From positions 1-57,124 of the forward strand of contig JAHFHD010000001.1 of assembly GCA_023247075.1 (NCBI GenBank): a DNA stretch of 57,124 nucleotides. The letters are read 5' to 3'. Below, in pieces: positions 1 through 57,124 of this stretch. The notes under the pieces were generated by a model that had not been told where the DNA came from, searched no databases, and saw nothing but the letters and a program-made list of their open reading frames with translations. The translations under genes were made by a program, and so were the position numbers. Within the stretch, counting starts at the first letter, position 1; each line of letters opens with the position of its first letter. The stretch comes from Candidatus Omnitrophota bacterium (GTDB lineage: Bacteria > Omnitrophota > Omnitrophia > Omnitrophales > Danuiimicrobiaceae).

Positions 1-1091
1 CTTGTCAGATCAAGTTTATTGGCCCGCGTCCTGAAAGTGTGAGACTTGCGGGCGACAAATCGCTTGCGCGTGAGACCATGCGAAAGGCAAATGTCCCCAT
101 TATTCCAGGAAGCAAAGCGGTAATCATAGACCAGCACGAAGCATTGCGTGTTGCAAAAAAGATTGGGTATCCTGTCATCATTAAGGCGAAGTCAGGCGGC
201 GGTGGAAAAGGAATGAAAGTGGCGCATAATGACGGCAAACTCGTCAATGCGTTTTTAACGGCTCAGTCGGAAGCTGAAGCAGCTTTTGGCGACCGGGAAG
301 TTTATCTTGAGCATTATGTCACCAACCCGAGGCATATTGAATTTCAGATTCTTGCAGATCGTCACGGAAATACAATTCACCTTGGCGCTCGGGATTGTTC
401 GGTTCAGCGAAGGCACCAAAAATTAATTGAAGAAGCACCTGTGCCATCATTGACGAAGCATTTACGCAAGAAAATGGGTGAGGCTGCAGTGAAGGCCGCA
501 AAAGCATTTCAATATGAAAATGCAGGTACCATTGAATTTCTCGTGGATGAGCAAGAACGTTTTTATTTTATTGAAATCAATAGCAGACTTCAAGTAGAGC
601 ATGGAGTGACGGAACTTGTAACCGGCATTGATCTCGTCAAAGAGCAAATCCGAATTGCAGCAGGTGAAAAATTGGGCTATGGACAGGATGCCGTTAAAAT
701 TACAGGAGCAGCAATTGAATGCCGCATTAACGCCGAAGACCCGGATCAAAATTTTATGCCTTCACCTGGAAAAATACAGACACTCAGGCTGCCCGGAGGA
801 CCGAATGTGCGCGTTGACACTCATGTGTATCAGGGGTATGACATTCCCCCATATTATGATTCGATGGTAGCGAAAATACTGGTACACGGCCGTGACCGCC
901 ACGAAGCCATTCAGATCATGCTCAGAGCGCTTCGGGAAACTGAATTTGGCCCAATCAAAACAACCACCCCACTTTTCGAAAAAATTCTAAATCGTCCTAA
1001 ATTTCGTCAGGGTAAAGTCAGCACTAATTTTATTGAATCGATTATGGAAGTTCCGCCGCCGAACGAACTGGTCATACGAAAAGCAGGTTAA
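1..1091 (+). CDS. accC: Acetyl-CoA carboxylase biotin carboxylase subunit, 5'-truncated by the window edge
   Basis: The frame is open from nt 3: CQIKFIGPRPESVRLAGDK precedes the track's GTG 'start' at 39. ATP-grasp/biotin carboxylase motifs are IIKAKSGGGGKGMKV, EINSRLQVEHGVTE and MVAKILVHG. Confidence 0.93.
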   Translation, partial: CQIKFIGPRPESVRLAGDKSLARETMRKANVPIIPGSKAVIIDQHEALRVAKKIGYPVIIKAKSGGGGKGMKVAHNDGKLVNAFLTAQSEAEAAFGDREVYLEHYVTNPRHIEFQILADRHGNTIHLGARDCSVQRRHQKLIEEAPVPSLTKHLRKKMGEAAVKAAKAFQYENAGTIEFLVDEQERFYFIEINSRLQVEHGVTELVTGIDLVKEQIRIAAGEKLGYGQDAVKITGAAIECRINAEDPDQNFMPSPGKIQTLRLPGGPNVRVDTHVYQGYDIPPYYDSMVAKILVHGRDRHEAIQIMLRALRETEFGPIKTTTPLFEKILNRPKFRQGKVSTNFIESIMEVPPPNELVIRKAG

Positions 1092-1109
1092 CTGGACAAG
1101 GTAGGTCTG

Positions 1110-1667
1110 ATGCGTTTTGTTCTCGTAGTTATTTATGTTTTTGCAGTGTTCGCATTTCTAACGATGGGAAGCCTGTTTGTCATCGTGTCGCTGCACGTGC
1201 TGACGATGGAAGACGCGCTCTTAAAAGTTCAAGAGGTTTATGAAAATCCCTGGCTCACACTGCGCATGGGTGCCAGCGGAATTATGTTTCTTGTTATGGG
1301 TCTCATCTTCTCTAAAATTTTGGTGAAGGAAACATGGCCAACCAAGGACATGGTTCTTCTTGGTAAATGGGGATATGTCAGTGTTTCGACCAAAGCAATT
1401 CACGATGTGGCAAACAGATGTCTTAAAAAGTTTGATTTTATTGTGGAAAAACGAATCAAGGTCCACACAAATGGCAATCGGTTAAACATTGCAGTTCAGA
1501 CAACCGTTGCCTCAAACTTAAACGTTTCTGAACTCACCGACACGGTTCAAGCTGAATTGTACCGTCGGGTCAATCTTCTATTGGGAGACGGTGTTGCGCT
1601 TGACATTGCCATCCAAGTCAGGAAAATTGTAGATCAACCCAAACCCTTGGCGACTGTACCTTCATGA
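1110..1667 (+). CDS. Membrane-anchored Asp23/AmaP-like stress protein
   Basis: Two N-terminal hydrophobic helices (VLVVIYVFAVFAFLTMGSLFVIV, GASGIMFLVMGLIF) precede an Asp23-like half (GYVSVSTKAIHDVANRCL...LNIAVQTTVASNLNVSELTDTVQAELYRRV). An Asp23-family gene after accC is a recurrent synteny. Confidence 0.5.
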   Translation: MRFVLVVIYVFAVFAFLTMGSLFVIVSLHVLTMEDALLKVQEVYENPWLTLRMGASGIMFLVMGLIFSKILVKETWPTKDMVLLGKWGYVSVSTKAIHDVANRCLKKFDFIVEKRIKVHTNGNRLNIAVQTTVASNLNVSELTDTVQAELYRRVNLLLGDGVALDIAIQVRKIVDQPKPLATVPS

Positions 1668-1695
1668 TTTGTAATTTGAGAAAGGAAATATTTCA

Positions 1696-2721
1696 ATGAG
1701 CAAAAAAATTGGTATTTTAACCGGCGGTGGAGATTGTCCTGGACTGAATGCAGTCATCCGAGCGGTAGTCAAAGGCGGAATCAAAAAAGGTTGGAAATTA
1801 TTAGGGTTTCGGTATGGATGGAAGGGGCTCATCGCCGGTGAATTTATGGAGCTAGACGATCAAACGGTTTCAGGAATTGTCCACCGGGGCGGAACTATTC
1901 TTGGGACATCCCGAACAAATCCGTACAAAAATCCTGGTGATGCGGAAAAGGTAAAAAACACAATTAAGAAAGAAGGAATTGATGTGATTGCTGCAATTGG
2001 AGGGGAGGACACGCTTGGCGCTGCAGCCAAACTTTCGAAGGAAGGGATTCGGATTGTGGGTGCACCCAAGACGATTGACAATGATTTGTCGTGTACTGAT
2101 TTTACATTTGGTTTTGATACCGCAGTTAACATTGCGATGGAGTGTATTGACCGGCTTCACACAACGGCTGAATCACACAATCGGGTCATGGTAGTTGAAA
2201 TTATGGGCCGACACGCAGGCTGGATTACCACGTACGCGGGTCTGGCAGGCGGAGCAGATGTGGTGCTCATCCCGGAGCAGCCCATCAGCCTGAATCATGT
2301 TTGTGAAGTGATTCAACGCCGCCACGAGAAAGGAAAACTCTTTAGTATTGTGGCAGTTGCTGAAGGCGCAAAATTTGAAGGAAAAGACATGGTTCTTGAG
2401 GGAAAGCTTGATCAATTTGGTCATGTCCGCTTGGGCGGCTTGGGCCAACTTTTGGGCGAAATGATTGAGAAAAAAACAGGCTATGAAACTCGCGTTACCG
2501 TTTTGGGACATATTCAGCGCGGAGGTTCACCAACTGCATTTGATCGCGTGCTGGGCACCCGATTTGGTATTGGAATGATTAAATTAATTGAAGAGGGAAA
2601 ATTTGGATGTATGGTTAGTTTACAGGGAAATGAAATCGTTCCAGCACGGCTTGAAGAGGCGTCTGGCAAACTGAAACTTGTACCACAAGAGTTTATTGAG
2701 CTCTGCGAGTATTTTGAGTGA
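1696..2721 (+). CDS. pfk: 6-phosphofructokinase (phosphoryl donor ATP vs PPi undecided)
   Basis: PFK-A family motifs are GILTGGGDCPGLNAVIRAVV, IGGEDTLG, PKTIDNDL and MGRHAGW. The GGEDT variant occurs in both ATP- and PPi-type enzymes. Confidence 0.9.
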   Translation: MSKKIGILTGGGDCPGLNAVIRAVVKGGIKKGWKLLGFRYGWKGLIAGEFMELDDQTVSGIVHRGGTILGTSRTNPYKNPGDAEKVKNTIKKEGIDVIAAIGGEDTLGAAAKLSKEGIRIVGAPKTIDNDLSCTDFTFGFDTAVNIAMECIDRLHTTAESHNRVMVVEIMGRHAGWITTYAGLAGGADVVLIPEQPISLNHVCEVIQRRHEKGKLFSIVAVAEGAKFEGKDMVLEGKLDQFGHVRLGGLGQLLGEMIEKKTGYETRVTVLGHIQRGGSPTAFDRVLGTRFGIGMIKLIEEGKFGCMVSLQGNEIVPARLEEASGKLKLVPQEFIELCEYFE

Positions 2722-3302
2722 GCATGGCATCCGACGTCCTGAAACAAAATTTGGATGAGCATCAAAGTGCACTCGCAGCTACTTTTTCTGAACCCAATTT
2801 AAAATTGCTTGAAGAAATTGCGCAAGAAGTGACGCGCGCTTTTAAAAATGGACATAAAGTGCTCTTGTGCGGTAATGGCGGAAGCGCTGCCGATGCTCAG
2901 CATATTGCCGCTGAGTTTGTTGGAAGATTTAAGCGGGAGCGCAGAAGCTTGCCCGCAATTGCTTTGACAACAGACACATCCATTCTGACTGCAATCGGTA
3001 ACGACTATTCCTACGAAGTTATTTTTAAGCGGCAGATTGAAGGGCTTGGACTTGCGGGTGACATTTTGATTGGGATTTCAACCAGTGGAAATTCAAAAAA
3101 TGTGGTGCTTGCACTTGAGGAAGCTAAGAAAATGAAATTAAAAACAGTTGCATTTACCGGTAAGGGCGGCGGCATTCTCAAGCGTTGCGCTGACTATTGC
3201 TTTGAGGTGGAATCAGTCAAAACACCTCGTGTTCAGGAAATGCATATTACGGCGCTCCATGCGATTTCAGAACTTGTTGAAGACACTCTTTTTCCCACCT
3301 GA
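2718..3302 (+). CDS. gmhA: D-sedoheptulose-7-phosphate isomerase (SIS domain)
   Basis: Motifs are LLCGNGGSAADAQHIAAEFVGRF, GISTSGNSKNV and QEMHITALH. The GTG start overlaps the pfk stop (GTGA). Confidence 0.87.
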   Translation: MSMASDVLKQNLDEHQSALAATFSEPNLKLLEEIAQEVTRAFKNGHKVLLCGNGGSAADAQHIAAEFVGRFKRERRSLPAIALTTDTSILTAIGNDYSYEVIFKRQIEGLGLAGDILIGISTSGNSKNVVLALEEAKKMKLKTVAFTGKGGGILKRCADYCFEVESVKTPRVQEMHITALHAISELVEDTLFPT

Positions 3303-3305
3303 TTC

Positions 3306-3803
3306 ATGTCCATTCTGAAACACCCAACGCAAAAAAAAGTTCAAAATCTCGGAATCAAATTAAGACAACTCGGTAAAAAAATTGTTTTTACAAATGGCTG
3401 CTTTGATCTTCTTCATGCAGGCCATGTTACTTACCTTAAAAAAGCGAGACGTCTCGGAGATGTTCTGGTAGTTGGTTTAAATTCAGACGCTTCTGTGCGG
3501 CGGCTCAAAGGAAGCAATCGACCGCTTAATTCACTTGCTGACCGAGCTATGGTTCTGAGTGGTTTGGCGAGCGTGAATTATGTCATTGCATTTTCTGAAG
3601 GTACTCCTGAAAAATTAATTCAAACATTGAGGCCTCACGTGCTCGTAAAAGGTGCAGATTGGAAAGTGAGTGCCATTGCTGGCCGAAAAGAAGTTGAGAG
3701 TTGGGGTGGAGAAGTGCGAACCATTCCGCTTGTGAAGGGCCGCTCAACTACATCAGTTATTGAGAAAATAGCACGGATTGAACGAGAGAAATTACTAAAA
3801 TAA
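3306..3803 (+). CDS. hldC: D-glycero-beta-D-manno-heptose-1-phosphate adenylyltransferase (RfaE domain II type)
   Basis: It has the cytidylyltransferase signature [17 protein letters not shown] plus [17 protein letters not shown] and VLVKGADW. It lies directly after gmhA. Confidence 0.8.
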
Positions 3804-3830
3804 AAATATTCAAGTCGGTGCTTTTCTTTT

Positions 3831-3942
3831 CCCCTCGCCCCCAACGGGGGGAGAGGGCGCAATACAAGCATGGGGTGAGGGGGATAACAGCTCACGTTTT
3901 TCACCCTCACCCCAACCCTCTCCCTCTTGAAGAGGGAGAGGG
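3831..3942. repeat. Cluster of three G+C-rich palindromic hairpins (REP/MITE-like) in the hldC-thi intergenic region
   Basis: There is an imperfect hairpin at 3831-3857. A perfect 10-bp inverted repeat pairs GGGGTGAGGG (3872-3881) with CCCTCACCCC (3904-3913). A 13-bp palindrome pairs CCCTCTCCCTCTT (3916-3928) with AAGAGGGAGAGGG (3930-3942). All three share a CCCTC-N-CCCC core. Confidence 0.7.
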
Positions 3943-3963
3943 GTTAATCTGAAAAGTATAAAA

Positions 3964-4410
3964 ATGGCACAAACGCAAAAAAAATCTGTGGGAGACAAAT
4001 CAAAACGCAAAGTTTTGAGACTAATTGACGCAAACTTCAATCGCGCAAAAGAAGGTTTGCGTGTGTGTGAAGACGTGACGCGTTTTATTTTGAATGATGC
4101 CGCGCTTAGCCAAAGTTTAAGAAAATTGCGGCACGAATGTTCTTCTGCGCTTAAATTATTTCCATTTCGCTATGACGCGCTTGTCTCAATGCGCGATTCA
4201 CTGCATGATGTTGGAAAGCGGAATACCGACATTACTAAGCGGCAGCGGAATTGGATGGATTTAATCATCCAGAATATGAAGCGGAGTCAGGAGAGTTTTC
4301 GGGTGCTTGAAGAAGTGAGTAAAATATTTTCAATGGAAGGCTCAAAAAAGTTCCAAACGCTTCGGTTTCGATTATATGAACTGGAAAAAAGAGTGCTTCA
4401 AAAATTTTAA
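3964..4410 (+). CDS. ThiE-associated N-terminal-domain protein (helical; possibly the 5' half of a fused thiE)
   Basis: LIDANFNRAKEGLRVCEDVTRF... resembles, from memory, the N-terminal extension fused to thiamine-phosphate synthase in some bacteria. Its stop (4408-4410) lies inside an A5T4A3 tract. Confidence 0.55.
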   Translation: MAQTQKKSVGDKSKRKVLRLIDANFNRAKEGLRVCEDVTRFILNDAALSQSLRKLRHECSSALKLFPFRYDALVSMRDSLHDVGKRNTDITKRQRNWMDLIIQNMKRSQESFRVLEEVSKIFSMEGSKKFQTLRFRLYELEKRVLQKF

Positions 4411-5020
4411 ATTGTATGGAATCACAGATGTTAAAGGTGATGGCGGAACAATTTTAAATCAAATCGCCAAAGCCTTTGAGGGTGGTGTGGACATTGTCCA
4501 GCTTCGTTCCAAAACTTTGATGGACGCAAGTTTGATTCGCCTTGGACTTAAAGTAAGAAAAATTGCCAATCAGTACCGCAAACTGTTCATCGTCAACGAC
4601 CGAGTAGATTTGGCACTGGCAGTGGAAGCGGACGGTGTTCATCTGGGGCAAGATGACATGCCTCTTGCGTTGGCGCGGAGACTTGTACGAGCACCAATGA
4701 TTTTTGGGAAATCAACTCATTCACTTCGCCAGGCGATTCAAGCAAAGCGTGAGGGAGCGGATTACATTGGGTTTGGGCCCATTTTTTCAACCCCTACAAA
4801 ACTAAACTATGCACCCATTGGCTCAGGTGAAATTGAAGCAGTTCACAAGCAGATGTCTCTTCCAATTGTGTGTATTGGAGGAATCAATCAGTCAAATATT
4901 GAGCAGATTTTAGCGGCTGGAGCAAAGCGCGTCGCAGTTGTGCGGGCAATTTTTTCAGCTCCCCAGCCAAAACAAGCTGCGCACCTACTGAAGAAAATAA
5001 TTGAACAGAGTAATTTCTAG
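4376..5020 (+). CDS. thiE: Thiamine-phosphate synthase
   Basis: Motifs are LYGITD, VDIVQLRSK, FIVNDRVDLALAVEADGVHLGQDD, YIGFGPIFSTPTK and VCIGGI. The ATG at 4376 overlaps the upstream ORF by 35 nt. Confidence 0.9.
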   Translation: MNWKKECFKNFKLYGITDVKGDGGTILNQIAKAFEGGVDIVQLRSKTLMDASLIRLGLKVRKIANQYRKLFIVNDRVDLALAVEADGVHLGQDDMPLALARRLVRAPMIFGKSTHSLRQAIQAKREGADYIGFGPIFSTPTKLNYAPIGSGEIEAVHKQMSLPIVCIGGINQSNIEQILAAGAKRVAVVRAIFSAPQPKQAAHLLKKIIEQSNF

Positions 5021-5028
5021 AAAGGTAG

Positions 5029-5949
5029 ATGGGTGAAATGAGCAAGTTTCCCTTAATGGTAATTGGTACGGTTGCGATTGATTCAGTCGAGACTCCTTTC
5101 GGGAAACAAGAACAGGTGTTTGGCGGGTCGGCCTCTTATTTTTCTTATGCCGCCAGTTTTTTTGTTCCTGTCAATTTAGTGGCTGTTGTGGGTGCAGATT
5201 TTCCAGATTCTTACAGAGCAATTTTAAAAGAGCGGCCGATTGGGCTCGAGCATTTGGTGGCGCTGCCCGGAAAAACATTTCACTGGAAGGGAAAATATGA
5301 AGGGGATTTAAATTCTGCGCAGACATTGGCGACGGAGCTCAATGTATTGACTGAATTTCGGCCAATGCTTGGGCCGGCCGACGAACCCAAACTTCTTTTT
5401 CTGGCTAATATTGACCCTGAGCTTCAGCTTGATGTGCTGAATCAGGTAAAACGTCCTAAGTGCCGTTTTGTTGCATGCGACACCATGAATTATTGGATTG
5501 GAACAAAGCTCCCAGTTTTGCGTACTGTTTTGAGCCGAATCAATATGCTCGTCATTAATGATGGGGAAGCCCGCCTTCTCACGGGAAGCGGCAGCCTGAT
5601 TCGAAGCGCGCGAAAAATCCAGTCGATGGGTCCTGATATTGTCATAGTCAAAAAGGGTGAGCATGGAGCAATTCTGGTTCACGGAGAACAAATTTTTGTT
5701 CTCCCTGCGTACCCGCTTGAAGAAGTGTTTGATCCGACGGGAGCAGGTGACACATTTGCTGGTGGTGTGATGGGTCATCTTGCTAAGACAATGGATTTCA
5801 GCTTTGAGAATGTAAAAACAGCAATGGTGCAGGGTGCTGTAATTGCGTCATTTACGGTTGAACGTTTTGGTCTCGAGCGCTTGAGAGAATTAGGAACTCG
5901 GGAAATTGAAGAACGAATCTCCCTCTTCCGAAAAATTTGTAAGTTTTAA
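5029..5949 (+). CDS. PfkB/ribokinase-family sugar or nucleoside kinase, specificity unknown
   Basis: It has the C-terminal PfkB signature DPTGAGDTFAGG, plus VKKGEHGA and an N-terminal GGSASYFS glycine motif. Confidence 0.8.
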   Translation: MGEMSKFPLMVIGTVAIDSVETPFGKQEQVFGGSASYFSYAASFFVPVNLVAVVGADFPDSYRAILKERPIGLEHLVALPGKTFHWKGKYEGDLNSAQTLATELNVLTEFRPMLGPADEPKLLFLANIDPELQLDVLNQVKRPKCRFVACDTMNYWIGTKLPVLRTVLSRINMLVINDGEARLLTGSGSLIRSARKIQSMGPDIVIVKKGEHGAILVHGEQIFVLPAYPLEEVFDPTGAGDTFAGGVMGHLAKTMDFSFENVKTAMVQGAVIASFTVERFGLERLRELGTREIEERISLFRKICKF

Positions 5950-5974
5950 CACGGTCATCTCCCATTTTATTTTT

Positions 5975-6045
5975 GCGGCCATAGTATAGTGGCAGTACAT
6001 GAGCTTCCCAAGCTCTTGGTGCGGGTTCGATTCCCGCTGGCCGCT
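5975..6045 (+). tRNA. tRNA-Gly (anticodon CCC)
   Basis: A 71-nt cloverleaf folded by hand. The acceptor is GCGGCCA/TGGCCGC, the D arm GTAT-AGTGGCA-GTAC, and the anticodon arm TGAGC-TTCCCAA-GCTCT. The T arm is GCGGG-TTCGATT-CCCGC and the discriminator is T. CCA is not encoded. Confidence 0.9.
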
Positions 6046-6237
6046 GTTTTCTTTGAAAAAATCTATGGGAAACAGCGACTGTACTGACTGCGGATTTCCT
6101 TTATTTTTAAAAGTCAGTGCTGGCCGCTCGTCTGCCTTTAGATGATTCTAAGCAGAAATTCATCAAAGACAACGGCCTGTGCTGATTGCCAATTTATTTA
6201 TGATTTATGAAAATCAGCGCTGGCCGCTGTTTTCTTT
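6036..6237 (+). repeat. Direct repeats of the tRNA-Gly 3' end (att-like scars)
   Basis: GCTGGCCGCTGTTTTCTTT (6036-6054, acceptor 3' arm plus trailer) recurs exactly at 6219-6237. The 10-nt core GCTGGCCGCT also occurs at 6119-6128. The copies at about 6110 and 6210 share AAA(G/A)TCAG(T/C)GCTGGCCGCT. Confidence 0.8.
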
Positions 6238-6262
6238 TGTTACGCGAAATAACAAGAAACAG

Positions 6263-6300
6263 ACACACAATACTTAATTTTTTAGTTAAGTATTGTGTGT
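6263..6300 (-). terminator. Rho-independent terminator candidate for the minus-strand gene 6318-6683
   Basis: A perfect 15-bp stem pairs ACACACAATACTTAA (6263-6277) with TTAAGTATTGTGTGT (6286-6300) around an 8-nt loop. On the minus strand it is followed by the T-rich CTGTTTCTTGTTATTT. Confidence 0.6.
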
Positions 6301-6317
6301 GCTTGAGATTTGTTCGA

Positions 6318-6683
6318 TTAGTTTTTTTCGCCGTCTGTAATGGAAAATCCATTGAAGCCTGGAACCCAGAAAGTGACGAGATCAATTGCGCCACTTAGTG
6401 TTCTTGTGATTGCGGTGGCAGGACCTGTCAGAGGCGCCATTGCGGTGCCAAGGCCAATCGGAGGTTGAAACAAATCGGTGAGGATGTTCGACCAACCAAA
6501 TGCCACATTGTGCAGCCCGCGGAAAAGCTGAGAAGGCGCTTTGGCAAAGTAGTTGTGTGAATCTGCTCCATGTTCAATTTGTTGGTTGAGCATGGCTGCG
6601 GGATTGTATGTTTGTTGTGCAAACACAGATGCTGAACCCAGCATGACTGAAACAACGAGAAACAACGTAAAAAACTTCTTCAT
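6318..6683 (-). CDS. Small secreted protein resembling the exosortase-system-associated TIGR04073 family
   Basis: It has a signal peptide (MKKFFTLFLVVSVMLGSASVFAQ). The family-like motifs are LFRGLHNVAFGWSNIL and RTLSGAIDLVTFWVPGF. The family assignment is from memory of its consensus. Confidence 0.55.
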   Translation of the reverse strand: MKKFFTLFLVVSVMLGSASVFAQQTYNPAAMLNQQIEHGADSHNYFAKAPSQLFRGLHNVAFGWSNILTDLFQPPIGLGTAMAPLTGPATAITRTLSGAIDLVTFWVPGFNGFSITDGEKN

Positions 6684-6773
6684 ACTTCCTCCCTGTGGTG
6701 AGTAAAACGAGCTTGGTTGTTCATCTTGGTTTATTTGAGTAAATTGTTCTCGGTAGAAGGCGTCTTGTCAAAT

Positions 6774-6818
6774 AAATGGAGCATCTATTTTAGATTCGGA
6801 AATGGGAGCATCTTTTTA
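6774..6818. promoter_or_regulatory. Two ~19-nt direct repeats in the divergent intergenic region upstream of recN (possible operator)
   Basis: The repeats are AAATGGAGCATCTATTTTA (6774-6792) and AAATGGGAGCATCTTTTTA (6800-6818). Confidence 0.25.
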
Positions 6819-6946
6819 AAATGTTAAAATAATTCAAAAGTGAAGAGGTGTTACTCTGTGAGAATGACTAAAGCCGCCATTTTTTGAAATAACCTTAAAA
6901 ATTGAAAAGTGTTGATCTAAATTAGTCTGTCACTGTAAAATGACCC

Positions 6947-8620
6947 ATGCTCACGCAGCTTCACATTGAGAATTTCGCCTTAATCCGCAAACTTTCCCTC
7001 GAATTTTCCTCAGCATTAAATGTTCTTACCGGTGAAACCGGTGCCGGTAAATCCATTTTAATTGACAGTCTCCGATTTGCCTTGGGTGAACGTGTCAATT
7101 TGACAGGCGTGCATGACAAAGGTGTGCGGACACGTGTTGAGGCTGCATTTGAAGTAGACATTAAAAAACTAAAATCAAATGAACTTTTAGAACCTTTCCT
7201 TGAAGATGGAGAGAATTTGCTTGTGCTCAGGCGTGAGCTTGAAGACGGTAAGACCAAGTGCTGGGTGAACGGACGAATTACAACGGTGTCAACTCTTCGA
7301 GATATTGGCGTGAGCCTTGTTGACATTCATGGTCAATATGATCATCAGTTGCTTCTCGATGCACATTCCCATCTCGGCTTGATTGATCTTTTAGCTAAAG
7401 TGGATTCTGTGAAGGCAAAATACGTGGCACTCTACGAAACATATGCAAGTTTGAAAGCGAAGCTTGATGAAGTGCTTCTGCTTGAAGAAGACAAAACACG
7501 CGAACTTGATCTTCTTAAATATCAAGTGGATGAAATTGAACGTGCCAATATTGATGGCTTTGATGAAGAAGCCCTCATTACAGAAAAAATGCGGCTTGCA
7601 AATTCAGAGAAGCTCCATGAGCTCGTTAAAAAAGTGCTTGATCCCTTAGACAGCGGCGAACCGTCCACATCAGAACTCTTTGCAAGTGCCATGCGGCCAG
7701 TAAAAGATTTAGTCAGGCTCGATCCTTCGCTTGAAGAGTTAATTCAAAAAAAACTTGAAGATTCTCAAAGTATTCTTGAAGACGCTATTTCTGCTCTTCG
7801 CAATTATGAAGAAGAGTTGACGTTTGACCCTGAGCGTCTTGATGAAATCCAAAGCCAGCTCCGAGCCTTTGAGCTTCTTAAGAAAAAGTACGGAACTAAC
7901 CTCGATGAAATCCTTGAGTTCCTCACACGTTCGAAGAAAAAATATGAGGAACTTGCAAATTCTGAAAATACAAAGCAGGAACTTGTAAATCAAATCGCGA
8001 GGATCCGTCCCAAACTTGAAACTATTGCGCAAGAACTCACAACAAAGCGTAAGCACGCTGCTAAATTGCTAAAGAGTCATATTGAAACTGAACTAAAGGA
8101 TTTGAACATCCCAAAGGCGAACTTTGAAGTTCAATTTGAGAAGTGTGACGATTTTTCTGGCGAAGGCGGTGACAAAATAGAATTTATGATTAGTTTAAAT
8201 CAAGGGGAACAGCCGCTTCCGCTTGCGAAAATTATTTCAGGAGGTGAAGCGTCTCGGGTGATGCTTGCCATGAAAAAGGCACTTATTGAAGTCGACCCCA
8301 TCTCCACGCTTATTTTTGATGAAATCGATGCCAATATTGGCGGTCGGCTGGGTTCTGTAACAGGCACGAAGTTAAAGGAAATATCAAAACTGAGGCAGGT
8401 TCTGCTCATCACCCATCTTCCTCAGATTGCAGCTTTTGCAGATTGCCACATTAAAGTCACAAAACGCGTCCAAGCAGCAAAGACAGAAGTTACGTGTGAT
8501 GTACTTGAAAAGGATGAAAAAGTTCGTGAGCTTGCGCAAATGATGAGCGGAAAAAAAGAAACAGACATTTCCCGTGAGCATGCTCGCGAAATGCTTGAAA
8601 AAGTTTCCAGTAAAGCTTGA
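6947..8620 (+). CDS. recN: DNA repair protein RecN
   Basis: The N-terminus MLTQLHIENFALI is followed by Walker A GETGAGKSIL and a long coiled-coil middle. The SMC signature SGGEASRVMLAMK and Walker B LIFDEIDANIGG are present. Confidence 0.93.
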   Translation: MLTQLHIENFALIRKLSLEFSSALNVLTGETGAGKSILIDSLRFALGERVNLTGVHDKGVRTRVEAAFEVDIKKLKSNELLEPFLEDGENLLVLRRELEDGKTKCWVNGRITTVSTLRDIGVSLVDIHGQYDHQLLLDAHSHLGLIDLLAKVDSVKAKYVALYETYASLKAKLDEVLLLEEDKTRELDLLKYQVDEIERANIDGFDEEALITEKMRLANSEKLHELVKKVLDPLDSGEPSTSELFASAMRPVKDLVRLDPSLEELIQKKLEDSQSILEDAISALRNYEEELTFDPERLDEIQSQLRAFELLKKKYGTNLDEILEFLTRSKKKYEELANSENTKQELVNQIARIRPKLETIAQELTTKRKHAAKLLKSHIETELKDLNIPKANFEVQFEKCDDFSGEGGDKIEFMISLNQGEQPLPLAKIISGGEASRVMLAMKKALIEVDPISTLIFDEIDANIGGRLGSVTGTKLKEISKLRQVLLITHLPQIAAFADCHIKVTKRVQAAKTEVTCDVLEKDEKVRELAQMMSGKKETDISREHAREMLEKVSSKA

Positions 8621-8623
8621 TCA

Positions 8624-9859
8624 ATGAGCATACAATTCACACCCTCCCAAACAGAAGGATTCACTGCCCTTCTTAATTCTCACGAAAATATTTTTCTCAC
8701 CGGCGGGCCTGGTACAGGAAAAAGCTTTTTAATCCGGGAGTTCTTGCGTGAATGTCCGGGACATGTTCCGGTTGTGGCAAGTACGGGTGCTGCAGCTATT
8801 TTAATTGGTGGGCGCACGTTTCACAGTTTCTTTGGGCTTGGAATTATGCAAGGCGGCCGGCAAGTTGTGGTCGAAAAAGCTTTAAAAAATAAACGGCTGC
8901 GTAAAAGATTAAAAGAAACCATCACACTTGTCATTGATGAGGTTTCTATGCTTTCAGGGGAGACCTTGGATTGCGCAGAACATATTGCAAGAGCTGTAAA
9001 AAAATCTACTTTGCCTTGGGGTGGCATTCGAATCATTGCTGTGGGGGATTTTGCACAGCTTCCGCCGATTTCTCAAGGAATGGAAAAGGAATGGTGTTTT
9101 TTGTCGGAGACTTGGACACGCTCACGTTTTAAGAAAGTTGTTTTACGCGAAGTTAAACGCACCGAAGACAAACCATTTCTTGATGTTCTTGAAGACATTC
9201 GTTGGGGGAAAAATTCTGAGCGAGTAACCTCGTTTTTAAATGAAAGACTCGTTTCTAGTGAAGAGGTTGAAACAGACGTGCCGCATGTTTTTCCCCGTCG
9301 CGCACAAACCGACGCATTTAATCGGGCGCGTCTCAATGAGATTGGATTTAAATCACGTTTTTATGAAACTGAGTATGGCGGTAAAGAAATTTACATCGAA
9401 AGACTTAAGCGTGACGCACCCATCCCACCAGTTTTAGAATTAAAAGAAAGTGCGCTTGTGATGTTTCGTATGAATGACCCTAAACAGCGTTACGTCAATG
9501 GTACGGTGGGTACTATTGAAGAATTGGAAGACGAATGTTTGCTTGTGCGGGTAAAAGATAAGGTGATTGAAATTGAACCATTTACATTCACAATTATGGA
9601 TGACGAAGGTAAAGAAGCTGCTTTTGCAAGTAACTTCCCCATCACTTTGGCCTATGCGAGCACAATTCACAAAGTACAGGGAACAACGCTTGAGCGGTGT
9701 CACATTAGTTTGAGGGCTTTGTGGGAGCCGGGGCAAGCCTATGTGGCGCTCAGTCGCGCGCGAAGTGGCGATGGAATTACACTGATGGACTGGGACGCGA
9801 GTTCGATTCGAGCCGATTCAGCGGTTCAAAAGTTTTACGAAGAAGAAGTTCTAGTTTGA
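8624..9859 (+). CDS. PIF1/RecD-like SF1 DNA helicase
   Basis: Motifs are LTGGPGTGKSFL (Walker A), VIDEVSML, GDFAQLPP, TIHKVQGTTL and YVALSRAR. Confidence 0.85.
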   Translation: MSIQFTPSQTEGFTALLNSHENIFLTGGPGTGKSFLIREFLRECPGHVPVVASTGAAAILIGGRTFHSFFGLGIMQGGRQVVVEKALKNKRLRKRLKETITLVIDEVSMLSGETLDCAEHIARAVKKSTLPWGGIRIIAVGDFAQLPPISQGMEKEWCFLSETWTRSRFKKVVLREVKRTEDKPFLDVLEDIRWGKNSERVTSFLNERLVSSEEVETDVPHVFPRRAQTDAFNRARLNEIGFKSRFYETEYGGKEIYIERLKRDAPIPPVLELKESALVMFRMNDPKQRYVNGTVGTIEELEDECLLVRVKDKVIEIEPFTFTIMDDEGKEAAFASNFPITLAYASTIHKVQGTTLERCHISLRALWEPGQAYVALSRARSGDGITLMDWDASSIRADSAVQKFYEEEVLV

Positions 9860-9860
9860 T

Positions 9861-10622
9861 TTAAGATTTGGATGGAGAATATCTCCAATGCCACGGCTCA
9901 AAGGTGGTGGTCCAGTTCCCGCGTGGAAATGACAATTTAAACCCAAACTTTTGAGCATTTTGCTTTAACCACTTGTATTCCCGAAGCCTCTCAAAATCTT
10001 CCGCTGTTTGTTCAAAATCAGAGTCTCCATTGATTCCACCTTCGCTAATAAAATCAATTGCTTGACGGTTTGAGTCGCCGTGTTCACTGTGTCCGGGCAG
10101 CGCAACCCATTTTCTGGTTTCACTGAGCGAGTCATGATGTTTAGGCATGTAATACAAAAATGTGTAAAGCTGGTAAGCGGGTGAACGGTAGCCTGAGTCG
10201 ACCCACAGTCTTTTTCCTAAGTCCTGTTTCATCGCAGCCATCATTTGTTCATAGGCTTCATAAACTTTACTTGGCAAATATTGAGTGTCTAAAGTTTCGG
10301 ACTGACCATGACGGAGAATTTTCTGACCAGCAATACGTTTGAGTGGTATGGACTTGTCAAAATCTTTTTTTGAAGGTTTGATTTTGCGCACACGGTCTAG
10401 AAAACCCTGAGCTTCGGAATCAAGCCCCTTGTAAAGCTCCTCAAATGTTATAAGCGGAGCAGTTGAATCTTTTTTGCGTGCTGGCACCCAGGTTTCCCAG
10501 TGCGCAAGTGTTCGGTCCAGCGTGGATTGGTCTTTTTCCGAAAGCTTGTCCCATTTTCTGCTAAAAATGACAAACAAAACTCCCAAAATTAAAATGAGAA
10601 ATAATAAAGCAAATTTTTTCAT
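9861..10622 (-). CDS. VanY/M15B-family D-alanyl-D-alanine carboxypeptidase, membrane anchored
   Basis: It has the N-terminal anchor KKFALLFLILILGVLFVIF. Zinc-peptidase motifs are SGYRSPAYQ, LPGHSEHG..AIDF and EPWHWRY. Confidence 0.8.
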   Translation of the reverse strand: MKKFALLFLILILGVLFVIFSRKWDKLSEKDQSTLDRTLAHWETWVPARKKDSTAPLITFEELYKGLDSEAQGFLDRVRKIKPSKKDFDKSIPLKRIAGQKILRHGQSETLDTQYLPSKVYEAYEQMMAAMKQDLGKRLWVDSGYRSPAYQLYTFLYYMPKHHDSLSETRKWVALPGHSEHGDSNRQAIDFISEGGINGDSDFEQTAEDFERLREYKWLKQNAQKFGFKLSFPRGNWTTTFEPWHWRYSPSKS

Positions 10623-11434
10623 GGTGCCGATGGAATAACACTTTGACAGAATACGCCATAATGGTCTGAGGCATAAACTTCACTAATTTTAATTTGATTA
10701 AATACCACATCACAAGTGAGAATTTTTCTCTCATTTAGAAAAGATGAGTTCGCAAATAGGTAATCAATTCTTCGGTCTTGAAATTTAATGCTATGACCTT
10801 GAATGAATGGATTTACATTGTCCCATGTGACACCTGCTTCTTTAGGATGAAGCAACTCAAATAAGTCAATGAATCCGGATTTGAGCATCAGTTGAATGGA
10901 GGGGCTTGTGGAAACATCATTTAAGTCGCCACCAACTATTTGAGCACCAGAGTAGGAATGGAGTATATTCAAGAGATCTTGAACCTGATGCTCCCGAGTC
11001 GACTCATCTTCAGTTTTCCATGAAAGATGGGTATTGGCAATTTGGTACCAGGTTTGACCGATTTTTATTTTACAGATTAAGACACCGCGTGCGGAAGTCT
11101 CAAGCTTTGATTGAGTGGGGAAAAGGATGGACTCATGTGTGTGGATTGGAAAGCGTGACAGGATGGCAAGTTGAGGGGCGGGGAAGAAGGCATAATGCGT
11201 GAAATTGATTTTCTGGATGAGCAACTGGATTAATTCCTCGTCCACAACTTCCTCAAGGAGCAGGACATCAGCTTTGATTGTGGTCAATTCCCACAAGAAA
11301 ATGTTCCAGCGCAATTCGTACGGGCCATATTTGCCCCAGGTGTTTAGCGTGAGAATGTTGAAGGTGTTCATGAGTTTTAGATTTTTAAATTTTACCACAT
11401 ACCCAAAATCCTGCCGCATTAGATTTTGTGACAA
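10619..11434 (-). CDS. Endonuclease/exonuclease/phosphatase (EEP) family protein
   Basis: Motifs are ILTLNTWG, LLLEEV, GGDLNDV and the C-terminal SDHYGV. The stop overlaps the VanY start (ATGA). The track start at 11434 is a TTG; the ATG at 11371 (MNTFNILTLNTW) sits behind a TGgTAAAAT extended -10 and is the more likely start. Confidence 0.78.
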   Translation of the reverse strand: MSQNLMRQDFGYVVKFKNLKLMNTFNILTLNTWGKYGPYELRWNIFLWELTTIKADVLLLEEVVDEELIQLLIQKINFTHYAFFPAPQLAILSRFPIHTHESILFPTQSKLETSARGVLICKIKIGQTWYQIANTHLSWKTEDESTREHQVQDLLNILHSYSGAQIVGGDLNDVSTSPSIQLMLKSGFIDLFELLHPKEAGVTWDNVNPFIQGHSIKFQDRRIDYLFANSSFLNERKILTCDVVFNQIKISEVYASDHYGVFCQSVIPSAP

Positions 11435-11625
11435 AAAAGACTGTGTTCACAATTTAATATCTGCTAAACTACGTTCGCTTGAAGCTCAGTTTTCTATTTG
11501 GTAACATTTGGAACAGATTAAGGGAGCTATTTACATCATACGGACTTTTTAGATTAATTTTTTTCACACACCCAGCTTCTGCATCGAATAGCTTCACAAC
11601 CATAACATACAAAAAGACAATCGCG

Positions 11626-13260
11626 ATGAATTCTGCGTTGAGAGGAATCGCTTTCTTTGGCCGGCGAACATTGCTGGACCAAATTGAGAAGCGACTCACT
11701 GCTTTTGATCAGGGATTCCGTCAAAATGTTTGCATTCTAGGTCCAAGAGGAATTGGAAAGAGCGCGCTTCTGGCGCATCTTCAAGCGAATGCTCACACCC
11801 AAGGTTTTTTAACCATCTCGATTTCCTGCCAACCTTTTGACACCATTTACAATTTATCAAGACGTTGGATGTTTGAAATTCTTTATGGCGCTTACCGCAG
11901 ACTAGTTGCAGAGCTGCTGCCCGAAAGTTACCACACTTTGTTCTGCGCACTGAAGCCAGTTATTCCCAAAACCCTTTCCCGAATGAAATTAATTCGCCAT
12001 GCTGCGAAGGAAAATCGTTCCGCACAAATTTGGCGAGATTTACTTGGACTCACAAGCGTTTTAAGCGCCGAATGCGGAATTAAGATTTTGCTTCTTGTCG
12101 ATGATTTTGATTTTCTAGGGGATTTGGTCACTGAAGATCCTTATGGGACTTTTGGACGTGAGATGATGCTCCAGAAAGAAACCATGTACCTTATTTCTGG
12201 TTCAAACAGTTTGACGAGCCGGGTTATTTTGAGTGAGCGTCTTTCACTTCTATTCGGAAATTTTGAAATTGTAATGCTTCCTAAACTTAATTTTGAAGAA
12301 GCAGGAGAATTAATTTGTGATTCTCGCTTTAAAGCTCTGCTGCTTGAAGCACCACATCAGAATTTCTTAATTCGCCTTACAGATGGGCACCCTTATTATT
12401 TACGTTTGATTTTAGAGCGGCTTCAATTGAATGTTTTGACAGACAAGGAGAGACTTACCGCGCAAAATTTAATTGTTTGCGCGCTTCACGATGAATTGTG
12501 GGATTCTCATGGAATGCTCCACCAATACTTCACGCGATTGATTGGGGGGCTTTCTCAAGGCCGTATTGGGAGAATTGTTTCGGATGTGTTAATTGGGATT
12601 TCACTTGGTCATAAGAAAATTTCAGATTTGTCCAGTTTTGCCCGGCATGGAACAAGGGACATTAAAAAAGCACTTGAGCGATTGATGCAAAGTGAAATGC
12701 TTGAACGACACGGTTCACTGCATGTTTTGGTTGACCCGCTACTAAAGTTTTGGCTTGCGAAAGTTTATTACCGGGAACGATTTATGCCAGCCCATGCTTT
12801 TGAAGCGAGCGCAGAAAACTTTGACCGGGATGTTGTGATGGAAATCAAAAAATCAATTGCAGCCGACCATGAAGAGCTTCCAAAGCGCGTGGAACTTTTA
12901 TTCAGGCAATTTCAGGATGAACTCGTTGCGTTTGGTGAGTACAAGCTTCGTTGCCCCACTTTCCTTGAAGTCAGTTCAAGGCCTAATAACGGACGTGTTT
13001 TTCCTGTTTACGGTAAGAGCCAGACGAGACGGTGGCTTTGTCAAATTGTGATTCATCCGGTCACAGAAGAGGACATCCGTACATTTCTCAATGATCTTGG
13101 CAAACTAAATGGGTCAGTTCACACCAAAGTGATTGTGGGTCTTCGGGGGATTGATTTAAATGCAAAACTGCTTGCACAAGAAGAAAAAATCCAGTACTTT
13201 GATCTCGTTTATTTTAATTTTCTCATGAGCATATTTGACCAACCGAAGATTATTTTGTGA
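11626..13260 (+). CDS. AAA+ ATPase (archaeal-ATPase/Orc-like) with a wHTH-like middle and a nuclease-like C-terminal domain
   Basis: Walker A is ILGPRGIGKSALL and Walker B is LLLVDDFDFL. An HTH-like stretch reads KISDLSSFARHGTRDIKKALERLMQSEMLERHG. The C-terminal ~100 aa (WLCQIVIHPVTEEDIRTFLNDL...KVIVGLRGIDLNAKLLA) recall an Mrr/DUF234-type module. I chose the ATG at 11626 over the track start at 11479. Confidence 0.65.
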   Translation: MNSALRGIAFFGRRTLLDQIEKRLTAFDQGFRQNVCILGPRGIGKSALLAHLQANAHTQGFLTISISCQPFDTIYNLSRRWMFEILYGAYRRLVAELLPESYHTLFCALKPVIPKTLSRMKLIRHAAKENRSAQIWRDLLGLTSVLSAECGIKILLLVDDFDFLGDLVTEDPYGTFGREMMLQKETMYLISGSNSLTSRVILSERLSLLFGNFEIVMLPKLNFEEAGELICDSRFKALLLEAPHQNFLIRLTDGHPYYLRLILERLQLNVLTDKERLTAQNLIVCALHDELWDSHGMLHQYFTRLIGGLSQGRIGRIVSDVLIGISLGHKKISDLSSFARHGTRDIKKALERLMQSEMLERHGSLHVLVDPLLKFWLAKVYYRERFMPAHAFEASAENFDRDVVMEIKKSIAADHEELPKRVELLFRQFQDELVAFGEYKLRCPTFLEVSSRPNNGRVFPVYGKSQTRRWLCQIVIHPVTEEDIRTFLNDLGKLNGSVHTKVIVGLRGIDLNAKLLAQEEKIQYFDLVYFNFLMSIFDQPKIIL

Positions 13261-13276
13261 GGCGACTCCTTCTGCT

Positions 13277-13762
13277 ATGACCGAACGGCTTTGGGCGCCT
13301 TGGCGAAAAGCATACATTTTGGGCAAGAAGTCAAAAAAGTGTTTTGCTTGTGTTGCTGTGAGAACGAAAAACACCCGTAAAACCTACCTTCTTGAGCATT
13401 CACAGTTTAGTTTTTCAATCCTCAATATTTTTCCTTACAACAATGGACATGTACTTGTCCTTCCCAAAAAACATGTGGGCGAACTGCATCAACTTTCAGA
13501 TTCAGAGTTGCTTGACTTATGGAAACTGGTGAATCGGACGATGCTTTGTGTGCAACGCGAAATGAAACCGCACGGATTCAATATTGGATTAAACCTTGGC
13601 AAGGCTGCAGGTGCGGGACTTCCCGGCCACGTGCATGTTCACATTGTCCCCAGATGGAAAGGGGACGCGAATTTTATGCCAGTAGTTGGCAAGACAAAGG
13701 TCATTTCTGAGTCGCTTGATTCTTTGCATGAGAAATTAAGGAAGGGTAGTCAAAAAAAATGA
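13277..13762 (+). CDS. HIT-family nucleotide hydrolase/transferase
   Basis: It has the histidine triad HVHVHIVPRW and ILNIFPYNNGHVLVLPKKH. The likely start is the ATG at 13277 (MTERLWAPWR). Confidence 0.85.
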   Translation: MTERLWAPWRKAYILGKKSKKCFACVAVRTKNTRKTYLLEHSQFSFSILNIFPYNNGHVLVLPKKHVGELHQLSDSELLDLWKLVNRTMLCVQREMKPHGFNIGLNLGKAAGAGLPGHVHVHIVPRWKGDANFMPVVGKTKVISESLDSLHEKLRKGSQKK

Positions 13763-14895
13763 AGAAGCAGCGTCCAAAAGTTTTGCGGGAACATTTCGAA
13801 CAAAGCGAAGACGAGCGTCTTGCTTCATACGCAGTAAAAAGCGGGGAATCAAGAGGACGGGTATTTAAAGAACCTGAGCATGTTTTTCGCACCGCATTCC
13901 AGCGGGACAGAGACCGGATTGTTTACTCCACTGCTTTTCGGCGGCTTGAATACAAGACACAGGTGTTCGTTAATCATGAGGGAGATCATTACCGGACGCG
14001 TCTGACTCATACGGTAGAAATGACATTGATTGCCCGAACGGTTGGCCGCGCACTTCGGTTGAATGAAGATTTAATTGAAGCGGTTGCGCTGGCGCATGAT
14101 CTTGGTCATGGGCCATTTGGTCATGCGGGTGAAGCGGCGCTCGCGCGGCTCATGAAAGATCACGGAGGGTTTGAGCACAATCAACAATGTTTGCGGCTGG
14201 TCGAAGAACTCGAGGAGAGTTATTCTAATTTTCCCGGACTTAATTTAACTTCTGAAGTAAGAGAAGGCCTCAAGAAACACGACCACAGTCAAGTCCGCTC
14301 CCTTGAGGCGGATGTGGTGGATGTGGCGGATTCGATTGCGTACAATTGTCATGATTTGGATGACGGACTGAGAGCTGGCTTGCTTGATTTAGAAACAACC
14401 AGAAGCAGCATTTCAATTTGGAATCACATCCTAGGAGATATTGAACGCAAATACCGGTCACTTCCCCAAAATATAAAAATTAAGACTGCCATCCGGTTCA
14501 TGATGAATCAACTTGTCATGGATTTGATTGAACAAACAGAGCAAAACATCAAGAAATTTAAAATTCATAGCTGTAAAGATGCCGCAAGTCACAAAGGACA
14601 TCTCGCTTCTTTTTCTCCGCCATTCTCAGGCCTGATGCGCGAGCTCAAACAATTTCTCCAAGTCAATTTGTATGAACATTACCGCGTGGTACGGATGACC
14701 GAAAAAGGTCAGCGGTTTATTCAGGAGATTTTTGAAGTGTATGTGGACAAGCCAAAACAGCTTCCACCGCAAGTGCTTGAACGCAAAAAAAAGTATGGGC
14801 TCGAGCGTTGTGTGTGTGACTACATCGCGGGCATGACTGACCGGTTTGCGCTTGATGAACGTCAACGTTTGTTTTCTCCCTATGAACGAGTTTAA
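13759..14895 (+). CDS. dGTP triphosphohydrolase-like HD-domain protein
   Basis: Motifs are FQRDRDRIVYSTAFRRLEYKTQVF, RLTHTVEM and HDLGHGPFGH, with a C-terminal DYIAGMTDRFA. The start overlaps the HIT stop (ATGA). Confidence 0.85.
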   Translation: MKKQRPKVLREHFEQSEDERLASYAVKSGESRGRVFKEPEHVFRTAFQRDRDRIVYSTAFRRLEYKTQVFVNHEGDHYRTRLTHTVEMTLIARTVGRALRLNEDLIEAVALAHDLGHGPFGHAGEAALARLMKDHGGFEHNQQCLRLVEELEESYSNFPGLNLTSEVREGLKKHDHSQVRSLEADVVDVADSIAYNCHDLDDGLRAGLLDLETTRSSISIWNHILGDIERKYRSLPQNIKIKTAIRFMMNQLVMDLIEQTEQNIKKFKIHSCKDAASHKGHLASFSPPFSGLMRELKQFLQVNLYEHYRVVRMTEKGQRFIQEIFEVYVDKPKQLPPQVLERKKKYGLERCVCDYIAGMTDRFALDERQRLFSPYERV

Positions 14896-14939
14896 TCGAA
14901 TGAAGATTTTGAATTTGAACCTGAGTAAAGTTTGACCTA

Positions 14940-16466
14940 ATGAAAATCAAAACACAGTCAGCAATAGAAAAATACTTATTTACGAGTCCTACGTGGAAAG
15001 AAGGTTTTAGGGAATTTGCTTCCTGCCTTCGGCACTCAACCGCACTTTTTTATTTTTGGCAAGATGGTGAGCAGAAAATAATTTATGTGAATTCAAGCGG
15101 CAAACATTTGTCTGTCCATCAGCCGCCACGGAAAGAAGCGCTTTTAGTGAAGCGGCTTAAAATTAATTTTGAAATAAGTGGTGAAAATTCAAAGCACTTG
15201 GAAAATTGTCCAAAATTGGTCGAACAAGGCGCTCAAGAATGCTCGATTCTGTTTGCGCTTGAGTATTTGGGGAGATTTAAAGGTTATGTGATTTTATTTG
15301 GAATGATTCATAAAAGAACACTGCTTGCCCGTGAAATCAAATTATTCAATCATTTCCTGCAAGCGGAAATTGCGCTTGCATACCGAACTCTTGAGCTGCA
15401 AAATTTTTATGAAACGGTTCATCCTAGGGCACTTGCGCTTTCAACCATTCATTCAGTTCACAGGGCAATGGCGATGTCAAGCGGACTCGATGAACTTTTG
15501 CCGCGGGTTGGGCGATTGTGTGCCCAGGTGCTTAAAGCAAAACGATGTGACGTGTATTTGTTTGACCGTGACCGTAAATTCCTTGAGCTTAAGTTTTCAT
15601 TGGGCGACCGTAAGGACCGGAAAAAGCGAGTTAAGTCAGGGTATGGCATTGAAGGTCATGTTGGCGAAACCGCGGAGTTTCATCTTTCAAGCAACTGCGT
15701 CTGCGTTCCATTTATTGAGGATGATGTAGTTGGGGTTGTCTCGCTCCGCGAGAAAATTGACTGCACCGCATTTTCACGAACCGACATGGAAATTTTAAAA
15801 ACGTTAACCGAGCAGGCTGTGGTTGCAATTAAGAATGCTTTGCTGTTTGAGGAGACCGAGCGCTTGACCGTGAACAGCATCAAAACGATTAATGAACTCT
15901 TGGAATTAAGTTTTTCAGGGGACAATGTCCATCTTCCGCTTTTTGGAGAGATTACTCTGCGTATTGGACGTGATTTGGGTTTGAGTGAGGATGAGCTGAC
16001 CAATTTACATCGAGCTACTTTCTTGATTGACGCGGGTCACTTGGGAACTCCAGGACACATTCTCAAGAAAAGCGACCGGCTAACAGATGTTGAATATGAA
16101 GAAGTCAAACAACATCCACTGAAGGGAGCTGCTATTTTGGAACAAATTGGGTCGCTCAAACCTGTGATTCCAACTATTTTGCATCATCATGAGCGTTATG
16201 ATGGAAATGGTTACCCGAGCAAATTAAAAGGGGAAGAAATTCCAATTGGCGGACGCATTGTTGCTGTGGTAGATTCTTTTACCGCGATGTTGTCAAAAAG
16301 GCCTTACCGGAAGATATTAGGTCTTGAGGTAGCAATTGAAGAGATTCGTCAAAACTCAGGCAGTCAATTTGACCCAAAAGTGGTTGAGAGTTTCCTCAAA
16401 GTGATTCGAGATCATGAGATTGCGTCAAAAATCAAGGACATTCAACTCCGGTACGCCCAAGGGTGA
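14940..16466 (+). CDS. GAF-domain HD-GYP protein (putative c-di-GMP phosphodiesterase)
   Basis: It has the HD-GYP signature HHHERYDGNGYP plus GGRIVAVVDSFTAM. A GAF-like region upstream reads GIEGHVGETAEF...VVGVVSL. Confidence 0.8.
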   Translation: MKIKTQSAIEKYLFTSPTWKEGFREFASCLRHSTALFYFWQDGEQKIIYVNSSGKHLSVHQPPRKEALLVKRLKINFEISGENSKHLENCPKLVEQGAQECSILFALEYLGRFKGYVILFGMIHKRTLLAREIKLFNHFLQAEIALAYRTLELQNFYETVHPRALALSTIHSVHRAMAMSSGLDELLPRVGRLCAQVLKAKRCDVYLFDRDRKFLELKFSLGDRKDRKKRVKSGYGIEGHVGETAEFHLSSNCVCVPFIEDDVVGVVSLREKIDCTAFSRTDMEILKTLTEQAVVAIKNALLFEETERLTVNSIKTINELLELSFSGDNVHLPLFGEITLRIGRDLGLSEDELTNLHRATFLIDAGHLGTPGHILKKSDRLTDVEYEEVKQHPLKGAAILEQIGSLKPVIPTILHHHERYDGNGYPSKLKGEEIPIGGRIVAVVDSFTAMLSKRPYRKILGLEVAIEEIRQNSGSQFDPKVVESFLKVIRDHEIASKIKDIQLRYAQG

Positions 16467-16490
16467 GAGAAGAAAGATGAGGAATTTTGA

Positions 16491-16685
16491 ATGGATGAGA
16501 TGAATATGCCTCAACCGGTAGCAAAAGTTAAAATTGAGAAACCAACCGAGAGTGATGTTTCAGTGGTGTATGGTGTGCTGGTTTTTTTGTCGTTTTGTTT
16601 GATTGCATTTACGCTTTGGATTTTGATTCTTGAATGGACAGGAAGTCCACTTCCTATTTTTCTGCGCCTTTTGTTTCCATTGTGA
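16491..16685 (+). CDS. Small single-pass membrane protein, hypothetical
   Basis: This 64-aa ORF has one strong hydrophobic helix (VVYGVLVFLSFCLIAFTLWILIL). I recognised no family. Confidence 0.35.
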   Translation: MDEMNMPQPVAKVKIEKPTESDVSVVYGVLVFLSFCLIAFTLWILILEWTGSPLPIFLRLLFPL

Positions 16686-17122
16686 AGCGAATCTTGGTGG
16701 TTGGAGTTCTGGTATTGCTCCTTGCGCTTCCGCTTTGTGTCAATCAACTTGTCCTGTGGCGTGTGGCTCAATCCCTTAAAATTTCTTTTCACCGAAATAC
16801 CCGCTCCTTTTTTCCAGGTCGTCTTGATTTTCCAAATGCATCTCTAAGTTGGCGTGACCGCTTGAATGTTCTTTCTGGGCATCTGACGGTAATTTATTCC
16901 ATTCCATTTATTTGGAGTGGAAAAGGCTCTTTTCATCTTAAGGGAGAAAATTTGCGTGTTTCGTTTGGCCACGATCTTGAGTCATTTACTGGAAGCAAAG
17001 AAGTGACGATAAATCATGCAACGGCGACACTTTTACTGACGCGCCCGGGCGAGTTTCATTTAGAAAATCTGTCAATTGATTCTGATACTCTTGGATTTAA
17101 AATGGGAACTAAGAAAATTTAA
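16634..17122 (+). CDS. Membrane-anchored hypothetical protein
   Basis: It has the N-terminal anchor ILVVGVLVLLLALPLCV. An alternative GTG start at 16682 would give a GTGA overlap with the preceding small ORF. It lies immediately upstream of murE. Confidence 0.45.
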   Translation: MDRKSTSYFSAPFVSIVKRILVVGVLVLLLALPLCVNQLVLWRVAQSLKISFHRNTRSFFPGRLDFPNASLSWRDRLNVLSGHLTVIYSIPFIWSGKGSFHLKGENLRVSFGHDLESFTGSKEVTINHATATLLLTRPGEFHLENLSIDSDTLGFKMGTKKI

Positions 17123-17143
17123 TGAAAACGAAAAGTAGAGTTT

Positions 17144-18664
17144 ATGAAATTGCTGGCTGATTTAGTTGCAAAAATTCCGCTGCGAACCATTGACCCCCAA
17201 TTTGCAGAAAAATATGTAAGCGGGATTTCAATTGATTCCCGTACAGTTCAAAAGGGAGACCTTTTTATTGCGCTGAAGGGCCGCGAGTGTGACGGCCTTT
17301 TATTTGTTAAGGAGGCAGTGCATCGGGGGGCTTGCGCTGTTATTTCTGAAACAGGAAATCAGGATTCTCTTAAGCAATCTATTCCCCATCTGAGTGTACC
17401 TAATTCCCGCCAGGCATTTTCGGAAATTGCACAGGCGTTTTACAATTACCCAGCAAGAAAATTGACATTCTCAGGTGTCACAGGAACCAATGGAAAAACA
17501 ACTTCCACTTTTTTAATTCATCACCTTTTGTCGCAGCAGAATCCCTGCGGCCTTGTAGGTTCTATTTCATATTGGGATGGCAAAGAGGAAACAGAATCAC
17601 ATCACACTACCCCAGATGCACTTCATTTAAATCAGCTCTTTGTCCGTATGATTCAAAATCAGGTCACTCATTGTGTGATGGAAGTGTCGTCTCACGGGCT
17701 TGACCAGGAACGAGTGTTTGGAATTCAATTTTCTTCTGCGGTATTCACGAATTTAACTCAAGATCATCTCGACTACCATCACAACATGGAAACTTATTAC
17801 GCTGCGAAAAAGAAATTATTTGTACAGCAGCCCGCTCCCAAACATTCAATCATTAATTTAGACGATGCTTTCGGGCGGCGTCTTGAAAGCGAACTACCGA
17901 AAGATGGCACCGTATGGACTTATGGTTTTGGGGAAGATGTAGATTTTCGCGCAACGAATGTTGAAATTGGATTCAAACAGGTGCGCTTTACACTTGAATT
18001 TGAAAGTAGGGATTATTTAGTAGAAGCAAACCTTGGTCTTGGATTTAATGTGTACAATATTCTAGGCAGTCTTGCAGCTGTTTATTCAATGGGAGTTCCG
18101 CTTGAGGAGGCGCTTGCGCGTCTCAAAAGTTTTCAGGGAGTTCGCGGCCGCCTCGAACGGGTTTCGGAGGCGCGTGGAATCTCTGTTTTTGTTGATTATG
18201 CACATACACCTGATGCGATGGAACGCGTACTTTCCTCAATGCGCAAATTGACAAACAAACGTATTTTGTCCGTATTTGGCTGTGGCGGTGAGCGTGACCG
18301 GGACAAAAGACCAAAGATGGCAAAAATCGCTTGTCAATACTCGGACATTGTGCTGGTGACAACTGACAACCCGAGAAGAGAAAGTCAGGGCCAAATCTTC
18401 TCAGACATTTTTAAGGGAATCGACACAAATACCACTTCTGCGGAAGTGTTGAGAATTGAAGACCGAGCTGAAGCCATTGAGTGTGCGCTTCAAATTGCAC
18501 AATTTGGTGACATTGTTTTAATTTTTGGAAAGGGCCATGAAGCATACCAAATCATTGGGAATGAAAAGAAAGATTTTAGCGACCAGGAAGTGGTTCGAGC
18601 TTTTGAGAGGAAAAAATGTTTAGTCTCAGGGAAATTGCGGAGCTTTGCGACGGGAAGATTGTAG
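17144..18664 (+). CDS. murE: UDP-N-acetylmuramoyl-L-alanyl-D-glutamate--2,6-diaminopimelate ligase
   Basis: Motifs are GVTGTNGKTTSTF, FTNLTQDHLDYH, DYAHTPDA and the DNPR motif (VTTDNPRRE), which suggests DAP-type specificity. Confidence 0.93.
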   Translation: MKLLADLVAKIPLRTIDPQFAEKYVSGISIDSRTVQKGDLFIALKGRECDGLLFVKEAVHRGACAVISETGNQDSLKQSIPHLSVPNSRQAFSEIAQAFYNYPARKLTFSGVTGTNGKTTSTFLIHHLLSQQNPCGLVGSISYWDGKEETESHHTTPDALHLNQLFVRMIQNQVTHCVMEVSSHGLDQERVFGIQFSSAVFTNLTQDHLDYHHNMETYYAAKKKLFVQQPAPKHSIINLDDAFGRRLESELPKDGTVWTYGFGEDVDFRATNVEIGFKQVRFTLEFESRDYLVEANLGLGFNVYNILGSLAAVYSMGVPLEEALARLKSFQGVRGRLERVSEARGISVFVDYAHTPDAMERVLSSMRKLTNKRILSVFGCGGERDRDKRPKMAKIACQYSDIVLVTTDNPRRESQGQIFSDIFKGIDTNTTSAEVLRIEDRAEAIECALQIAQFGDIVLIFGKGHEAYQIIGNEKKDFSDQEVVRAFERKKCLVSGKLRSFATGRL

Positions 18665-19995
18665 CAAAAGATTCTGATGTTTTGTTGACAGGTTTTGCAA
18701 TTGACAGCCGTGAAGTGCGTGCTGGCGATTTATTTGTTGCTTTTCAAGGGGCACATGTTGACGGGCATGATTTCATCCATGTGGCATTTAGAAATGGTGC
18801 AAGAGCAGCCCTTGTCGAACATGAAATTCCCGGTGTTTTCCCGCTGGTTGTGGTGCCTCATGTTTTGACTGCTTTACAAAATCTTGCTCGAACTCACCGA
18901 AAAAGTTTTAACCTGCCTGTTGTTTGTGTGACGGGTAGTTGTGGAAAAACAACTACGAAAGAATGCTTGGGTATTGCTTTATCAAGGGCATTTCGAGTCC
19001 GCACTGGATTTCGCAATTGGAACAATGAACTTGGTGTTCCGTTAAATCTACTGAATCTGAAGCGAGATGATGAATGTCTCGTGCTTGAACTTGGTGCTGG
19101 TAAGGCTGGTGACATTGCTTTTCTTGCGGATTTGGCAAAGCCGAATGTGGGCGTGCTCACGGGTGTTCATCCGGTTCATCTGAATGGTTTTTCAAATTTG
19201 GATGGAGTGTATGAGGGCAAGCTTGAACTTGCCGATGAAGTGAATCGAAATGGCGGCATGATGATTGTGAATGGAGATGATCCTGAGCTTGTGAACCGAA
19301 TGAAACTCAGAGGCGGTACTTTTTTGACTTATGGAAAAAATAAATCCTGTAATTTCTTTCTCTCGAACTTATTAATTGAAGATGGTGTCATTTCTTTTCA
19401 GGTCAATCAAAAACATTGTTTTCGTCTGCGCGGTTACGGCGAGTTTAATGCCATGAACGCATTGGCCGCGATTGCGGCGGCAGCTTATTATAAAATTGAT
19501 TTGGATGAGTTAAGCAAACTTTGGTGCGCACTTCCCACAATCGAGAAGCGCTTCCAGAGAACCTTGTTGCATGGTTTTGATATTGAGCTCATTGATGATT
19601 CGTACAATGCCAATCCTTATTCCGTTCAGGAAGCTTTTTCTTCTTTCTTAAATGTGTCCCGTGGTCGCAGGAGAATTGTGGTGTTTGGCGACATGCTTGA
19701 GTTGGGCACGGATTCACTACGCTACCATGAGGACGTAGGAAGGATGATTGCGAAGTCTGATGTAACGATGCTCATTGGTGTGGGGGAGATGGCAGCTCAC
19801 GCAGTAACGATTTACCAAAACAGTGTGTCAGAAAGTTCTGGAATTCAAGTCATGTCTGTTCGGGAAGCGGCTTCGGTTCTGCTTCCTCAACTTTTAGCAG
19901 GAGATTCTGTTTTAATCAAGGGGTCGCATGGAACACATTTATTTGAATTGAAATCTTTATTAGAAAAGGGAATAGTTGCGCCTGCCGCAATTTAA
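18616..19995 (+). CDS. murF: UDP-N-acetylmuramoyl-tripeptide--D-alanyl-D-alanine ligase
   Basis: Motifs are VTGSCGKTTTKE, IDDSYNANP and FGDMLELG. Its position in the dcw order fits. Confidence 0.92.
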   Translation: MFSLREIAELCDGKIVAKDSDVLLTGFAIDSREVRAGDLFVAFQGAHVDGHDFIHVAFRNGARAALVEHEIPGVFPLVVVPHVLTALQNLARTHRKSFNLPVVCVTGSCGKTTTKECLGIALSRAFRVRTGFRNWNNELGVPLNLLNLKRDDECLVLELGAGKAGDIAFLADLAKPNVGVLTGVHPVHLNGFSNLDGVYEGKLELADEVNRNGGMMIVNGDDPELVNRMKLRGGTFLTYGKNKSCNFFLSNLLIEDGVISFQVNQKHCFRLRGYGEFNAMNALAAIAAAAYYKIDLDELSKLWCALPTIEKRFQRTLLHGFDIELIDDSYNANPYSVQEAFSSFLNVSRGRRRIVVFGDMLELGTDSLRYHEDVGRMIAKSDVTMLIGVGEMAAHAVTIYQNSVSESSGIQVMSVREAASVLLPQLLAGDSVLIKGSHGTHLFELKSLLEKGIVAPAAI

Positions 19996-20009
19996 TTTAG
20001 TTCAATTTT

Positions 20010-21098
20010 ATGTTTTACCACTTTCTTTTTCCACTCCGCGAGCAATGGTTTTTTTTCAATCTCTTCAAGTACATCACACTTCGGACGGTTGGTGCAAGCG
20101 TGACTGCATTTCTCGTATGTGTTGTGCTAGGCCCATGGATTACCAAGCTGCTCAGCCGGCTTGATGCTCGCACCCATGTTTCGCGGGAGCATGCGAGCCA
20201 GATTCACACATTTTATGCCGCAAAAAAAACAGTTCCAACCATGGGCGGAGTACTCATTCTCTTAAGTCTTGTGTCATCTAATTTGCTTTGGGGGAATTTA
20301 AGCAGCCGGTATTTGTGGTGGCCGCTTGGTGTGGTGGTGTGGTTTGGTGCCATTGGATTTGTTGATGACTGGATGAAGCTCAAGTCGGCAAGTTCACGTG
20401 GCCTTTCAGGACGAATCAAGTTTTTTGGACAATTGATTTTGGGAGTAGTGGTTGGAGGATGTCTTTATTTGGACCCTGAGTTTTCAAAGAATCTTTATGT
20501 GCCATTTTTTAAAAACACAGTCATTACTCTCGGAATATGGTTTGTTCCATTTGTGGTTTTGGTACTTTCCGGAAGTTCAAACGCGTTGAATTTGACCGAC
20601 GGCCTTGACGGGCTCGCGGTTGGTTGCCTTTCCTTCGCTGCTGGTGCTTTTTCAATTCTTTCATATATTGCAGGCCGTTCAGACTTTGCGTTTTATCTTG
20701 GCATGCCGCATATTTCAGGCGCAGGGGAATTAACGGTTTTTTGCGCATCACTGGTTGGCGCTTCAATCGGATTTCTTTGGTACAACGCCTACCCTGCAAC
20801 CATTATGATGGGGGACACTGGGTCGCTTTCGCTCGGCGGCGCTCTTGGATTCGTTGCAATTATGATTAAGAATGAGTTGACGCTTTTAATTGTGGGCGGA
20901 GTTTTTGTTTGGGAAGCTTGTTCCGTGATGATTCAGGTTGTGTCGTTCCGTTTGTTCAAACGGCGGGTTTTTTTAATGTCACCGTTCCATCACCATCTTC
21001 AATTAAAAGGATGGCCGGAATCAAAGGTAACTATTCGATTGTGGATTGTGGCGTTTATTCTCGCGTTAATTGGGCTCGGAACCATTAAGTTGAGGTAA
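20010..21098 (+). CDS. mraY: Phospho-N-acetylmuramoyl-pentapeptide transferase
   Basis: This polytopic membrane protein has GFVDDWMKL, NALNLTDGLDGLA, MGDTGSLSLGG and PFHHHL. Confidence 0.95.
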   Translation: MFYHFLFPLREQWFFFNLFKYITLRTVGASVTAFLVCVVLGPWITKLLSRLDARTHVSREHASQIHTFYAAKKTVPTMGGVLILLSLVSSNLLWGNLSSRYLWWPLGVVVWFGAIGFVDDWMKLKSASSRGLSGRIKFFGQLILGVVVGGCLYLDPEFSKNLYVPFFKNTVITLGIWFVPFVVLVLSGSSNALNLTDGLDGLAVGCLSFAAGAFSILSYIAGRSDFAFYLGMPHISGAGELTVFCASLVGASIGFLWYNAYPATIMMGDTGSLSLGGALGFVAIMIKNELTLLIVGGVFVWEACSVMIQVVSFRLFKRRVFLMSPFHHHLQLKGWPESKVTIRLWIVAFILALIGLGTIKLR

Positions 21099-21104
21099 TT
21101 AATT

Positions 21105-22382
21105 GTGGAGTTGAAAGGTAAAAACGTTACGGTTTTGGGTGCAGGTGAAAGCGGACTTTCAAGTGTGCGGCTGCTTGTGTCGAAAGGCGCTCATGTGTTT
21201 CTAAGTGAATTTCAGGATGCGAAGAAATTTAATGAGGAGGTGAATAGTCTTAAGGAAATGGGGATTGATTTTGAATTTGGTGGACATGATTTAAATCAAA
21301 TTAAGAAATCGGATTTGATTGTCATCTCGCCAGGCATTCCACCCAGTTCAATTGTCCACCAAGAAATTTTGAAAGAAAATTTACCTGTTTGGAGCGAGAT
21401 TGAACTTGCCTACCAATTTGTCAAAGATCATCCAATTATTGCGATTACTGGAACCAATGGTAAGACGACAGTGACAACGCTTGTGAAAAATGTTTTGACT
21501 CAAGCAGGCAAGCGCGTGGCGTGTTGCGGAAACATTGGAAATTCGCTTGCCCGCGAAGTGGAGCATATTGAGCCAGGAGCAGTCATTGTTTTGGAGATTA
21601 GCTCATTTCAATTGTTTCATACGATTCAATTCCATCCTTCTATGGGTGTTCTTCTTAATTTGAGCGTGAATCACTTAGATTGGCATCCAACCTTTGAACA
21701 TTATGCTGCCTGTAAACTTAATTTATTCAAGAATCAAACATCATCTGAAGTAGCAGTTTTAAACGGCTCTGATTTGGAAGTGATGAAGCTCGCGCCGCAA
21801 ATTCATTCCCAGAAGTTTTATTTTGGAATGGAAAGTGAATGTGACAATCCCAATTTTTCAGCGGTGCGAATGGTGGCGGAAAGAATGGGTGTTGACCCCG
21901 ATTTAACCAATTCCGTTCTGTCATCTTTCTGCGGGATTGAGCATCGCTTAGAAGATGTAGGATTCGTTCGTAATATTCGATTTATTAATGACTCAAAATC
22001 AACCACGATTGCTTCGCTTAAGTGGGCGCTTGAACGGATGCCTGAGGGCGTTGTGTTGATTGTAGGTGGGCGTCACAAAGGCGGGGATTTCAGCGTGTTG
22101 CGTGACGTGATGAAAAAAAAGGCAAGTGCATTAATTGCAATTGGTGAATGTAAAGATAAATTGATGGAGACATTTAAAAATGACATTCCCGTCTCCGCCG
22201 CAGCAAGTCTTAACGATGCAATTTCTGAGGCGTATGAATTGCAAGGGTCTTCTAAAACCGTTTTGTTTTCGCCGGCATGTGCCAGTTTTGATATGTTTCG
22301 CAATTATGAGGACCGAGGCCACAAGTTTAAGGCTTTGGTTGACGACTTAAGACTTCATCATCTTCCGCCAGTTTTGCTGTGA
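21105..22382 (+). CDS. murD: UDP-N-acetylmuramoylalanine--D-glutamate ligase
   Basis: Motifs are VLGAGESG, ITGTNGKTTV, FINDSKSTT and FSPACASFDMF. The start is a GTG. Confidence 0.92.
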   Translation: MELKGKNVTVLGAGESGLSSVRLLVSKGAHVFLSEFQDAKKFNEEVNSLKEMGIDFEFGGHDLNQIKKSDLIVISPGIPPSSIVHQEILKENLPVWSEIELAYQFVKDHPIIAITGTNGKTTVTTLVKNVLTQAGKRVACCGNIGNSLAREVEHIEPGAVIVLEISSFQLFHTIQFHPSMGVLLNLSVNHLDWHPTFEHYAACKLNLFKNQTSSEVAVLNGSDLEVMKLAPQIHSQKFYFGMESECDNPNFSAVRMVAERMGVDPDLTNSVLSSFCGIEHRLEDVGFVRNIRFINDSKSTTIASLKWALERMPEGVVLIVGGRHKGGDFSVLRDVMKKKASALIAIGECKDKLMETFKNDIPVSAAASLNDAISEAYELQGSSKTVLFSPACASFDMFRNYEDRGHKFKALVDDLRLHHLPPVLL

Positions 22383-23482
22383 CCCAAAATTCTAAAGCGC
22401 TTGTTCTTGTCATGTACACCCTGATTGCAATTGGGGTCATCATGATTTACAGCGCAAGCGCGGTCTATGCATCCACTTATTATCAAAGCCCTGCTCATTT
22501 TCTCTGGCGGCATCTAATTTCTGTCCTGATTGGCTCGATTGCGTTCCTATTTTTTATGAGTGTGGACCCAAATTTACTCAGGAAATATTCCCGCTTTCTA
22601 ATCACCATTTCTATTTTCATGCTCATACTCGTATTCGTTCCATTTATTGGTCGAAGCGCAGGGGGAGCAAGAAGATGGGTTCAACTCGCTTTTTTAAACT
22701 TTCAGCCCGTGGAATATGCGAAGCTTGCTTTGTGTGTTTACCTTTCTGACTATTTAGCAAGAAAGCAGGTAGTGATTTCAAGTGGGTCTATTTTTATTTT
22801 TCTGGCGCCGTTCGCTATTTGCGCTGCCATGGGGCTTCTCACGCTGGCTCAGCCGGATCTTGGTTCCTGCGCATTTATGATGTCTATGGCAGCACTTCTT
22901 TTTTTTCTTGCCGGCATTCGTCCAGTTTTTGTTATTGCGGCTGCCATAATGGCGGTAAGCGCGCTTGTGTTCTTAATTATGGCCGCTCCCTACCGAATGA
23001 GTCGAATTGCCGCTTATTTAAATCCGTGGAGCGACCCGCAGGGCAGTGGATTTCAAATCATTCAATCATTTTTGGCGTTTGGACTTGGAGGCATTCAAGG
23101 TGCGGGGCTAGGACAAAGCACGCAAAAATTATTTTATCTTCCCCAAAGCCACACCGATTTTATTTTTTCAATTATTGGTGAGGAATTGGGTTTACTAGGT
23201 TCGTGCACGGTTGTGGCGCTTTACGGTTTTTTTTTCTTTTTCGGAATGAAAATTGTTGAAAACTTGCGTGAAACATTTTCAAAATTACTCGCTACATCTC
23301 TTGTTTTTTTAATCACACTTCAGGCACTTTTGAATTTGCTTGTGGCTGTTGGGCTTATTCCGACCAAGGGTCTCCCGCTTCCATTTATTAGTTATGGGGG
23401 TTCTGCACTTGTGCTGCACATGGCTTCGGTAGGTCTTTTAATCTCTTTAGACCGGGGAGCAAGCCAACATTACTCTGGTTGA
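22379..23482 (+). CDS. ftsW: SEDS-family peptidoglycan polymerase FtsW
   Basis: It is a multi-TM SEDS protein (QPVEYAKL, LPQSHTDFIFSIIGEELG, PFISYGGSA). It lies between murD and murG. Confidence 0.88.
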   Translation: MTQNSKALVLVMYTLIAIGVIMIYSASAVYASTYYQSPAHFLWRHLISVLIGSIAFLFFMSVDPNLLRKYSRFLITISIFMLILVFVPFIGRSAGGARRWVQLAFLNFQPVEYAKLALCVYLSDYLARKQVVISSGSIFIFLAPFAICAAMGLLTLAQPDLGSCAFMMSMAALLFFLAGIRPVFVIAAAIMAVSALVFLIMAAPYRMSRIAAYLNPWSDPQGSGFQIIQSFLAFGLGGIQGAGLGQSTQKLFYLPQSHTDFIFSIIGEELGLLGSCTVVALYGFFFFFGMKIVENLRETFSKLLATSLVFLITLQALLNLLVAVGLIPTKGLPLPFISYGGSALVLHMASVGLLISLDRGASQHYSG

Positions 23483-23491
23483 GCCGAAAAA

Positions 23492-24616
23492 ATGAAAAAG
23501 GTACTTCTTTGCGCAGGCAGAACTGGCGGTCATTTTTTCCCCGCATTAGCACTTGCTCAAGCGATGCTGCGCCCAGCCTCAGATTTTGAGATTCATTTGA
23601 TTGTTGAGCGGCAAGATTTGCCATTTTTAAAATCGCGCACAGTAGATGACAGTCGCCTGCATGTTCATACAATTCCCGTTCCATCCCTTGCAAAGCTCAA
23701 ATCATGGGAATTTCCGATTCGCTTATTTCATTATGTTGCGGCATTACTTCAATCAGTAGCATTATTTATTCGTCTCAAGCCCTCTTTGATGGTTGCTTTT
23801 GGAAGTTACAGTTCCGTGCCAGAGGTTTTGGCCGCTTCTTTTTTAAAAGTTCCAATTCTGCTACATGAGCAAAATGCAGTTCCAGGCCAGGCAAACCAGT
23901 TTCTTTCCTACTGGGCGGACAGGGTAGCAGTTAGTTTTAAAGAAACGCTCGGCTGGTTTTCGCTTGAGAAGGTGTTTTGGAGTGGTTTTCCAGTTCGGAG
24001 GGAGTTTTTGGAACATGAAGTTTTAAAGAATATTCATGGGTCTGGGGGCGCTGGGAATGTCGAGACAGCAACCCCTAAACGTTTCAAAATTTTAGTGGTA
24101 GGCGGTTCTCAAGGAGCACATCATCTCAATACGTCTGTGCTTCATGTTTTTAAGCGTCTGAGTGATGAGGAAAGACAAAAATTTGCCGTTACTCATGTCA
24201 CAGGTCAAAGTGATTTTAACGAAGTGCAGATTTCCTATTTAAAGTTAGGGATGGATTGTGTAACATACCCATTTTTAGGAGACATTGCGCAAGAGTTTAA
24301 AAATTCAGACTTGGTGATTGCCCGTGCTGGTGCGGGAACCATATCTGAACTAGCGGCATGCGGCCGAGCGGCGATTTTGATTCCATACCCGCATGCCCGA
24401 GCACATCAAAAGGCCAACGCATTTGTTTTAAGTGAGGCAAAAGCCGCTCGGGTTATTGACGAAGAAAAATTAACGGCCGAAGTTTTGTGGCAGGAAATTA
24501 AAACGCTCGCAGAAAATCGACCAGCGCGGGAAATTTTAGAACAAAGAATCAAATCGTTTTTTAATCTAAATGCCTGCGAACTGATGTTAACTGAAGGGAT
24601 GAAAATTGTGCGATGA
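23492..24616 (+). CDS. murG: UDP-N-acetylglucosamine--N-acetylmuramyl-(pentapeptide) pyrophosphoryl-undecaprenol GlcNAc transferase
   Basis: Motifs are AGRTGGHFFPALALA, LHEQNAVPG, GGSQGA and RAGAGTISELA. Confidence 0.92.
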   Translation: MKKVLLCAGRTGGHFFPALALAQAMLRPASDFEIHLIVERQDLPFLKSRTVDDSRLHVHTIPVPSLAKLKSWEFPIRLFHYVAALLQSVALFIRLKPSLMVAFGSYSSVPEVLAASFLKVPILLHEQNAVPGQANQFLSYWADRVAVSFKETLGWFSLEKVFWSGFPVRREFLEHEVLKNIHGSGGAGNVETATPKRFKILVVGGSQGAHHLNTSVLHVFKRLSDEERQKFAVTHVTGQSDFNEVQISYLKLGMDCVTYPFLGDIAQEFKNSDLVIARAGAGTISELAACGRAAILIPYPHARAHQKANAFVLSEAKAARVIDEEKLTAEVLWQEIKTLAENRPAREILEQRIKSFFNLNACELMLTEGMKIVR

Positions 24617-26013
24617 ACAAAGCAAGTGAAATGATTCAAAAGGGCAGGTGTGGTTATTTTATTGGAATTGGCGGAATGGGAATGAGCGCACTTGCTCAGG
24701 TGTGTGCGAGCAAGGGGATTCGGGTTTTTGGCTCAGACCAGCAACTCGGGGCGATTTCAAAAAAATTTGAGGAAGTTAAAATTTCAGTTCAGATTGGACA
24801 TTCCGGTTACTTTGCGGAAAGACCTGATTTTATTGTTTATTCGTCTGCAATTTCTGCCACCAATCCAGATATTCTCGAAGCTCGCCGACTTGGAATTCCA
24901 ATGTACCACCGGGCAGAAGCACTTGCCGCAGTCATTGGAAATGACACATTGATTTCTGTTCTGGGTGCGCATGGGAAAAGCACGTCAAGTGCGCTTGCCA
25001 GTTTTTTGCTTTGGGAAAGTGGTTTCGAGCCAACCTGTCTTGTGGGTGCTCATATGCTCAATTTTGGAAATAATGCAGTGATTGGCCAACCGGATTTGTT
25101 TGTGGCCGAAATTGATGAGAGCGACCGGAGCCATCTTCAGTTTTCACCGATATTTGCGCTCATTACCAATCTAGATGCGGAACATTTGGATGTGTATCAA
25201 GGGCTTGATGATTTAAAAACTACGTTTGGTTTATTTGCAGGAAAGGTAAAGCAAGCGGGAAAAATAATTTATTGCTTGGACGACCCAAATCTAACCGAAG
25301 TAATGGCCCCATATGGAGAGCAAACGGTGAGCTATGGATTTCAAAAGGAAGCAGATTTTTGGGCAACAGAACCAGAGTTTGAAGGACTAGAGTCGAGCTT
25401 CACATTTTTTGAACGAGGTGTACGTGTTGGAGAAGTCAAGTTAAGCATTCCCGGGCTTCACAATATTTCAAATGCACTGGGTGTGATTGCACTCATTCGC
25501 AGCTACGGAGTTCCGTACGAACGTTTTTTGCATCGAATGGCGGCGTTTCAGGGTGTGGGAAGACGTCTTCAAGTAAAGTGGTCTGAGCCGGAACTTTTGA
25601 TTATTGATGACTATGCTCATCATCCGACTGAAATTAGGGCGAGTCTCAGTGCCATCAAAGGACTTCGAAAGAAAACAACCGTTGTGTTTCAGCCGCACCG
25701 TTACTCACGAACCGAAATGCTTGCACGGGAATTTTCAGAAGCTTTTGATGATGCCGACAAAGTTTTTTTGACCGACATTTATGGCGCTTCAGAAATTAAT
25801 TCCCGGCAAGTTTCTTCAGCACTCATTTATGACCTTGTCCAAAATAGAGGAAGTAAAAGGATGCAACTTGTCCCGAAGCAAGATATTATTTCTACTCTTG
25901 AGAGCTCTCTAACAGAAAGTGAAACCGTGCTTTTTATGGGAGCAGGAGACATTGGAGCAATCGCAAATGCATTTGCAGCCCGACACGAAAAGGTTCCTTC
26001 GCACGAATGTTAG
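24613..26013 (+). CDS. murC: UDP-N-acetylmuramate--L-alanine ligase
   Basis: Motifs are FIGIGGMGMSALA, GAHGKSTSS, IDDYAHHPTE and QPHRYSRT. Confidence 0.93.
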   Translation: MNKASEMIQKGRCGYFIGIGGMGMSALAQVCASKGIRVFGSDQQLGAISKKFEEVKISVQIGHSGYFAERPDFIVYSSAISATNPDILEARRLGIPMYHRAEALAAVIGNDTLISVLGAHGKSTSSALASFLLWESGFEPTCLVGAHMLNFGNNAVIGQPDLFVAEIDESDRSHLQFSPIFALITNLDAEHLDVYQGLDDLKTTFGLFAGKVKQAGKIIYCLDDPNLTEVMAPYGEQTVSYGFQKEADFWATEPEFEGLESSFTFFERGVRVGEVKLSIPGLHNISNALGVIALIRSYGVPYERFLHRMAAFQGVGRRLQVKWSEPELLIIDDYAHHPTEIRASLSAIKGLRKKTTVVFQPHRYSRTEMLAREFSEAFDDADKVFLTDIYGASEINSRQVSSALIYDLVQNRGSKRMQLVPKQDIISTLESSLTESETVLFMGAGDIGAIANAFAARHEKVPSHEC

Positions 26014-26902
26014 TTTAGCACCTTATTCCACCCTCAAGGTTGGCGGTCCCGCCAGTTATTTTGCTGAACCCAAGTCGCGTGACGAATTAGCTTCTGTGGC
26101 TCACTTTGTCCAACAGGAAGGATTGCTGTGCTTTGTGTTGGGTCGCGGTTCCAATACTTTGTTTGATGACCAAGGTTTTCATGGTTGCGTCATTCACACG
26201 AGGAAATTGGAGCCAGATTTATTTTTGAGTGAAAACAAAAGTCTCATAAAGGTGTCGGCGGGAATGGGGCTTTTTCGTTTGAGTTGGCTCTGCCAATCTA
26301 AAGGATTTGGCGGCATTGAGTTTTTGTGTCATGTCCCTGGAACGGTTGGAGGTGCGATTGCGATGAATGCCGGATTTGCGCGGCCAGGTTGTGCTTGGCG
26401 AGAAATGAAAAATGTTGTAAAGTCCGTCACCATAATGGATTTAAGCGGTGTGACGCAAAAATTAAATTGTGATGAGCTTGGATTTAGTTACCGAGAGTCA
26501 CATTTAAAGCCAGGTCAAATTGTTTTGGATGTTGAGTTAGAGCTAGAGTTAAATGACCCAGAAATTATTAAGCAAGAAATCACTGAAAATTTTAAATACA
26601 GAAATTCGGTTCAAGATTTGAGTTTGCCAAGTTTGGGTTCTACGTTTAAGAATCCAACTCAATCAAAACAAACCAGCGGGCAATTGCTTGATCTTGTGGG
26701 AATGCGGGGTATGAGGCGAGGTGGGGCAATGGTGTCAAACCGCCACGCAAATTTTATTATGAATGTCGATCAAGCAAAAGCGCGCGATGTGCTCGACTTG
26801 ATGCAGATTGCTCAGACGCGTGTATTTGAGAAATTTGGAATTAAACTCATGCCTGAAATCAAACACATTTTTCCTTTAGGGCAGGAGTCAATTGAAAAGT
26901 AA
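25967..26902 (+). CDS. murB: UDP-N-acetylenolpyruvoylglucosamine reductase
   Basis: Motifs are YSTLKVGGPA, LGRGSNTLF, PGTVGGAIAMNAG and GSTFKNP. I preferred the ATG at 25967 to the track's GTG at 25919; either start overlaps the murC 3' end. Confidence 0.9.
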   Translation: MHLQPDTKRFLRTNVSLAPYSTLKVGGPASYFAEPKSRDELASVAHFVQQEGLLCFVLGRGSNTLFDDQGFHGCVIHTRKLEPDLFLSENKSLIKVSAGMGLFRLSWLCQSKGFGGIEFLCHVPGTVGGAIAMNAGFARPGCAWREMKNVVKSVTIMDLSGVTQKLNCDELGFSYRESHLKPGQIVLDVELELELNDPEIIKQEITENFKYRNSVQDLSLPSLGSTFKNPTQSKQTSGQLLDLVGMRGMRRGGAMVSNRHANFIMNVDQAKARDVLDLMQIAQTRVFEKFGIKLMPEIKHIFPLGQESIEK

Positions 26903-27860
26903 AAGAAGTGTCAACTCGCTTGCTTCAATAGTAGGCAGGATTGGACTTTTGCTTGGTGGAACATCAAGCGAGCGCAAAGTCTCCTTGCGGTCTGGAGAGG
27001 CCATTTATCGGGCGCTCACAGGTTTAGGGTTTGATGTGGTCAAGCTTGATCCGGCTAGGAAAGGATTTGAACAATTAATTAGGCGCGCTGGAATCAAGGT
27101 AGCCTTTATTGCGCTTCATGGGTCTGGGGGCGAAGATGGAACCGTGCAAAGTGTTTTGGAACGTTTAAGGATTCCATTTACGGGTTCGGGTGCGTGGGCA
27201 AGCGCCCTTGCATTTGACAAGCATCGCTCGAAAAAATACTTTCAGCAGTTTCAAATTCAAACGCCTCGGTATTCAATCATCACTAGGCGGAACTGGAAGT
27301 CAGTTATGCGTGAGTGGGCTTTTCCACTCATTGTAAAGCCGTTGCAGGAAGGATCAAGCATCGGTGTGCGAATGATTAAAACTGAAAAGGAAAAGCAACG
27401 AATTATTCCATTCTTATTAAAACAGTATTCGCAATTAATTGTGGAAGAATTTATTTGCGGCCGTGAATTTTCAGTCCCCATCCTAGATGGAGAAGCGCTT
27501 CCTGTAATTGAGATTAAATCCAAGCGAGCGTTCTATGATTACAAAGCCAAATACACGCGAGGACTTACGGATTATTTTGTTCCTGCGCCTATTCCAAAGA
27601 AAGTTGCTCGGAAATTACAGGCAACAGTAAAAAAGGCGTATGCCTGCATGGGATTACGCGATTTGGCACGAGGTGATATGATGATGAATCAGGATGGGAA
27701 CGCCTATTTGCTTGAAATGAATTCAATCCCCGGTTTTACCGAAACTAGTTTGTTGCCGAAAGCCGCGCAAAAAATTGGAATTGAATTTTCAGAATTGTGC
27801 ACTCGTCTTCTTCAAATGGCTTCACGGCGTATGGAATCACAACACATCGACAGTAGATAA
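26892..27860 (+). CDS. ddl: D-alanine--D-alanine ligase
   Basis: Motifs are GLLLGGTSSEREVSLRSG, FIALHGSGGEDGTVQ, IVKPLQEGSSIGV and LEMNSIPGFT. The exact (TTG) start is uncertain. Confidence 0.92.
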   Translation: MKSKRSVNSLASIVGRIGLLLGGTSSERKVSLRSGEAIYRALTGLGFDVVKLDPARKGFEQLIRRAGIKVAFIALHGSGGEDGTVQSVLERLRIPFTGSGAWASALAFDKHRSKKYFQQFQIQTPRYSIITRRNWKSVMREWAFPLIVKPLQEGSSIGVRMIKTEKEKQRIIPFLLKQYSQLIVEEFICGREFSVPILDGEALPVIEIKSKRAFYDYKAKYTRGLTDYFVPAPIPKKVARKLQATVKKAYACMGLRDLARGDMMMNQDGNAYLLEMNSIPGFTETSLLPKAAQKIGIEFSELCTRLLQMASRRMESQHIDSR

Positions 27861-27865
27861 ACCAA

Positions 27866-28669
27866 ATGACTGCGCGGCATGGATTAAAAAAATTGTGGTT
27901 GAAACGCTTCATCAATCTCTCACTCAATTTTGTCCGTATTGCACTTCGGATGATTCCAATCGCTGCATTTTTTGGAGTGATTGTGTTCTTCGGAGATGGT
28001 GTCAAAACCATGCTTTATGCAGACCCTTACTTTAATGTTTCGCGTGTGACTATTTTTCCATTTGGTGTTCTGACTCCAAGTGAGCTGAAATTTCTTCAAG
28101 CGGAAGTGATGACGAAGAATGTCTTCCAAGTAGAACTCCCGCGTGTTGCAAATGTTCTGATGAAAAATCCAAGGATTGGTAACGCCGAGGTTGACCGCAG
28201 TTTTCCGGGAGAAGTTCATATTTGGCTCCAGGTTCGCGAGCTCTTGGTCCAAGTTCAACTTAAAAAGCAGGGTCGCTTTTATGTGATTGGAAAAGATCAA
28301 TTTGTGATTGAGGAGGCAGCCGTCCCGTATGCCGCGTTACTCACTTTGGAAGATTATGAATCAAAAAATAAATCGCTAACTCTGGGCACGCTTTATGAAA
28401 ACAAAGATTTTCAGCAATTGGCACTTTTGATTGAGTCCATCCGGAAGGAAGAGGTTTTAGAAGCGGAGACGGTAACACGCATTGCGCTAGACCGGCTCGA
28501 CAATTGGACTTTAATTTTAAATGACGGGATTTCAATTAAACTTGGCAAGGAGCCGTTTCTCAATCAAAATAAGCGCGCCATCATTAAATCAATTTTGCGT
28601 TCTAGTGAGCGGAAAGATCTTTTGTACATTGACGCTCGGTATGAAGACATTATTATTAAGAAAAAATAA
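27866..28669 (+). CDS. ftsQ: Cell division protein FtsQ (POTRA domain)
   Basis: A single N-terminal TM helix (IPIAAFFGVIVFFG) is followed by a POTRA-like segment (YFNVSRVTIFPFGVLTPSELKFL). It lies between ddl and ftsA. Confidence 0.7.
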   Translation: MTARHGLKKLWLKRFINLSLNFVRIALRMIPIAAFFGVIVFFGDGVKTMLYADPYFNVSRVTIFPFGVLTPSELKFLQAEVMTKNVFQVELPRVANVLMKNPRIGNAEVDRSFPGEVHIWLQVRELLVQVQLKKQGRFYVIGKDQFVIEEAAVPYAALLTLEDYESKNKSLTLGTLYENKDFQQLALLIESIRKEEVLEAETVTRIALDRLDNWTLILNDGISIKLGKEPFLNQNKRAIIKSILRSSERKDLLYIDARYEDIIIKKK

Positions 28670-28674
28670 AGCGG

Positions 28675-29922
28675 GTGAAGTCATTCATGGGACATAAAAA
28701 AATAAACTATTTGGTGTACATCGGAACAACCAAAATTGCTCTTTTTGAAATCAAACATGGTGCTGGCAAGCCAGCCATCATCGAGCGTGTTAAGTGCCTT
28801 CCTGCTCACGGGTTTAAGTCAGGCATTGTTTTTGATTTGAAAAAAGCCACAAAAACATTAGCGGCTTTAGCTAGTGAAGTAAATCGCTCCCGCTCGTCTG
28901 GAATCATTTCATGCCGTGTGGTAGTTTCCTGTGCCCAGCTTAAAGAATATATTTTTCAAAGCTCAGTTTATTTTCAGGGCAACCCGCATCCCATTACCAT
29001 GAAAGATGTTCGTGAGGTGATTGCCCAGACACGGAGCGTTGCTACCATTCCTTTACGAGATGTGATTGTTCAACCGGTGGTCCAGGAATTTTTGGTGAAT
29101 GATCTTTCCGGTGTTCAAAATCCAATTGGACTTGAAGCCACGCGGCTGGGTGTCACGCTTAGACTGCTCACGCTTGATTATTTGGATTATGCCAATCTCG
29201 TTAAAATTTTTGAACGCTGTGAAATGGAAGTAATGGATGTGATTCCCGGTGTTCTTGCGGCTGCTCATGCGGTACTGACACAGGATGAACGACAGAGCGG
29301 AGTAATTTTAGTGGTAGTCGGAGGCGAGGCAACTCATTTTGTTTGTTACAAAAATTGTGTCTTACTTAAAACACGGTCTTTACCCATTGGTTCAGATGTG
29401 ATTACAGCGGGCTTGGAGCGAAAGTTGAATGTTGACCATGAAGACGCGAAGCGCTTGAAAGAAGTGTTTGGCGCTGCATACCGGAAGGTGGAGTTTCAGG
29501 ATGAATTGATTCCAATACCAGCCGCAGATGGCACGGTCAAAAAACACATTCGAAGAACGGATTTTGAAGAGCATTTAGAAGAAGGCCTCCAATATTTTTT
29601 TTCGGTTCTGGAAGAAGAAATCGAACAACTTCGCAGCGAATTTTCTCCCCTTAATCAAGTGGTACTCACAGGGGGAGGAATTAAATTGGATGGATTTCTA
29701 GACCGCCTAAAAGAGAAGATTTCATCCCAATTTCGCTTGGGAACACCGCATACCTACGCCGGTCCTCAAGAATTTGTTCATGACCCCATGTATGCGGCAG
29801 CGGTTGGCGGGGTTGATTTTTCAGGAGAAGTACGCGATGAAGACTTGCCCAGCACAAAATCACCTCATTGGCTTACTCAAGCAGTGGGGTCAGTGCGCGA
29901 GTGGGTTTATGAATACTTTTAA
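28675..29922 (+). CDS. ftsA: Cell division protein FtsA (actin-like ATPase)
   Basis: Actin-fold phosphate motifs are VYIGTTKIALFE, VVVGGEATHF and LTGGGIKLDGF. It follows ftsQ. Confidence 0.85.
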   Translation: MKSFMGHKKINYLVYIGTTKIALFEIKHGAGKPAIIERVKCLPAHGFKSGIVFDLKKATKTLAALASEVNRSRSSGIISCRVVVSCAQLKEYIFQSSVYFQGNPHPITMKDVREVIAQTRSVATIPLRDVIVQPVVQEFLVNDLSGVQNPIGLEATRLGVTLRLLTLDYLDYANLVKIFERCEMEVMDVIPGVLAAAHAVLTQDERQSGVILVVVGGEATHFVCYKNCVLLKTRSLPIGSDVITAGLERKLNVDHEDAKRLKEVFGAAYRKVEFQDELIPIPAADGTVKKHIRRTDFEEHLEEGLQYFFSVLEEEIEQLRSEFSPLNQVVLTGGGIKLDGFLDRLKEKISSQFRLGTPHTYAGPQEFVHDPMYAAAVGGVDFSGEVRDEDLPSTKSPHWLTQAVGSVREWVYEYF

Positions 29923-29966
29923 TTTTCCGCCAATTTTACATCATCTTATATGGAGGTCTTAACGAA

Positions 29967-30716
29967 ATGAAAATACAGCAAAATCTAAATCGAATTGAGA
30001 TTACACAGCATCCCGAATGGGCGCAAGGATTTTGGGACAGCCTTGTTTTATTTAAAGACCAGGTTGTGCATCACATTTTTTTTGAAGAGTTAAAGGATGG
30101 AACCTTGTCTCTTGGGCGAGCCAGGAAAGGGCTCATCGATTTTTATCCTTTGGTTGAAAATTTTCCAAAATATATGGCACTCAATCTTGCCAAAGCTGAG
30201 TCGCGAACGGATGACGCGCATCGAAAAGCAAAACACTGGATCATGCAGAATATGCGGGTCGAACAAAAACATGCTGATTGGTGGTGCGATTGGGCGGAAT
30301 GTATTGGCCTGAGCCGGGAAATTTTGGACCAGGCGCAGCCAAGCGCTTTGATGGATGCAATTAATTATTATTTGTGGGCGGTGAATACACGCGGAACACT
30401 TGTGGAAGGCATTGCAGCAACCAATCTCGCGGTTGAATGGGCAACGGGCGAGTGGACTCAGCGGATTATTGCTGGTGTTGAGTCGTATGCCGCACGCGGT
30501 CTTGCAGTCATTAACGAAAAAACAATGTCCTGGCTCAAAGCGCACGCGTCTTATGATGACCTTCATCCATATGAGGCGATGGAATTAATTAAAATGCTTG
30601 CCCGCACAGAAGAAGATCAAGCAAAGGCTTTCATCGCAGCAAGGCGAGCGATGGAATATTACATGATTGCGCTAAACGATTGTTATGGAACGCAGGAGAG
30701 TTCGCTTGGGAATTGA
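29967..30716 (+). CDS. Heme-oxygenase-fold TenA/PqqC/CADD-like (putative di-iron) protein
   Basis: The protein looks all-helical. FYPLVENFPKYMALNL, an E-x-x-H pair (RVEQKHADWW) and a C-terminal HASYDDLHPYEA resemble the PqqC/CADD family pattern. Confidence 0.6.
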   Translation: MKIQQNLNRIEITQHPEWAQGFWDSLVLFKDQVVHHIFFEELKDGTLSLGRARKGLIDFYPLVENFPKYMALNLAKAESRTDDAHRKAKHWIMQNMRVEQKHADWWCDWAECIGLSREILDQAQPSALMDAINYYLWAVNTRGTLVEGIAATNLAVEWATGEWTQRIIAGVESYAARGLAVINEKTMSWLKAHASYDDLHPYEAMELIKMLARTEEDQAKAFIAARRAMEYYMIALNDCYGTQESSLGN

Positions 30717-31308
30717 CGCTGAAATTTCAAATGCTCCGCTTGAACTTCGAGATCCCTGCATTTGGATTGATCTTGAAATGACAGGACTTGACCCAAAGAA
30801 GGACAAAATCCTTGAAATTGCAACGCTCGTGACCGACGGTCAGCTTGAAGTTTTGGTTGAGGGGCCGAGTTTCGTGATTTACCAGCCGCCGCAAGTTGTG
30901 GAGCAAATGGAAGAGTGGAGTAGGAAGCAGCATGCAAAAACCGGTTTGACTGCTGAGGTCAAGCAGTCAACAGTGACGATTGAACAGGCAGAAGAGCTTA
31001 CGTTTCAATTTATTCAAAAGTACTGCAAACCCAAAACAGCGCCGCTTTGCGGAAATGCAGTTCATCATGACAGGCGATTCCTGATTGAGTACATGCCCAA
31101 AATTCATGATTTTCTTCATTACCGTCATATCGATGTAAGCACCATTAAAAGTCTTGTCAAGCGATGGTACCCAGATGACAAGAGTTTGCCTAAAAAAGGA
31201 GACCGGCATCGGGCGCTTGATGACATTCGGGAATCAATTCAAGAATTGAAATATTACCGGGAAAAATACTTCAAATCGGTCGAATTGGTTGTTGCGCAGA
31301 AATCATAA
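30685..31308 (+). CDS. orn: Oligoribonuclease (DEDDh 3'-5' exonuclease)
   Basis: Motifs are IWIDLEMTGLDPKKDKILEIATLVTD, GNAVHHDRRFL and DRHRALDDIRESIQELKYYR. The true start is probably downstream of 30685, possibly a TTG. Confidence 0.9.
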   Translation: MERRRVRLGIDAEISNAPLELRDPCIWIDLEMTGLDPKKDKILEIATLVTDGQLEVLVEGPSFVIYQPPQVVEQMEEWSRKQHAKTGLTAEVKQSTVTIEQAEELTFQFIQKYCKPKTAPLCGNAVHHDRRFLIEYMPKIHDFLHYRHIDVSTIKSLVKRWYPDDKSLPKKGDRHRALDDIRESIQELKYYREKYFKSVELVVAQKS

Positions 31309-31314
31309 AGCCAG

Positions 31315-31905
31315 ATGAAAAAAGAAAGTATTTGTTATTTTCTCGCCCTCATTTGTTTGGTGACTGGATGCACCCATACAATCAAGAACTCTCTTTGGAT
31401 TCCTTCAAAATCAGTCTCAACGTCTGGATTTGACCTTGTCCTTGACGCAGTTCCAAGGCAAGTGAGTTCGATTGACTATGAGTCTTTTTCCGATGCAATT
31501 GACGGAGACGCAAAACAACTCAGTGATTTGAAAGCAATCGTGGCATTTCATGTGCTGCATGTGTACAAGGGAATGAATCTGACGCACAAATCAACAGGCT
31601 CAGAACCTCAAGGCCGGACGTTAAACCAAATCATCCAATCGACAATGAATTTAGAACTACTTCAAAAGTTTAAGAAAAAGAATGTTCGAGTGGATGAGGG
31701 AGATTTGACAAGCCGATGGTTTCGAATCGGCGTGATTGACCCGATGATGTCATTTGGCATTGAGTCATGGGAACAGGTTAAGCCCACTCCATACCGCCTT
31801 TACTTTGTAAAATACCAAGGTCAAAAAGACACTTTTATGCTGGCCAAAAAAGAAAAACTCAAGCGAGAAGTAAAGAACTTAAGTGAGAAAGCTGACGCAT
31901 CTTGA
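31315..31905 (+). CDS. Lipoprotein, hypothetical
   Basis: It has a signal peptide with a lipobox (LALICLVTGC). No family was recognised. Confidence 0.5.
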   Translation: MKKESICYFLALICLVTGCTHTIKNSLWIPSKSVSTSGFDLVLDAVPRQVSSIDYESFSDAIDGDAKQLSDLKAIVAFHVLHVYKGMNLTHKSTGSEPQGRTLNQIIQSTMNLELLQKFKKKNVRVDEGDLTSRWFRIGVIDPMMSFGIESWEQVKPTPYRLYFVKYQGQKDTFMLAKKEKLKREVKNLSEKADAS

Positions 31906-32431
31906 ACTCTTGAGCCGCCAAGACACGCAACCCAAGCGCCGTTTGCCTTTTTGTGTTGTTCTAAACAATGTCCGAAGCCTTTACAATGTGGGCTCAATTT
32001 TTAGAACAGCAGATGGAGTGGGGCTCGAAAAAATTTGGTTGTGTGGAATTACTGGTTACCCTCCTGAATCAAAAATTTCAAAAACGGCTCTAGGAGCCGA
32101 AAAAGAAGTTCCCTGGGAATATGTTGCAAGCAGCAAAGCGTGCGTGTCGCGACTCAGAGCGCAAGGATATCAGGTGGTCTTTCTGGAGCAGATGGAAGGG
32201 AGTGCTTCATACCAAGATTTTATCCCCAAATCTCCAGTTTGCCTTGTTTTGGGAAATGAATTGTGGGGAGTAGGCGAAGGATTACTTCCACATGGTGATG
32301 TTGCTATTGAGATTACGATGGCTGGGCTCAAGAATTCACTCAATGTAACCGTTGCTTTTGGTATTATTGCTTACCACATCAGAAATCAGATGGTTGCAAG
32401 CGCAGCTTGGCAAGCAAAAAGTTGTTCGTAA
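31883..32431 (+). CDS. SpoU/TrmH-family RNA 2'-O-methyltransferase
   Basis: Motifs are NVGSIFRTADG, LVLGNELWGV and IEITMAGLKNSLNVTVAFGI. The start is a GTG. Confidence 0.82.
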   Translation: MRKLTHLELLSRQDTQPKRRLPFCVVLNNVRSLYNVGSIFRTADGVGLEKIWLCGITGYPPESKISKTALGAEKEVPWEYVASSKACVSRLRAQGYQVVFLEQMEGSASYQDFIPKSPVCLVLGNELWGVGEGLLPHGDVAIEITMAGLKNSLNVTVAFGIIAYHIRNQMVASAAWQAKSCS

Positions 32432-32522
32432 ATGTAACTTTTTTAGTTTTACCTTAAATTTTACGTTTCAAATCAAAATTTCCCCTCGAGTTTTTGTGTT
32501 GAATGCATTCACTTAAGGTTCA

Positions 32523-32551
32523 TTGACTTTGTAAAAGCCTTTCAGTAAAAT
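32523..32551 (+). promoter_or_regulatory. Sigma70-type promoter candidate for batD
   Basis: TTGACT (32523-32528), a 17-nt spacer and TAAAAT (32546-32551) lie 44 nt upstream of the ATG at 32595. Confidence 0.5.
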
Positions 32552-32594
32552 TTACAGTCATTTAAGACCGTAAAGGAAAAGCTAAGTTGTTCTC

Positions 32595-34637
32595 ATGAAA
32601 AGGCTTGCACTTTTTTTGCCAAATCAAATTCGAATACCAAAGCTGCTTTTATTGGCAGCCATATTGACCTTTGCGTCGAGCGACACCTTATTTATGGCGC
32701 ACGCGGTTGAAGAATCACAGCTTTTAGCCCGCCTTGATAAAAATAGGGCGGAGGTTAATGAGGAAATTCATTTGAACATTAAGGTTGAGGGAGTCCAGTC
32801 AGGCATTCAAGCTCCCGTGCTCCCCGCAATTACTGGATTTGACATTTTTTATTCCGGACGGTCATCACGATTTAGTTTCGTTAATGGGCGAAGCGAATCG
32901 CTCACAGAATTTAATTATGTATTAATTCCAAAAAATGCAGGAAAATATGTAATCGAGCCGATTGAAGTAAAATGGAACGGCGAGACGCATCGGACAGAAC
33001 CACTCTCAATTGAAATTTTAGCTTCCAATCAACTTTCTAATCAACCGATGCCGCAAAGCGCAGGCGCTTGGTCCACGGTCCCTCAGAGACAAGCCTCTCA
33101 AGTGCCGAATCGGGCGTACGGCTCGTCCCCAAATGTACCGCCACAAACAAATTCGCCCACCAGTTTGCCAGAGGGACTTGATGAGAATATTTTTTTACGA
33201 GCTCGGCCAAGTAAACTTTCAGTATTTACTAATGAGCAGCTCATTTTGGACTATGTCATTTTAACTCGTTATGACACGCGTTATGAAGGTTTTGAAGAGG
33301 AACCCCAGACAAGCGGATTTTGGATTGAGGAGTTTCCTCTTGATTACCAGTCTATTGGTAAAGAGAATGAAGTCGTCAATGGAAAGCAATATGTCAAAGC
33401 TGAAATCAAGAAAATTGCGCTCTTTCCAACTGCGCCAGGCCAATATGTAATTCAACCCGGCCGCGTCAAAACATCTGTCCAAATTCAGGAGCGTCAGAAT
33501 TCTATTTTTAACGAATTTTTTAACGACAGTTTTTTTAGCGGTGCGGGCTTGTTTGCCCGGCGCGTGGCGAAAATTTTGACTACACAACCCATTTCAGTTC
33601 AGGTCAAGGCTTTGCCCGAAGTTGGCAAGCCCCAAAGCTTCAAAGGAGCGGTCGGTGAATTTAGGATGTCAACGCAGGTGGACAAGCGAGTGGTCGAACA
33701 AAATGAGGCGGTAACGCTTAAAGTCGTGCTTGAAGGCAGGGGGAATATTGAAACTTTGTCGCTCCCGGCATTGCCTGAGCTTAAGAATACAAAAATTTAT
33801 GAATCAGATTCGAGCAGCCAAATGTACAAAGAAGCGGATGCGATTGCCGGAAATAAAAGCTTTGAGGTCATTTTAATTCCGTCCGAGGTTGGCGAATTCG
33901 TGGTTCCGTCCGTTGAGTTTAGTTTTTTTAATCCACACACAGAACATTATGTCATTCTAAAATCAGATTTGTACAAAATTCAAGTGAAGCCGTCAACTCA
34001 TGTTCAAGCAGCAGGACCTGAAAAATTTGTGAGTGGAATGCCAGTTCCGGAACCAGCAAAAAAATCAGTGCAGGTGGAATCTGAGGACATTTATTTCATC
34101 AAAGAACAGGAAGAGACTTCTTTTATGTCATCCAAGAAGATTTTTTTGGCCATGTTGGGACTGGATGGAATTTTGTCGCTTCTGATTTTAGTTCTTTTTG
34201 GTATGCAACGACGCGAAGATTATTTTGAAACCAATCAACCACTTAAGCGTGCTTTGGCAGCTGGAAAAACAATGCAGAAAGGAATGCAAACGCTTTCACA
34301 TTTAGCCAAGAAAACGTCTGGTAGTGTTTCGGCAGATGAAGCAAATTCTTACTTTAACCGGTGCGCGCGGCTTTTGGATGAATATTTGGGGTCCAAACTT
34401 AATTTGTCTCCACACGGTATGACGCATAGTGATGTGGAATATCGATTACGCGAGTTAGAAGTACCCGATGAAATCATCAGGAAGATTCACGAGTGTTATG
34501 ATGCGTGTGATGAGATTCGTTTTGGACGCACGGCTCGGATTCACGAGAAGCAAGCTGCGATGATTGAGCATTTAAAATTAATTTTCAAATCACTCGAACA
34601 CAATGAGCAGTTAAAGAATAAAGTGTCAAAAAAATGA
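32595..34637 (+). CDS. batD: BatD-family (oxygen-tolerance) protein
   Basis: After a signal sequence come repeated Ig-like BatD segments (LDKNRAEVNEEIHLNIKVEG..., FNYVLIPKNAGKYVIEPIEV, a second copy ALFPTAPGQYVIQP, a third VILIPSEVGEFVVP). A TM helix lies near residue 520. Confidence 0.75.
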   Translation: MKRLALFLPNQIRIPKLLLLAAILTFASSDTLFMAHAVEESQLLARLDKNRAEVNEEIHLNIKVEGVQSGIQAPVLPAITGFDIFYSGRSSRFSFVNGRSESLTEFNYVLIPKNAGKYVIEPIEVKWNGETHRTEPLSIEILASNQLSNQPMPQSAGAWSTVPQRQASQVPNRAYGSSPNVPPQTNSPTSLPEGLDENIFLRARPSKLSVFTNEQLILDYVILTRYDTRYEGFEEEPQTSGFWIEEFPLDYQSIGKENEVVNGKQYVKAEIKKIALFPTAPGQYVIQPGRVKTSVQIQERQNSIFNEFFNDSFFSGAGLFARRVAKILTTQPISVQVKALPEVGKPQSFKGAVGEFRMSTQVDKRVVEQNEAVTLKVVLEGRGNIETLSLPALPELKNTKIYESDSSSQMYKEADAIAGNKSFEVILIPSEVGEFVVPSVEFSFFNPHTEHYVILKSDLYKIQVKPSTHVQAAGPEKFVSGMPVPEPAKKSVQVESEDIYFIKEQEETSFMSSKKIFLAMLGLDGILSLLILVLFGMQRREDYFETNQPLKRALAAGKTMQKGMQTLSHLAKKTSGSVSADEANSYFNRCARLLDEYLGSKLNLSPHGMTHSDVEYRLRELEVPDEIIRKIHECYDACDEIRFGRTARIHEKQAAMIEHLKLIFKSLEHNEQLKNKVSKK

Positions 34638-34680
34638 TGCGACACCAAGAAGTAAATAAGTGAATCGAGGAGGTAAGGTC

Positions 34681-35448
34681 ATGACGCGATTTAGTTGGAA
34701 AAAAGGAATTACAAGCGGCAGCGTGTTTGGAGCGCTCCTTGTTTTGGTGTGCTGGGGTGTGAGTGGTTCAGAAGGTAATTCGTTTCAGGATGCAAATTTA
34801 AAATACCGGGAAGGGAAATTTTCTGAAGCGGTGGAGCTCTATGAGCAAACGCTCAGGCTTCATCCGGTATTTGAAGTTTTTTACAATTTAGGCAATGCTT
34901 ATTTCAAGAACAAGCAGATTGGGAAAGCAATTCTCAACTATGAACGCGCACTAAAATTAAAACCGCGTGACCGGGACATAAGATTTAATTTAAATTTTGT
35001 GAATCGTTTTGTGGAGTATGAAGTTGAGGACAAACGGAATTGGCATTTAAGGTCACTCGCAAGATTTCTGTCACGCTTGACAGGTGAAGAATGTCTGACG
35101 GTTTCACTCATTGGCTATTTTGTGCTTGCTGTCCAGATTTTTGTCGGATTGATTCACAGGAAGCGATTTGTGTTGGGCGCAATGGGGTTCACATTGCTTT
35201 ATGTCACCCTTTCAACGTTTGGACTGGCGGTTGCCAAATACACCCATCTTGGAGCGGGTTCTGAAGCGGTCATTATGAAAAACCAAGCAGAGGTGCGCTA
35301 CGGTCCAGATGAGAATGACCGCCTCGCATTTCGGTTGCCTGAAGGGCTTAAAGTGTTCGTTAAAAAAGAGATGAACGATTGGTACCGCATTGAACTTCTA
35401 AACGGTCAGAGTGGGTGGGCGATGAAGTCGCAGATTTCGGTTGTTTAA
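34681..35448 (+). CDS. batE: BatE-like TPR plus SH3b protein
   Basis: It has TPR repeats (YREGKFSEAVELYEQTL, GNAYFKNKQIGKAILNYERALKLKP), TM helices and a C-terminal SH3b (NDWYRIELLNGQSGWAMKSQI). An AGGAGG lies 8 nt before the ATG at 34681. Confidence 0.7.
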   Translation: MTRFSWKKGITSGSVFGALLVLVCWGVSGSEGNSFQDANLKYREGKFSEAVELYEQTLRLHPVFEVFYNLGNAYFKNKQIGKAILNYERALKLKPRDRDIRFNLNFVNRFVEYEVEDKRNWHLRSLARFLSRLTGEECLTVSLIGYFVLAVQIFVGLIHRKRFVLGAMGFTLLYVTLSTFGLAVAKYTHLGAGSEAVIMKNQAEVRYGPDENDRLAFRLPEGLKVFVKKEMNDWYRIELLNGQSGWAMKSQISVV

Positions 35449-36683
35449 TGAAGAACAAATCACAGCGCCGTTACTGCCATCCCAATGCGCAAGGCTATTT
35501 TGGTGATTACGGCGGTCAGTTTGTTCCTGAAACACTTTCAAAGGCGCTTGATGAATTATGTAGTGGGTATGCACGCCTCAAAAAAAGCAAAGAATTTCAT
35601 CGAGAATTAAACAACTACCTCAAGAAATACGTTGGTCGGCCCACGCCGCTTTACTTCGCTCGTAATCTCAGCAAAAGACTCAATCGAAATCTAAAAATAT
35701 TTTTAAAGCGGGAAGATTTATGTCATACCGGCGCGCATAAAATTAACAACACAATTGGTCAGGGGCTTCTTGCGCAGTATTTAGGTAAGAGGCGGATTGT
35801 TGCAGAAACTGGCGCAGGTCAGCACGGGGTTGCCTCTGCAACTGCTGCGAGGCTTCTCAGTCTAGAGTGTGATGTGTACATGGGCTCTGAAGACATTAAG
35901 CGGCAAGCACTCAATGTGTACAAGATGCAGCTCCTTCGTGCCCGCGTTTTGCCGGTTCATTCCGGGTCCATGACGCTTAAAGATGCAACCAATGAAGCGA
36001 TTCGTGATTGGGTAACTCATGTTGACGGAACTTATTATTTATTGGGTTCTGTGGTTGGGCCACATCCATACCCCACCATTGTGCGGGATTTTCAATCGGT
36101 TATTGGTCGCGAAACACTGAAGCAGCTGAAAGAAGAAACGGGGGGGCGGGTTGATTTCTTACTTGCTTGTGTTGGAGGTGGAAGTAATGCAATGGGACTT
36201 TTCCACCCGTTTTTGAATCATAAAGTTCAAATGATTGGTGTTGAAGCAAGTGGTGAAGGGCTCTCGTCAAAACGCCATGCGGCTTCTATTTCAAAAGGTT
36301 CACCAGGAGTTTTGCATGGAATGAAAAGCATCGTGCTGCAGGACCAAAATGGACAGATTAAGCTTGCTCATTCAATTTCTGCCGGACTAGATTATCCATC
36401 TGTTGGACCGGAGCACGCATTTCTCAAACAAATCAAGCGAGTGAGTTACAAAACTGCAAGTGACCAAGACGCACTTTTTGGTTTTCACATGCTGGTTGAA
36501 GAAGAAGGAATTATGCCGGCTCTTGAGTCTTCCCATGCGATTGGGTATCTTACGAAGCACGCTCAAGAGTTTCCGCGTGGTTCCGTAATTGTTGTTAATT
36601 TGTCCGGCCGTGGCGACAAAGACATAGACATTATTCGAAAATTCAAACAGGTTCCAATCAGCGCCGAAGTGAATGAAAAATAG
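35448..36683 (+). CDS. trpB: Tryptophan synthase beta chain
   Basis: Motifs are GDYGGQFVPETL, HTGAHKINN (PLP lysine) and GGGSNAMG. The ATG at 35448 overlaps the batE stop (TAATG). Confidence 0.95.
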   Translation: MKNKSQRRYCHPNAQGYFGDYGGQFVPETLSKALDELCSGYARLKKSKEFHRELNNYLKKYVGRPTPLYFARNLSKRLNRNLKIFLKREDLCHTGAHKINNTIGQGLLAQYLGKRRIVAETGAGQHGVASATAARLLSLECDVYMGSEDIKRQALNVYKMQLLRARVLPVHSGSMTLKDATNEAIRDWVTHVDGTYYLLGSVVGPHPYPTIVRDFQSVIGRETLKQLKEETGGRVDFLLACVGGGSNAMGLFHPFLNHKVQMIGVEASGEGLSSKRHAASISKGSPGVLHGMKSIVLQDQNGQIKLAHSISAGLDYPSVGPEHAFLKQIKRVSYKTASDQDALFGFHMLVEEEGIMPALESSHAIGYLTKHAQEFPRGSVIVVNLSGRGDKDIDIIRKFKQVPISAEVNEK

Positions 36684-37473
36684 ACTGACGCAGCTGCTTT
36701 TAGAAACAAAGAAAAATAGGAAGAAAATTTTTTGTGCGTACATGACACTGGGATACCCCACGCTCACTCATTCAATCCAGGTAATTAAAGCGCTTGAAGA
36801 TTCAGGTGCTGATTTATTGGAAATAGGGTTTCCATTTTCGGACCCGCTTGCCGATGGCCCAACCATTCAGCGCGCTTCGCAAGAAGCGATTGAAAAGGGT
36901 ATTCAGTTTCAGGATTTTTTTAAGGCCATGCGTCTTTTAAGAAAAAACGGTCTTAAAGTGCCCGTCCTTTTGTTTTCATACTTCAATCCAATTTTTCATT
37001 ATGGCGTTTCGCGAACAGCAAGAGAACTTTTTGAAGTGGGTTGCGAGGGTGCAATCGTACCCGATTTACCGCCAGAAGAGGGGCGTGATTTAGAGGCGAG
37101 TTTTAGAAAATTTAATTTGTCTCTCGTTTATTTGGTGGCGCCTACAACGTCGCACGACCGGATGAAAATGATCGCACAACGCTCAAGTGGATTCGTGTAT
37201 TATGTTTCGCTTCGCGGCGTAACAGGTGTGCGTCGCGCGCTTCCTCACGATTTAACGAGTAATTTAAAAGTTCTGCGGAGTCTGACAAACAAACCAATTC
37301 TCGTTGGGTTTGGAATCTCAACACCAAAGCAAGCCCGTCAAGTTTGTCGGATGAGTGATGGAGTCGTAGTAGGAAGCGCTATTTTGAATGCGGTCAGAAA
37401 AAGTAATGGTCGAATGGATGGCATCAAGAAATTTACTCGGAGTCTTGTTGATTCGGTTCGAAGTGCTGAATGA
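36673..37473 (+). CDS. trpA: Tryptophan synthase alpha chain
   Basis: Motifs are LEIGFPFSDPLADGPTIQ, YFNPI and GFGIS. Confidence 0.93.
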   Translation: MKNRLTQLLLETKKNRKKIFCAYMTLGYPTLTHSIQVIKALEDSGADLLEIGFPFSDPLADGPTIQRASQEAIEKGIQFQDFFKAMRLLRKNGLKVPVLLFSYFNPIFHYGVSRTARELFEVGCEGAIVPDLPPEEGRDLEASFRKFNLSLVYLVAPTTSHDRMKMIAQRSSGFVYYVSLRGVTGVRRALPHDLTSNLKVLRSLTNKPILVGFGISTPKQARQVCRMSDGVVVGSAILNAVRKSNGRMDGIKKFTRSLVDSVRSAE

Positions 37474-37898
37474 GGATTCTTGCACTTGATATTGGTCAGA
37501 AGCGGATTGGTTTGGCTCAAAGTGATGAGCTCAAGCTCCTTGCTGAATCGCACGGTTTCATTGAGCGGAGAACTGACAAGCAAGCAATTGAGGAAATTCG
37601 GTCATTCGTTTCTACCTTGCAAGCCAACACGATTGTTGTTGGTCTTCCCAAGCACATGAATGGGGATGAAGGGGAACAAGCAAAGAAAGCCCGTTCATTT
37701 GCTGAGAGCCTCGCGTTAGAAAGTTCCATTCAAATTGTTTTTTGGGATGAACGCTTGACCACGCGTCAAGTGGAGCGCGAACTAATTGCGCGTGACATGA
37801 GCCGCAGTAAAAGAAAACTGAAGCGTGACGCAGCAGCAGCAGAAATCCTGCTTCAAAATTATTTAGATTTTTTAAATCATCACGGAGAAAAACAGTAA
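37470..37898 (+). CDS. ruvX: Putative pre-16S rRNA nuclease / Holliday-junction-resolvase-like YqgF
   Basis: Motifs are MRILALDIGQKRIGLAQSD, VVGLPKHMNG and WDERLTT. Confidence 0.9.
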   Translation: MRILALDIGQKRIGLAQSDELKLLAESHGFIERRTDKQAIEEIRSFVSTLQANTIVVGLPKHMNGDEGEQAKKARSFAESLALESSIQIVFWDERLTTRQVERELIARDMSRSKRKLKRDAAAAEILLQNYLDFLNHHGEKQ

Positions 37899-39169
37899 TG
37901 TTTAAAAGAACTTGTTTGAAAAATGGACTTCAAATTGTAACGAATCGCTTGAGTGGACGAGAATCTCTTGCGCTTGCCATTTGGGTGCGAGTGGGCGCTC
38001 GTCATGAATCAAAAGAGTTTTCCGGCATCTCGCATTTTGTGGAGCACATGCTTTTTAAGGGAACGAAAGTACGTTCGACACGCGCCATTAAAGAAGAAAT
38101 CGAAGGGGTTGGTGGTTCTATGAATGCATTTACCGGGGAAGAAAGTACCTGTTATTTTGTAAAGATTCCAAAGCGATACCTGCGCGAGTCTTTTGATGTG
38201 CTGCAGGACATGGTCAACCACAGTGTGTTTGAGCCCAAAGAATGCGAAAAAGAGCGCGCAGTAATTTTGGAAGAAATTAAAATGTATTTAGATCAACCTG
38301 CTCAACATGTGCAGGAAATCATCAGCGAACTTTTGTGGCTCAATCAGCCGCTTGGCCGTTCAATTGCCGGAACTACCGAGTCAGTCTCCAGAATTCAAAG
38401 GGCAGATCTTTTGCGCCACGTGGCCGAGTATTACCATCCGCAAAATTTACTCATTGCCGCGTGTGGTGACATTGAACATGAGCAAATTGTGAGCTTGGCA
38501 ACGCACTCATTTGGCCGGGGGGTTAAAAATCAGAAATCAAATTTTGCGCCTGCTCTGCATGGAAAAAGTGAGTTAAAATCGCGAACGCGGCTGATTGAAA
38601 AGAAGACAGAGCAAACTCATTTTGTGATGGGGTATCACGGATTTCACAGAGCTCACCCCGCGCGATATCAGCTTGCCGTACTCAATATTATTTTGGGTGG
38701 AAACATGAGCAGCCGCTTGTTTGAAGAGGTTAGGGAACAGCGCGGGCTTGCTTATGAAATTCGGTCTGGAGTAGGTTTTTTTGAAGATGCAGGTGCCGTG
38801 ACGATTTCGGCTGGCGTGGAACCCGCCAAGGTTTCTTTGACACTTGAAGTGGTCTTAAAGGAGCTTGAGAAACTAAGGAAGGCTTTAATTCCAAAATTGG
38901 AGCTTGAACGCGCAAAAGATTATTTGATTGGGCAGATGGTTCTTGGTCTTGAGGACACCCTTGACAATGCACTTTGGTTCGGTGAAAAAATTCTTTATGG
39001 TGGTAACGCGCCTCAGGTAAAACGGGTTAGTCGTTACATCGAGAAGGTGACAGCGCTTGAATTGCGTGAGCTTGCAAACGCCCTCTTTCAAAAAGAGAAA
39101 GTCCATTTGGCACTGATTGGCCCACTCGCTAAATCTGACAAGCAGAAAATTTATGAGACGATTTCATGA
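37898..39169 (+). CDS. M16-family zinc metallopeptidase (pitrilysin-like)
   Basis: It has the inverted zincin motif HFVEHMLFKG with a downstream E (ILEEI). The length of ~420 aa is typical. Confidence 0.87.
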   Translation: MFKRTCLKNGLQIVTNRLSGRESLALAIWVRVGARHESKEFSGISHFVEHMLFKGTKVRSTRAIKEEIEGVGGSMNAFTGEESTCYFVKIPKRYLRESFDVLQDMVNHSVFEPKECEKERAVILEEIKMYLDQPAQHVQEIISELLWLNQPLGRSIAGTTESVSRIQRADLLRHVAEYYHPQNLLIAACGDIEHEQIVSLATHSFGRGVKNQKSNFAPALHGKSELKSRTRLIEKKTEQTHFVMGYHGFHRAHPARYQLAVLNIILGGNMSSRLFEEVREQRGLAYEIRSGVGFFEDAGAVTISAGVEPAKVSLTLEVVLKELEKLRKALIPKLELERAKDYLIGQMVLGLEDTLDNALWFGEKILYGGNAPQVKRVSRYIEKVTALELRELANALFQKEKVHLALIGPLAKSDKQKIYETIS

Positions 39170-39825
39170 CTTTGAATAGAACAAAAAGATTAATCGCGCC
39201 CAGCATTTTATCAGCCGATTTCAACCGCCTTGGTCATGAAATTCAGGATGTGGAAAAAGCTGGTTGTGATTGGATTCATATTGATGTCATGGATGGACAT
39301 TTTGTGCCCAATCTGACACTTGGCCCTCCGATTATTCGTTCCATCCGAAAAGAAACAAAATTACCGTTTGATGTCCATCTCATGATTGCAGAGCCGCTTC
39401 GGTACCTAAGTGATTTTTCTGAGGCAGGGTCAGATATTATTACTGTACATTTGGAAGCGTGCCACAACTTAAAGGAAACGCTTAGCGAAATTAAAAAACT
39501 AAAGAGATTATGCGGTCTTTCCCTCAAGCCAGGCACTTCTGCTCAAAAGCTTGAACCTTATTTAAAGCTTGTGGATTTAGTTCTTGTCATGACGGTAGAG
39601 CCGGGGTTTGGAGGTCAGTCATTCATGCCCAAAATGCTTGAAAAAGTAAAATGGCTAAGCAGTCGGTTTGACGGATTGATTTCGGTAGATGGAGGAATTG
39701 ATTTGGAGACCGGCCGAAAAGCAGCTGAATCCGGTGCAAATGTTTTTGTGGCGGGGTCATCTATTTTTCGCCAAAGTAATCGAAAAGAATTTATTGCTCA
39801 GTTCCGAAAGGCAGTGAGTATTTAA
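39166..39825 (+). CDS. rpe: Ribulose-phosphate 3-epimerase
   Basis: Motifs are IAPSILSADF, HIDVMDGHFVPNLT, VMTVEPGFGGQSF and VDGGI. Confidence 0.95.
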   Translation: MTLNRTKRLIAPSILSADFNRLGHEIQDVEKAGCDWIHIDVMDGHFVPNLTLGPPIIRSIRKETKLPFDVHLMIAEPLRYLSDFSEAGSDIITVHLEACHNLKETLSEIKKLKRLCGLSLKPGTSAQKLEPYLKLVDLVLVMTVEPGFGGQSFMPKMLEKVKWLSSRFDGLISVDGGIDLETGRKAAESGANVFVAGSSIFRQSNRKEFIAQFRKAVSI

Positions 39826-39826
39826 C

Positions 39827-41608
39827 GTGTATTTAGATCAGCTCCGAAATTTCTCAATCATCGCGCATATTGATCACGGCAAGTCGACACTTTCTGACCG
39901 ATTTTTGCTTGAGACCAACGCCATCTCACAGCGTGAATTTCAGGACCAATTCCTGGATGACATGGAGCTTGAACGGGAGCGTGGAATTACAATCAAAGCG
40001 CGCGCCGTGCGCATCTACTACAAGGATTATGTTCTTAATTTTATTGACACGCCTGGCCATGTGGATTTTACCTACGAAGTGTCCAAAAGTTTGTCAGCTT
40101 GTGAAGGGGTTCTCTTGCTTGTGGATGCAGCGCAAGGAGTTGAGGCACAGACCGTTTCAAATCTTTATTTGGCCAGGAAGCGAAATATGATTGTGATTCC
40201 AATTATCACCAAGACGGATCTTCCGAATGCAAATCCGGAACGTGTCCGCCACGAGACAGCTAAAATGCTTCAAATATCAGAAGATAAAATTCTGACTGTA
40301 AGTGCAAAGAAGGGGATTGGAATTTGTGAAGTCATGGATGCAATTATTGAACGGATTCCAGCACCCACAGGCAATCCTACCGCTCTATTAAAGGCGCTTG
40401 TGTTTGATTCTTATTATGACAGCTACCGAGGCGTGATTATTTATATTCGAATGATGGAAGGAACAGTTCGCACGGGTGACTTGATTCGGCTGATGCAAAG
40501 TGGATGTGTTTCTGAAGTACTTGAACTTGGCGTTTTGACACCTCACGAAAAACCAGTATTTGAAATGAAGACTGGAGAGGTAGGTTATTTGATTGGAAAC
40601 ATCAAACAGGTTAACCAGGTTCACGTTGGGGACACGGTCACTCATGACCAGGCCGCGGCGCTTGAGTCCCTTCCAGGCTACGAAGAGGTAAAACCCATGG
40701 TTTTTTGTGGTCTTTACCCGGTAAATGCGCAGGATTACACGCTGCTGCGAGATGCTTTGGACAAATTAAAACTCAATGATGCGTCTTTTACATATGAACC
40801 AGAAACTTCTACTTCACTTGGGTTTGGTTTCCGCGCAGGTTTTCTTGGACTCCTCCATATGGACATTATTAAAGAGCGGCTTGAGCGTGAATTCCAATTG
40901 TCCTTGCTTGTAACCGCGCCAAACGTTGTGTACCGAATTGTAACGAATGCAAATGAAGAATCATTTCTCGACAATCCAAGCAAGCTTCCTTCACCAAGTG
41001 AAATTCGTCTTTTCGAAGAGCCGTACATTGATGCCAATGTCCTAATTCCCGTAACTTCACTCGGCGCAATTATGAAACTGTGTCAAGAGAAACGCGGAAT
41101 TTATGTGAGCACTGAGTATTTGGATTCTGAGCGCGCCATGTTGACATACCAAATACCATTTGCTGAAATCGTACTTGATTTTTATGACAAAATTAAATCC
41201 ATCACCAGCGGGTATGGTTCGCTTAACTATGAGTTTATTGGGTATCAAGGGTCTGATTTGGTGAAGCTCGATGTTTTAATTAACGGAAGTGTGGTCGATG
41301 CATTGTCACAAATTACCGTGAGAGAAAGAGCATATTTAAAGGGAAAATCACTGGTTGAAAAACTCAAAGAAGTAATTCCGCGGCAGTTGTTTGAAGTCGT
41401 GATTCAAGCAGCCATTGGCTCAAAAATCATTGCGCGGGACTCGATTCGTCCGCTTGGGAAAAATGTAACAGCAAAATGTTATGGAGGCGACATCACACGG
41501 AAACGAAAACTTTGGGAAAAGCAGAAAGAAGGAAAGAAAAAGATGAAACGGATTGGAAAAGTTGATCTTCCTCAGGAAGCTTTCATTTCAATTTTGAAGG
41601 TAGATTAA
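39827..41608 (+). CDS. lepA: Translation elongation factor 4
   Basis: Motifs are IRNFSIIAHIDHGKSTL, DTPGHVDF and TKTDL, with the C-terminal LepA tail KCYGGDITRKRKLWEKQKEGKKKMK. The start is a GTG. Confidence 0.96.
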   Translation: MYLDQLRNFSIIAHIDHGKSTLSDRFLLETNAISQREFQDQFLDDMELERERGITIKARAVRIYYKDYVLNFIDTPGHVDFTYEVSKSLSACEGVLLLVDAAQGVEAQTVSNLYLARKRNMIVIPIITKTDLPNANPERVRHETAKMLQISEDKILTVSAKKGIGICEVMDAIIERIPAPTGNPTALLKALVFDSYYDSYRGVIIYIRMMEGTVRTGDLIRLMQSGCVSEVLELGVLTPHEKPVFEMKTGEVGYLIGNIKQVNQVHVGDTVTHDQAAALESLPGYEEVKPMVFCGLYPVNAQDYTLLRDALDKLKLNDASFTYEPETSTSLGFGFRAGFLGLLHMDIIKERLEREFQLSLLVTAPNVVYRIVTNANEESFLDNPSKLPSPSEIRLFEEPYIDANVLIPVTSLGAIMKLCQEKRGIYVSTEYLDSERAMLTYQIPFAEIVLDFYDKIKSITSGYGSLNYEFIGYQGSDLVKLDVLINGSVVDALSQITVRERAYLKGKSLVEKLKEVIPRQLFEVVIQAAIGSKIIARDSIRPLGKNVTAKCYGGDITRKRKLWEKQKEGKKKMKRIGKVDLPQEAFISILKVD

Positions 41609-42252
41609 TGAATCATATTTTACTTGGTGTTTTGGTGGCAGTAGCACTTGGCCTTTATTTTAAAAAAGGCATTCAAGGTGAGTGGCAGCTTTTTTGTGGA
41701 GACAGACGTCTGTGGTTAAAAAGAACTTGGAAGGAATGGGGAGAGCCTTTCGTTGTCGCAGCTATTATTGCGATTGTAATTCGAAGTTTTGTTTTGGGGC
41801 CATACAAAATTCCAACTGGCTCAATGCGTCCAACACTGATGGAGCAGGACCGTATTTTTGTTGACAAAATCACTTACCGGTTCAGGGAACCAAAACGCGG
41901 GGAAATTATTGTATTTAAGTACCCTGAGGAACCCAAAAAGGATTTTGTGAAGCGGCTGATTGCTTTTGGAGGTGAGAAAGTCATCATTAAGGAGGGCAAT
42001 GTGTTTGTGAACGGAACAAAACTTCAAGAACTTGCCCATGCGCCTATTTTTTATTACTACAATCGTGAAGACTGGACTTATGGAAAAGAGGGCGAGACGA
42101 TTTTGGTACCCGACCATTCTTTTTTTGTTTTGGGCGACAACAGTGCTCATTCAAGCGACAGCCGGAACTGGGGTTTTGTACCAAGACGAAATTTGGTAGG
42201 TCGCGCGTTTTTAGTTTGGTGGCCTTTGCGAAGAATTGGATTTCTTAAATAA
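41608..42252 (+). CDS. lepB: Signal peptidase I
   Basis: Motifs are PTGSMRPTL (catalytic Ser), VKRLIAFGGE (Lys box) and GDNSAHSSDSR. Confidence 0.92.
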   Translation: MNHILLGVLVAVALGLYFKKGIQGEWQLFCGDRRLWLKRTWKEWGEPFVVAAIIAIVIRSFVLGPYKIPTGSMRPTLMEQDRIFVDKITYRFREPKRGEIIVFKYPEEPKKDFVKRLIAFGGEKVIIKEGNVFVNGTKLQELAHAPIFYYYNREDWTYGKEGETILVPDHSFFVLGDNSAHSSDSRNWGFVPRRNLVGRAFLVWWPLRRIGFLK

Positions 42253-42321
42253 AATTTATTTTTTTTGAACTTAATTTTTTTAATCTACTGCCGTAAATTT
42301 AATCACTAAAGGGGATTCATA

Positions 42322-42972
42322 ATGGTTCAAGGGGAACTTTTTAGAGATGGTGAAAAAATTGAGACGGCTGAGTCCGTAAAATTGTCTTCATGGGCCGCCC
42401 AAGGCGTGACTTTTCAATTCAGCAGAATCTTAATTGCCGGCTTGTTTTTGATTGCTTTTGGAGTCGTGATTTATTGTTTTGGAGTTGAGCAGGGAAAGCG
42501 GGCGATGGAGCGGCATTATGAATCTTCGGGGTCTTCTTATGCGCAACCTTCTAGTGTTGCTGGTGCAAGTTCTAAAACACAGACAATTGTTTCGCGCCAG
42601 AACTCTTCAGGAGCTCAGGAATTGGTTGTGGTGGCAAATGAACCAGAACCCGAAGCATTGCCTGAAGAGCCATTAGGTAAAGCGACGGAAACTAGTGAAA
42701 TGGCGAAAACAACTTCTCCTGTCGATTCTTCACGTAAAGGCAAGGATCAATACACCATTCAGCTTGTTACTTACAAAGATCAATTACTTGCTAAAAACGA
42801 AGTTAATCGTTTAAGGGAAAAGGGTTATGAGAGCTTCATCATTCCAAGCGGCAGTTTTTATCAGGTATGCATCAATTATTATCAGTCAAAATTTGCTACT
42901 CGCTCAACACTTCATGAGCTTAAGGTAGAAGGACGCTACCCCGGCGCCTATGTTCGTCCAGTTACTCGGTAG
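42322..42972 (+). CDS. SPOR-domain protein, membrane anchored
   Basis: It has a TM helix (ILIAGLFLIAFGVVIYCFG), a low-complexity linker and a C-terminal SPOR-like fold (YTIQLVTYKDQLLAKNEVNRLREKGYESFIIP...YQVCINYY). Confidence 0.7.
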   Translation: MVQGELFRDGEKIETAESVKLSSWAAQGVTFQFSRILIAGLFLIAFGVVIYCFGVEQGKRAMERHYESSGSSYAQPSSVAGASSKTQTIVSRQNSSGAQELVVVANEPEPEALPEEPLGKATETSEMAKTTSPVDSSRKGKDQYTIQLVTYKDQLLAKNEVNRLREKGYESFIIPSGSFYQVCINYYQSKFATRSTLHELKVEGRYPGAYVRPVTR

Positions 42973-43134
42973 CAGATTTAAGGTTTAATTTCAAGCACCC
43001 ACGTTTGGTTGACTGCCCCTTCCAGGCAGCGATTTTTCAAATTTCTTTCCATCATATTGTTTCAGGGTTGACTCCTTATTTTTTGTAGAAAATCAATTTG
43101 AATCTGTTATAATACTCGTTGAAAGGAAATAACC

Positions 43135-43416
43135 ATGAGTCAACATTCAAGCTTAAAAGCAGCATCAGTCAGCGTGAAACACCGAAATGTTTTGAAACGC
43201 TACGAACGTATTCGCACCCTTCATGACAATGAAAAGTGGGGCGAACGAAAGTCGATTTACAAGCTTCCGAAACTCAAGATGATTAAATTGAAGGTCAAGA
43301 AAATTAAGGAAGCGAAGGAAACGGCTGCTCAAGCGGGGGCATCTACTGACCCAGCGGCACAAACACAAAAAACTAGCACACCAGCACCTCAGGAAAAATC
43401 AAAGGGCAAGCAATAG
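43135..43416 (+). CDS. Small basic protein (TIGR04137-like)
   Basis: MSQHSSLKAASVSVKHRNVLKRYERI...KLPKLK matches my recollection of the small-basic-protein family. The tail is Lys-rich. An extended -10 (TGtTATAAT, 43105-43113) and an AAGGAA RBS lie upstream. Confidence 0.55.
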   Translation: MSQHSSLKAASVSVKHRNVLKRYERIRTLHDNEKWGERKSIYKLPKLKMIKLKVKKIKEAKETAAQAGASTDPAAQTQKTSTPAPQEKSKGKQ

Positions 43417-43436
43417 GTGGCTTGTAATGTCGAGAA

Positions 43437-43925
43437 ATGAATGAAATAAAAATCAGACGATTTCAAACGGGTGATGAACAAAGTGTTTTGGAGTTGATTG
43501 AGAAAGTGCTCACAAGCGAGTTTCCGCTGGAAGCAAGCGCCTATTCTTCTGAAGACATCCAGGATATTTCAAATTCGTATGGAAAATTAGGAGAGGCATT
43601 TTTTGTTGCGGTGAAAAACAATCACATTGTTGGGACAGTTGGCATTAAGCGTGACGATGAAAGAACGGCGCTCTTGCGGCGGTTATTTGTGAAAGCAGAA
43701 GAAAGAAAACAGCGGCTTGGGGAAAAGCTAATTGATCAGGCTGTGGGGTTTGCGCGCGAGGTTGGTTATGATGAATTGATTTTTAAGACAACCTCAACAA
43801 TGAAACCAGCGGTGAAACTTGGTGAGAGAAAAGGGTTTGTACCGAAAGCGCGAATTAATGTGGGGCCAATTCAACTTTTGAAATTTGGATTAAATTTGAA
43901 AAAGCAAAATTTAAATCATCATTAA
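43437..43925 (+). CDS. GNAT-family N-acetyltransferase
   Basis: It has the acetyl-CoA-binding pattern RLFVKAEERKQRLGEKLI. The size (~160 aa) and beta-alpha pattern are typical. Confidence 0.8.
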   Translation: MNEIKIRRFQTGDEQSVLELIEKVLTSEFPLEASAYSSEDIQDISNSYGKLGEAFFVAVKNNHIVGTVGIKRDDERTALLRRLFVKAEERKQRLGEKLIDQAVGFAREVGYDELIFKTTSTMKPAVKLGERKGFVPKARINVGPIQLLKFGLNLKKQNLNHH

Positions 43926-43937
43926 GGAAAAAATATT

Positions 43938-44741
43938 ATGATGCCGAAAGGGCTTCTTAATTGGATTGAACGTGAAGAGCTAAAGCCGCTCAATGAAAAG
44001 GACATTCAAGAGCGGCTTTACGGTCAATATCGCAAGGGAATAGTTCGCACGCCTGACACCACACGCCAAAACGAATCAAAAAATGAAGGACGCTCTGAAT
44101 TCTCGTCTTCATCAAAATACGAAGTGACGAGTGGGCAATTAACTAATCCGTGGGAATCCTTGACTTTGTCCATACAGGGTGCGGCAAAAAGAATTCCGTG
44201 GCGGTTTGCGGGGGTTGTTTTGATTGTGTTGATTGCCTCACTGGTCGTTGGCCGTGGTACAGCAAATTGGATTGAACACATGAGAGAAACAAAGCGACTT
44301 CGCGAGGAAACTGTACGTGCAGAAAGTCTGCCTGTTGAGTTAAAGCCGAATGTTTCACAAAAGCGGTTGCGTAGTACAACTGAAGGCAGTGGGCCGTTAA
44401 CTTCTGTGGAACCGGAAAGTAAAGTGACGGCGAGCCTATTCAACCAAAAACAAAGTGCTCAGGTGGCAATTTCTAATGAAATGAAACAAAGAGTTTATGC
44501 AATTCAAATATGTACGTATCAACGAGAAGAAGATGCAAGCCATCTGGTGAGCGAGCTTGAAGCCCTGAAATTCGACGCATTTCATCGAAAAATACAATCA
44601 ACAAGCAGCCGGCCAAATTCATATTTTGTTGTTTTTTTGGGAAAGCGTGACACCTTTGGCGCTGCTCATGCCTTGCTCAAGGAATTCAAAAAAACAACAC
44701 TCTTCAATCATTTTTCAGACGCTTTTATCCGCTCACTTTAA
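43938..44741 (+). CDS. SPOR-domain protein, membrane anchored (second copy)
   Basis: It has a TM helix (FAGVVLIVLIASLVVG) and a C-terminal SPOR-like fold (YAIQICTYQREEDASHLVSELEALKFDAFHRK...YFVVFLG). Confidence 0.65.
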   Translation: MMPKGLLNWIEREELKPLNEKDIQERLYGQYRKGIVRTPDTTRQNESKNEGRSEFSSSSKYEVTSGQLTNPWESLTLSIQGAAKRIPWRFAGVVLIVLIASLVVGRGTANWIEHMRETKRLREETVRAESLPVELKPNVSQKRLRSTTEGSGPLTSVEPESKVTASLFNQKQSAQVAISNEMKQRVYAIQICTYQREEDASHLVSELEALKFDAFHRKIQSTSSRPNSYFVVFLGKRDTFGAAHALLKEFKKTTLFNHFSDAFIRSL

Positions 44742-44757
44742 ATCTTGAGGTAATTTT

Positions 44758-45129
44758 ATGACTTGGTCTGGATTAGACCAGCGCAGCTTTCCGCGTTTAG
44801 AGCTTCAATGTGATATCTGGGTTTTTGACAACCAGGAAACCCACATTCAAACGACGACTGAAAATGTTGGCGGTGGTGGTGTGTGCGTCATTTTAAACCG
44901 CCCATTAGAACGATTTTCAATGGTGAAGCTAAAACTTATTTTGCCAAGCGATTTTGCAAGAGAAATTGAAGCCGATGGCCGCGTGGTTTGGATTGTTTGC
45001 AGCACGAATCCCGCCACAGGCAAAAAATCTTATGACACGGGCGTTGAATTTGTAAACTTGAATGAACAGGACAAAAAGACATTGCTCAATATTGTCCGGA
45101 TGAACACGAGTCCAAGTGAGATATTGTGA
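44758..45129 (+). CDS. Single-domain PilZ protein (putative c-di-GMP receptor)
   Basis: It has an RxxxR motif (QRSFPR) and a D/NxSxxG-like motif (ENVGGGG) with the right spacing. Confidence 0.72.
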   Translation: MTWSGLDQRSFPRLELQCDIWVFDNQETHIQTTTENVGGGGVCVILNRPLERFSMVKLKLILPSDFAREIEADGRVVWIVCSTNPATGKKSYDTGVEFVNLNEQDKKTLLNIVRMNTSPSEIL

Positions 45130-45623
45130 GTAAGGATTCATCTTTTGACATTGTTTCAGAAGTTGATTTGCAAGAAGTTGACAACGCAGTAAATCAAGCG
45201 GCTAAAGAAATAGAAACCCGTTATGATTTCAAGGGAAGTCAGAGCGAAATTCAATTTGACCGCACAAAAAAAGAAATTAAAATTATTACACGGACAGACA
45301 TCCAACTGAAAAGTATCATTGAACTGCTGCATCAAAAATTGTCAAAACGCGGCGTTCCGATTAAAGCGCTCAAACTTAAAGAACCTGAGAAAACATTTGA
45401 CGGGAAGATGAGTCAGATGGGAGAAATTATTCAAGGCATTGAACACGAGCAGGCCAAAGAGTTGGTAAAAGGGATTAAAGAGCTAAAACTGAAGGTGCAG
45501 GCGTCAATTCAGGAAGACCGCATTCGCGTTTCTGGTAAAAGCAAGAACGATCTTCAAGTTGTCATTTCCACTGTTCACAGTATGAAGATTTCAATTCCAC
45601 TTCAATTTATTAATTACAGGTAA
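45126..45623 (+). CDS. yajQ: YajQ-family (UPF0234) nucleotide / c-di-GMP-binding protein
   Basis: SFDIVSEVDLQEVDNAVNQAAKEIETRYDFKG is the canonical YajQ N-terminus. The GTG start overlaps the PilZ stop (GTGA). Confidence 0.88.
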   Translation: MSKDSSFDIVSEVDLQEVDNAVNQAAKEIETRYDFKGSQSEIQFDRTKKEIKIITRTDIQLKSIIELLHQKLSKRGVPIKALKLKEPEKTFDGKMSQMGEIIQGIEHEQAKELVKGIKELKLKVQASIQEDRIRVSGKSKNDLQVVISTVHSMKISIPLQFINYR

Positions 45624-45638
45624 ACTTAGGACTGCCAA

Positions 45639-45893
45639 ATGCTTGGAGAATTCAGCAATTTTTTTGGAGATTTGAATCAGTTGCTCAAATTAGCAAAAAA
45701 ACCTGAGTTTCAGCAGTTTCTCGCAAACCCAAAAGTTCAGGAATTGATGAAGGATGAGTTGTTTCGAAAATTAGTTCAGGAAAAAAAATTCCTAAAACTT
45801 GCAACCCACAAGCAATTTCAAGAATTAATGCGTGACCCCGAAATACAGACTAGTCTAGAAAATTTAAAGCGAAATGCAAGCCATGCAAAATAA
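45639..45893 (+). CDS. Small helical protein with internal STI1/DP-like repeats, hypothetical
   Basis: This 84-aa protein carries two repeats: PEFQQFLANPKVQELMKDE and KQFQELMRDPEIQTSLENL. Confidence 0.45.
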   Translation: MLGEFSNFFGDLNQLLKLAKKPEFQQFLANPKVQELMKDELFRKLVQEKKFLKLATHKQFQELMRDPEIQTSLENLKRNASHAK

Positions 45894-45907
45894 ATTTAGT
45901 CGTTGCC

Positions 45908-45935
45908 TTGCAAATACAAGTTCATGTGTTATACT
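45908..45935 (+). promoter_or_regulatory. Sigma70-type promoter candidate for the second PilZ gene
   Basis: It consists of TTGCAA (45908-45913), a 16-nt spacer and TATACT (45930-45935). Confidence 0.5.
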
Positions 45936-46042
45936 TTCTTTAGTAGTTAAGAAAGTAGCTATAACTCGTTTAATTTAAATGAGTTATAAGTTTTAGTGCT
46001 TAAAAGTGTGAACTAAAATAGCAGAACTTGATGGAGGAAGTC

Positions 46043-46435
46043 ATGGACAAAGACAAGAGAAAATTTAAGCGGTTTGATGCATTTATGAATGTGCATTTTC
46101 GAAGTCAGGAGGCAAAAGCTCATGAGGGCTCGGGGCTTTCTAGGGATTTGTCGCGTGAAGGGATTAAGGTCAATACGATTGAACCGCTCAAAGCTGGAGA
46201 TTTAATTGATTTGGAAATTCATATTCCAGATGACACCGCACCAGTTAAGACAACAGCAAAAGTGTTATGGAAGAAAACATGTGACGGCAAAGATCAGGGA
46301 ATGGATTACGGTGTAACCTTTCTCGCAATGGATCCAGTAGACAAATTTCGGGTTCTTGATTATGCCTACAATTATTGGCTTGAAACAAAAGTCAATGATT
46401 TTTCAGATCCAGAGCAGCTTAAAGATTTAGCTTAG
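46043..46435 (+). CDS. Single-domain PilZ protein (putative c-di-GMP receptor)
   Basis: It has RxxxR (RKFKR) and DxSxxG (RDLSREG) motifs. A GGAGGA RBS lies 4 nt before the ATG at 46043; the track start at 46028 is a TTG. Confidence 0.75.
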   Translation: MDKDKRKFKRFDAFMNVHFRSQEAKAHEGSGLSRDLSREGIKVNTIEPLKAGDLIDLEIHIPDDTAPVKTTAKVLWKKTCDGKDQGMDYGVTFLAMDPVDKFRVLDYAYNYWLETKVNDFSDPEQLKDLA

Positions 46436-46528
46436 CGATTCCTCAAAAACTCATTTTACAGTTTTAAGTAGACGCACTTTCTGGCGCGCACCATATTTAA
46501 AAGTCTTACAACCAAAACCTTCCTAACC

Positions 46529-48019
46529 GTGCGAGCAAAATACCTTCTGGCTATTGATCAAGGAACTACCGGCACCCGCGCAATCATTTATGATTGCTAC
46601 GGCCTTCCCAAAGCACGCGCCTACCAAGAATTTAAACAATATTTTCCAAAACCTGGATGGGTTGAACACGATCCACTGGAAATTATTCGTTCGGTTAAAC
46701 GTGTTGTGTTTCAAGCTATTGGGATGGCTCGAATTAAGGGAAATGTGATTCATGCAATTGGCATTACGAATCAAAGAGAGACAATTGTTCTGTGGGAACG
46801 AAAAACCGGATTGCCTATTGGACGCGCAATTGTTTGGCAGGACCGAAGAACGGCAGACCTTTGTGCGTCTTTGAAGAAAGCGGGGAAAGAATCTTTTGTG
46901 CGGAATCGGACGGGTTTATTTTTTGATCCCTATTTTTCAGGAACAAAATTAACCTGGTTGTTTCAGCATAATCCAAGCCTCAAAAAACAGGCTGAAGCAG
47001 GAGAAGTTTGTTTTGGGACTATTGATAGTTGGATTCTGTATTGCTTGACGCAGGGAGTGAGCCATGCGACTGACTACACCAATGCATCACGCACGCTTCT
47101 TTTTAATTTGCGAACCAAATGCTGGGACAATGAGCTTTTAAAAATTTTTCGAATTCCTTCTAAAATTTTGCCGGAGGCAAAAGCATCAAACTCACTTTTT
47201 GGACAAGTAAAAAATTTCTACCCCCTCCAAAATGGAACCCCAATCCATGCCATAATGGGCGACCAGCAGTCGGCGCTTTATGGCGAGTCTTGCTACAAAC
47301 CCGGAACATCAAAGACAACGTACGGAACTGGATGCTTTCTTTTGGTTAATACAGGAAAAAAATTAGTTCATTCAAAATCAGGGTTAATTACAACTCTGGC
47401 TTGTGACAAAACTGGAAATCCAGTGTATGCACTTGAAGCGGCGATTTTTATTGGCGGTGCTGTCATCCAGTGGCTGAGAGATGGGCTTCAATTGATCAAA
47501 AGCGCCCACGAAACTGAGCGGCTTGCACTAAAAGCTCCTGCCGATGACGACCTCATCTTGATTCCAGCATTTACGGGACTCGGAGCTCCGCATTGGCGAC
47601 CAGATGTGCGTGGCGTACTTTTTGGTCTGACGCGCGGCACAAATCGTGAGGCAATTGCGAAAGCTGCTTTAAAGTCAATTGCACATCAAGTTGAAAACAT
47701 CTTTGACTTGGTTCGAAAAGATGCAAAGCTTAAAATCCCAGCGCTTAAAGTAGATGGCGGAGCAACGGAAAATAAATACTTAATGCAATACCAGGCAGAT
47801 TTACTTGGCATTCCAGTCTTGAAAGCTCGACTGCAAGAGTCAACCGCTTGGGGAGTTGCGAAGCTAACCGGTCTCGCTTCAGGATTTTGGTCGACTTCGC
47901 AGGGAATTGAAAAGCAAGAACGGTATGTAAAATTTTCCCCGAAAATGAACAAAAACATTCGGCAGAACTTGATTCAGAAATGGCGAAAAGCAATTCAACG
48001 TTTGATCAGCACCCCGTAG
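46529..48019 (+). CDS. glpK: Glycerol kinase
   Basis: Motifs are YLLAIDQGTTGTRAIIY, GITNQRET, GDQQSALYG and VDGGATEN. The start is a GTG. Confidence 0.95.
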   Translation: MRAKYLLAIDQGTTGTRAIIYDCYGLPKARAYQEFKQYFPKPGWVEHDPLEIIRSVKRVVFQAIGMARIKGNVIHAIGITNQRETIVLWERKTGLPIGRAIVWQDRRTADLCASLKKAGKESFVRNRTGLFFDPYFSGTKLTWLFQHNPSLKKQAEAGEVCFGTIDSWILYCLTQGVSHATDYTNASRTLLFNLRTKCWDNELLKIFRIPSKILPEAKASNSLFGQVKNFYPLQNGTPIHAIMGDQQSALYGESCYKPGTSKTTYGTGCFLLVNTGKKLVHSKSGLITTLACDKTGNPVYALEAAIFIGGAVIQWLRDGLQLIKSAHETERLALKAPADDDLILIPAFTGLGAPHWRPDVRGVLFGLTRGTNREAIAKAALKSIAHQVENIFDLVRKDAKLKIPALKVDGGATENKYLMQYQADLLGIPVLKARLQESTAWGVAKLTGLASGFWSTSQGIEKQERYVKFSPKMNKNIRQNLIQKWRKAIQRLISTP

Positions 48020-48099
48020 TTACTGGTCTTCTCCTCCCCAATTCAAAGTTACCTAAAATTACCATTGATTGAACAAATACTATACCTAACGAAACTCAA

Positions 48100-48946
48100 A
48101 AGGTCTTTTGTTCCCTGATAACCCTCACCAGTAAGTCCAAGAGCGTCCACAGCCTTTCATCCATGCTCGCATTCGGCCCCAGCCGCGGCAAACACGTCGA
48201 AGCTACGCTTAAGACTTTTGATCCTGCCACCAAACGATTTATCACAGGCCATCAATTTGTAACCGGCACCCTTTACTGCCGGGGTCTCACGATCCCCTTT
48301 GGGATCCGTCTGCATCTGAACAAGATCTCGGCCCAAGTGCTGAAACAGCCCCATAAGAAATTAACATCTCTGGCCTCTGAAATCATCCAGGCTCTGGATC
48401 TTCCCAGATTTTGGAAAGGCAAAGTCTATTGTCTGATCGTTACGGCCTATTTCAATAAATCCACGCTTCAGGCCGCCAAATCCAAAGGATCCTTTGTCAT
48501 CGGAGCACTGAAAAAAAACTGAAATCTCCTAATCCGTGGCCGCCAAAGAAAAATCATGGCCATTGCTTCCACGGATCTGTCCATCTCTGCGGCTTTAATC
48601 ATCCTTTATTACACATTCCACTAGACCATTGAAGTCTGGTTTAAACAGGCTAAACAGCATCTTTGGCTTGGTGCACTCCACCGGACACGGTGGCAAGGGG
48701 TAGTCAAACACCTGCACCTTCGGCCTCCTGACCCACTTGGCATTACTTGGTGAAAAAGGCAAACTACTCGGAACCCATGCTGCCTACTCTGTGTTACCAA
48801 TTCGATTGGAACTTCGCGGACTTTTTCTCCGGGATTCCATCGATTACTTTATTGAGAAAGAACTAAACCAAAAACTTTCAACCGACATCGTCGAACTGAA
48901 AAACTTTCTGTTTGAAAACAATGAACTACTACAAAACGCCGTCTAA
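48100..48946 (+). pseudogene. Decayed DDE transposase (IS4/IS701-like) remnant
   Basis: Three fragments lie in different frames: 48163-48522, about 48530-48730, and 48737-48946. The Y-x2-R-W-x-I-E-x2-F-x3-K region reads YYTFH*TIEVWFKQAK, with TAG where the W codon is expected. A further shift occurs at about 48720 (FGLLTHLALLGEKG). Confidence 0.65.
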
Positions 48947-49061
48947 AAAACGGCCAGGTTGAGTAATCTACAAGTGTTGGAATCGACACCTCCTCGGGTC
49001 GTTTGCCAACGGATCGTCAATTTCTCCGGTTAACCTGCGTGTTTGATGTGCTTAACCCATT

Positions 49062-49089
49062 TTGCAAAGATTCAGATTCAACTTATAAT
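49062..49089 (+). promoter_or_regulatory. Sigma70-type promoter candidate of the MNT/HepT cassette
   Basis: TTGCAA (49062-49067), a 16-nt spacer and TATAAT (49084-49089) lie 21 nt before the ATG at 49111. Confidence 0.5.
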
Positions 49090-49110
49090 GGGACAGTAGT
49101 GGGTGATTTT

Positions 49111-49400
49111 ATGAAACTCAATGAAAGAGTCCAAGGACACAGGCAAGAAATTCTTTCTCTTGCTCAAAAATACGGCGCAAGAAACATCCGAATTTTTGGA
49201 TCTGTGGCGAGAGGCGATACGCAGAAAGATAGTGATATCGATGTGTTTGTGGATTTGGAATCGGGACGCAGCCTTCTTGACCACGGAGGTCTCTTAATGG
49301 ATCTTCAGGATCTCCTGGGTTGCCGTGTTGACGTCGTTACAGCAAAGGGGCTCGGGAGAGAATCAGAAGCAGAGTCCTGAAGGAGTCAGTGCCTTTATGA
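49111..49400 (+). pseudogene. MNT-type nucleotidyltransferase antitoxin (MntA-like), frameshifted near the 3' end
   Basis: It has the NTase core [23 protein letters not shown]. The expected C-terminus [15 protein letters not shown] is present only in a different frame from about 49350 and ends at the TGA at 49398-49400. Confidence 0.7.
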
Positions 49401-49626
49401 GAGATGATAAGGAACGGCTCAGGAATATTGCTGAGGCAACCCGTTCTTGATCAACTGAATTCAGAGAGAAACACTCTGACGTTGATTGGTCGAAGATCAT
49501 CCGAATGAGAAACATTTTAGTTCATAATTATTTTGGCATTGATATTGATGTGGTCTGAGTGCGGTTGAACGAGACCTCCCTGAATTGAAGCGAAAAATTA
49601 AAACTCTCTTACAGGGCAAGGACTGA
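49397..49626 (+). pseudogene. HepT (DUF86) toxin remnant, internally deleted/frameshifted with stops
   Basis: It starts MRDDKERLRNIAEA, overlapping the MNT stop (ATGA). The RNILVHNYFGIDIDVV* segment has TGA where the conserved W is expected. The tail LPELKRKIKTLLQGKD* is in yet another frame. Confidence 0.65.
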
Positions 49627-49693
49627 GTTTTAAAAAAGTCGTTTACCAATCAACCTATTTCCTCTACCTGAGTTGGGGTACTCCTTTATTATT

Positions 49694-49759
49694 GTCAGTT
49701 AAGATTCAAAATGGACAATCTAAATTCCTTTAAAACTGTCCATTTGAATCTTAACTGAC
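49694..49759. repeat. Long near-perfect inverted repeat (23/24-bp stem, 19-nt loop)
   Basis: GTCAGTTAAGATTCAAAATGGACA (49694-49717) pairs with TGTCCATTTGAATCTTAACTGAC (49737-49759), with a one-nt bulge. Confidence 0.8.
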
Positions 49760-49785
49760 ACCCCAATAGAACCCAATAGAACCTA

Positions 49786-49814
49786 TTGACGACCTAAATC
49801 CTGTGTGTTACTCT
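49786..49814 (+). promoter_or_regulatory. Promoter candidate for the TPS operon, preceded by a CAATAG repeat array
   Basis: It consists of TTGACG (49786-49791), a 17-nt spacer and TGtTACTCT (extended -10, 49806-49814). Immediately upstream are tandem CCCAATAGAA x2 (49762-49781) plus an inverted CTATTG. Confidence 0.4.
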
Positions 49815-49855
49815 ACCGCCCTGTCAAAATTAGTATCTCCGCTTTTATCCAAAAC

Positions 49856-51622
49856 ATGAAACTTATTCAAGTGCTTAGAAATACATTTTTTTTTAGCCCG
49901 CCTAAAATTTTTGCCGCATGGGTGGTTGCTTTTACATTGGTTTTTTTAACGACCCCTCCTCTCCACGCGCAGGATACAGAACGTGAAACAGCCGGCGCAG
50001 AACAGGCTCGTTTTGAAAAGGAATTGCAGCTTGAAGAAGAAACCCGTTCTACGGACAGTAAGGTAGCCGAAAAAAAATCTGTCATTGAAGAAGGAAGGAT
50101 CCAACCGGAACCGGCGCTTCAGAATGATGTGACTTTTATCCTGAAGGATATTATTTTTTTTGGTAATGAGCATATTTCTTCCGCTCAACTTAAAAAGTGT
50201 GGCGGGAACCATATCGGCGTTGAGGTCAATCTTGAAAGTTTGAAAAAAATCGCAGATGAAATCAAACAGTATTACCGTGATAAGGGCTATATCGCTGCGT
50301 ATGTGTATCTGCCTCCCCAAGATGTGATGGAAGGTGTAGTGACGATTGACGTGGTCGAAGGCAAGCTGGGCCAGGTGGACATTCAGGGAAATAAGTGGGT
50401 CTCAACCCGAACGCTCCGTAGAAATTTTGGAACGAAGTCAGGCCAGATTGTTTTCCTCAACAATCTTCAAACAGCCCTTCGTTTTTTAAATGCCAATCGC
50501 AGTATTCAGGCCACGGCTGTTTTAAAGCCCGGGGCAGAACCTCAAACCACCGATCTTGAATTGAATGTCAAAGATCAATTTCCTTTGCATGTCACCACCG
50601 ACGTGAATAATTTGGGTACGGACAACACCGGGAAAAATCGCTGGGGTCTCATGCTGCATGATACAAATGTGCTGGGTCAAATGGATGAGGCCTTCGCCCG
50701 TGTTCAATTAGGCAAAGGATTGTGGTCGGTAGGTTCTGACTACAACATACCTATTAATAGGCAGCACACGCGGGTGGGTTTTTCTTATATTCGCTCGTCC
50801 GTGGATGTGGGAGGTCCTTTTAAAGATCTGGGTGTTGAGGGGAGTGCCTCCACTTATTCCCTGTATGTGACCCAGCCGGTTTATTCCACGGAATGGCTTG
50901 AGACTTCTTTTCAGGGCGGGTTTGACTGGAAGAGTGTTGAAAATAGGAGCCTTGGGCGTGTGTCGGGTAAAGATGAGTTTCGTATTATGGATCTAGCATT
51001 CGCGGCAAAGGAAAATGACCGCTATGGCCGCACCCTTCTGCCGCAATCGGTACATTTTGGTTTTGATAGTTTTCTCGGCGCTTCCAATAAAGTGGACAGC
51101 GGATCCACGCGGGCTCAGACAGGAGGACAATTTTTTATTTATCGTGGTTCACTCATTCGTTATCAAAAACTTCCTCTTGAAATGATGTATTCAATGCGTA
51201 CGGTATGGCAGCTGACTCCGGACCGTCTTGCCCCTTCGGAGCAGTTTCGCTTGGGAGGCGCGTTCAGTGTTCGCGGGTATCCGGAAGGGGATTATCTCGG
51301 GGATCAAGGGGCTTTTATTTCGCAAGAGGTGTTTGTACCTTCCTATATATTTCCACCCAAATGGCAGCTTCCGTATTCAAGTGAGCCTTTATATAAACAG
51401 GTCCAGGTGGTGGGTTTTTTTGATTTTGGTGGGGGATCGCTCAATCGTCCTCTTGCGGCAGAGGATAAAAGAAAACACTCGGCAGGTCTTGGCGGTGGTT
51501 TACGGATTCATCTTTTTGACAGAGTCTTTGCCCGTTTCCAATGGGCCGGCCGTGTGGGATCCAAATCTTCTGATGGAAACAACAGCGTTTTCTACTACGG
51601 AATTTCCATAGAAATGTTATAG
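49856..51622 (+). CDS. ShlB/FhaC/HecB-family two-partner-secretion outer-membrane transporter (TpsB)
   Basis: It has a signal peptide (AAWVVAFTLVFLTTPPLHAQ). The POTRA region reads ILKDIIFFGNEHISSAQL...YYRDKGYIAAYVYLPPQDVMEGVVTIDVVEGKLGQVDIQGNKW. The C-terminal beta-barrel ends in F/Y-rich strands. I preferred the ATG at 49856 to the track's GTG at 49805. Confidence 0.85.
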   Translation: MKLIQVLRNTFFFSPPKIFAAWVVAFTLVFLTTPPLHAQDTERETAGAEQARFEKELQLEEETRSTDSKVAEKKSVIEEGRIQPEPALQNDVTFILKDIIFFGNEHISSAQLKKCGGNHIGVEVNLESLKKIADEIKQYYRDKGYIAAYVYLPPQDVMEGVVTIDVVEGKLGQVDIQGNKWVSTRTLRRNFGTKSGQIVFLNNLQTALRFLNANRSIQATAVLKPGAEPQTTDLELNVKDQFPLHVTTDVNNLGTDNTGKNRWGLMLHDTNVLGQMDEAFARVQLGKGLWSVGSDYNIPINRQHTRVGFSYIRSSVDVGGPFKDLGVEGSASTYSLYVTQPVYSTEWLETSFQGGFDWKSVENRSLGRVSGKDEFRIMDLAFAAKENDRYGRTLLPQSVHFGFDSFLGASNKVDSGSTRAQTGGQFFIYRGSLIRYQKLPLEMMYSMRTVWQLTPDRLAPSEQFRLGGAFSVRGYPEGDYLGDQGAFISQEVFVPSYIFPPKWQLPYSSEPLYKQVQVVGFFDFGGGSLNRPLAAEDKRKHSAGLGGGLRIHLFDRVFARFQWAGRVGSKSSDGNNSVFYYGISIEML

Positions 51623-51696
51623 GTCATGAAGGTATTTTCTTAATATCAATGCATCATCAATCGTTCCAATCTGATTCATTTAGGAGTAGACATTTT

Positions 51697-54600
51697 TTGA
51701 AAAAAACTCTAGCGTTCCTGCTCTTACTGGCGTTCATTCATTTGACGTCCTATTCCATCGCGGTGCAGGCAGATCCTTCTTCCATACCTGAAGAACCGGC
51801 TGCTGTCACGGCGGATTTTTCAGCAGGAGCAGGGGAGCTGCCTTCTATCCCGTCCGCAGACTCCGCCACGCCCATTCCCGAGCCCGAGCCTTCTATTATT
51901 GTAGACTTTTCCGTGGCAGCAAATCCTGAATTACCATCCCTTCCGAAACCCGCGACTCTTTTAATTCCAGAAGAGACGACCTATGCTGTGAACACCCTTT
52001 TGGTAGGTGAAAATCAACAATTAAGTATTGGGGTTGTCAATGCCATCGGAGAATTATGTCCTTCCTGCCGCGCTATTTTGGAAACGGGTTCATTCGTGAA
52101 TAATGGACAAATCGATATAGTCGGTATTCTTGCCATCATTGCTCCTGTCATCATTAATAATGGAAACATCACGGTTGCGGGAGATCTTCTGCTTTCCAAT
52201 TTAGGCATTAACAAAGAGCAATTTTTTGCAGGGGTAGCAGCGTTAGCGAAGGATCCTGACATGAAACCGGGATTTATTCTTAACAATGGTGAAATTAATA
52301 ACCTCACCAAAGGTCTGACTGCTCTGGTGGGATCCAGGGGAGGAGTTCATAATTTTGGAACTATTGCTTCGAAGGGAGGAGTGGTAGGTCTTCTTGCGGG
52401 AGAAAGACTGAGCTTTCCGTTGACTTCCGATGGACTGCTTTCCGTGAATATTCAAGAGGGGGTCCCGATTCAAGCTGATGTTTATGATGCGCAGGGCAAT
52501 CTCATTCATCCCGAGGGTTTGATTACCAATAGCGGTACGATTCAGGCAAACGGTGGTTTGGTGGTTTTAAGCGCAGCTGCAAAACAAGAAGCGCTGAATA
52601 ACGTCATCAACCAAACAGGTATCATCGAAGCCAATACCCTTGAAAAGGTGGGAGGAAGAATTATTCTGAATGGCGGCCCTTCGGGTGTGGTGCGTGTTCA
52701 GGGAGTTCTCAATGCACGCGGCAGTCAAGTGGGCGAAAAGGGCGGTAAAATTAATATCCTGGGTGAAAAGGTCGGGCTCTTTGCAGGTACCCTGATTGAC
52801 GTTTCAGGTTATGCGGGTGGAGGCGAGGTTCTTGTCGGTGGAGACTATCAGGGTTTAGGGACAGTTTCCAATGCCCTTTATACCTATATGGATCCTTTGG
52901 CTTCTATTAATGCTAATGCCATTCTTGAAGGGAGCGGAGGAAGAGTCATTGTGTGGTCGGATCATTCCACCCGGGTTTATGGTTCGATCAGTGCCAAGGG
53001 CGGCGCACTTAGCGGCGACGGAGGATTCGTCGAAACCTCAGGTAAGGAATTTTTGGATGTCAGCGAGAGCGATGTGAATGCGGGTGCAGTAAATGGAAAG
53101 GCCGGCTCCTGGCTTCTTGATCCAAGGAATGTCACGGTGGTCGCGGGTTCTGGATCTACGAATCCTTCCGGATATGCGGGGGGCGTATTTACTCCAAGTG
53201 CAGATACTGCGACCGTAGGAGCCGATACGATTCGGGATTCTTTAAACGCTGGAACTAATGTGGAAATTAATACTGGGACAACCGGAACCGTCCAGGCCGG
53301 AAATATTACCGTGAGTTCGCTGATTCAAATGACAGTAAATCCTGGCGTTGCTGTGCAGCTTCTTCTCAAGGCTGCGAATGACATTGGTATTAATGCTGGC
53401 ACCGGAATCACTTCTCTGGGAGTTGCCATTTTAAATATTATTATTCAAGCCGACAGTGATGGAAACGGGTCTGGCACCGCGACGATTAGCGCGGGTATCA
53501 ACACAAACGGTGGCAGTCTTCAAATTATGGCCGATGATCTGGTGATGACCGGGATTCTCGACAGCGGGGCTGGTGTAATCAGTATTTTATCGTCGAACAA
53601 TCAAACGATAGGCTTTGGAGCAACTTCAGGAGGACTGACCGTGAGCGGTGCCGAGCTTCAAAATATCACCACGTCCGGCGGTCTTACAATCGGTGATTCA
53701 ACCAATGGCAATATCACGGTGAACGGAATTAATTCTACGAATAGCGCCAATGTTACGGGAACGCTTACCTTGAATGCGACGCAGGCTGGCAGCAATGTGA
53801 CATTTTCAAACAGTGATTCCACGTTCAAAACTTTAGTGGTCAATGCGGCAGACGGTGTTACGGCGAATCGAAGTGTGACTACAAATAGTAATGGCATTAC
53901 GATCAACACAGATTCAGATGCCAATGGGGTGGGGGATTTGACAGTCGCTTCCAGCAGGACGGTTAATTCCGGGAATAAGCCGCTGAATATTACCGCCAAT
54001 GATGTCTCGCTGAGCGGTAATTTGAATTCCGGAATTGCAACGACAACATTGCTTATTTCTGATGGTGGGACCATGGGGTTGGGTTCGACCGCAGGGAACT
54101 GGACACTTTCCGGTGCAGAGCTTCAGAACATTACGGCGAATGGTCTGGCCATCGGAAATAATACAAATGGGAATATTACAGTCAACAACATCACGGCCGG
54201 CAATAGCAATAATATTTCAGGGACCCTGACATTGAATGCAACGGGAAGTGGGAAGAGCATTATTTTTTCCGGCAATGCCTCGACGTTTAATGCGTTGAGC
54301 GCCAATGCAGATGACGGGATTTCTATTTCTCAGAATATCACGACGGATACGGGGAACCTTGCGCTCAATGGTGACTTTGACAATGCGGTTGATACGAGCG
54401 ATAAGATCAACATTACCTCGAGTGGTCGAACGCTGACATCAGCTGGAACGATGACGCTGTCCGCGGCGACTGGAAATATTATAGACTCCGGGTCTCTGAC
54501 GCTGAACGCGGATAATGGGATCATCCTGAGTCAAGCGCTGACTACCAGTGGTACGACGAGCATAAATTCGGATGCGGATGGGAATGGAAGTGGAGATTTG

Positions 54601-57124
54601 ACAGGAGAGGCGATCACGACGAGCAATGGAGCTCTCAATATTACGGCCAATGATTTGACACTTAACGGTGCGGTGAATTCAGGGACGGCGGCGACGACCC
54701 TATTAGTTTCTGACGGAGGGACCATAGGTTTAGGATCGAGTGCCGGGAACTGGACGCTTTCCGGGGCAGAGCTTCAGAACATTACGGCGAATGGTCTGAC
54801 CATCGGAGATAATACGAATGGGAATATTACGGTAGATAATATTACTGCTGCCAACAGCAATAATGTGGGTGGGACCGTGACCTTGAATGCGACGGCAAGC
54901 TCCGGCACTGTCAGTTTTTCGAATAACATTTCAATCTTTAATGCTTTGAGTGTGAATGCAGGCAATGGGATTACGGTGAATAAGAACGTCAGCACGGACA
55001 CGGGCGGGATTACAATGAATTCAGATTCCAACAACAATGGGTCTGGGACGTTGACGGTGGCGAACTTGGCGACGATTAATTCCGGTGGCCAGGCCATGCA
55101 GATCACCTCAGATGATATTAATCTGAATACGAGCGGAGCTTTGAATAGTGGAGCGGCAGCGACAACCTTGTTAACAACAAATGGCAATACGATAGGTTTA
55201 GGATCGAGTGCCGGGAACTGGACGCTTTCCGGGGCAGAGCTTCAGAACATTACGGCGAATGGTCTGACCATCGGAGATAATACGAATGGGAATATTACGG
55301 TAGATAATATTACTGCTGCCAACAGCAATAATGTGGGTGGGACCGTGACCTTGAATGCGACGGCAAGCTCCGGCACTGTCAGTTTTTCGAATAACATTTC
55401 AATCTTTAATGCTTTGAGTGTGAATGCAGGCAATGGGATTACGGTGAATAAGAACGTCAGCACGGACACGGGCGGGATTACAATGAATTCAGATTCCAAC
55501 AACAATGGGTCTGGGACGTTGACGGTGGCGAACTTGGCGACGATTAATTCCGGTGGCCAGGCCATGCAGATCACCTCAGATGATATTAATCTGAATACGA
55601 GCGGAGCTTTGAATAGTGGAGCGGCAGCGACAACCTTGTTAACAACAAATGGCAATACGATAGGTTTAGGATCGAGTGCCGGGAACTGGACGCTTTCCGG
55701 GGCAGAGCTTCAGAACATTACGGCCGGGAACTTGGTGATTGGGAATAATACGAATGGAGCAATTAGTGTTCTAAGTGTTACAGGACCTAACAGTAATAAT
55801 ATCGGAAAGGTAACGCTCAATGCCACGTCTACAACTGGAACTGTCACTTTTGATCCAGCCGCTTCAACTTTTAACGCCCTTGAAGTCAATGCTGGGAACG
55901 GTGTTTTCTTTAATACGAATGTGACCGCCGATACAGGTGCTGTTTCCGTTAACGCGGATTCGGACGGCAACGGAACGGGAACATTTTCTGTGGTTGCTGG
56001 ATCGACTTTAAATACAAGTGGAAGCAATCTTACTTTCACCGGCGGTGATTTTAATCTTCCGGGCAACATCAATGCGGGCACGGGGACAGTATTTTTTAAT
56101 CCCAGTGCTGGGGACACCATTGGCTTGGGAAGCACCTCTGGAACTTATAATATTTCAGACAGCGAAGCGGATCGTATCATAGCGGGAACCTTGGATATTG
56201 GTACCGCAACTTCTGGAGATATTATTGTCGATAACTTTACACCTTCAGGCTCCGCCGCCCTTATTTTACGTACCGGCGGCCGTGTGGGTGAAGGAACTGC
56301 AGATGCGGGTGCAGATATCACGGCAACCACGCTGGCAATTTATGCGGCTAACGGTATTGATATCGATACGCAAGTCAGCACGCTCGCTTTTGTTAATTCG
56401 ACCACGGGCAATGTGAATATTGATAATACCGGGGCTTTAACCATCGACTCGGTCAGCGGAATTACAAATTCCCAAAACACGGGAACTGGAACCACGACGA
56501 TTTCTTCCCGCAGCCCAATGACACTCGCCGTAGATATCATTCAGGCTGGCGCTATTACTCTTTCGGCCGGTGAAAGCGCTGCCACGGGAGATAATTTGAC
56601 GGTGAACAGTGGCGTGACTGTAAAGTCCACAACTGGCGACGTAACCCTGAAGGCCGGGGACAATGTGATTCTCCAATCGACCTCAGTCGTAAAATCTGAT
56701 GCTGGAAGCGTGACTTTAACGGCTGGTTTTGGTGACACAGACAGCGCAGGCAACTTGACTCTTGGAAGTATGATTAATGCATTAATCAACGCAATCCTCT
56801 CAGCTTTTGGGACCATTAATGGTGATGGGACTCCAGCAACAGATGTGACGGCAGCCTCTCTGAATGCCACATCTGCGACCGGGATTGATTTAGATACAAC
56901 GGTGACGAATCTGACGGCCCACACCACTGGAGCTGGGAATATTAATCTTGATGAAGCGGATGGAGCGAATGTACTGAGCGTGGTTGCAGACAATGGTAAT
57001 GCCACAGTAACCAGCACGACCGGAAATCTTGGAGTTAGCACTTTAACCGCCACGGGCGGAACCGCAACACTGACCGCAACAGCTGGAGCGATTAGCGACG
57101 CAAATGCTGGAACGAACAATATCA
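51697..57124 (+). CDS. Giant FhaB/filamentous-hemagglutinin-like exoprotein (TpsA), 3'-truncated by the window edge
   Basis: It is not in the ORF track because it has no stop. A TTG at 51697 follows AGGAG (51682-51686), and frame +1 stayed open to nt 57124 in my hand translation. The signal peptide is LKKTLAFLLLLAFIHLTSYSIAVQA. FhaB-type modules are GGEVLVGGDYQG, RVIVWSDHSTRVYGSISAKGG and GDGGFVETSGKEFL...WLLDPRNVTV, followed by repeated LSGAELQNIT modules. Confidence 0.85.
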   Translation, partial: MKKTLAFLLLLAFIHLTSYSIAVQADPSSIPEEPAAVTADFSAGAGELPSIPSADSATPIPEPEPSIIVDFSVAANPELPSLPKPATLLIPEETTYAVNTLLVGENQQLSIGVVNAIGELCPSCRAILETGSFVNNGQIDIVGILAIIAPVIINNGNITVAGDLLLSNLGINKEQFFAGVAALAKDPDMKPGFILNNGEINNLTKGLTALVGSRGGVHNFGTIASKGGVVGLLAGERLSFPLTSDGLLSVNIQEGVPIQADVYDAQGNLIHPEGLITNSGTIQANGGLVVLSAAAKQEALNNVINQTGIIEANTLEKVGGRIILNGGPSGVVRVQGVLNARGSQVGEKGGKINILGEKVGLFAGTLIDVSGYAGGGEVLVGGDYQGLGTVSNALYTYMDPLASINANAILEGSGGRVIVWSDHSTRVYGSISAKGGALSGDGGFVETSGKEFLDVSESDVNAGAVNGKAGSWLLDPRNVTVVAGSGSTNPSGYAGGVFTPSADTATVGADTIRDSLNAGTNVEINTGTTGTVQAGNITVSSLIQMTVNPGVAVQLLLKAANDIGINAGTGITSLGVAILNIIIQADSDGNGSGTATISAGINTNGGSLQIMADDLVMTGILDSGAGVISILSSNNQTIGFGATSGGLTVSGAELQNITTSGGLTIGDSTNGNITVNGINSTNSANVTGTLTLNATQAGSNVTFSNSDSTFKTLVVNAADGVTANRSVTTNSNGITINTDSDANGVGDLTVASSRTVNSGNKPLNITANDVSLSGNLNSGIATTTLLISDGGTMGLGSTAGNWTLSGAELQNITANGLAIGNNTNGNITVNNITAGNSNNISGTLTLNATGSGKSIIFSGNASTFNALSANADDGISISQNITTDTGNLALNGDFDNAVDTSDKINITSSGRTLTSAGTMTLSAATGNIIDSGSLTLNADNGIILSQALTTSGTTSINSDADGNGSGDLTGEAITTSNGALNITANDLTLNGAVNSGTAATTLLVSDGGTIGLGSSAGNWTLSGAELQNITANGLTIGDNTNGNITVDNITAANSNNVGGTVTLNATASSGTVSFSNNISIFNALSVNAGNGITVNKNVSTDTGGITMNSDSNNNGSGTLTVANLATINSGGQAMQITSDDINLNTSGALNSGAAATTLLTTNGNTIGLGSSAGNWTLSGAELQNITANGLTIGDNTNGNITVDNITAANSNNVGGTVTLNATASSGTVSFSNNISIFNALSVNAGNGITVNKNVSTDTGGITMNSDSNNNGSGTLTVANLATINSGGQAMQITSDDINLNTSGALNSGAAATTLLTTNGNTIGLGSSAGNWTLSGAELQNITAGNLVIGNNTNGAISVLSVTGPNSNNIGKVTLNATSTTGTVTFDPAASTFNALEVNAGNGVFFNTNVTADTGAVSVNADSDGNGTGTFSVVAGSTLNTSGSNLTFTGGDFNLPGNINAGTGTVFFNPSAGDTIGLGSTSGTYNISDSEADRIIAGTLDIGTATSGDIIVDNFTPSGSAALILRTGGRVGEGTADAGADITATTLAIYAANGIDIDTQVSTLAFVNSTTGNVNIDNTGALTIDSVSGITNSQNTGTGTTTISSRSPMTLAVDIIQAGAITLSAGESAATGDNLTVNSGVTVKSTTGDVTLKAGDNVILQSTSVVKSDAGSVTLTAGFGDTDSAGNLTLGSMINALINAILSAFGTINGDGTPATDVTAASLNATSATGIDLDTTVTNLTAHTTGAGNINLDEADGANVLSVVADNGNATVTSTTGNLGVSTLTATGGTATLTATAGAISDANAGTNNI
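54724..55724 (+). repeat. Perfect 468-bp tandem duplication (2.14 copies) inside the TpsA gene
   Basis: The unit 54724-55191 is identical to 55192-55659, and the first ~65 nt repeat again at 55660-55724. The two identical 137-aa antisense ORFs in the track (54774-55187, 55242-55655) are offset by exactly 468 nt. Confidence 0.95.

What the first reader, a model, noticed from the sequence alone, without database searches (positions are those of the whole stretch)
51697..57124. Giant exoprotein gene missing from the ORF track: FhaB-like TpsA with a non-canonical N-terminus
Frame +1 is open for at least 5,428 nt, from a TTG with a good AGGAG RBS to the window edge. Every track entry in this span is antisense or out of frame. 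The product has a signal peptide and a Pro/Glu-rich spacer (PSSIPEEPAAV...PIPEPEPS). It then carries the beta-helical block typical of TPS-secreted hemagglutinin-like proteins: GGEVLVGGDYQG, VIVWSD...SAKGG, GGFVETSG and LLDPxN. In the first ~200 residues I could not find the hallmark TPS-domain motifs (NPNL / NPNG-I, LNRV-type) that TpsB POTRA domains recognise. That region instead has a Cys pair (GELCPSCRAIL) and an unrelated Ile/Asn-rich segment. Two readings are possible. One is that the secretion domain is highly diverged, which would imply a distinct TpsA/TpsB recognition mode. The other is that the N-terminus was replaced. The effector end, for example a CdiA-type toxin plus immunity gene, would lie beyond the window.
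Basis: partly seen in the sequence, partly recalled or inferred. Interest (0 to 1): 0.7.

Follow-up and report, generated by a model that had tools for sequence, protein, structure and literature searches.

The report
Exoprotein with a motif-less secretion domain
This is the front 1,809 residues of a giant secreted fibre protein, encoded next to its outer-membrane transporter, and it matters because the front-end domain that normally carries the pathway's signature motifs has lost them while apparently keeping the same fold, in a small lineage seen so far only in Candidatus Omnitrophota genomes.

Summary
Frame +1 is open from TTG 51697 (AGGAG 10 nt upstream) to the window edge, 1,809 codons. 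The ORF list omits it only because ORFs that run off an end are not listed, and the window is a whole 57,124-bp contig.

A canonical TpsB transporter gene lies directly upstream (49805-51622). The protein is a two-partner-secretion exoprotein of the HMW1/EtpA type, not the FhaB type, so the missing NPNL motif is expected.

What is unusual is the first ~75 residues of the secretion (TPS) domain, residues 90-162. They have no Pfam or NCBIfam hit, no NPNG turn, no LNRV-type strand and no aromatic cluster. They carry a CxxC instead.

This region diverged; it was not replaced. Intermediate relatives link it collinearly to canonical domains, and the AlphaFold model (pLDDT 92) overlays the EtpA secretion domain (TM 0.81). 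Close relatives show dN/dS of 0.05-0.12.

An exhaustive profile search of 1.84 billion proteins found only about 16 clusters. All named genomes are Candidatus Omnitrophota, and every complete locus has a TpsB upstream. TpsBs 40-43% identical serve canonical NPNG-bearing partners, and the POTRA domains are not specially remodelled.

Complete relatives end in a conserved module plus a Pro/Glu tail, not a CdiA-type toxin.

The parts
49805..51622 (+). tpsB: Omp85-family TpsB transporter. The likely start is ATG 49856, giving 588 aa.
   Evidence: Pfam ShlB 1.3e-21 and POTRA_2 5.7e-18. L6 motif LGGAFSVRGYPEG. AF2 model pLDDT 90.6 with an N-terminal helix, two POTRA-like units and a barrel. Foldseek CdiB 6wim TMt 0.79 and FhaC 3njt TMt 0.71. 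Exact product is in the database as a 588-aa protein (P0146).
51623..51696 (+). 74-nt tpsB-tpsA spacer, with Shine-Dalgarno AGGAG at 51682-51686.
   Evidence: Sequence. No terminator-like site lies between the two genes, which is compatible with co-transcription.
51697..57124 (+). tpsA: giant exoprotein gene, 5' part only (1,809 codons), cut by the contig end.
   Evidence: Open frame. The window is the whole contig. Relatives are 1,518-5,372 aa.
51697..51771 (+). Sec-type signal peptide (residues 1-25, ...SIAVQA|DP) carrying the clade-specific H-x-x-[TS]-[FY] motif (HLTSY).
   Evidence: Read from the sequence; no predictor was run. The motif is present in 16 of 18 clade members.
51772..51963 (+). 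Pro/Glu-rich spacer (residues 26-89) with an internal repeat: IPEEPAAVTADFSAGAGELPSIP / IPEPEPSIIVDFSVAANPELPSLP.
   Evidence: Analogous Pro-rich spacers occur in the Omnitrophota relatives L010 and L011. The spacer is absent from most other clade members.
51964..52182 (+). Variant first half of the TPS domain (residues 90-162). It is motif-less, mostly aliphatic and three residues shorter at the NPNG turn (IIAPV).
   Evidence: An HMM of the canonical first half scores 146-161 bits on relatives and 0.9 bits here. Identity to canonical sister TpsAs is 11%, against 44-45% further downstream. AF2 pLDDT is 91-97 over this part. dN/dS is 0.05-0.12 in close relatives.
52057..52068 (+). CPSC (C121-x-x-C124), the only cysteines in the 1,809 residues.
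   Evidence: The CxxC is conserved in the inner subclade (P0131, P0132, P0135, P0136, L008-L011) and absent from outer members.
52183..53157 (+). Conserved remainder of the HMW1/EtpA-type secretion domain (residues 163-487): LLLSNLGINKEQFFAG anchor, GGEVLVGGDYQG, VIVWSD, GGFVETSG, WLLDPRN.
   Evidence: phmmer hit to EtpA 8vba at 1.4e-37 (query 166-487) and to HMW1-PP 2odl at 3.5e-16. Foldseek EtpA 8cpk TMt 0.81.
53584..56106 (+). Five ~156-aa (one 217-aa) Gly/Asn/Thr/Ser-rich passenger repeats, each with the motif SGAELQNIT.
   Evidence: Composition is G 13.7%, N 13.3%, T 16%, S 10.8% with almost no charged residues other than Asp. No Pfam family matches.
54724..55724 (+). Perfect 468-bp tandem duplication (2.1 copies) inside the repeat array.
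   Evidence: Tandem Repeats Finder: 100% matches, score 2002.

Best explanation
The 49.8-57.1 kb stretch is a tpsB-tpsA two-partner-secretion (type Vb) operon from a Candidatus Omnitrophota-like genome.

Inferred mechanism, from established knowledge of the pathway:
- The exoprotein is exported by Sec through its N-terminal signal peptide.
- It crosses the periplasm unfolded and is engaged by the two POTRA domains of the adjacent TpsB.
- It is threaded through the 16-stranded barrel and folds outside the cell into a long right-handed beta-helix, which the N-terminal TPS domain nucleates.

Shown here: the TPS domain belongs to the HMW1/EtpA subfamily, but its first ~75 residues have been rewritten by divergence. 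The first cap strand, the aromatic cluster, the LNRV-type strand and the NPNG turn are gone. They are replaced by aliphatic strands, a three-residue-shorter turn and a CxxC loop. The fold is predicted to be kept, and the new sequence is itself under purifying selection.

The passenger is a Gly/Asn/Thr-rich repeat fibre and is most likely an adhesin-like surface or secreted filament. Judged from complete relatives, the full protein is probably thousands of residues long and ends in a conserved C-terminal module plus a Pro/Glu-rich tail rather than a toxin.
For: - Gene pair: the TpsB has ShlB and POTRA_2 domains, the VRGY L6 motif and an AF2 model matching CdiB and FhaC.
- TpsA homology: EtpA 1.4e-37 and HMW1-PP 3.5e-16 over residues 133/166-487. 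There are 197 relatives, nearly all carrying PF05860.
- Fold: AF2 pLDDT 92.1 and pTM 0.90, with the N-terminal blocks at 91-97. Foldseek finds EtpA TPS at TMt 0.81, HMW1-PP at 0.78, and HxuA and FHA30 lower down.
- Loss of motifs: no Pfam or NCBIfam hit. The canonical first-half HMM scores 0.9 bits here against 146-161 bits on relatives.
- Divergence rather than replacement: a graded series at the turn runs NPNG -> NA[HQY]G -> AQMG -> AP[VT] with a 3-residue deletion, and P0139/P0140 retain W/F. hhalign gives 96% (E 2e-9) with the anchor and 58% (E 1e-4) without it, and the match is collinear.
- Functional constraint: dN/dS is 0.05-0.12 in the variant half, the same as in the rest of the domain.
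- Conserved pairing: a TpsB lies directly upstream in L001, L002, L004, L006, L007 and L014.
- Taxon: all named GTDB hits and all named TpsB relatives at 48% identity or more are Candidatus Omnitrophota.
- C-terminus of relatives: conserved FLNxPPGL...DGR..ADFPG.FN module plus a Pro/Glu tail. The three C-terminal ends scanned have no Pfam toxin domain, and no clade member has a VENN motif.
Against: - No experiment shows secretion or TpsB dependence.
- Without the anchor, the profile-profile support for homology of the first half is only moderate (58%). It vanishes when the intermediates are left out (0.5%).
- The AF2 alignment was dominated by canonical rows, which could bias the N-terminal fold towards a beta-helix.
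- The signal-peptide cleavage site was read by eye.
- The adhesin function and the nature of the missing C-terminus are extrapolated from relatives 25-32% identical in the passenger.
- The window's own taxonomy is inferred from its relatives, not from a marker gene.
Confidence: 0.82

Rival explanations
1. N-terminal replacement: the first half of the TPS domain was swapped by recombination for an unrelated segment, or for a duplicated generic beta-helix coil. In that case this would not be a diverged TPS domain.
For: - Identity to canonical sister TpsAs drops abruptly from 32-45% to 11% at residue 162.
- HMMER aligns residues 130-161 weakly (5.2 bits) to the next coil of the canonical domain rather than to the NPNG coil.
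- The inner clade alone shows no profile similarity to the canonical first half (Prob 0.5%).
Against: - Outer clade members (P0139, P0140, P0141-P0143, L014) bridge the gap residue by residue and in the same order. They retain W/F of the NW..F strand and N..G of the turn.
- The whole-clade profile aligns collinearly to the canonical first half.
- The segment has about the expected length, and the model shows the expected strand order.
- The exhaustive profile search found no similarity to any other family.
Confidence: 0.08
2. CdiA-type contact-dependent inhibition toxin: the unseen C-terminus carries a polymorphic toxin followed by an immunity gene.
For: - The TpsB's best PDB match by sequence and by fold is CdiB.
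- The C-terminus lies outside the contig and cannot be seen.
Against: - The TPS domain is of the HMW1/EtpA type, not the FHA/CdiA type.
- No Fil_haemagg (FHA) repeats were detected in residues 501-1809.
- Complete clade members share one conserved C-terminal module and a Pro/Glu tail. The three ends scanned have no Pfam toxin domain.
- No VENN motif occurs in any member.
- The genes downstream of P0139, P0135 and P0141 are housekeeping or convergent.
Confidence: 0.05
3. Decaying or artefactual gene: the odd N-terminus reflects a pseudogene, a mis-assembly or a chimeric contig end.
For: - The gene sits at a contig end.
- It contains a perfect 468-bp duplication.
- It uses a TTG start.
Against: - The frame is 5.4 kb long and uninterrupted.
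- The same variant N-terminus occurs in at least 16 independent clusters and MAGs.
- It evolves under strong purifying selection.
- The tpsB-tpsA order is conserved.
Confidence: 0.03

Closest known systems
EtpA of enterotoxigenic E. coli (PDB 8cpk, 8vba) with its transporter EtpB
   Same: - Best sequence match (1.4e-37, residues 166-487) and best fold match (TMt 0.81).
- Same GGGEV.VGG.QG, .WSD...G.I.AKGG, GG.VETS and WLLD motifs.
- Beta-helical secretion domain followed by long repeats.
- TpsB-dependent type Vb system.
   Different: - EtpA has the NPNG turn, an aromatic cluster in the first helical turn and a two-strand cap (PMC10284417). Here all three are missing or rewritten.
- EtpA has an extended signal peptide and no Pro/Glu spacer.
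- The etp locus also encodes a glycosyltransferase (my own knowledge). None is adjacent here among the genes checked.
HMW1 adhesin pro-piece of Haemophilus influenzae (PDB 2odl) with HMW1B
   Same: - Same TPS subfamily, the one lacking NPNL (PMC5422565).
- phmmer 3.5e-16 over residues 133-454.
- TMt 0.78.
   Different: - HMW1 keeps INPNGI. phmmer places this opposite VGILAI here.
- About 26 more residues precede that coil in HMW1-PP.
Canonical TpsA partners of the nearest non-clade TpsBs (L015, L016 from Ca. Eisenbacteria, L017)
   Same: - Sister group. Their TpsBs are 43%, 40% and 35% identical to this one.
- L016 TpsA is 44% identical over residues 261-480 and L015 45% over the 62 aligned columns its contig holds; L017 is 25%.
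- Same gene order.
   Different: - They carry PF05860 hits (L016, L017), L[YFS]RV and NPNG/NPHG.
- Identity to the window protein in the first half is only 11-14%.
FhaB/FHA of Bordetella pertussis (FHA30, PDB 1rwr) with FhaC
   Same: - Same secretion pathway and overall beta-helical TPS fold.
- FhaC is a fold match of the TpsB.
   Different: - Different TPS subfamily, with the NPNL hairpin and FHA repeats.
- Only a weak fold match to the TpsA model (E 0.019, TMt 0.50).
- 'FhaB-like' is therefore not the best label.

Membership tests
TpsA exoproteins of two-partner (type Vb) secretion | Gene adjacent to, and co-oriented with, a TpsB (Omp85 family, two POTRA domains plus a 16-strand barrel) | tested here: met
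   ShlB and POTRA_2 domains. AF2 model and Foldseek matches to CdiB and FhaC. 74-nt spacer with no terminator. Same arrangement in six related loci.
TpsA exoproteins of two-partner (type Vb) secretion | N-terminal Sec signal peptide | tested here: inconclusive
   Residues 1-25 have the n/h/c layout with AVQA|D, read by eye. No signal-peptide predictor was available.
TpsA exoproteins of two-partner (type Vb) secretion | N-terminal domain with the right-handed beta-helical TPS fold | tested here: met
   AF2 pLDDT 92.1. Foldseek EtpA TPS TMt 0.81, HMW1-PP 0.78, and HxuA and FHA30 also hit. This is a prediction, not an experiment.
TpsA exoproteins of two-partner (type Vb) secretion | TpsB-dependent secretion of the N-terminal fragment | not testable with these tools
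   Needs heterologous expression.
Pfam PF05860 (TPS secretion domain) / NCBIfam TIGR01901 | Score at or above the curated cut-off (33.5 bits for PF05860) | tested here: not met
   No hit at E<=1 for residues 1-500 or at E<=10 for residues 1-268. Nine other clade members also fail; the best is 18.6 bits.
TPS domain, sequence hallmarks | NPNG beta-turn, described as highly conserved and crucial for folding and secretion (PMC5422565) | tested here: not met
   The aligned position reads IIAPV with a 3-residue deletion. No NPNG occurs in the 1,809 residues.
TPS domain, sequence hallmarks | NW..F.IG / LNRV-type strands and the aromatic cluster of the first helical turn | tested here: not met
   Residues 90-162 contain one Tyr, one Phe and no Trp. 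The canonical first-half HMM scores 0.9 bits. See also the alignments.
TPS domain, FHA/HpmA subfamily | NPNL hairpin | tested here: not met
   Absent. It is also absent from HMW1, EtpA and HxuA, so this does not argue against TpsA membership.
HMW1/EtpA-type secretion domain (second TPS subfamily) | Significant sequence similarity to the solved HMW1-PP and EtpA secretion domains, including the distal GG.VETS and WLLD motifs | tested here: met
   EtpA 1.4e-37, HMW1-PP 3.5e-16.
CdiA (contact-dependent inhibition) | FHA-1/FHA-2 repeats, a VENN-type pretoxin boundary, a variable CdiA-CT toxin and a downstream cdiI gene | tested here: inconclusive
   The C-terminus lies outside the window. No Fil_haemagg repeats in residues 501-1809. 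No VENN in the window fragment or in any clade member. Three complete relatives' C-terminal ends have no Pfam toxin hit, and the loci of P0139, P0135 and P0141 have no immunity-like neighbour.

The most novel reading that the evidence does not exclude
The clade may use a rewritten recognition and folding code. On this reading the NPNG-less, aliphatic, CxxC-bearing first coils work with a different set of contacts to the TpsB POTRA domains or to a periplasmic factor, together with the unusually conserved H-x-x-[TS]-[FY] motif in the signal peptide and, in some members, a Pro-rich spacer. If that is right, what TpsB proteins read in their substrates is not the classical motif set, and this natural pair would be orthogonal to canonical TPS systems.
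Probability: 0.15. Interest if true: 0.7.

Novelty: new variant of a known kind. Interest (0 to 1): 0.45.

Why it matters
Reviews call the NPNG turn highly conserved across TpsA proteins and crucial for their folding and secretion, and mutating its first Asn cuts secretion of FHA and ShlA (PMC5422565, PMC10284417). Here a whole lineage has dispensed with NPNG, with the aromatic cluster and with the LNRV-type strand. It nevertheless keeps a canonical TpsB and evolves under purifying selection.

Three consequences follow:
1. It is a natural experiment on what TpsB POTRA domains actually recognise and on what is needed to nucleate the beta-helix. Graded intermediates and canonical sister pairs (TpsBs 40-43% identical) are ready-made for swap experiments.
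2. These proteins escape Pfam and NCBIfam TPS models and are deposited as 'hypothetical protein'. Type Vb substrates are therefore under-counted in Candidatus Omnitrophota.
3. Omnitrophota are ultra-small bacteria thought to attach to or prey on other cells, and the functions of their giant surface ORFs are poorly understood (PMC10066038). A TpsB-exported fibre 1,500-5,400 residues long is a concrete candidate attachment organelle with a known export route.

Tried and rejected
- A search with only the variant N-terminus (141 aa) in the word-indexed database returned a single 101-aa fragment. The exhaustive profile search was needed. Two of its 18 hits (P0138, P0144) are low-complexity junk and were discarded.
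- hhalign with only four variant sequences gave 49-70% probability, driven by the anchor alone. It was repeated with 18 sequences.
- Pfam on the passenger (residues 501-1809) gave nothing above threshold.
- I looked for POTRA-specific co-divergence as a sign of a new recognition mode. The variant-versus-canonical identity ratios are 0.76 for POTRA1, 0.63 for POTRA2 and 0.72 for the barrel, so there is no clear signal.
- Rfam on the whole window found only one tRNA, so there is no leader RNA upstream of the operon.
- The promoter and terminator scan did not exceed shuffled expectation.
- GC is 48-49% in tpsA against about 43% elsewhere. I attribute this to the Gly/Ala/Thr-rich coding sequence, not to horizontal transfer, and did not test it further.
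- The contig cannot be extended because the window is the whole record. An exact-match look-up of a neighbouring gene found only shorter contigs.
- The literature search found no paper on TPS domains that lack NPNG. The Omnitrophota giant-ORF papers do not mention type V secretion.
Full report
**1. The observation**

Translating window 51697-57124 in frame +1 gives 1,809 codons without a stop. AGGAG lies at 51682-51686, 10 nt upstream of the TTG. The frame is open upstream to 51574 and holds one further candidate start, ATG 51649, which has no Shine-Dalgarno sequence.

Every ORF listed inside the span is antisense or out of frame. The reason is mechanical: ORFs that run off an end are not listed. 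Exact-sequence look-ups show that the window is a complete 57,124-bp NCBI contig, so the gene cannot be extended in that assembly.

The signal peptide, the Pro/Glu spacer, the Cys pair and the four beta-helix motifs are all present as described. C121 and C124 are the only cysteines in the 1,809 residues.

**2. Surroundings**

The ORF immediately upstream (49805-51622; probable start 49856) is a TpsB transporter.
- Pfam gives ShlB 1.3e-21 and POTRA_2 5.7e-18.
- It has the L6 motif LGGAFSVRGYPEG.
- Its closest solved relative by sequence is CdiB 6wim, at 2.4e-18.
- An AF2 model (pLDDT 90.6) shows an N-terminal helix, two POTRA-like units and a barrel.
- Foldseek ranks CdiB (TMt 0.79) and FhaC (up to 0.71) first, ahead of BamA and TamA.

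The 74-nt spacer between the two genes has no terminator-like site. The pair is therefore a tpsB-tpsA operon.

**3. What the protein is**

By sequence, residues 166-487 match EtpA (1.4e-37) and residues 133-454 match the HMW1 pro-piece (3.5e-16). A database search gave 197 relatives, almost all with a precomputed PF05860 domain. The two closest (P0001 and P0002, the latter from a Candidatus Omnitrophota MAG) lack that call.

The protein belongs to the HMW1/EtpA subfamily of TPS domains. According to the literature, that subfamily never has the NPNL hairpin; NPNL is specific to FHA and HpmA. NPNG, in contrast, is described as highly conserved in TpsA proteins and crucial for folding and secretion, and an aromatic cluster fills the first helical turn (PMC5422565 and PMC10284417). 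The missing NPNL is thus expected. The interesting question is what happened to the rest.

**4. The anomaly is real and local**

- Pfam and NCBIfam find nothing in residues 1-500 at E<=1.
- Pfam finds nothing in residues 1-268 at E<=10. The N-termini of nine other members of the same clade also fail; the best is 18.6 bits against a 33.5-bit cut-off.
- I built an HMM of the canonical first half from 98 of this protein's own nearest PF05860-bearing relatives. It scores 146-161 bits on canonical members. It scores 0.9 bits on the window protein and below 1 bit on P0001, P0002 and P0121 (P0002's best single stretch is 7.3 bits).
- The HMM of the whole canonical domain aligns only from residue 162 onward.
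- Against the canonical sister proteins L015 and L016, identity is 11% in residues 90-162. It is 32-35% in residues 163-260 and 44-45% in residues 261-480.
- Residues 90-162 contain one Tyr, one Phe and no Trp.

**5. Diverged, not replaced**

An exhaustive profile search with the variant N-terminus against 1.84 billion representatives returned 18 proteins. Sixteen are genuine; two are low-complexity junk. A scan of 185,579 species genomes added seven loci. Aligned together, these form a graded series.

At the NPNG turn the series runs:
- canonical sisters: L(I/V)NPNGI(I/L)FG;
- P0139 and P0140: NAHG and NAQG;
- P0141 and L014: NAYG and NTFG;
- P0133: AQMG;
- P0137: AQS;
- the window subclade: AP[VT], with three residues deleted.

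P0139 and P0140 still have the Trp and Phe of the NW..F.IG strand (NDWETFNVAGGETTSIS). Arg aligns at one column in most variant members (GRAII in P0139, CRAIL in the window), near the R of the canonical L[YFS]RV strand.

Profile-profile comparison of the whole variant clade with the canonical domain gives 96% probability (E 2e-9) over 88 collinear columns. With the shared anchor removed it still gives 58% (E 1e-4), again collinear. With the inner subclade alone the signal disappears (0.5%).

The AF2 model of residues 90-520 is confident throughout, with pLDDT 92.1, pTM 0.90 and N-terminal blocks at 91-97. Foldseek matches the EtpA secretion domain over its full length (TMt 0.81, 387 columns for a 384-residue target) and HMW1-PP (TMt 0.78).

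Among close relatives, dN/dS in the variant half is 0.05-0.12. That is no higher than in the rest of the domain (0.02-0.16). The rewritten sequence is therefore functional and constrained, not decaying.

The weak points are these. The homology signal without the anchor is only moderate. The AF2 alignment was mostly canonical rows.

**6. The transporter side**

The TpsB has more than 100 relatives at 40-58% identity. All named ones at 48% identity or more are Candidatus Omnitrophota.

TpsBs paired with variant TpsAs are 48-58% identical to this one:
- L014: 58%;
- L002: 51%;
- L008-L011: 48-50%;
- L004, the partner of the intermediate P0139: 48%.

The next TpsBs down pair with canonical TpsAs. 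L015 (43%), L016 (40%, Candidatus Eisenbacteria) and L017 (35%) have TpsA partners with L[YFS]RV and NPNG or NPHG; L016's and L017's carry PF05860 hits, while L015's is cut by the contig end and was not scanned.

Between the variant-partner and canonical-partner TpsBs, POTRA1, POTRA2 and the barrel have diverged to similar degrees. The identity ratios are 0.76, 0.63 and 0.72. I see no sign of a remodelled receptor. Either the POTRA domains do not read the lost motifs, or small changes were enough.

**7. The rest of the protein, and what lies beyond the edge**

Residues ~630-1470 are five repeats, four of ~156 aa and one of 217 aa, each with SGAELQNIT. Units 3 and 4 are nearly identical and correspond to a perfect 468-bp tandem duplication. 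The passenger is 54% Gly, Asn, Thr and Ser and has no Pfam family.

Clade members run from 1,518 to 5,372 residues, and several of the listed sequences are contig-truncated fragments. The window fragment aligns to roughly the first 1,700-2,000 residues of the larger ones. P0133, P0135, P0137, P0141 and P0142 share a conserved end of the form NPG..F..A.G...G.S.N..GN......FLNxPPGL...NG......DGR..ADFPG.FN, followed by a Pro/Glu-rich tail; P0139 keeps the FLNLPPGL core without the tail. The three C-terminal ends scanned match no Pfam toxin domain. No VENN motif is present in any clade member. The genes downstream of three of them are housekeeping or convergent.

A CdiA-like toxin and immunity module is therefore unlikely here. 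The most probable role is an adhesin-like fibre. That is an inference from composition and from the functions of EtpA and HMW1.

**8. Other clade features**

- The signal peptides of 16 of 18 members share H-x-x-[TS]-[FY] just before the cleavage region. That is unusual conservation for a signal peptide.
- The CxxC is confined to the inner subclade.
- The 64-residue Pro/Glu spacer, with its internal repeat, has counterparts in two Omnitrophota MAGs, L010 and L011. The TPS domain evidently need not sit directly at the mature N-terminus.

**9. Comparison and novelty**

It works like, and on structural and genomic grounds is, a type Vb TpsA of the HMW1/EtpA subfamily. It fails the sequence-defined tests: PF05860, TIGR01901, NPNG and the aromatic cluster. 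I therefore file it as a new variant of a known kind.

The lineage is rare (about 16 clusters at 50% identity among 1.84 billion representatives) and is so far seen only in Candidatus Omnitrophota. I found no paper on TPS domains that lack NPNG. The Omnitrophota giant-ORF studies do not mention type V secretion.

**10. Verdict**

- Interest is moderate. A type V secretion specialist would find a constrained, NPNG-less TPS domain with a canonical TpsB a useful natural experiment, but the system remains an ordinary two-partner secretion operon in architecture.

Noticed in passing
window 54724-55724: Perfect 468-bp tandem duplication (2.1 copies, 100% identity) inside the tpsA repeat array. In a short-read MAG the true copy number could be higher or lower, so the length of the protein is uncertain here.
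   Followed up: partly
window 51697-51771, and the N-termini of P0131-P0145 and L008-L011: The signal peptides of 16 of 18 variant-clade TpsAs share an H-x-x-[TS]-[FY] motif (HLTSY in the window) just before the predicted cleavage region. The canonical sister TpsAs lack it. This is unusual conservation for a signal peptide, and its role is unknown.
   Followed up: partly
window 51772-51963; L010 and L011 N-termini: A 64-residue Pro/Glu-rich spacer with an internal ~23-residue repeat sits between the signal peptide and the TPS domain. Two Omnitrophota MAG relatives have analogous but non-identical Pro-rich spacers. Most clade members have none.
   Followed up: partly
C-termini of P0133, P0135, P0137, P0139, P0141, P0142 (not in the window): Complete relatives share an unannotated C-terminal module (FLNxPPGL...NG...DGR..ADFPG.FN). 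In all but P0139 it is followed by a Pro/Glu-rich tail (for example PPAVVPVP), and it resembles the window's N-terminal spacer in composition. Three of these ends were scanned and have no Pfam match. It may be a retention or processing element.
   Followed up: partly
window 44758-46435: Two PilZ-domain genes (44758-45129, 46028-46435) flank a DUF520 gene (45126-45623), 5-7 kb upstream of the operon. DUF520 is YajQ-like, a family reported to bind c-di-GMP (my own knowledge). In the related locus L014 a PAS-GGDEF gene and response regulators lie upstream. There may be a c-di-GMP link to fibre expression.
   Followed up: no
window 48020-49800: A gene-poor stretch just upstream of tpsB. It holds only a nucleotidyltransferase-domain ORF (49003-49380), a 119-aa ORF with no family and short overlapping ORFs. 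GC skew falls to about zero here, unlike the rest of the contig. It may be a degraded insertion or junction.
   Followed up: no
L001 2391-6326: The closest relative, P0001, ends at 794 aa, and a second ORF follows 66 nt later in the same direction and runs to the contig end. This is probably one giant gene split by a sequencing or assembly error in a repeat.
   Followed up: no
L004 5001-9557 (P0139): The intermediate-type TpsA P0139 carries a C-type lectin domain (PF00059) in its passenger. This supports a carbohydrate-binding, adhesin-like role for at least some clade members.
   Followed up: no
window 41608-44741: A signal peptidase I gene (41608-42252) is followed by two SPOR-domain genes and a GNAT acetyltransferase gene. 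A tRNA lies at 5975-6045. These are ordinary housekeeping context.
   Followed up: no
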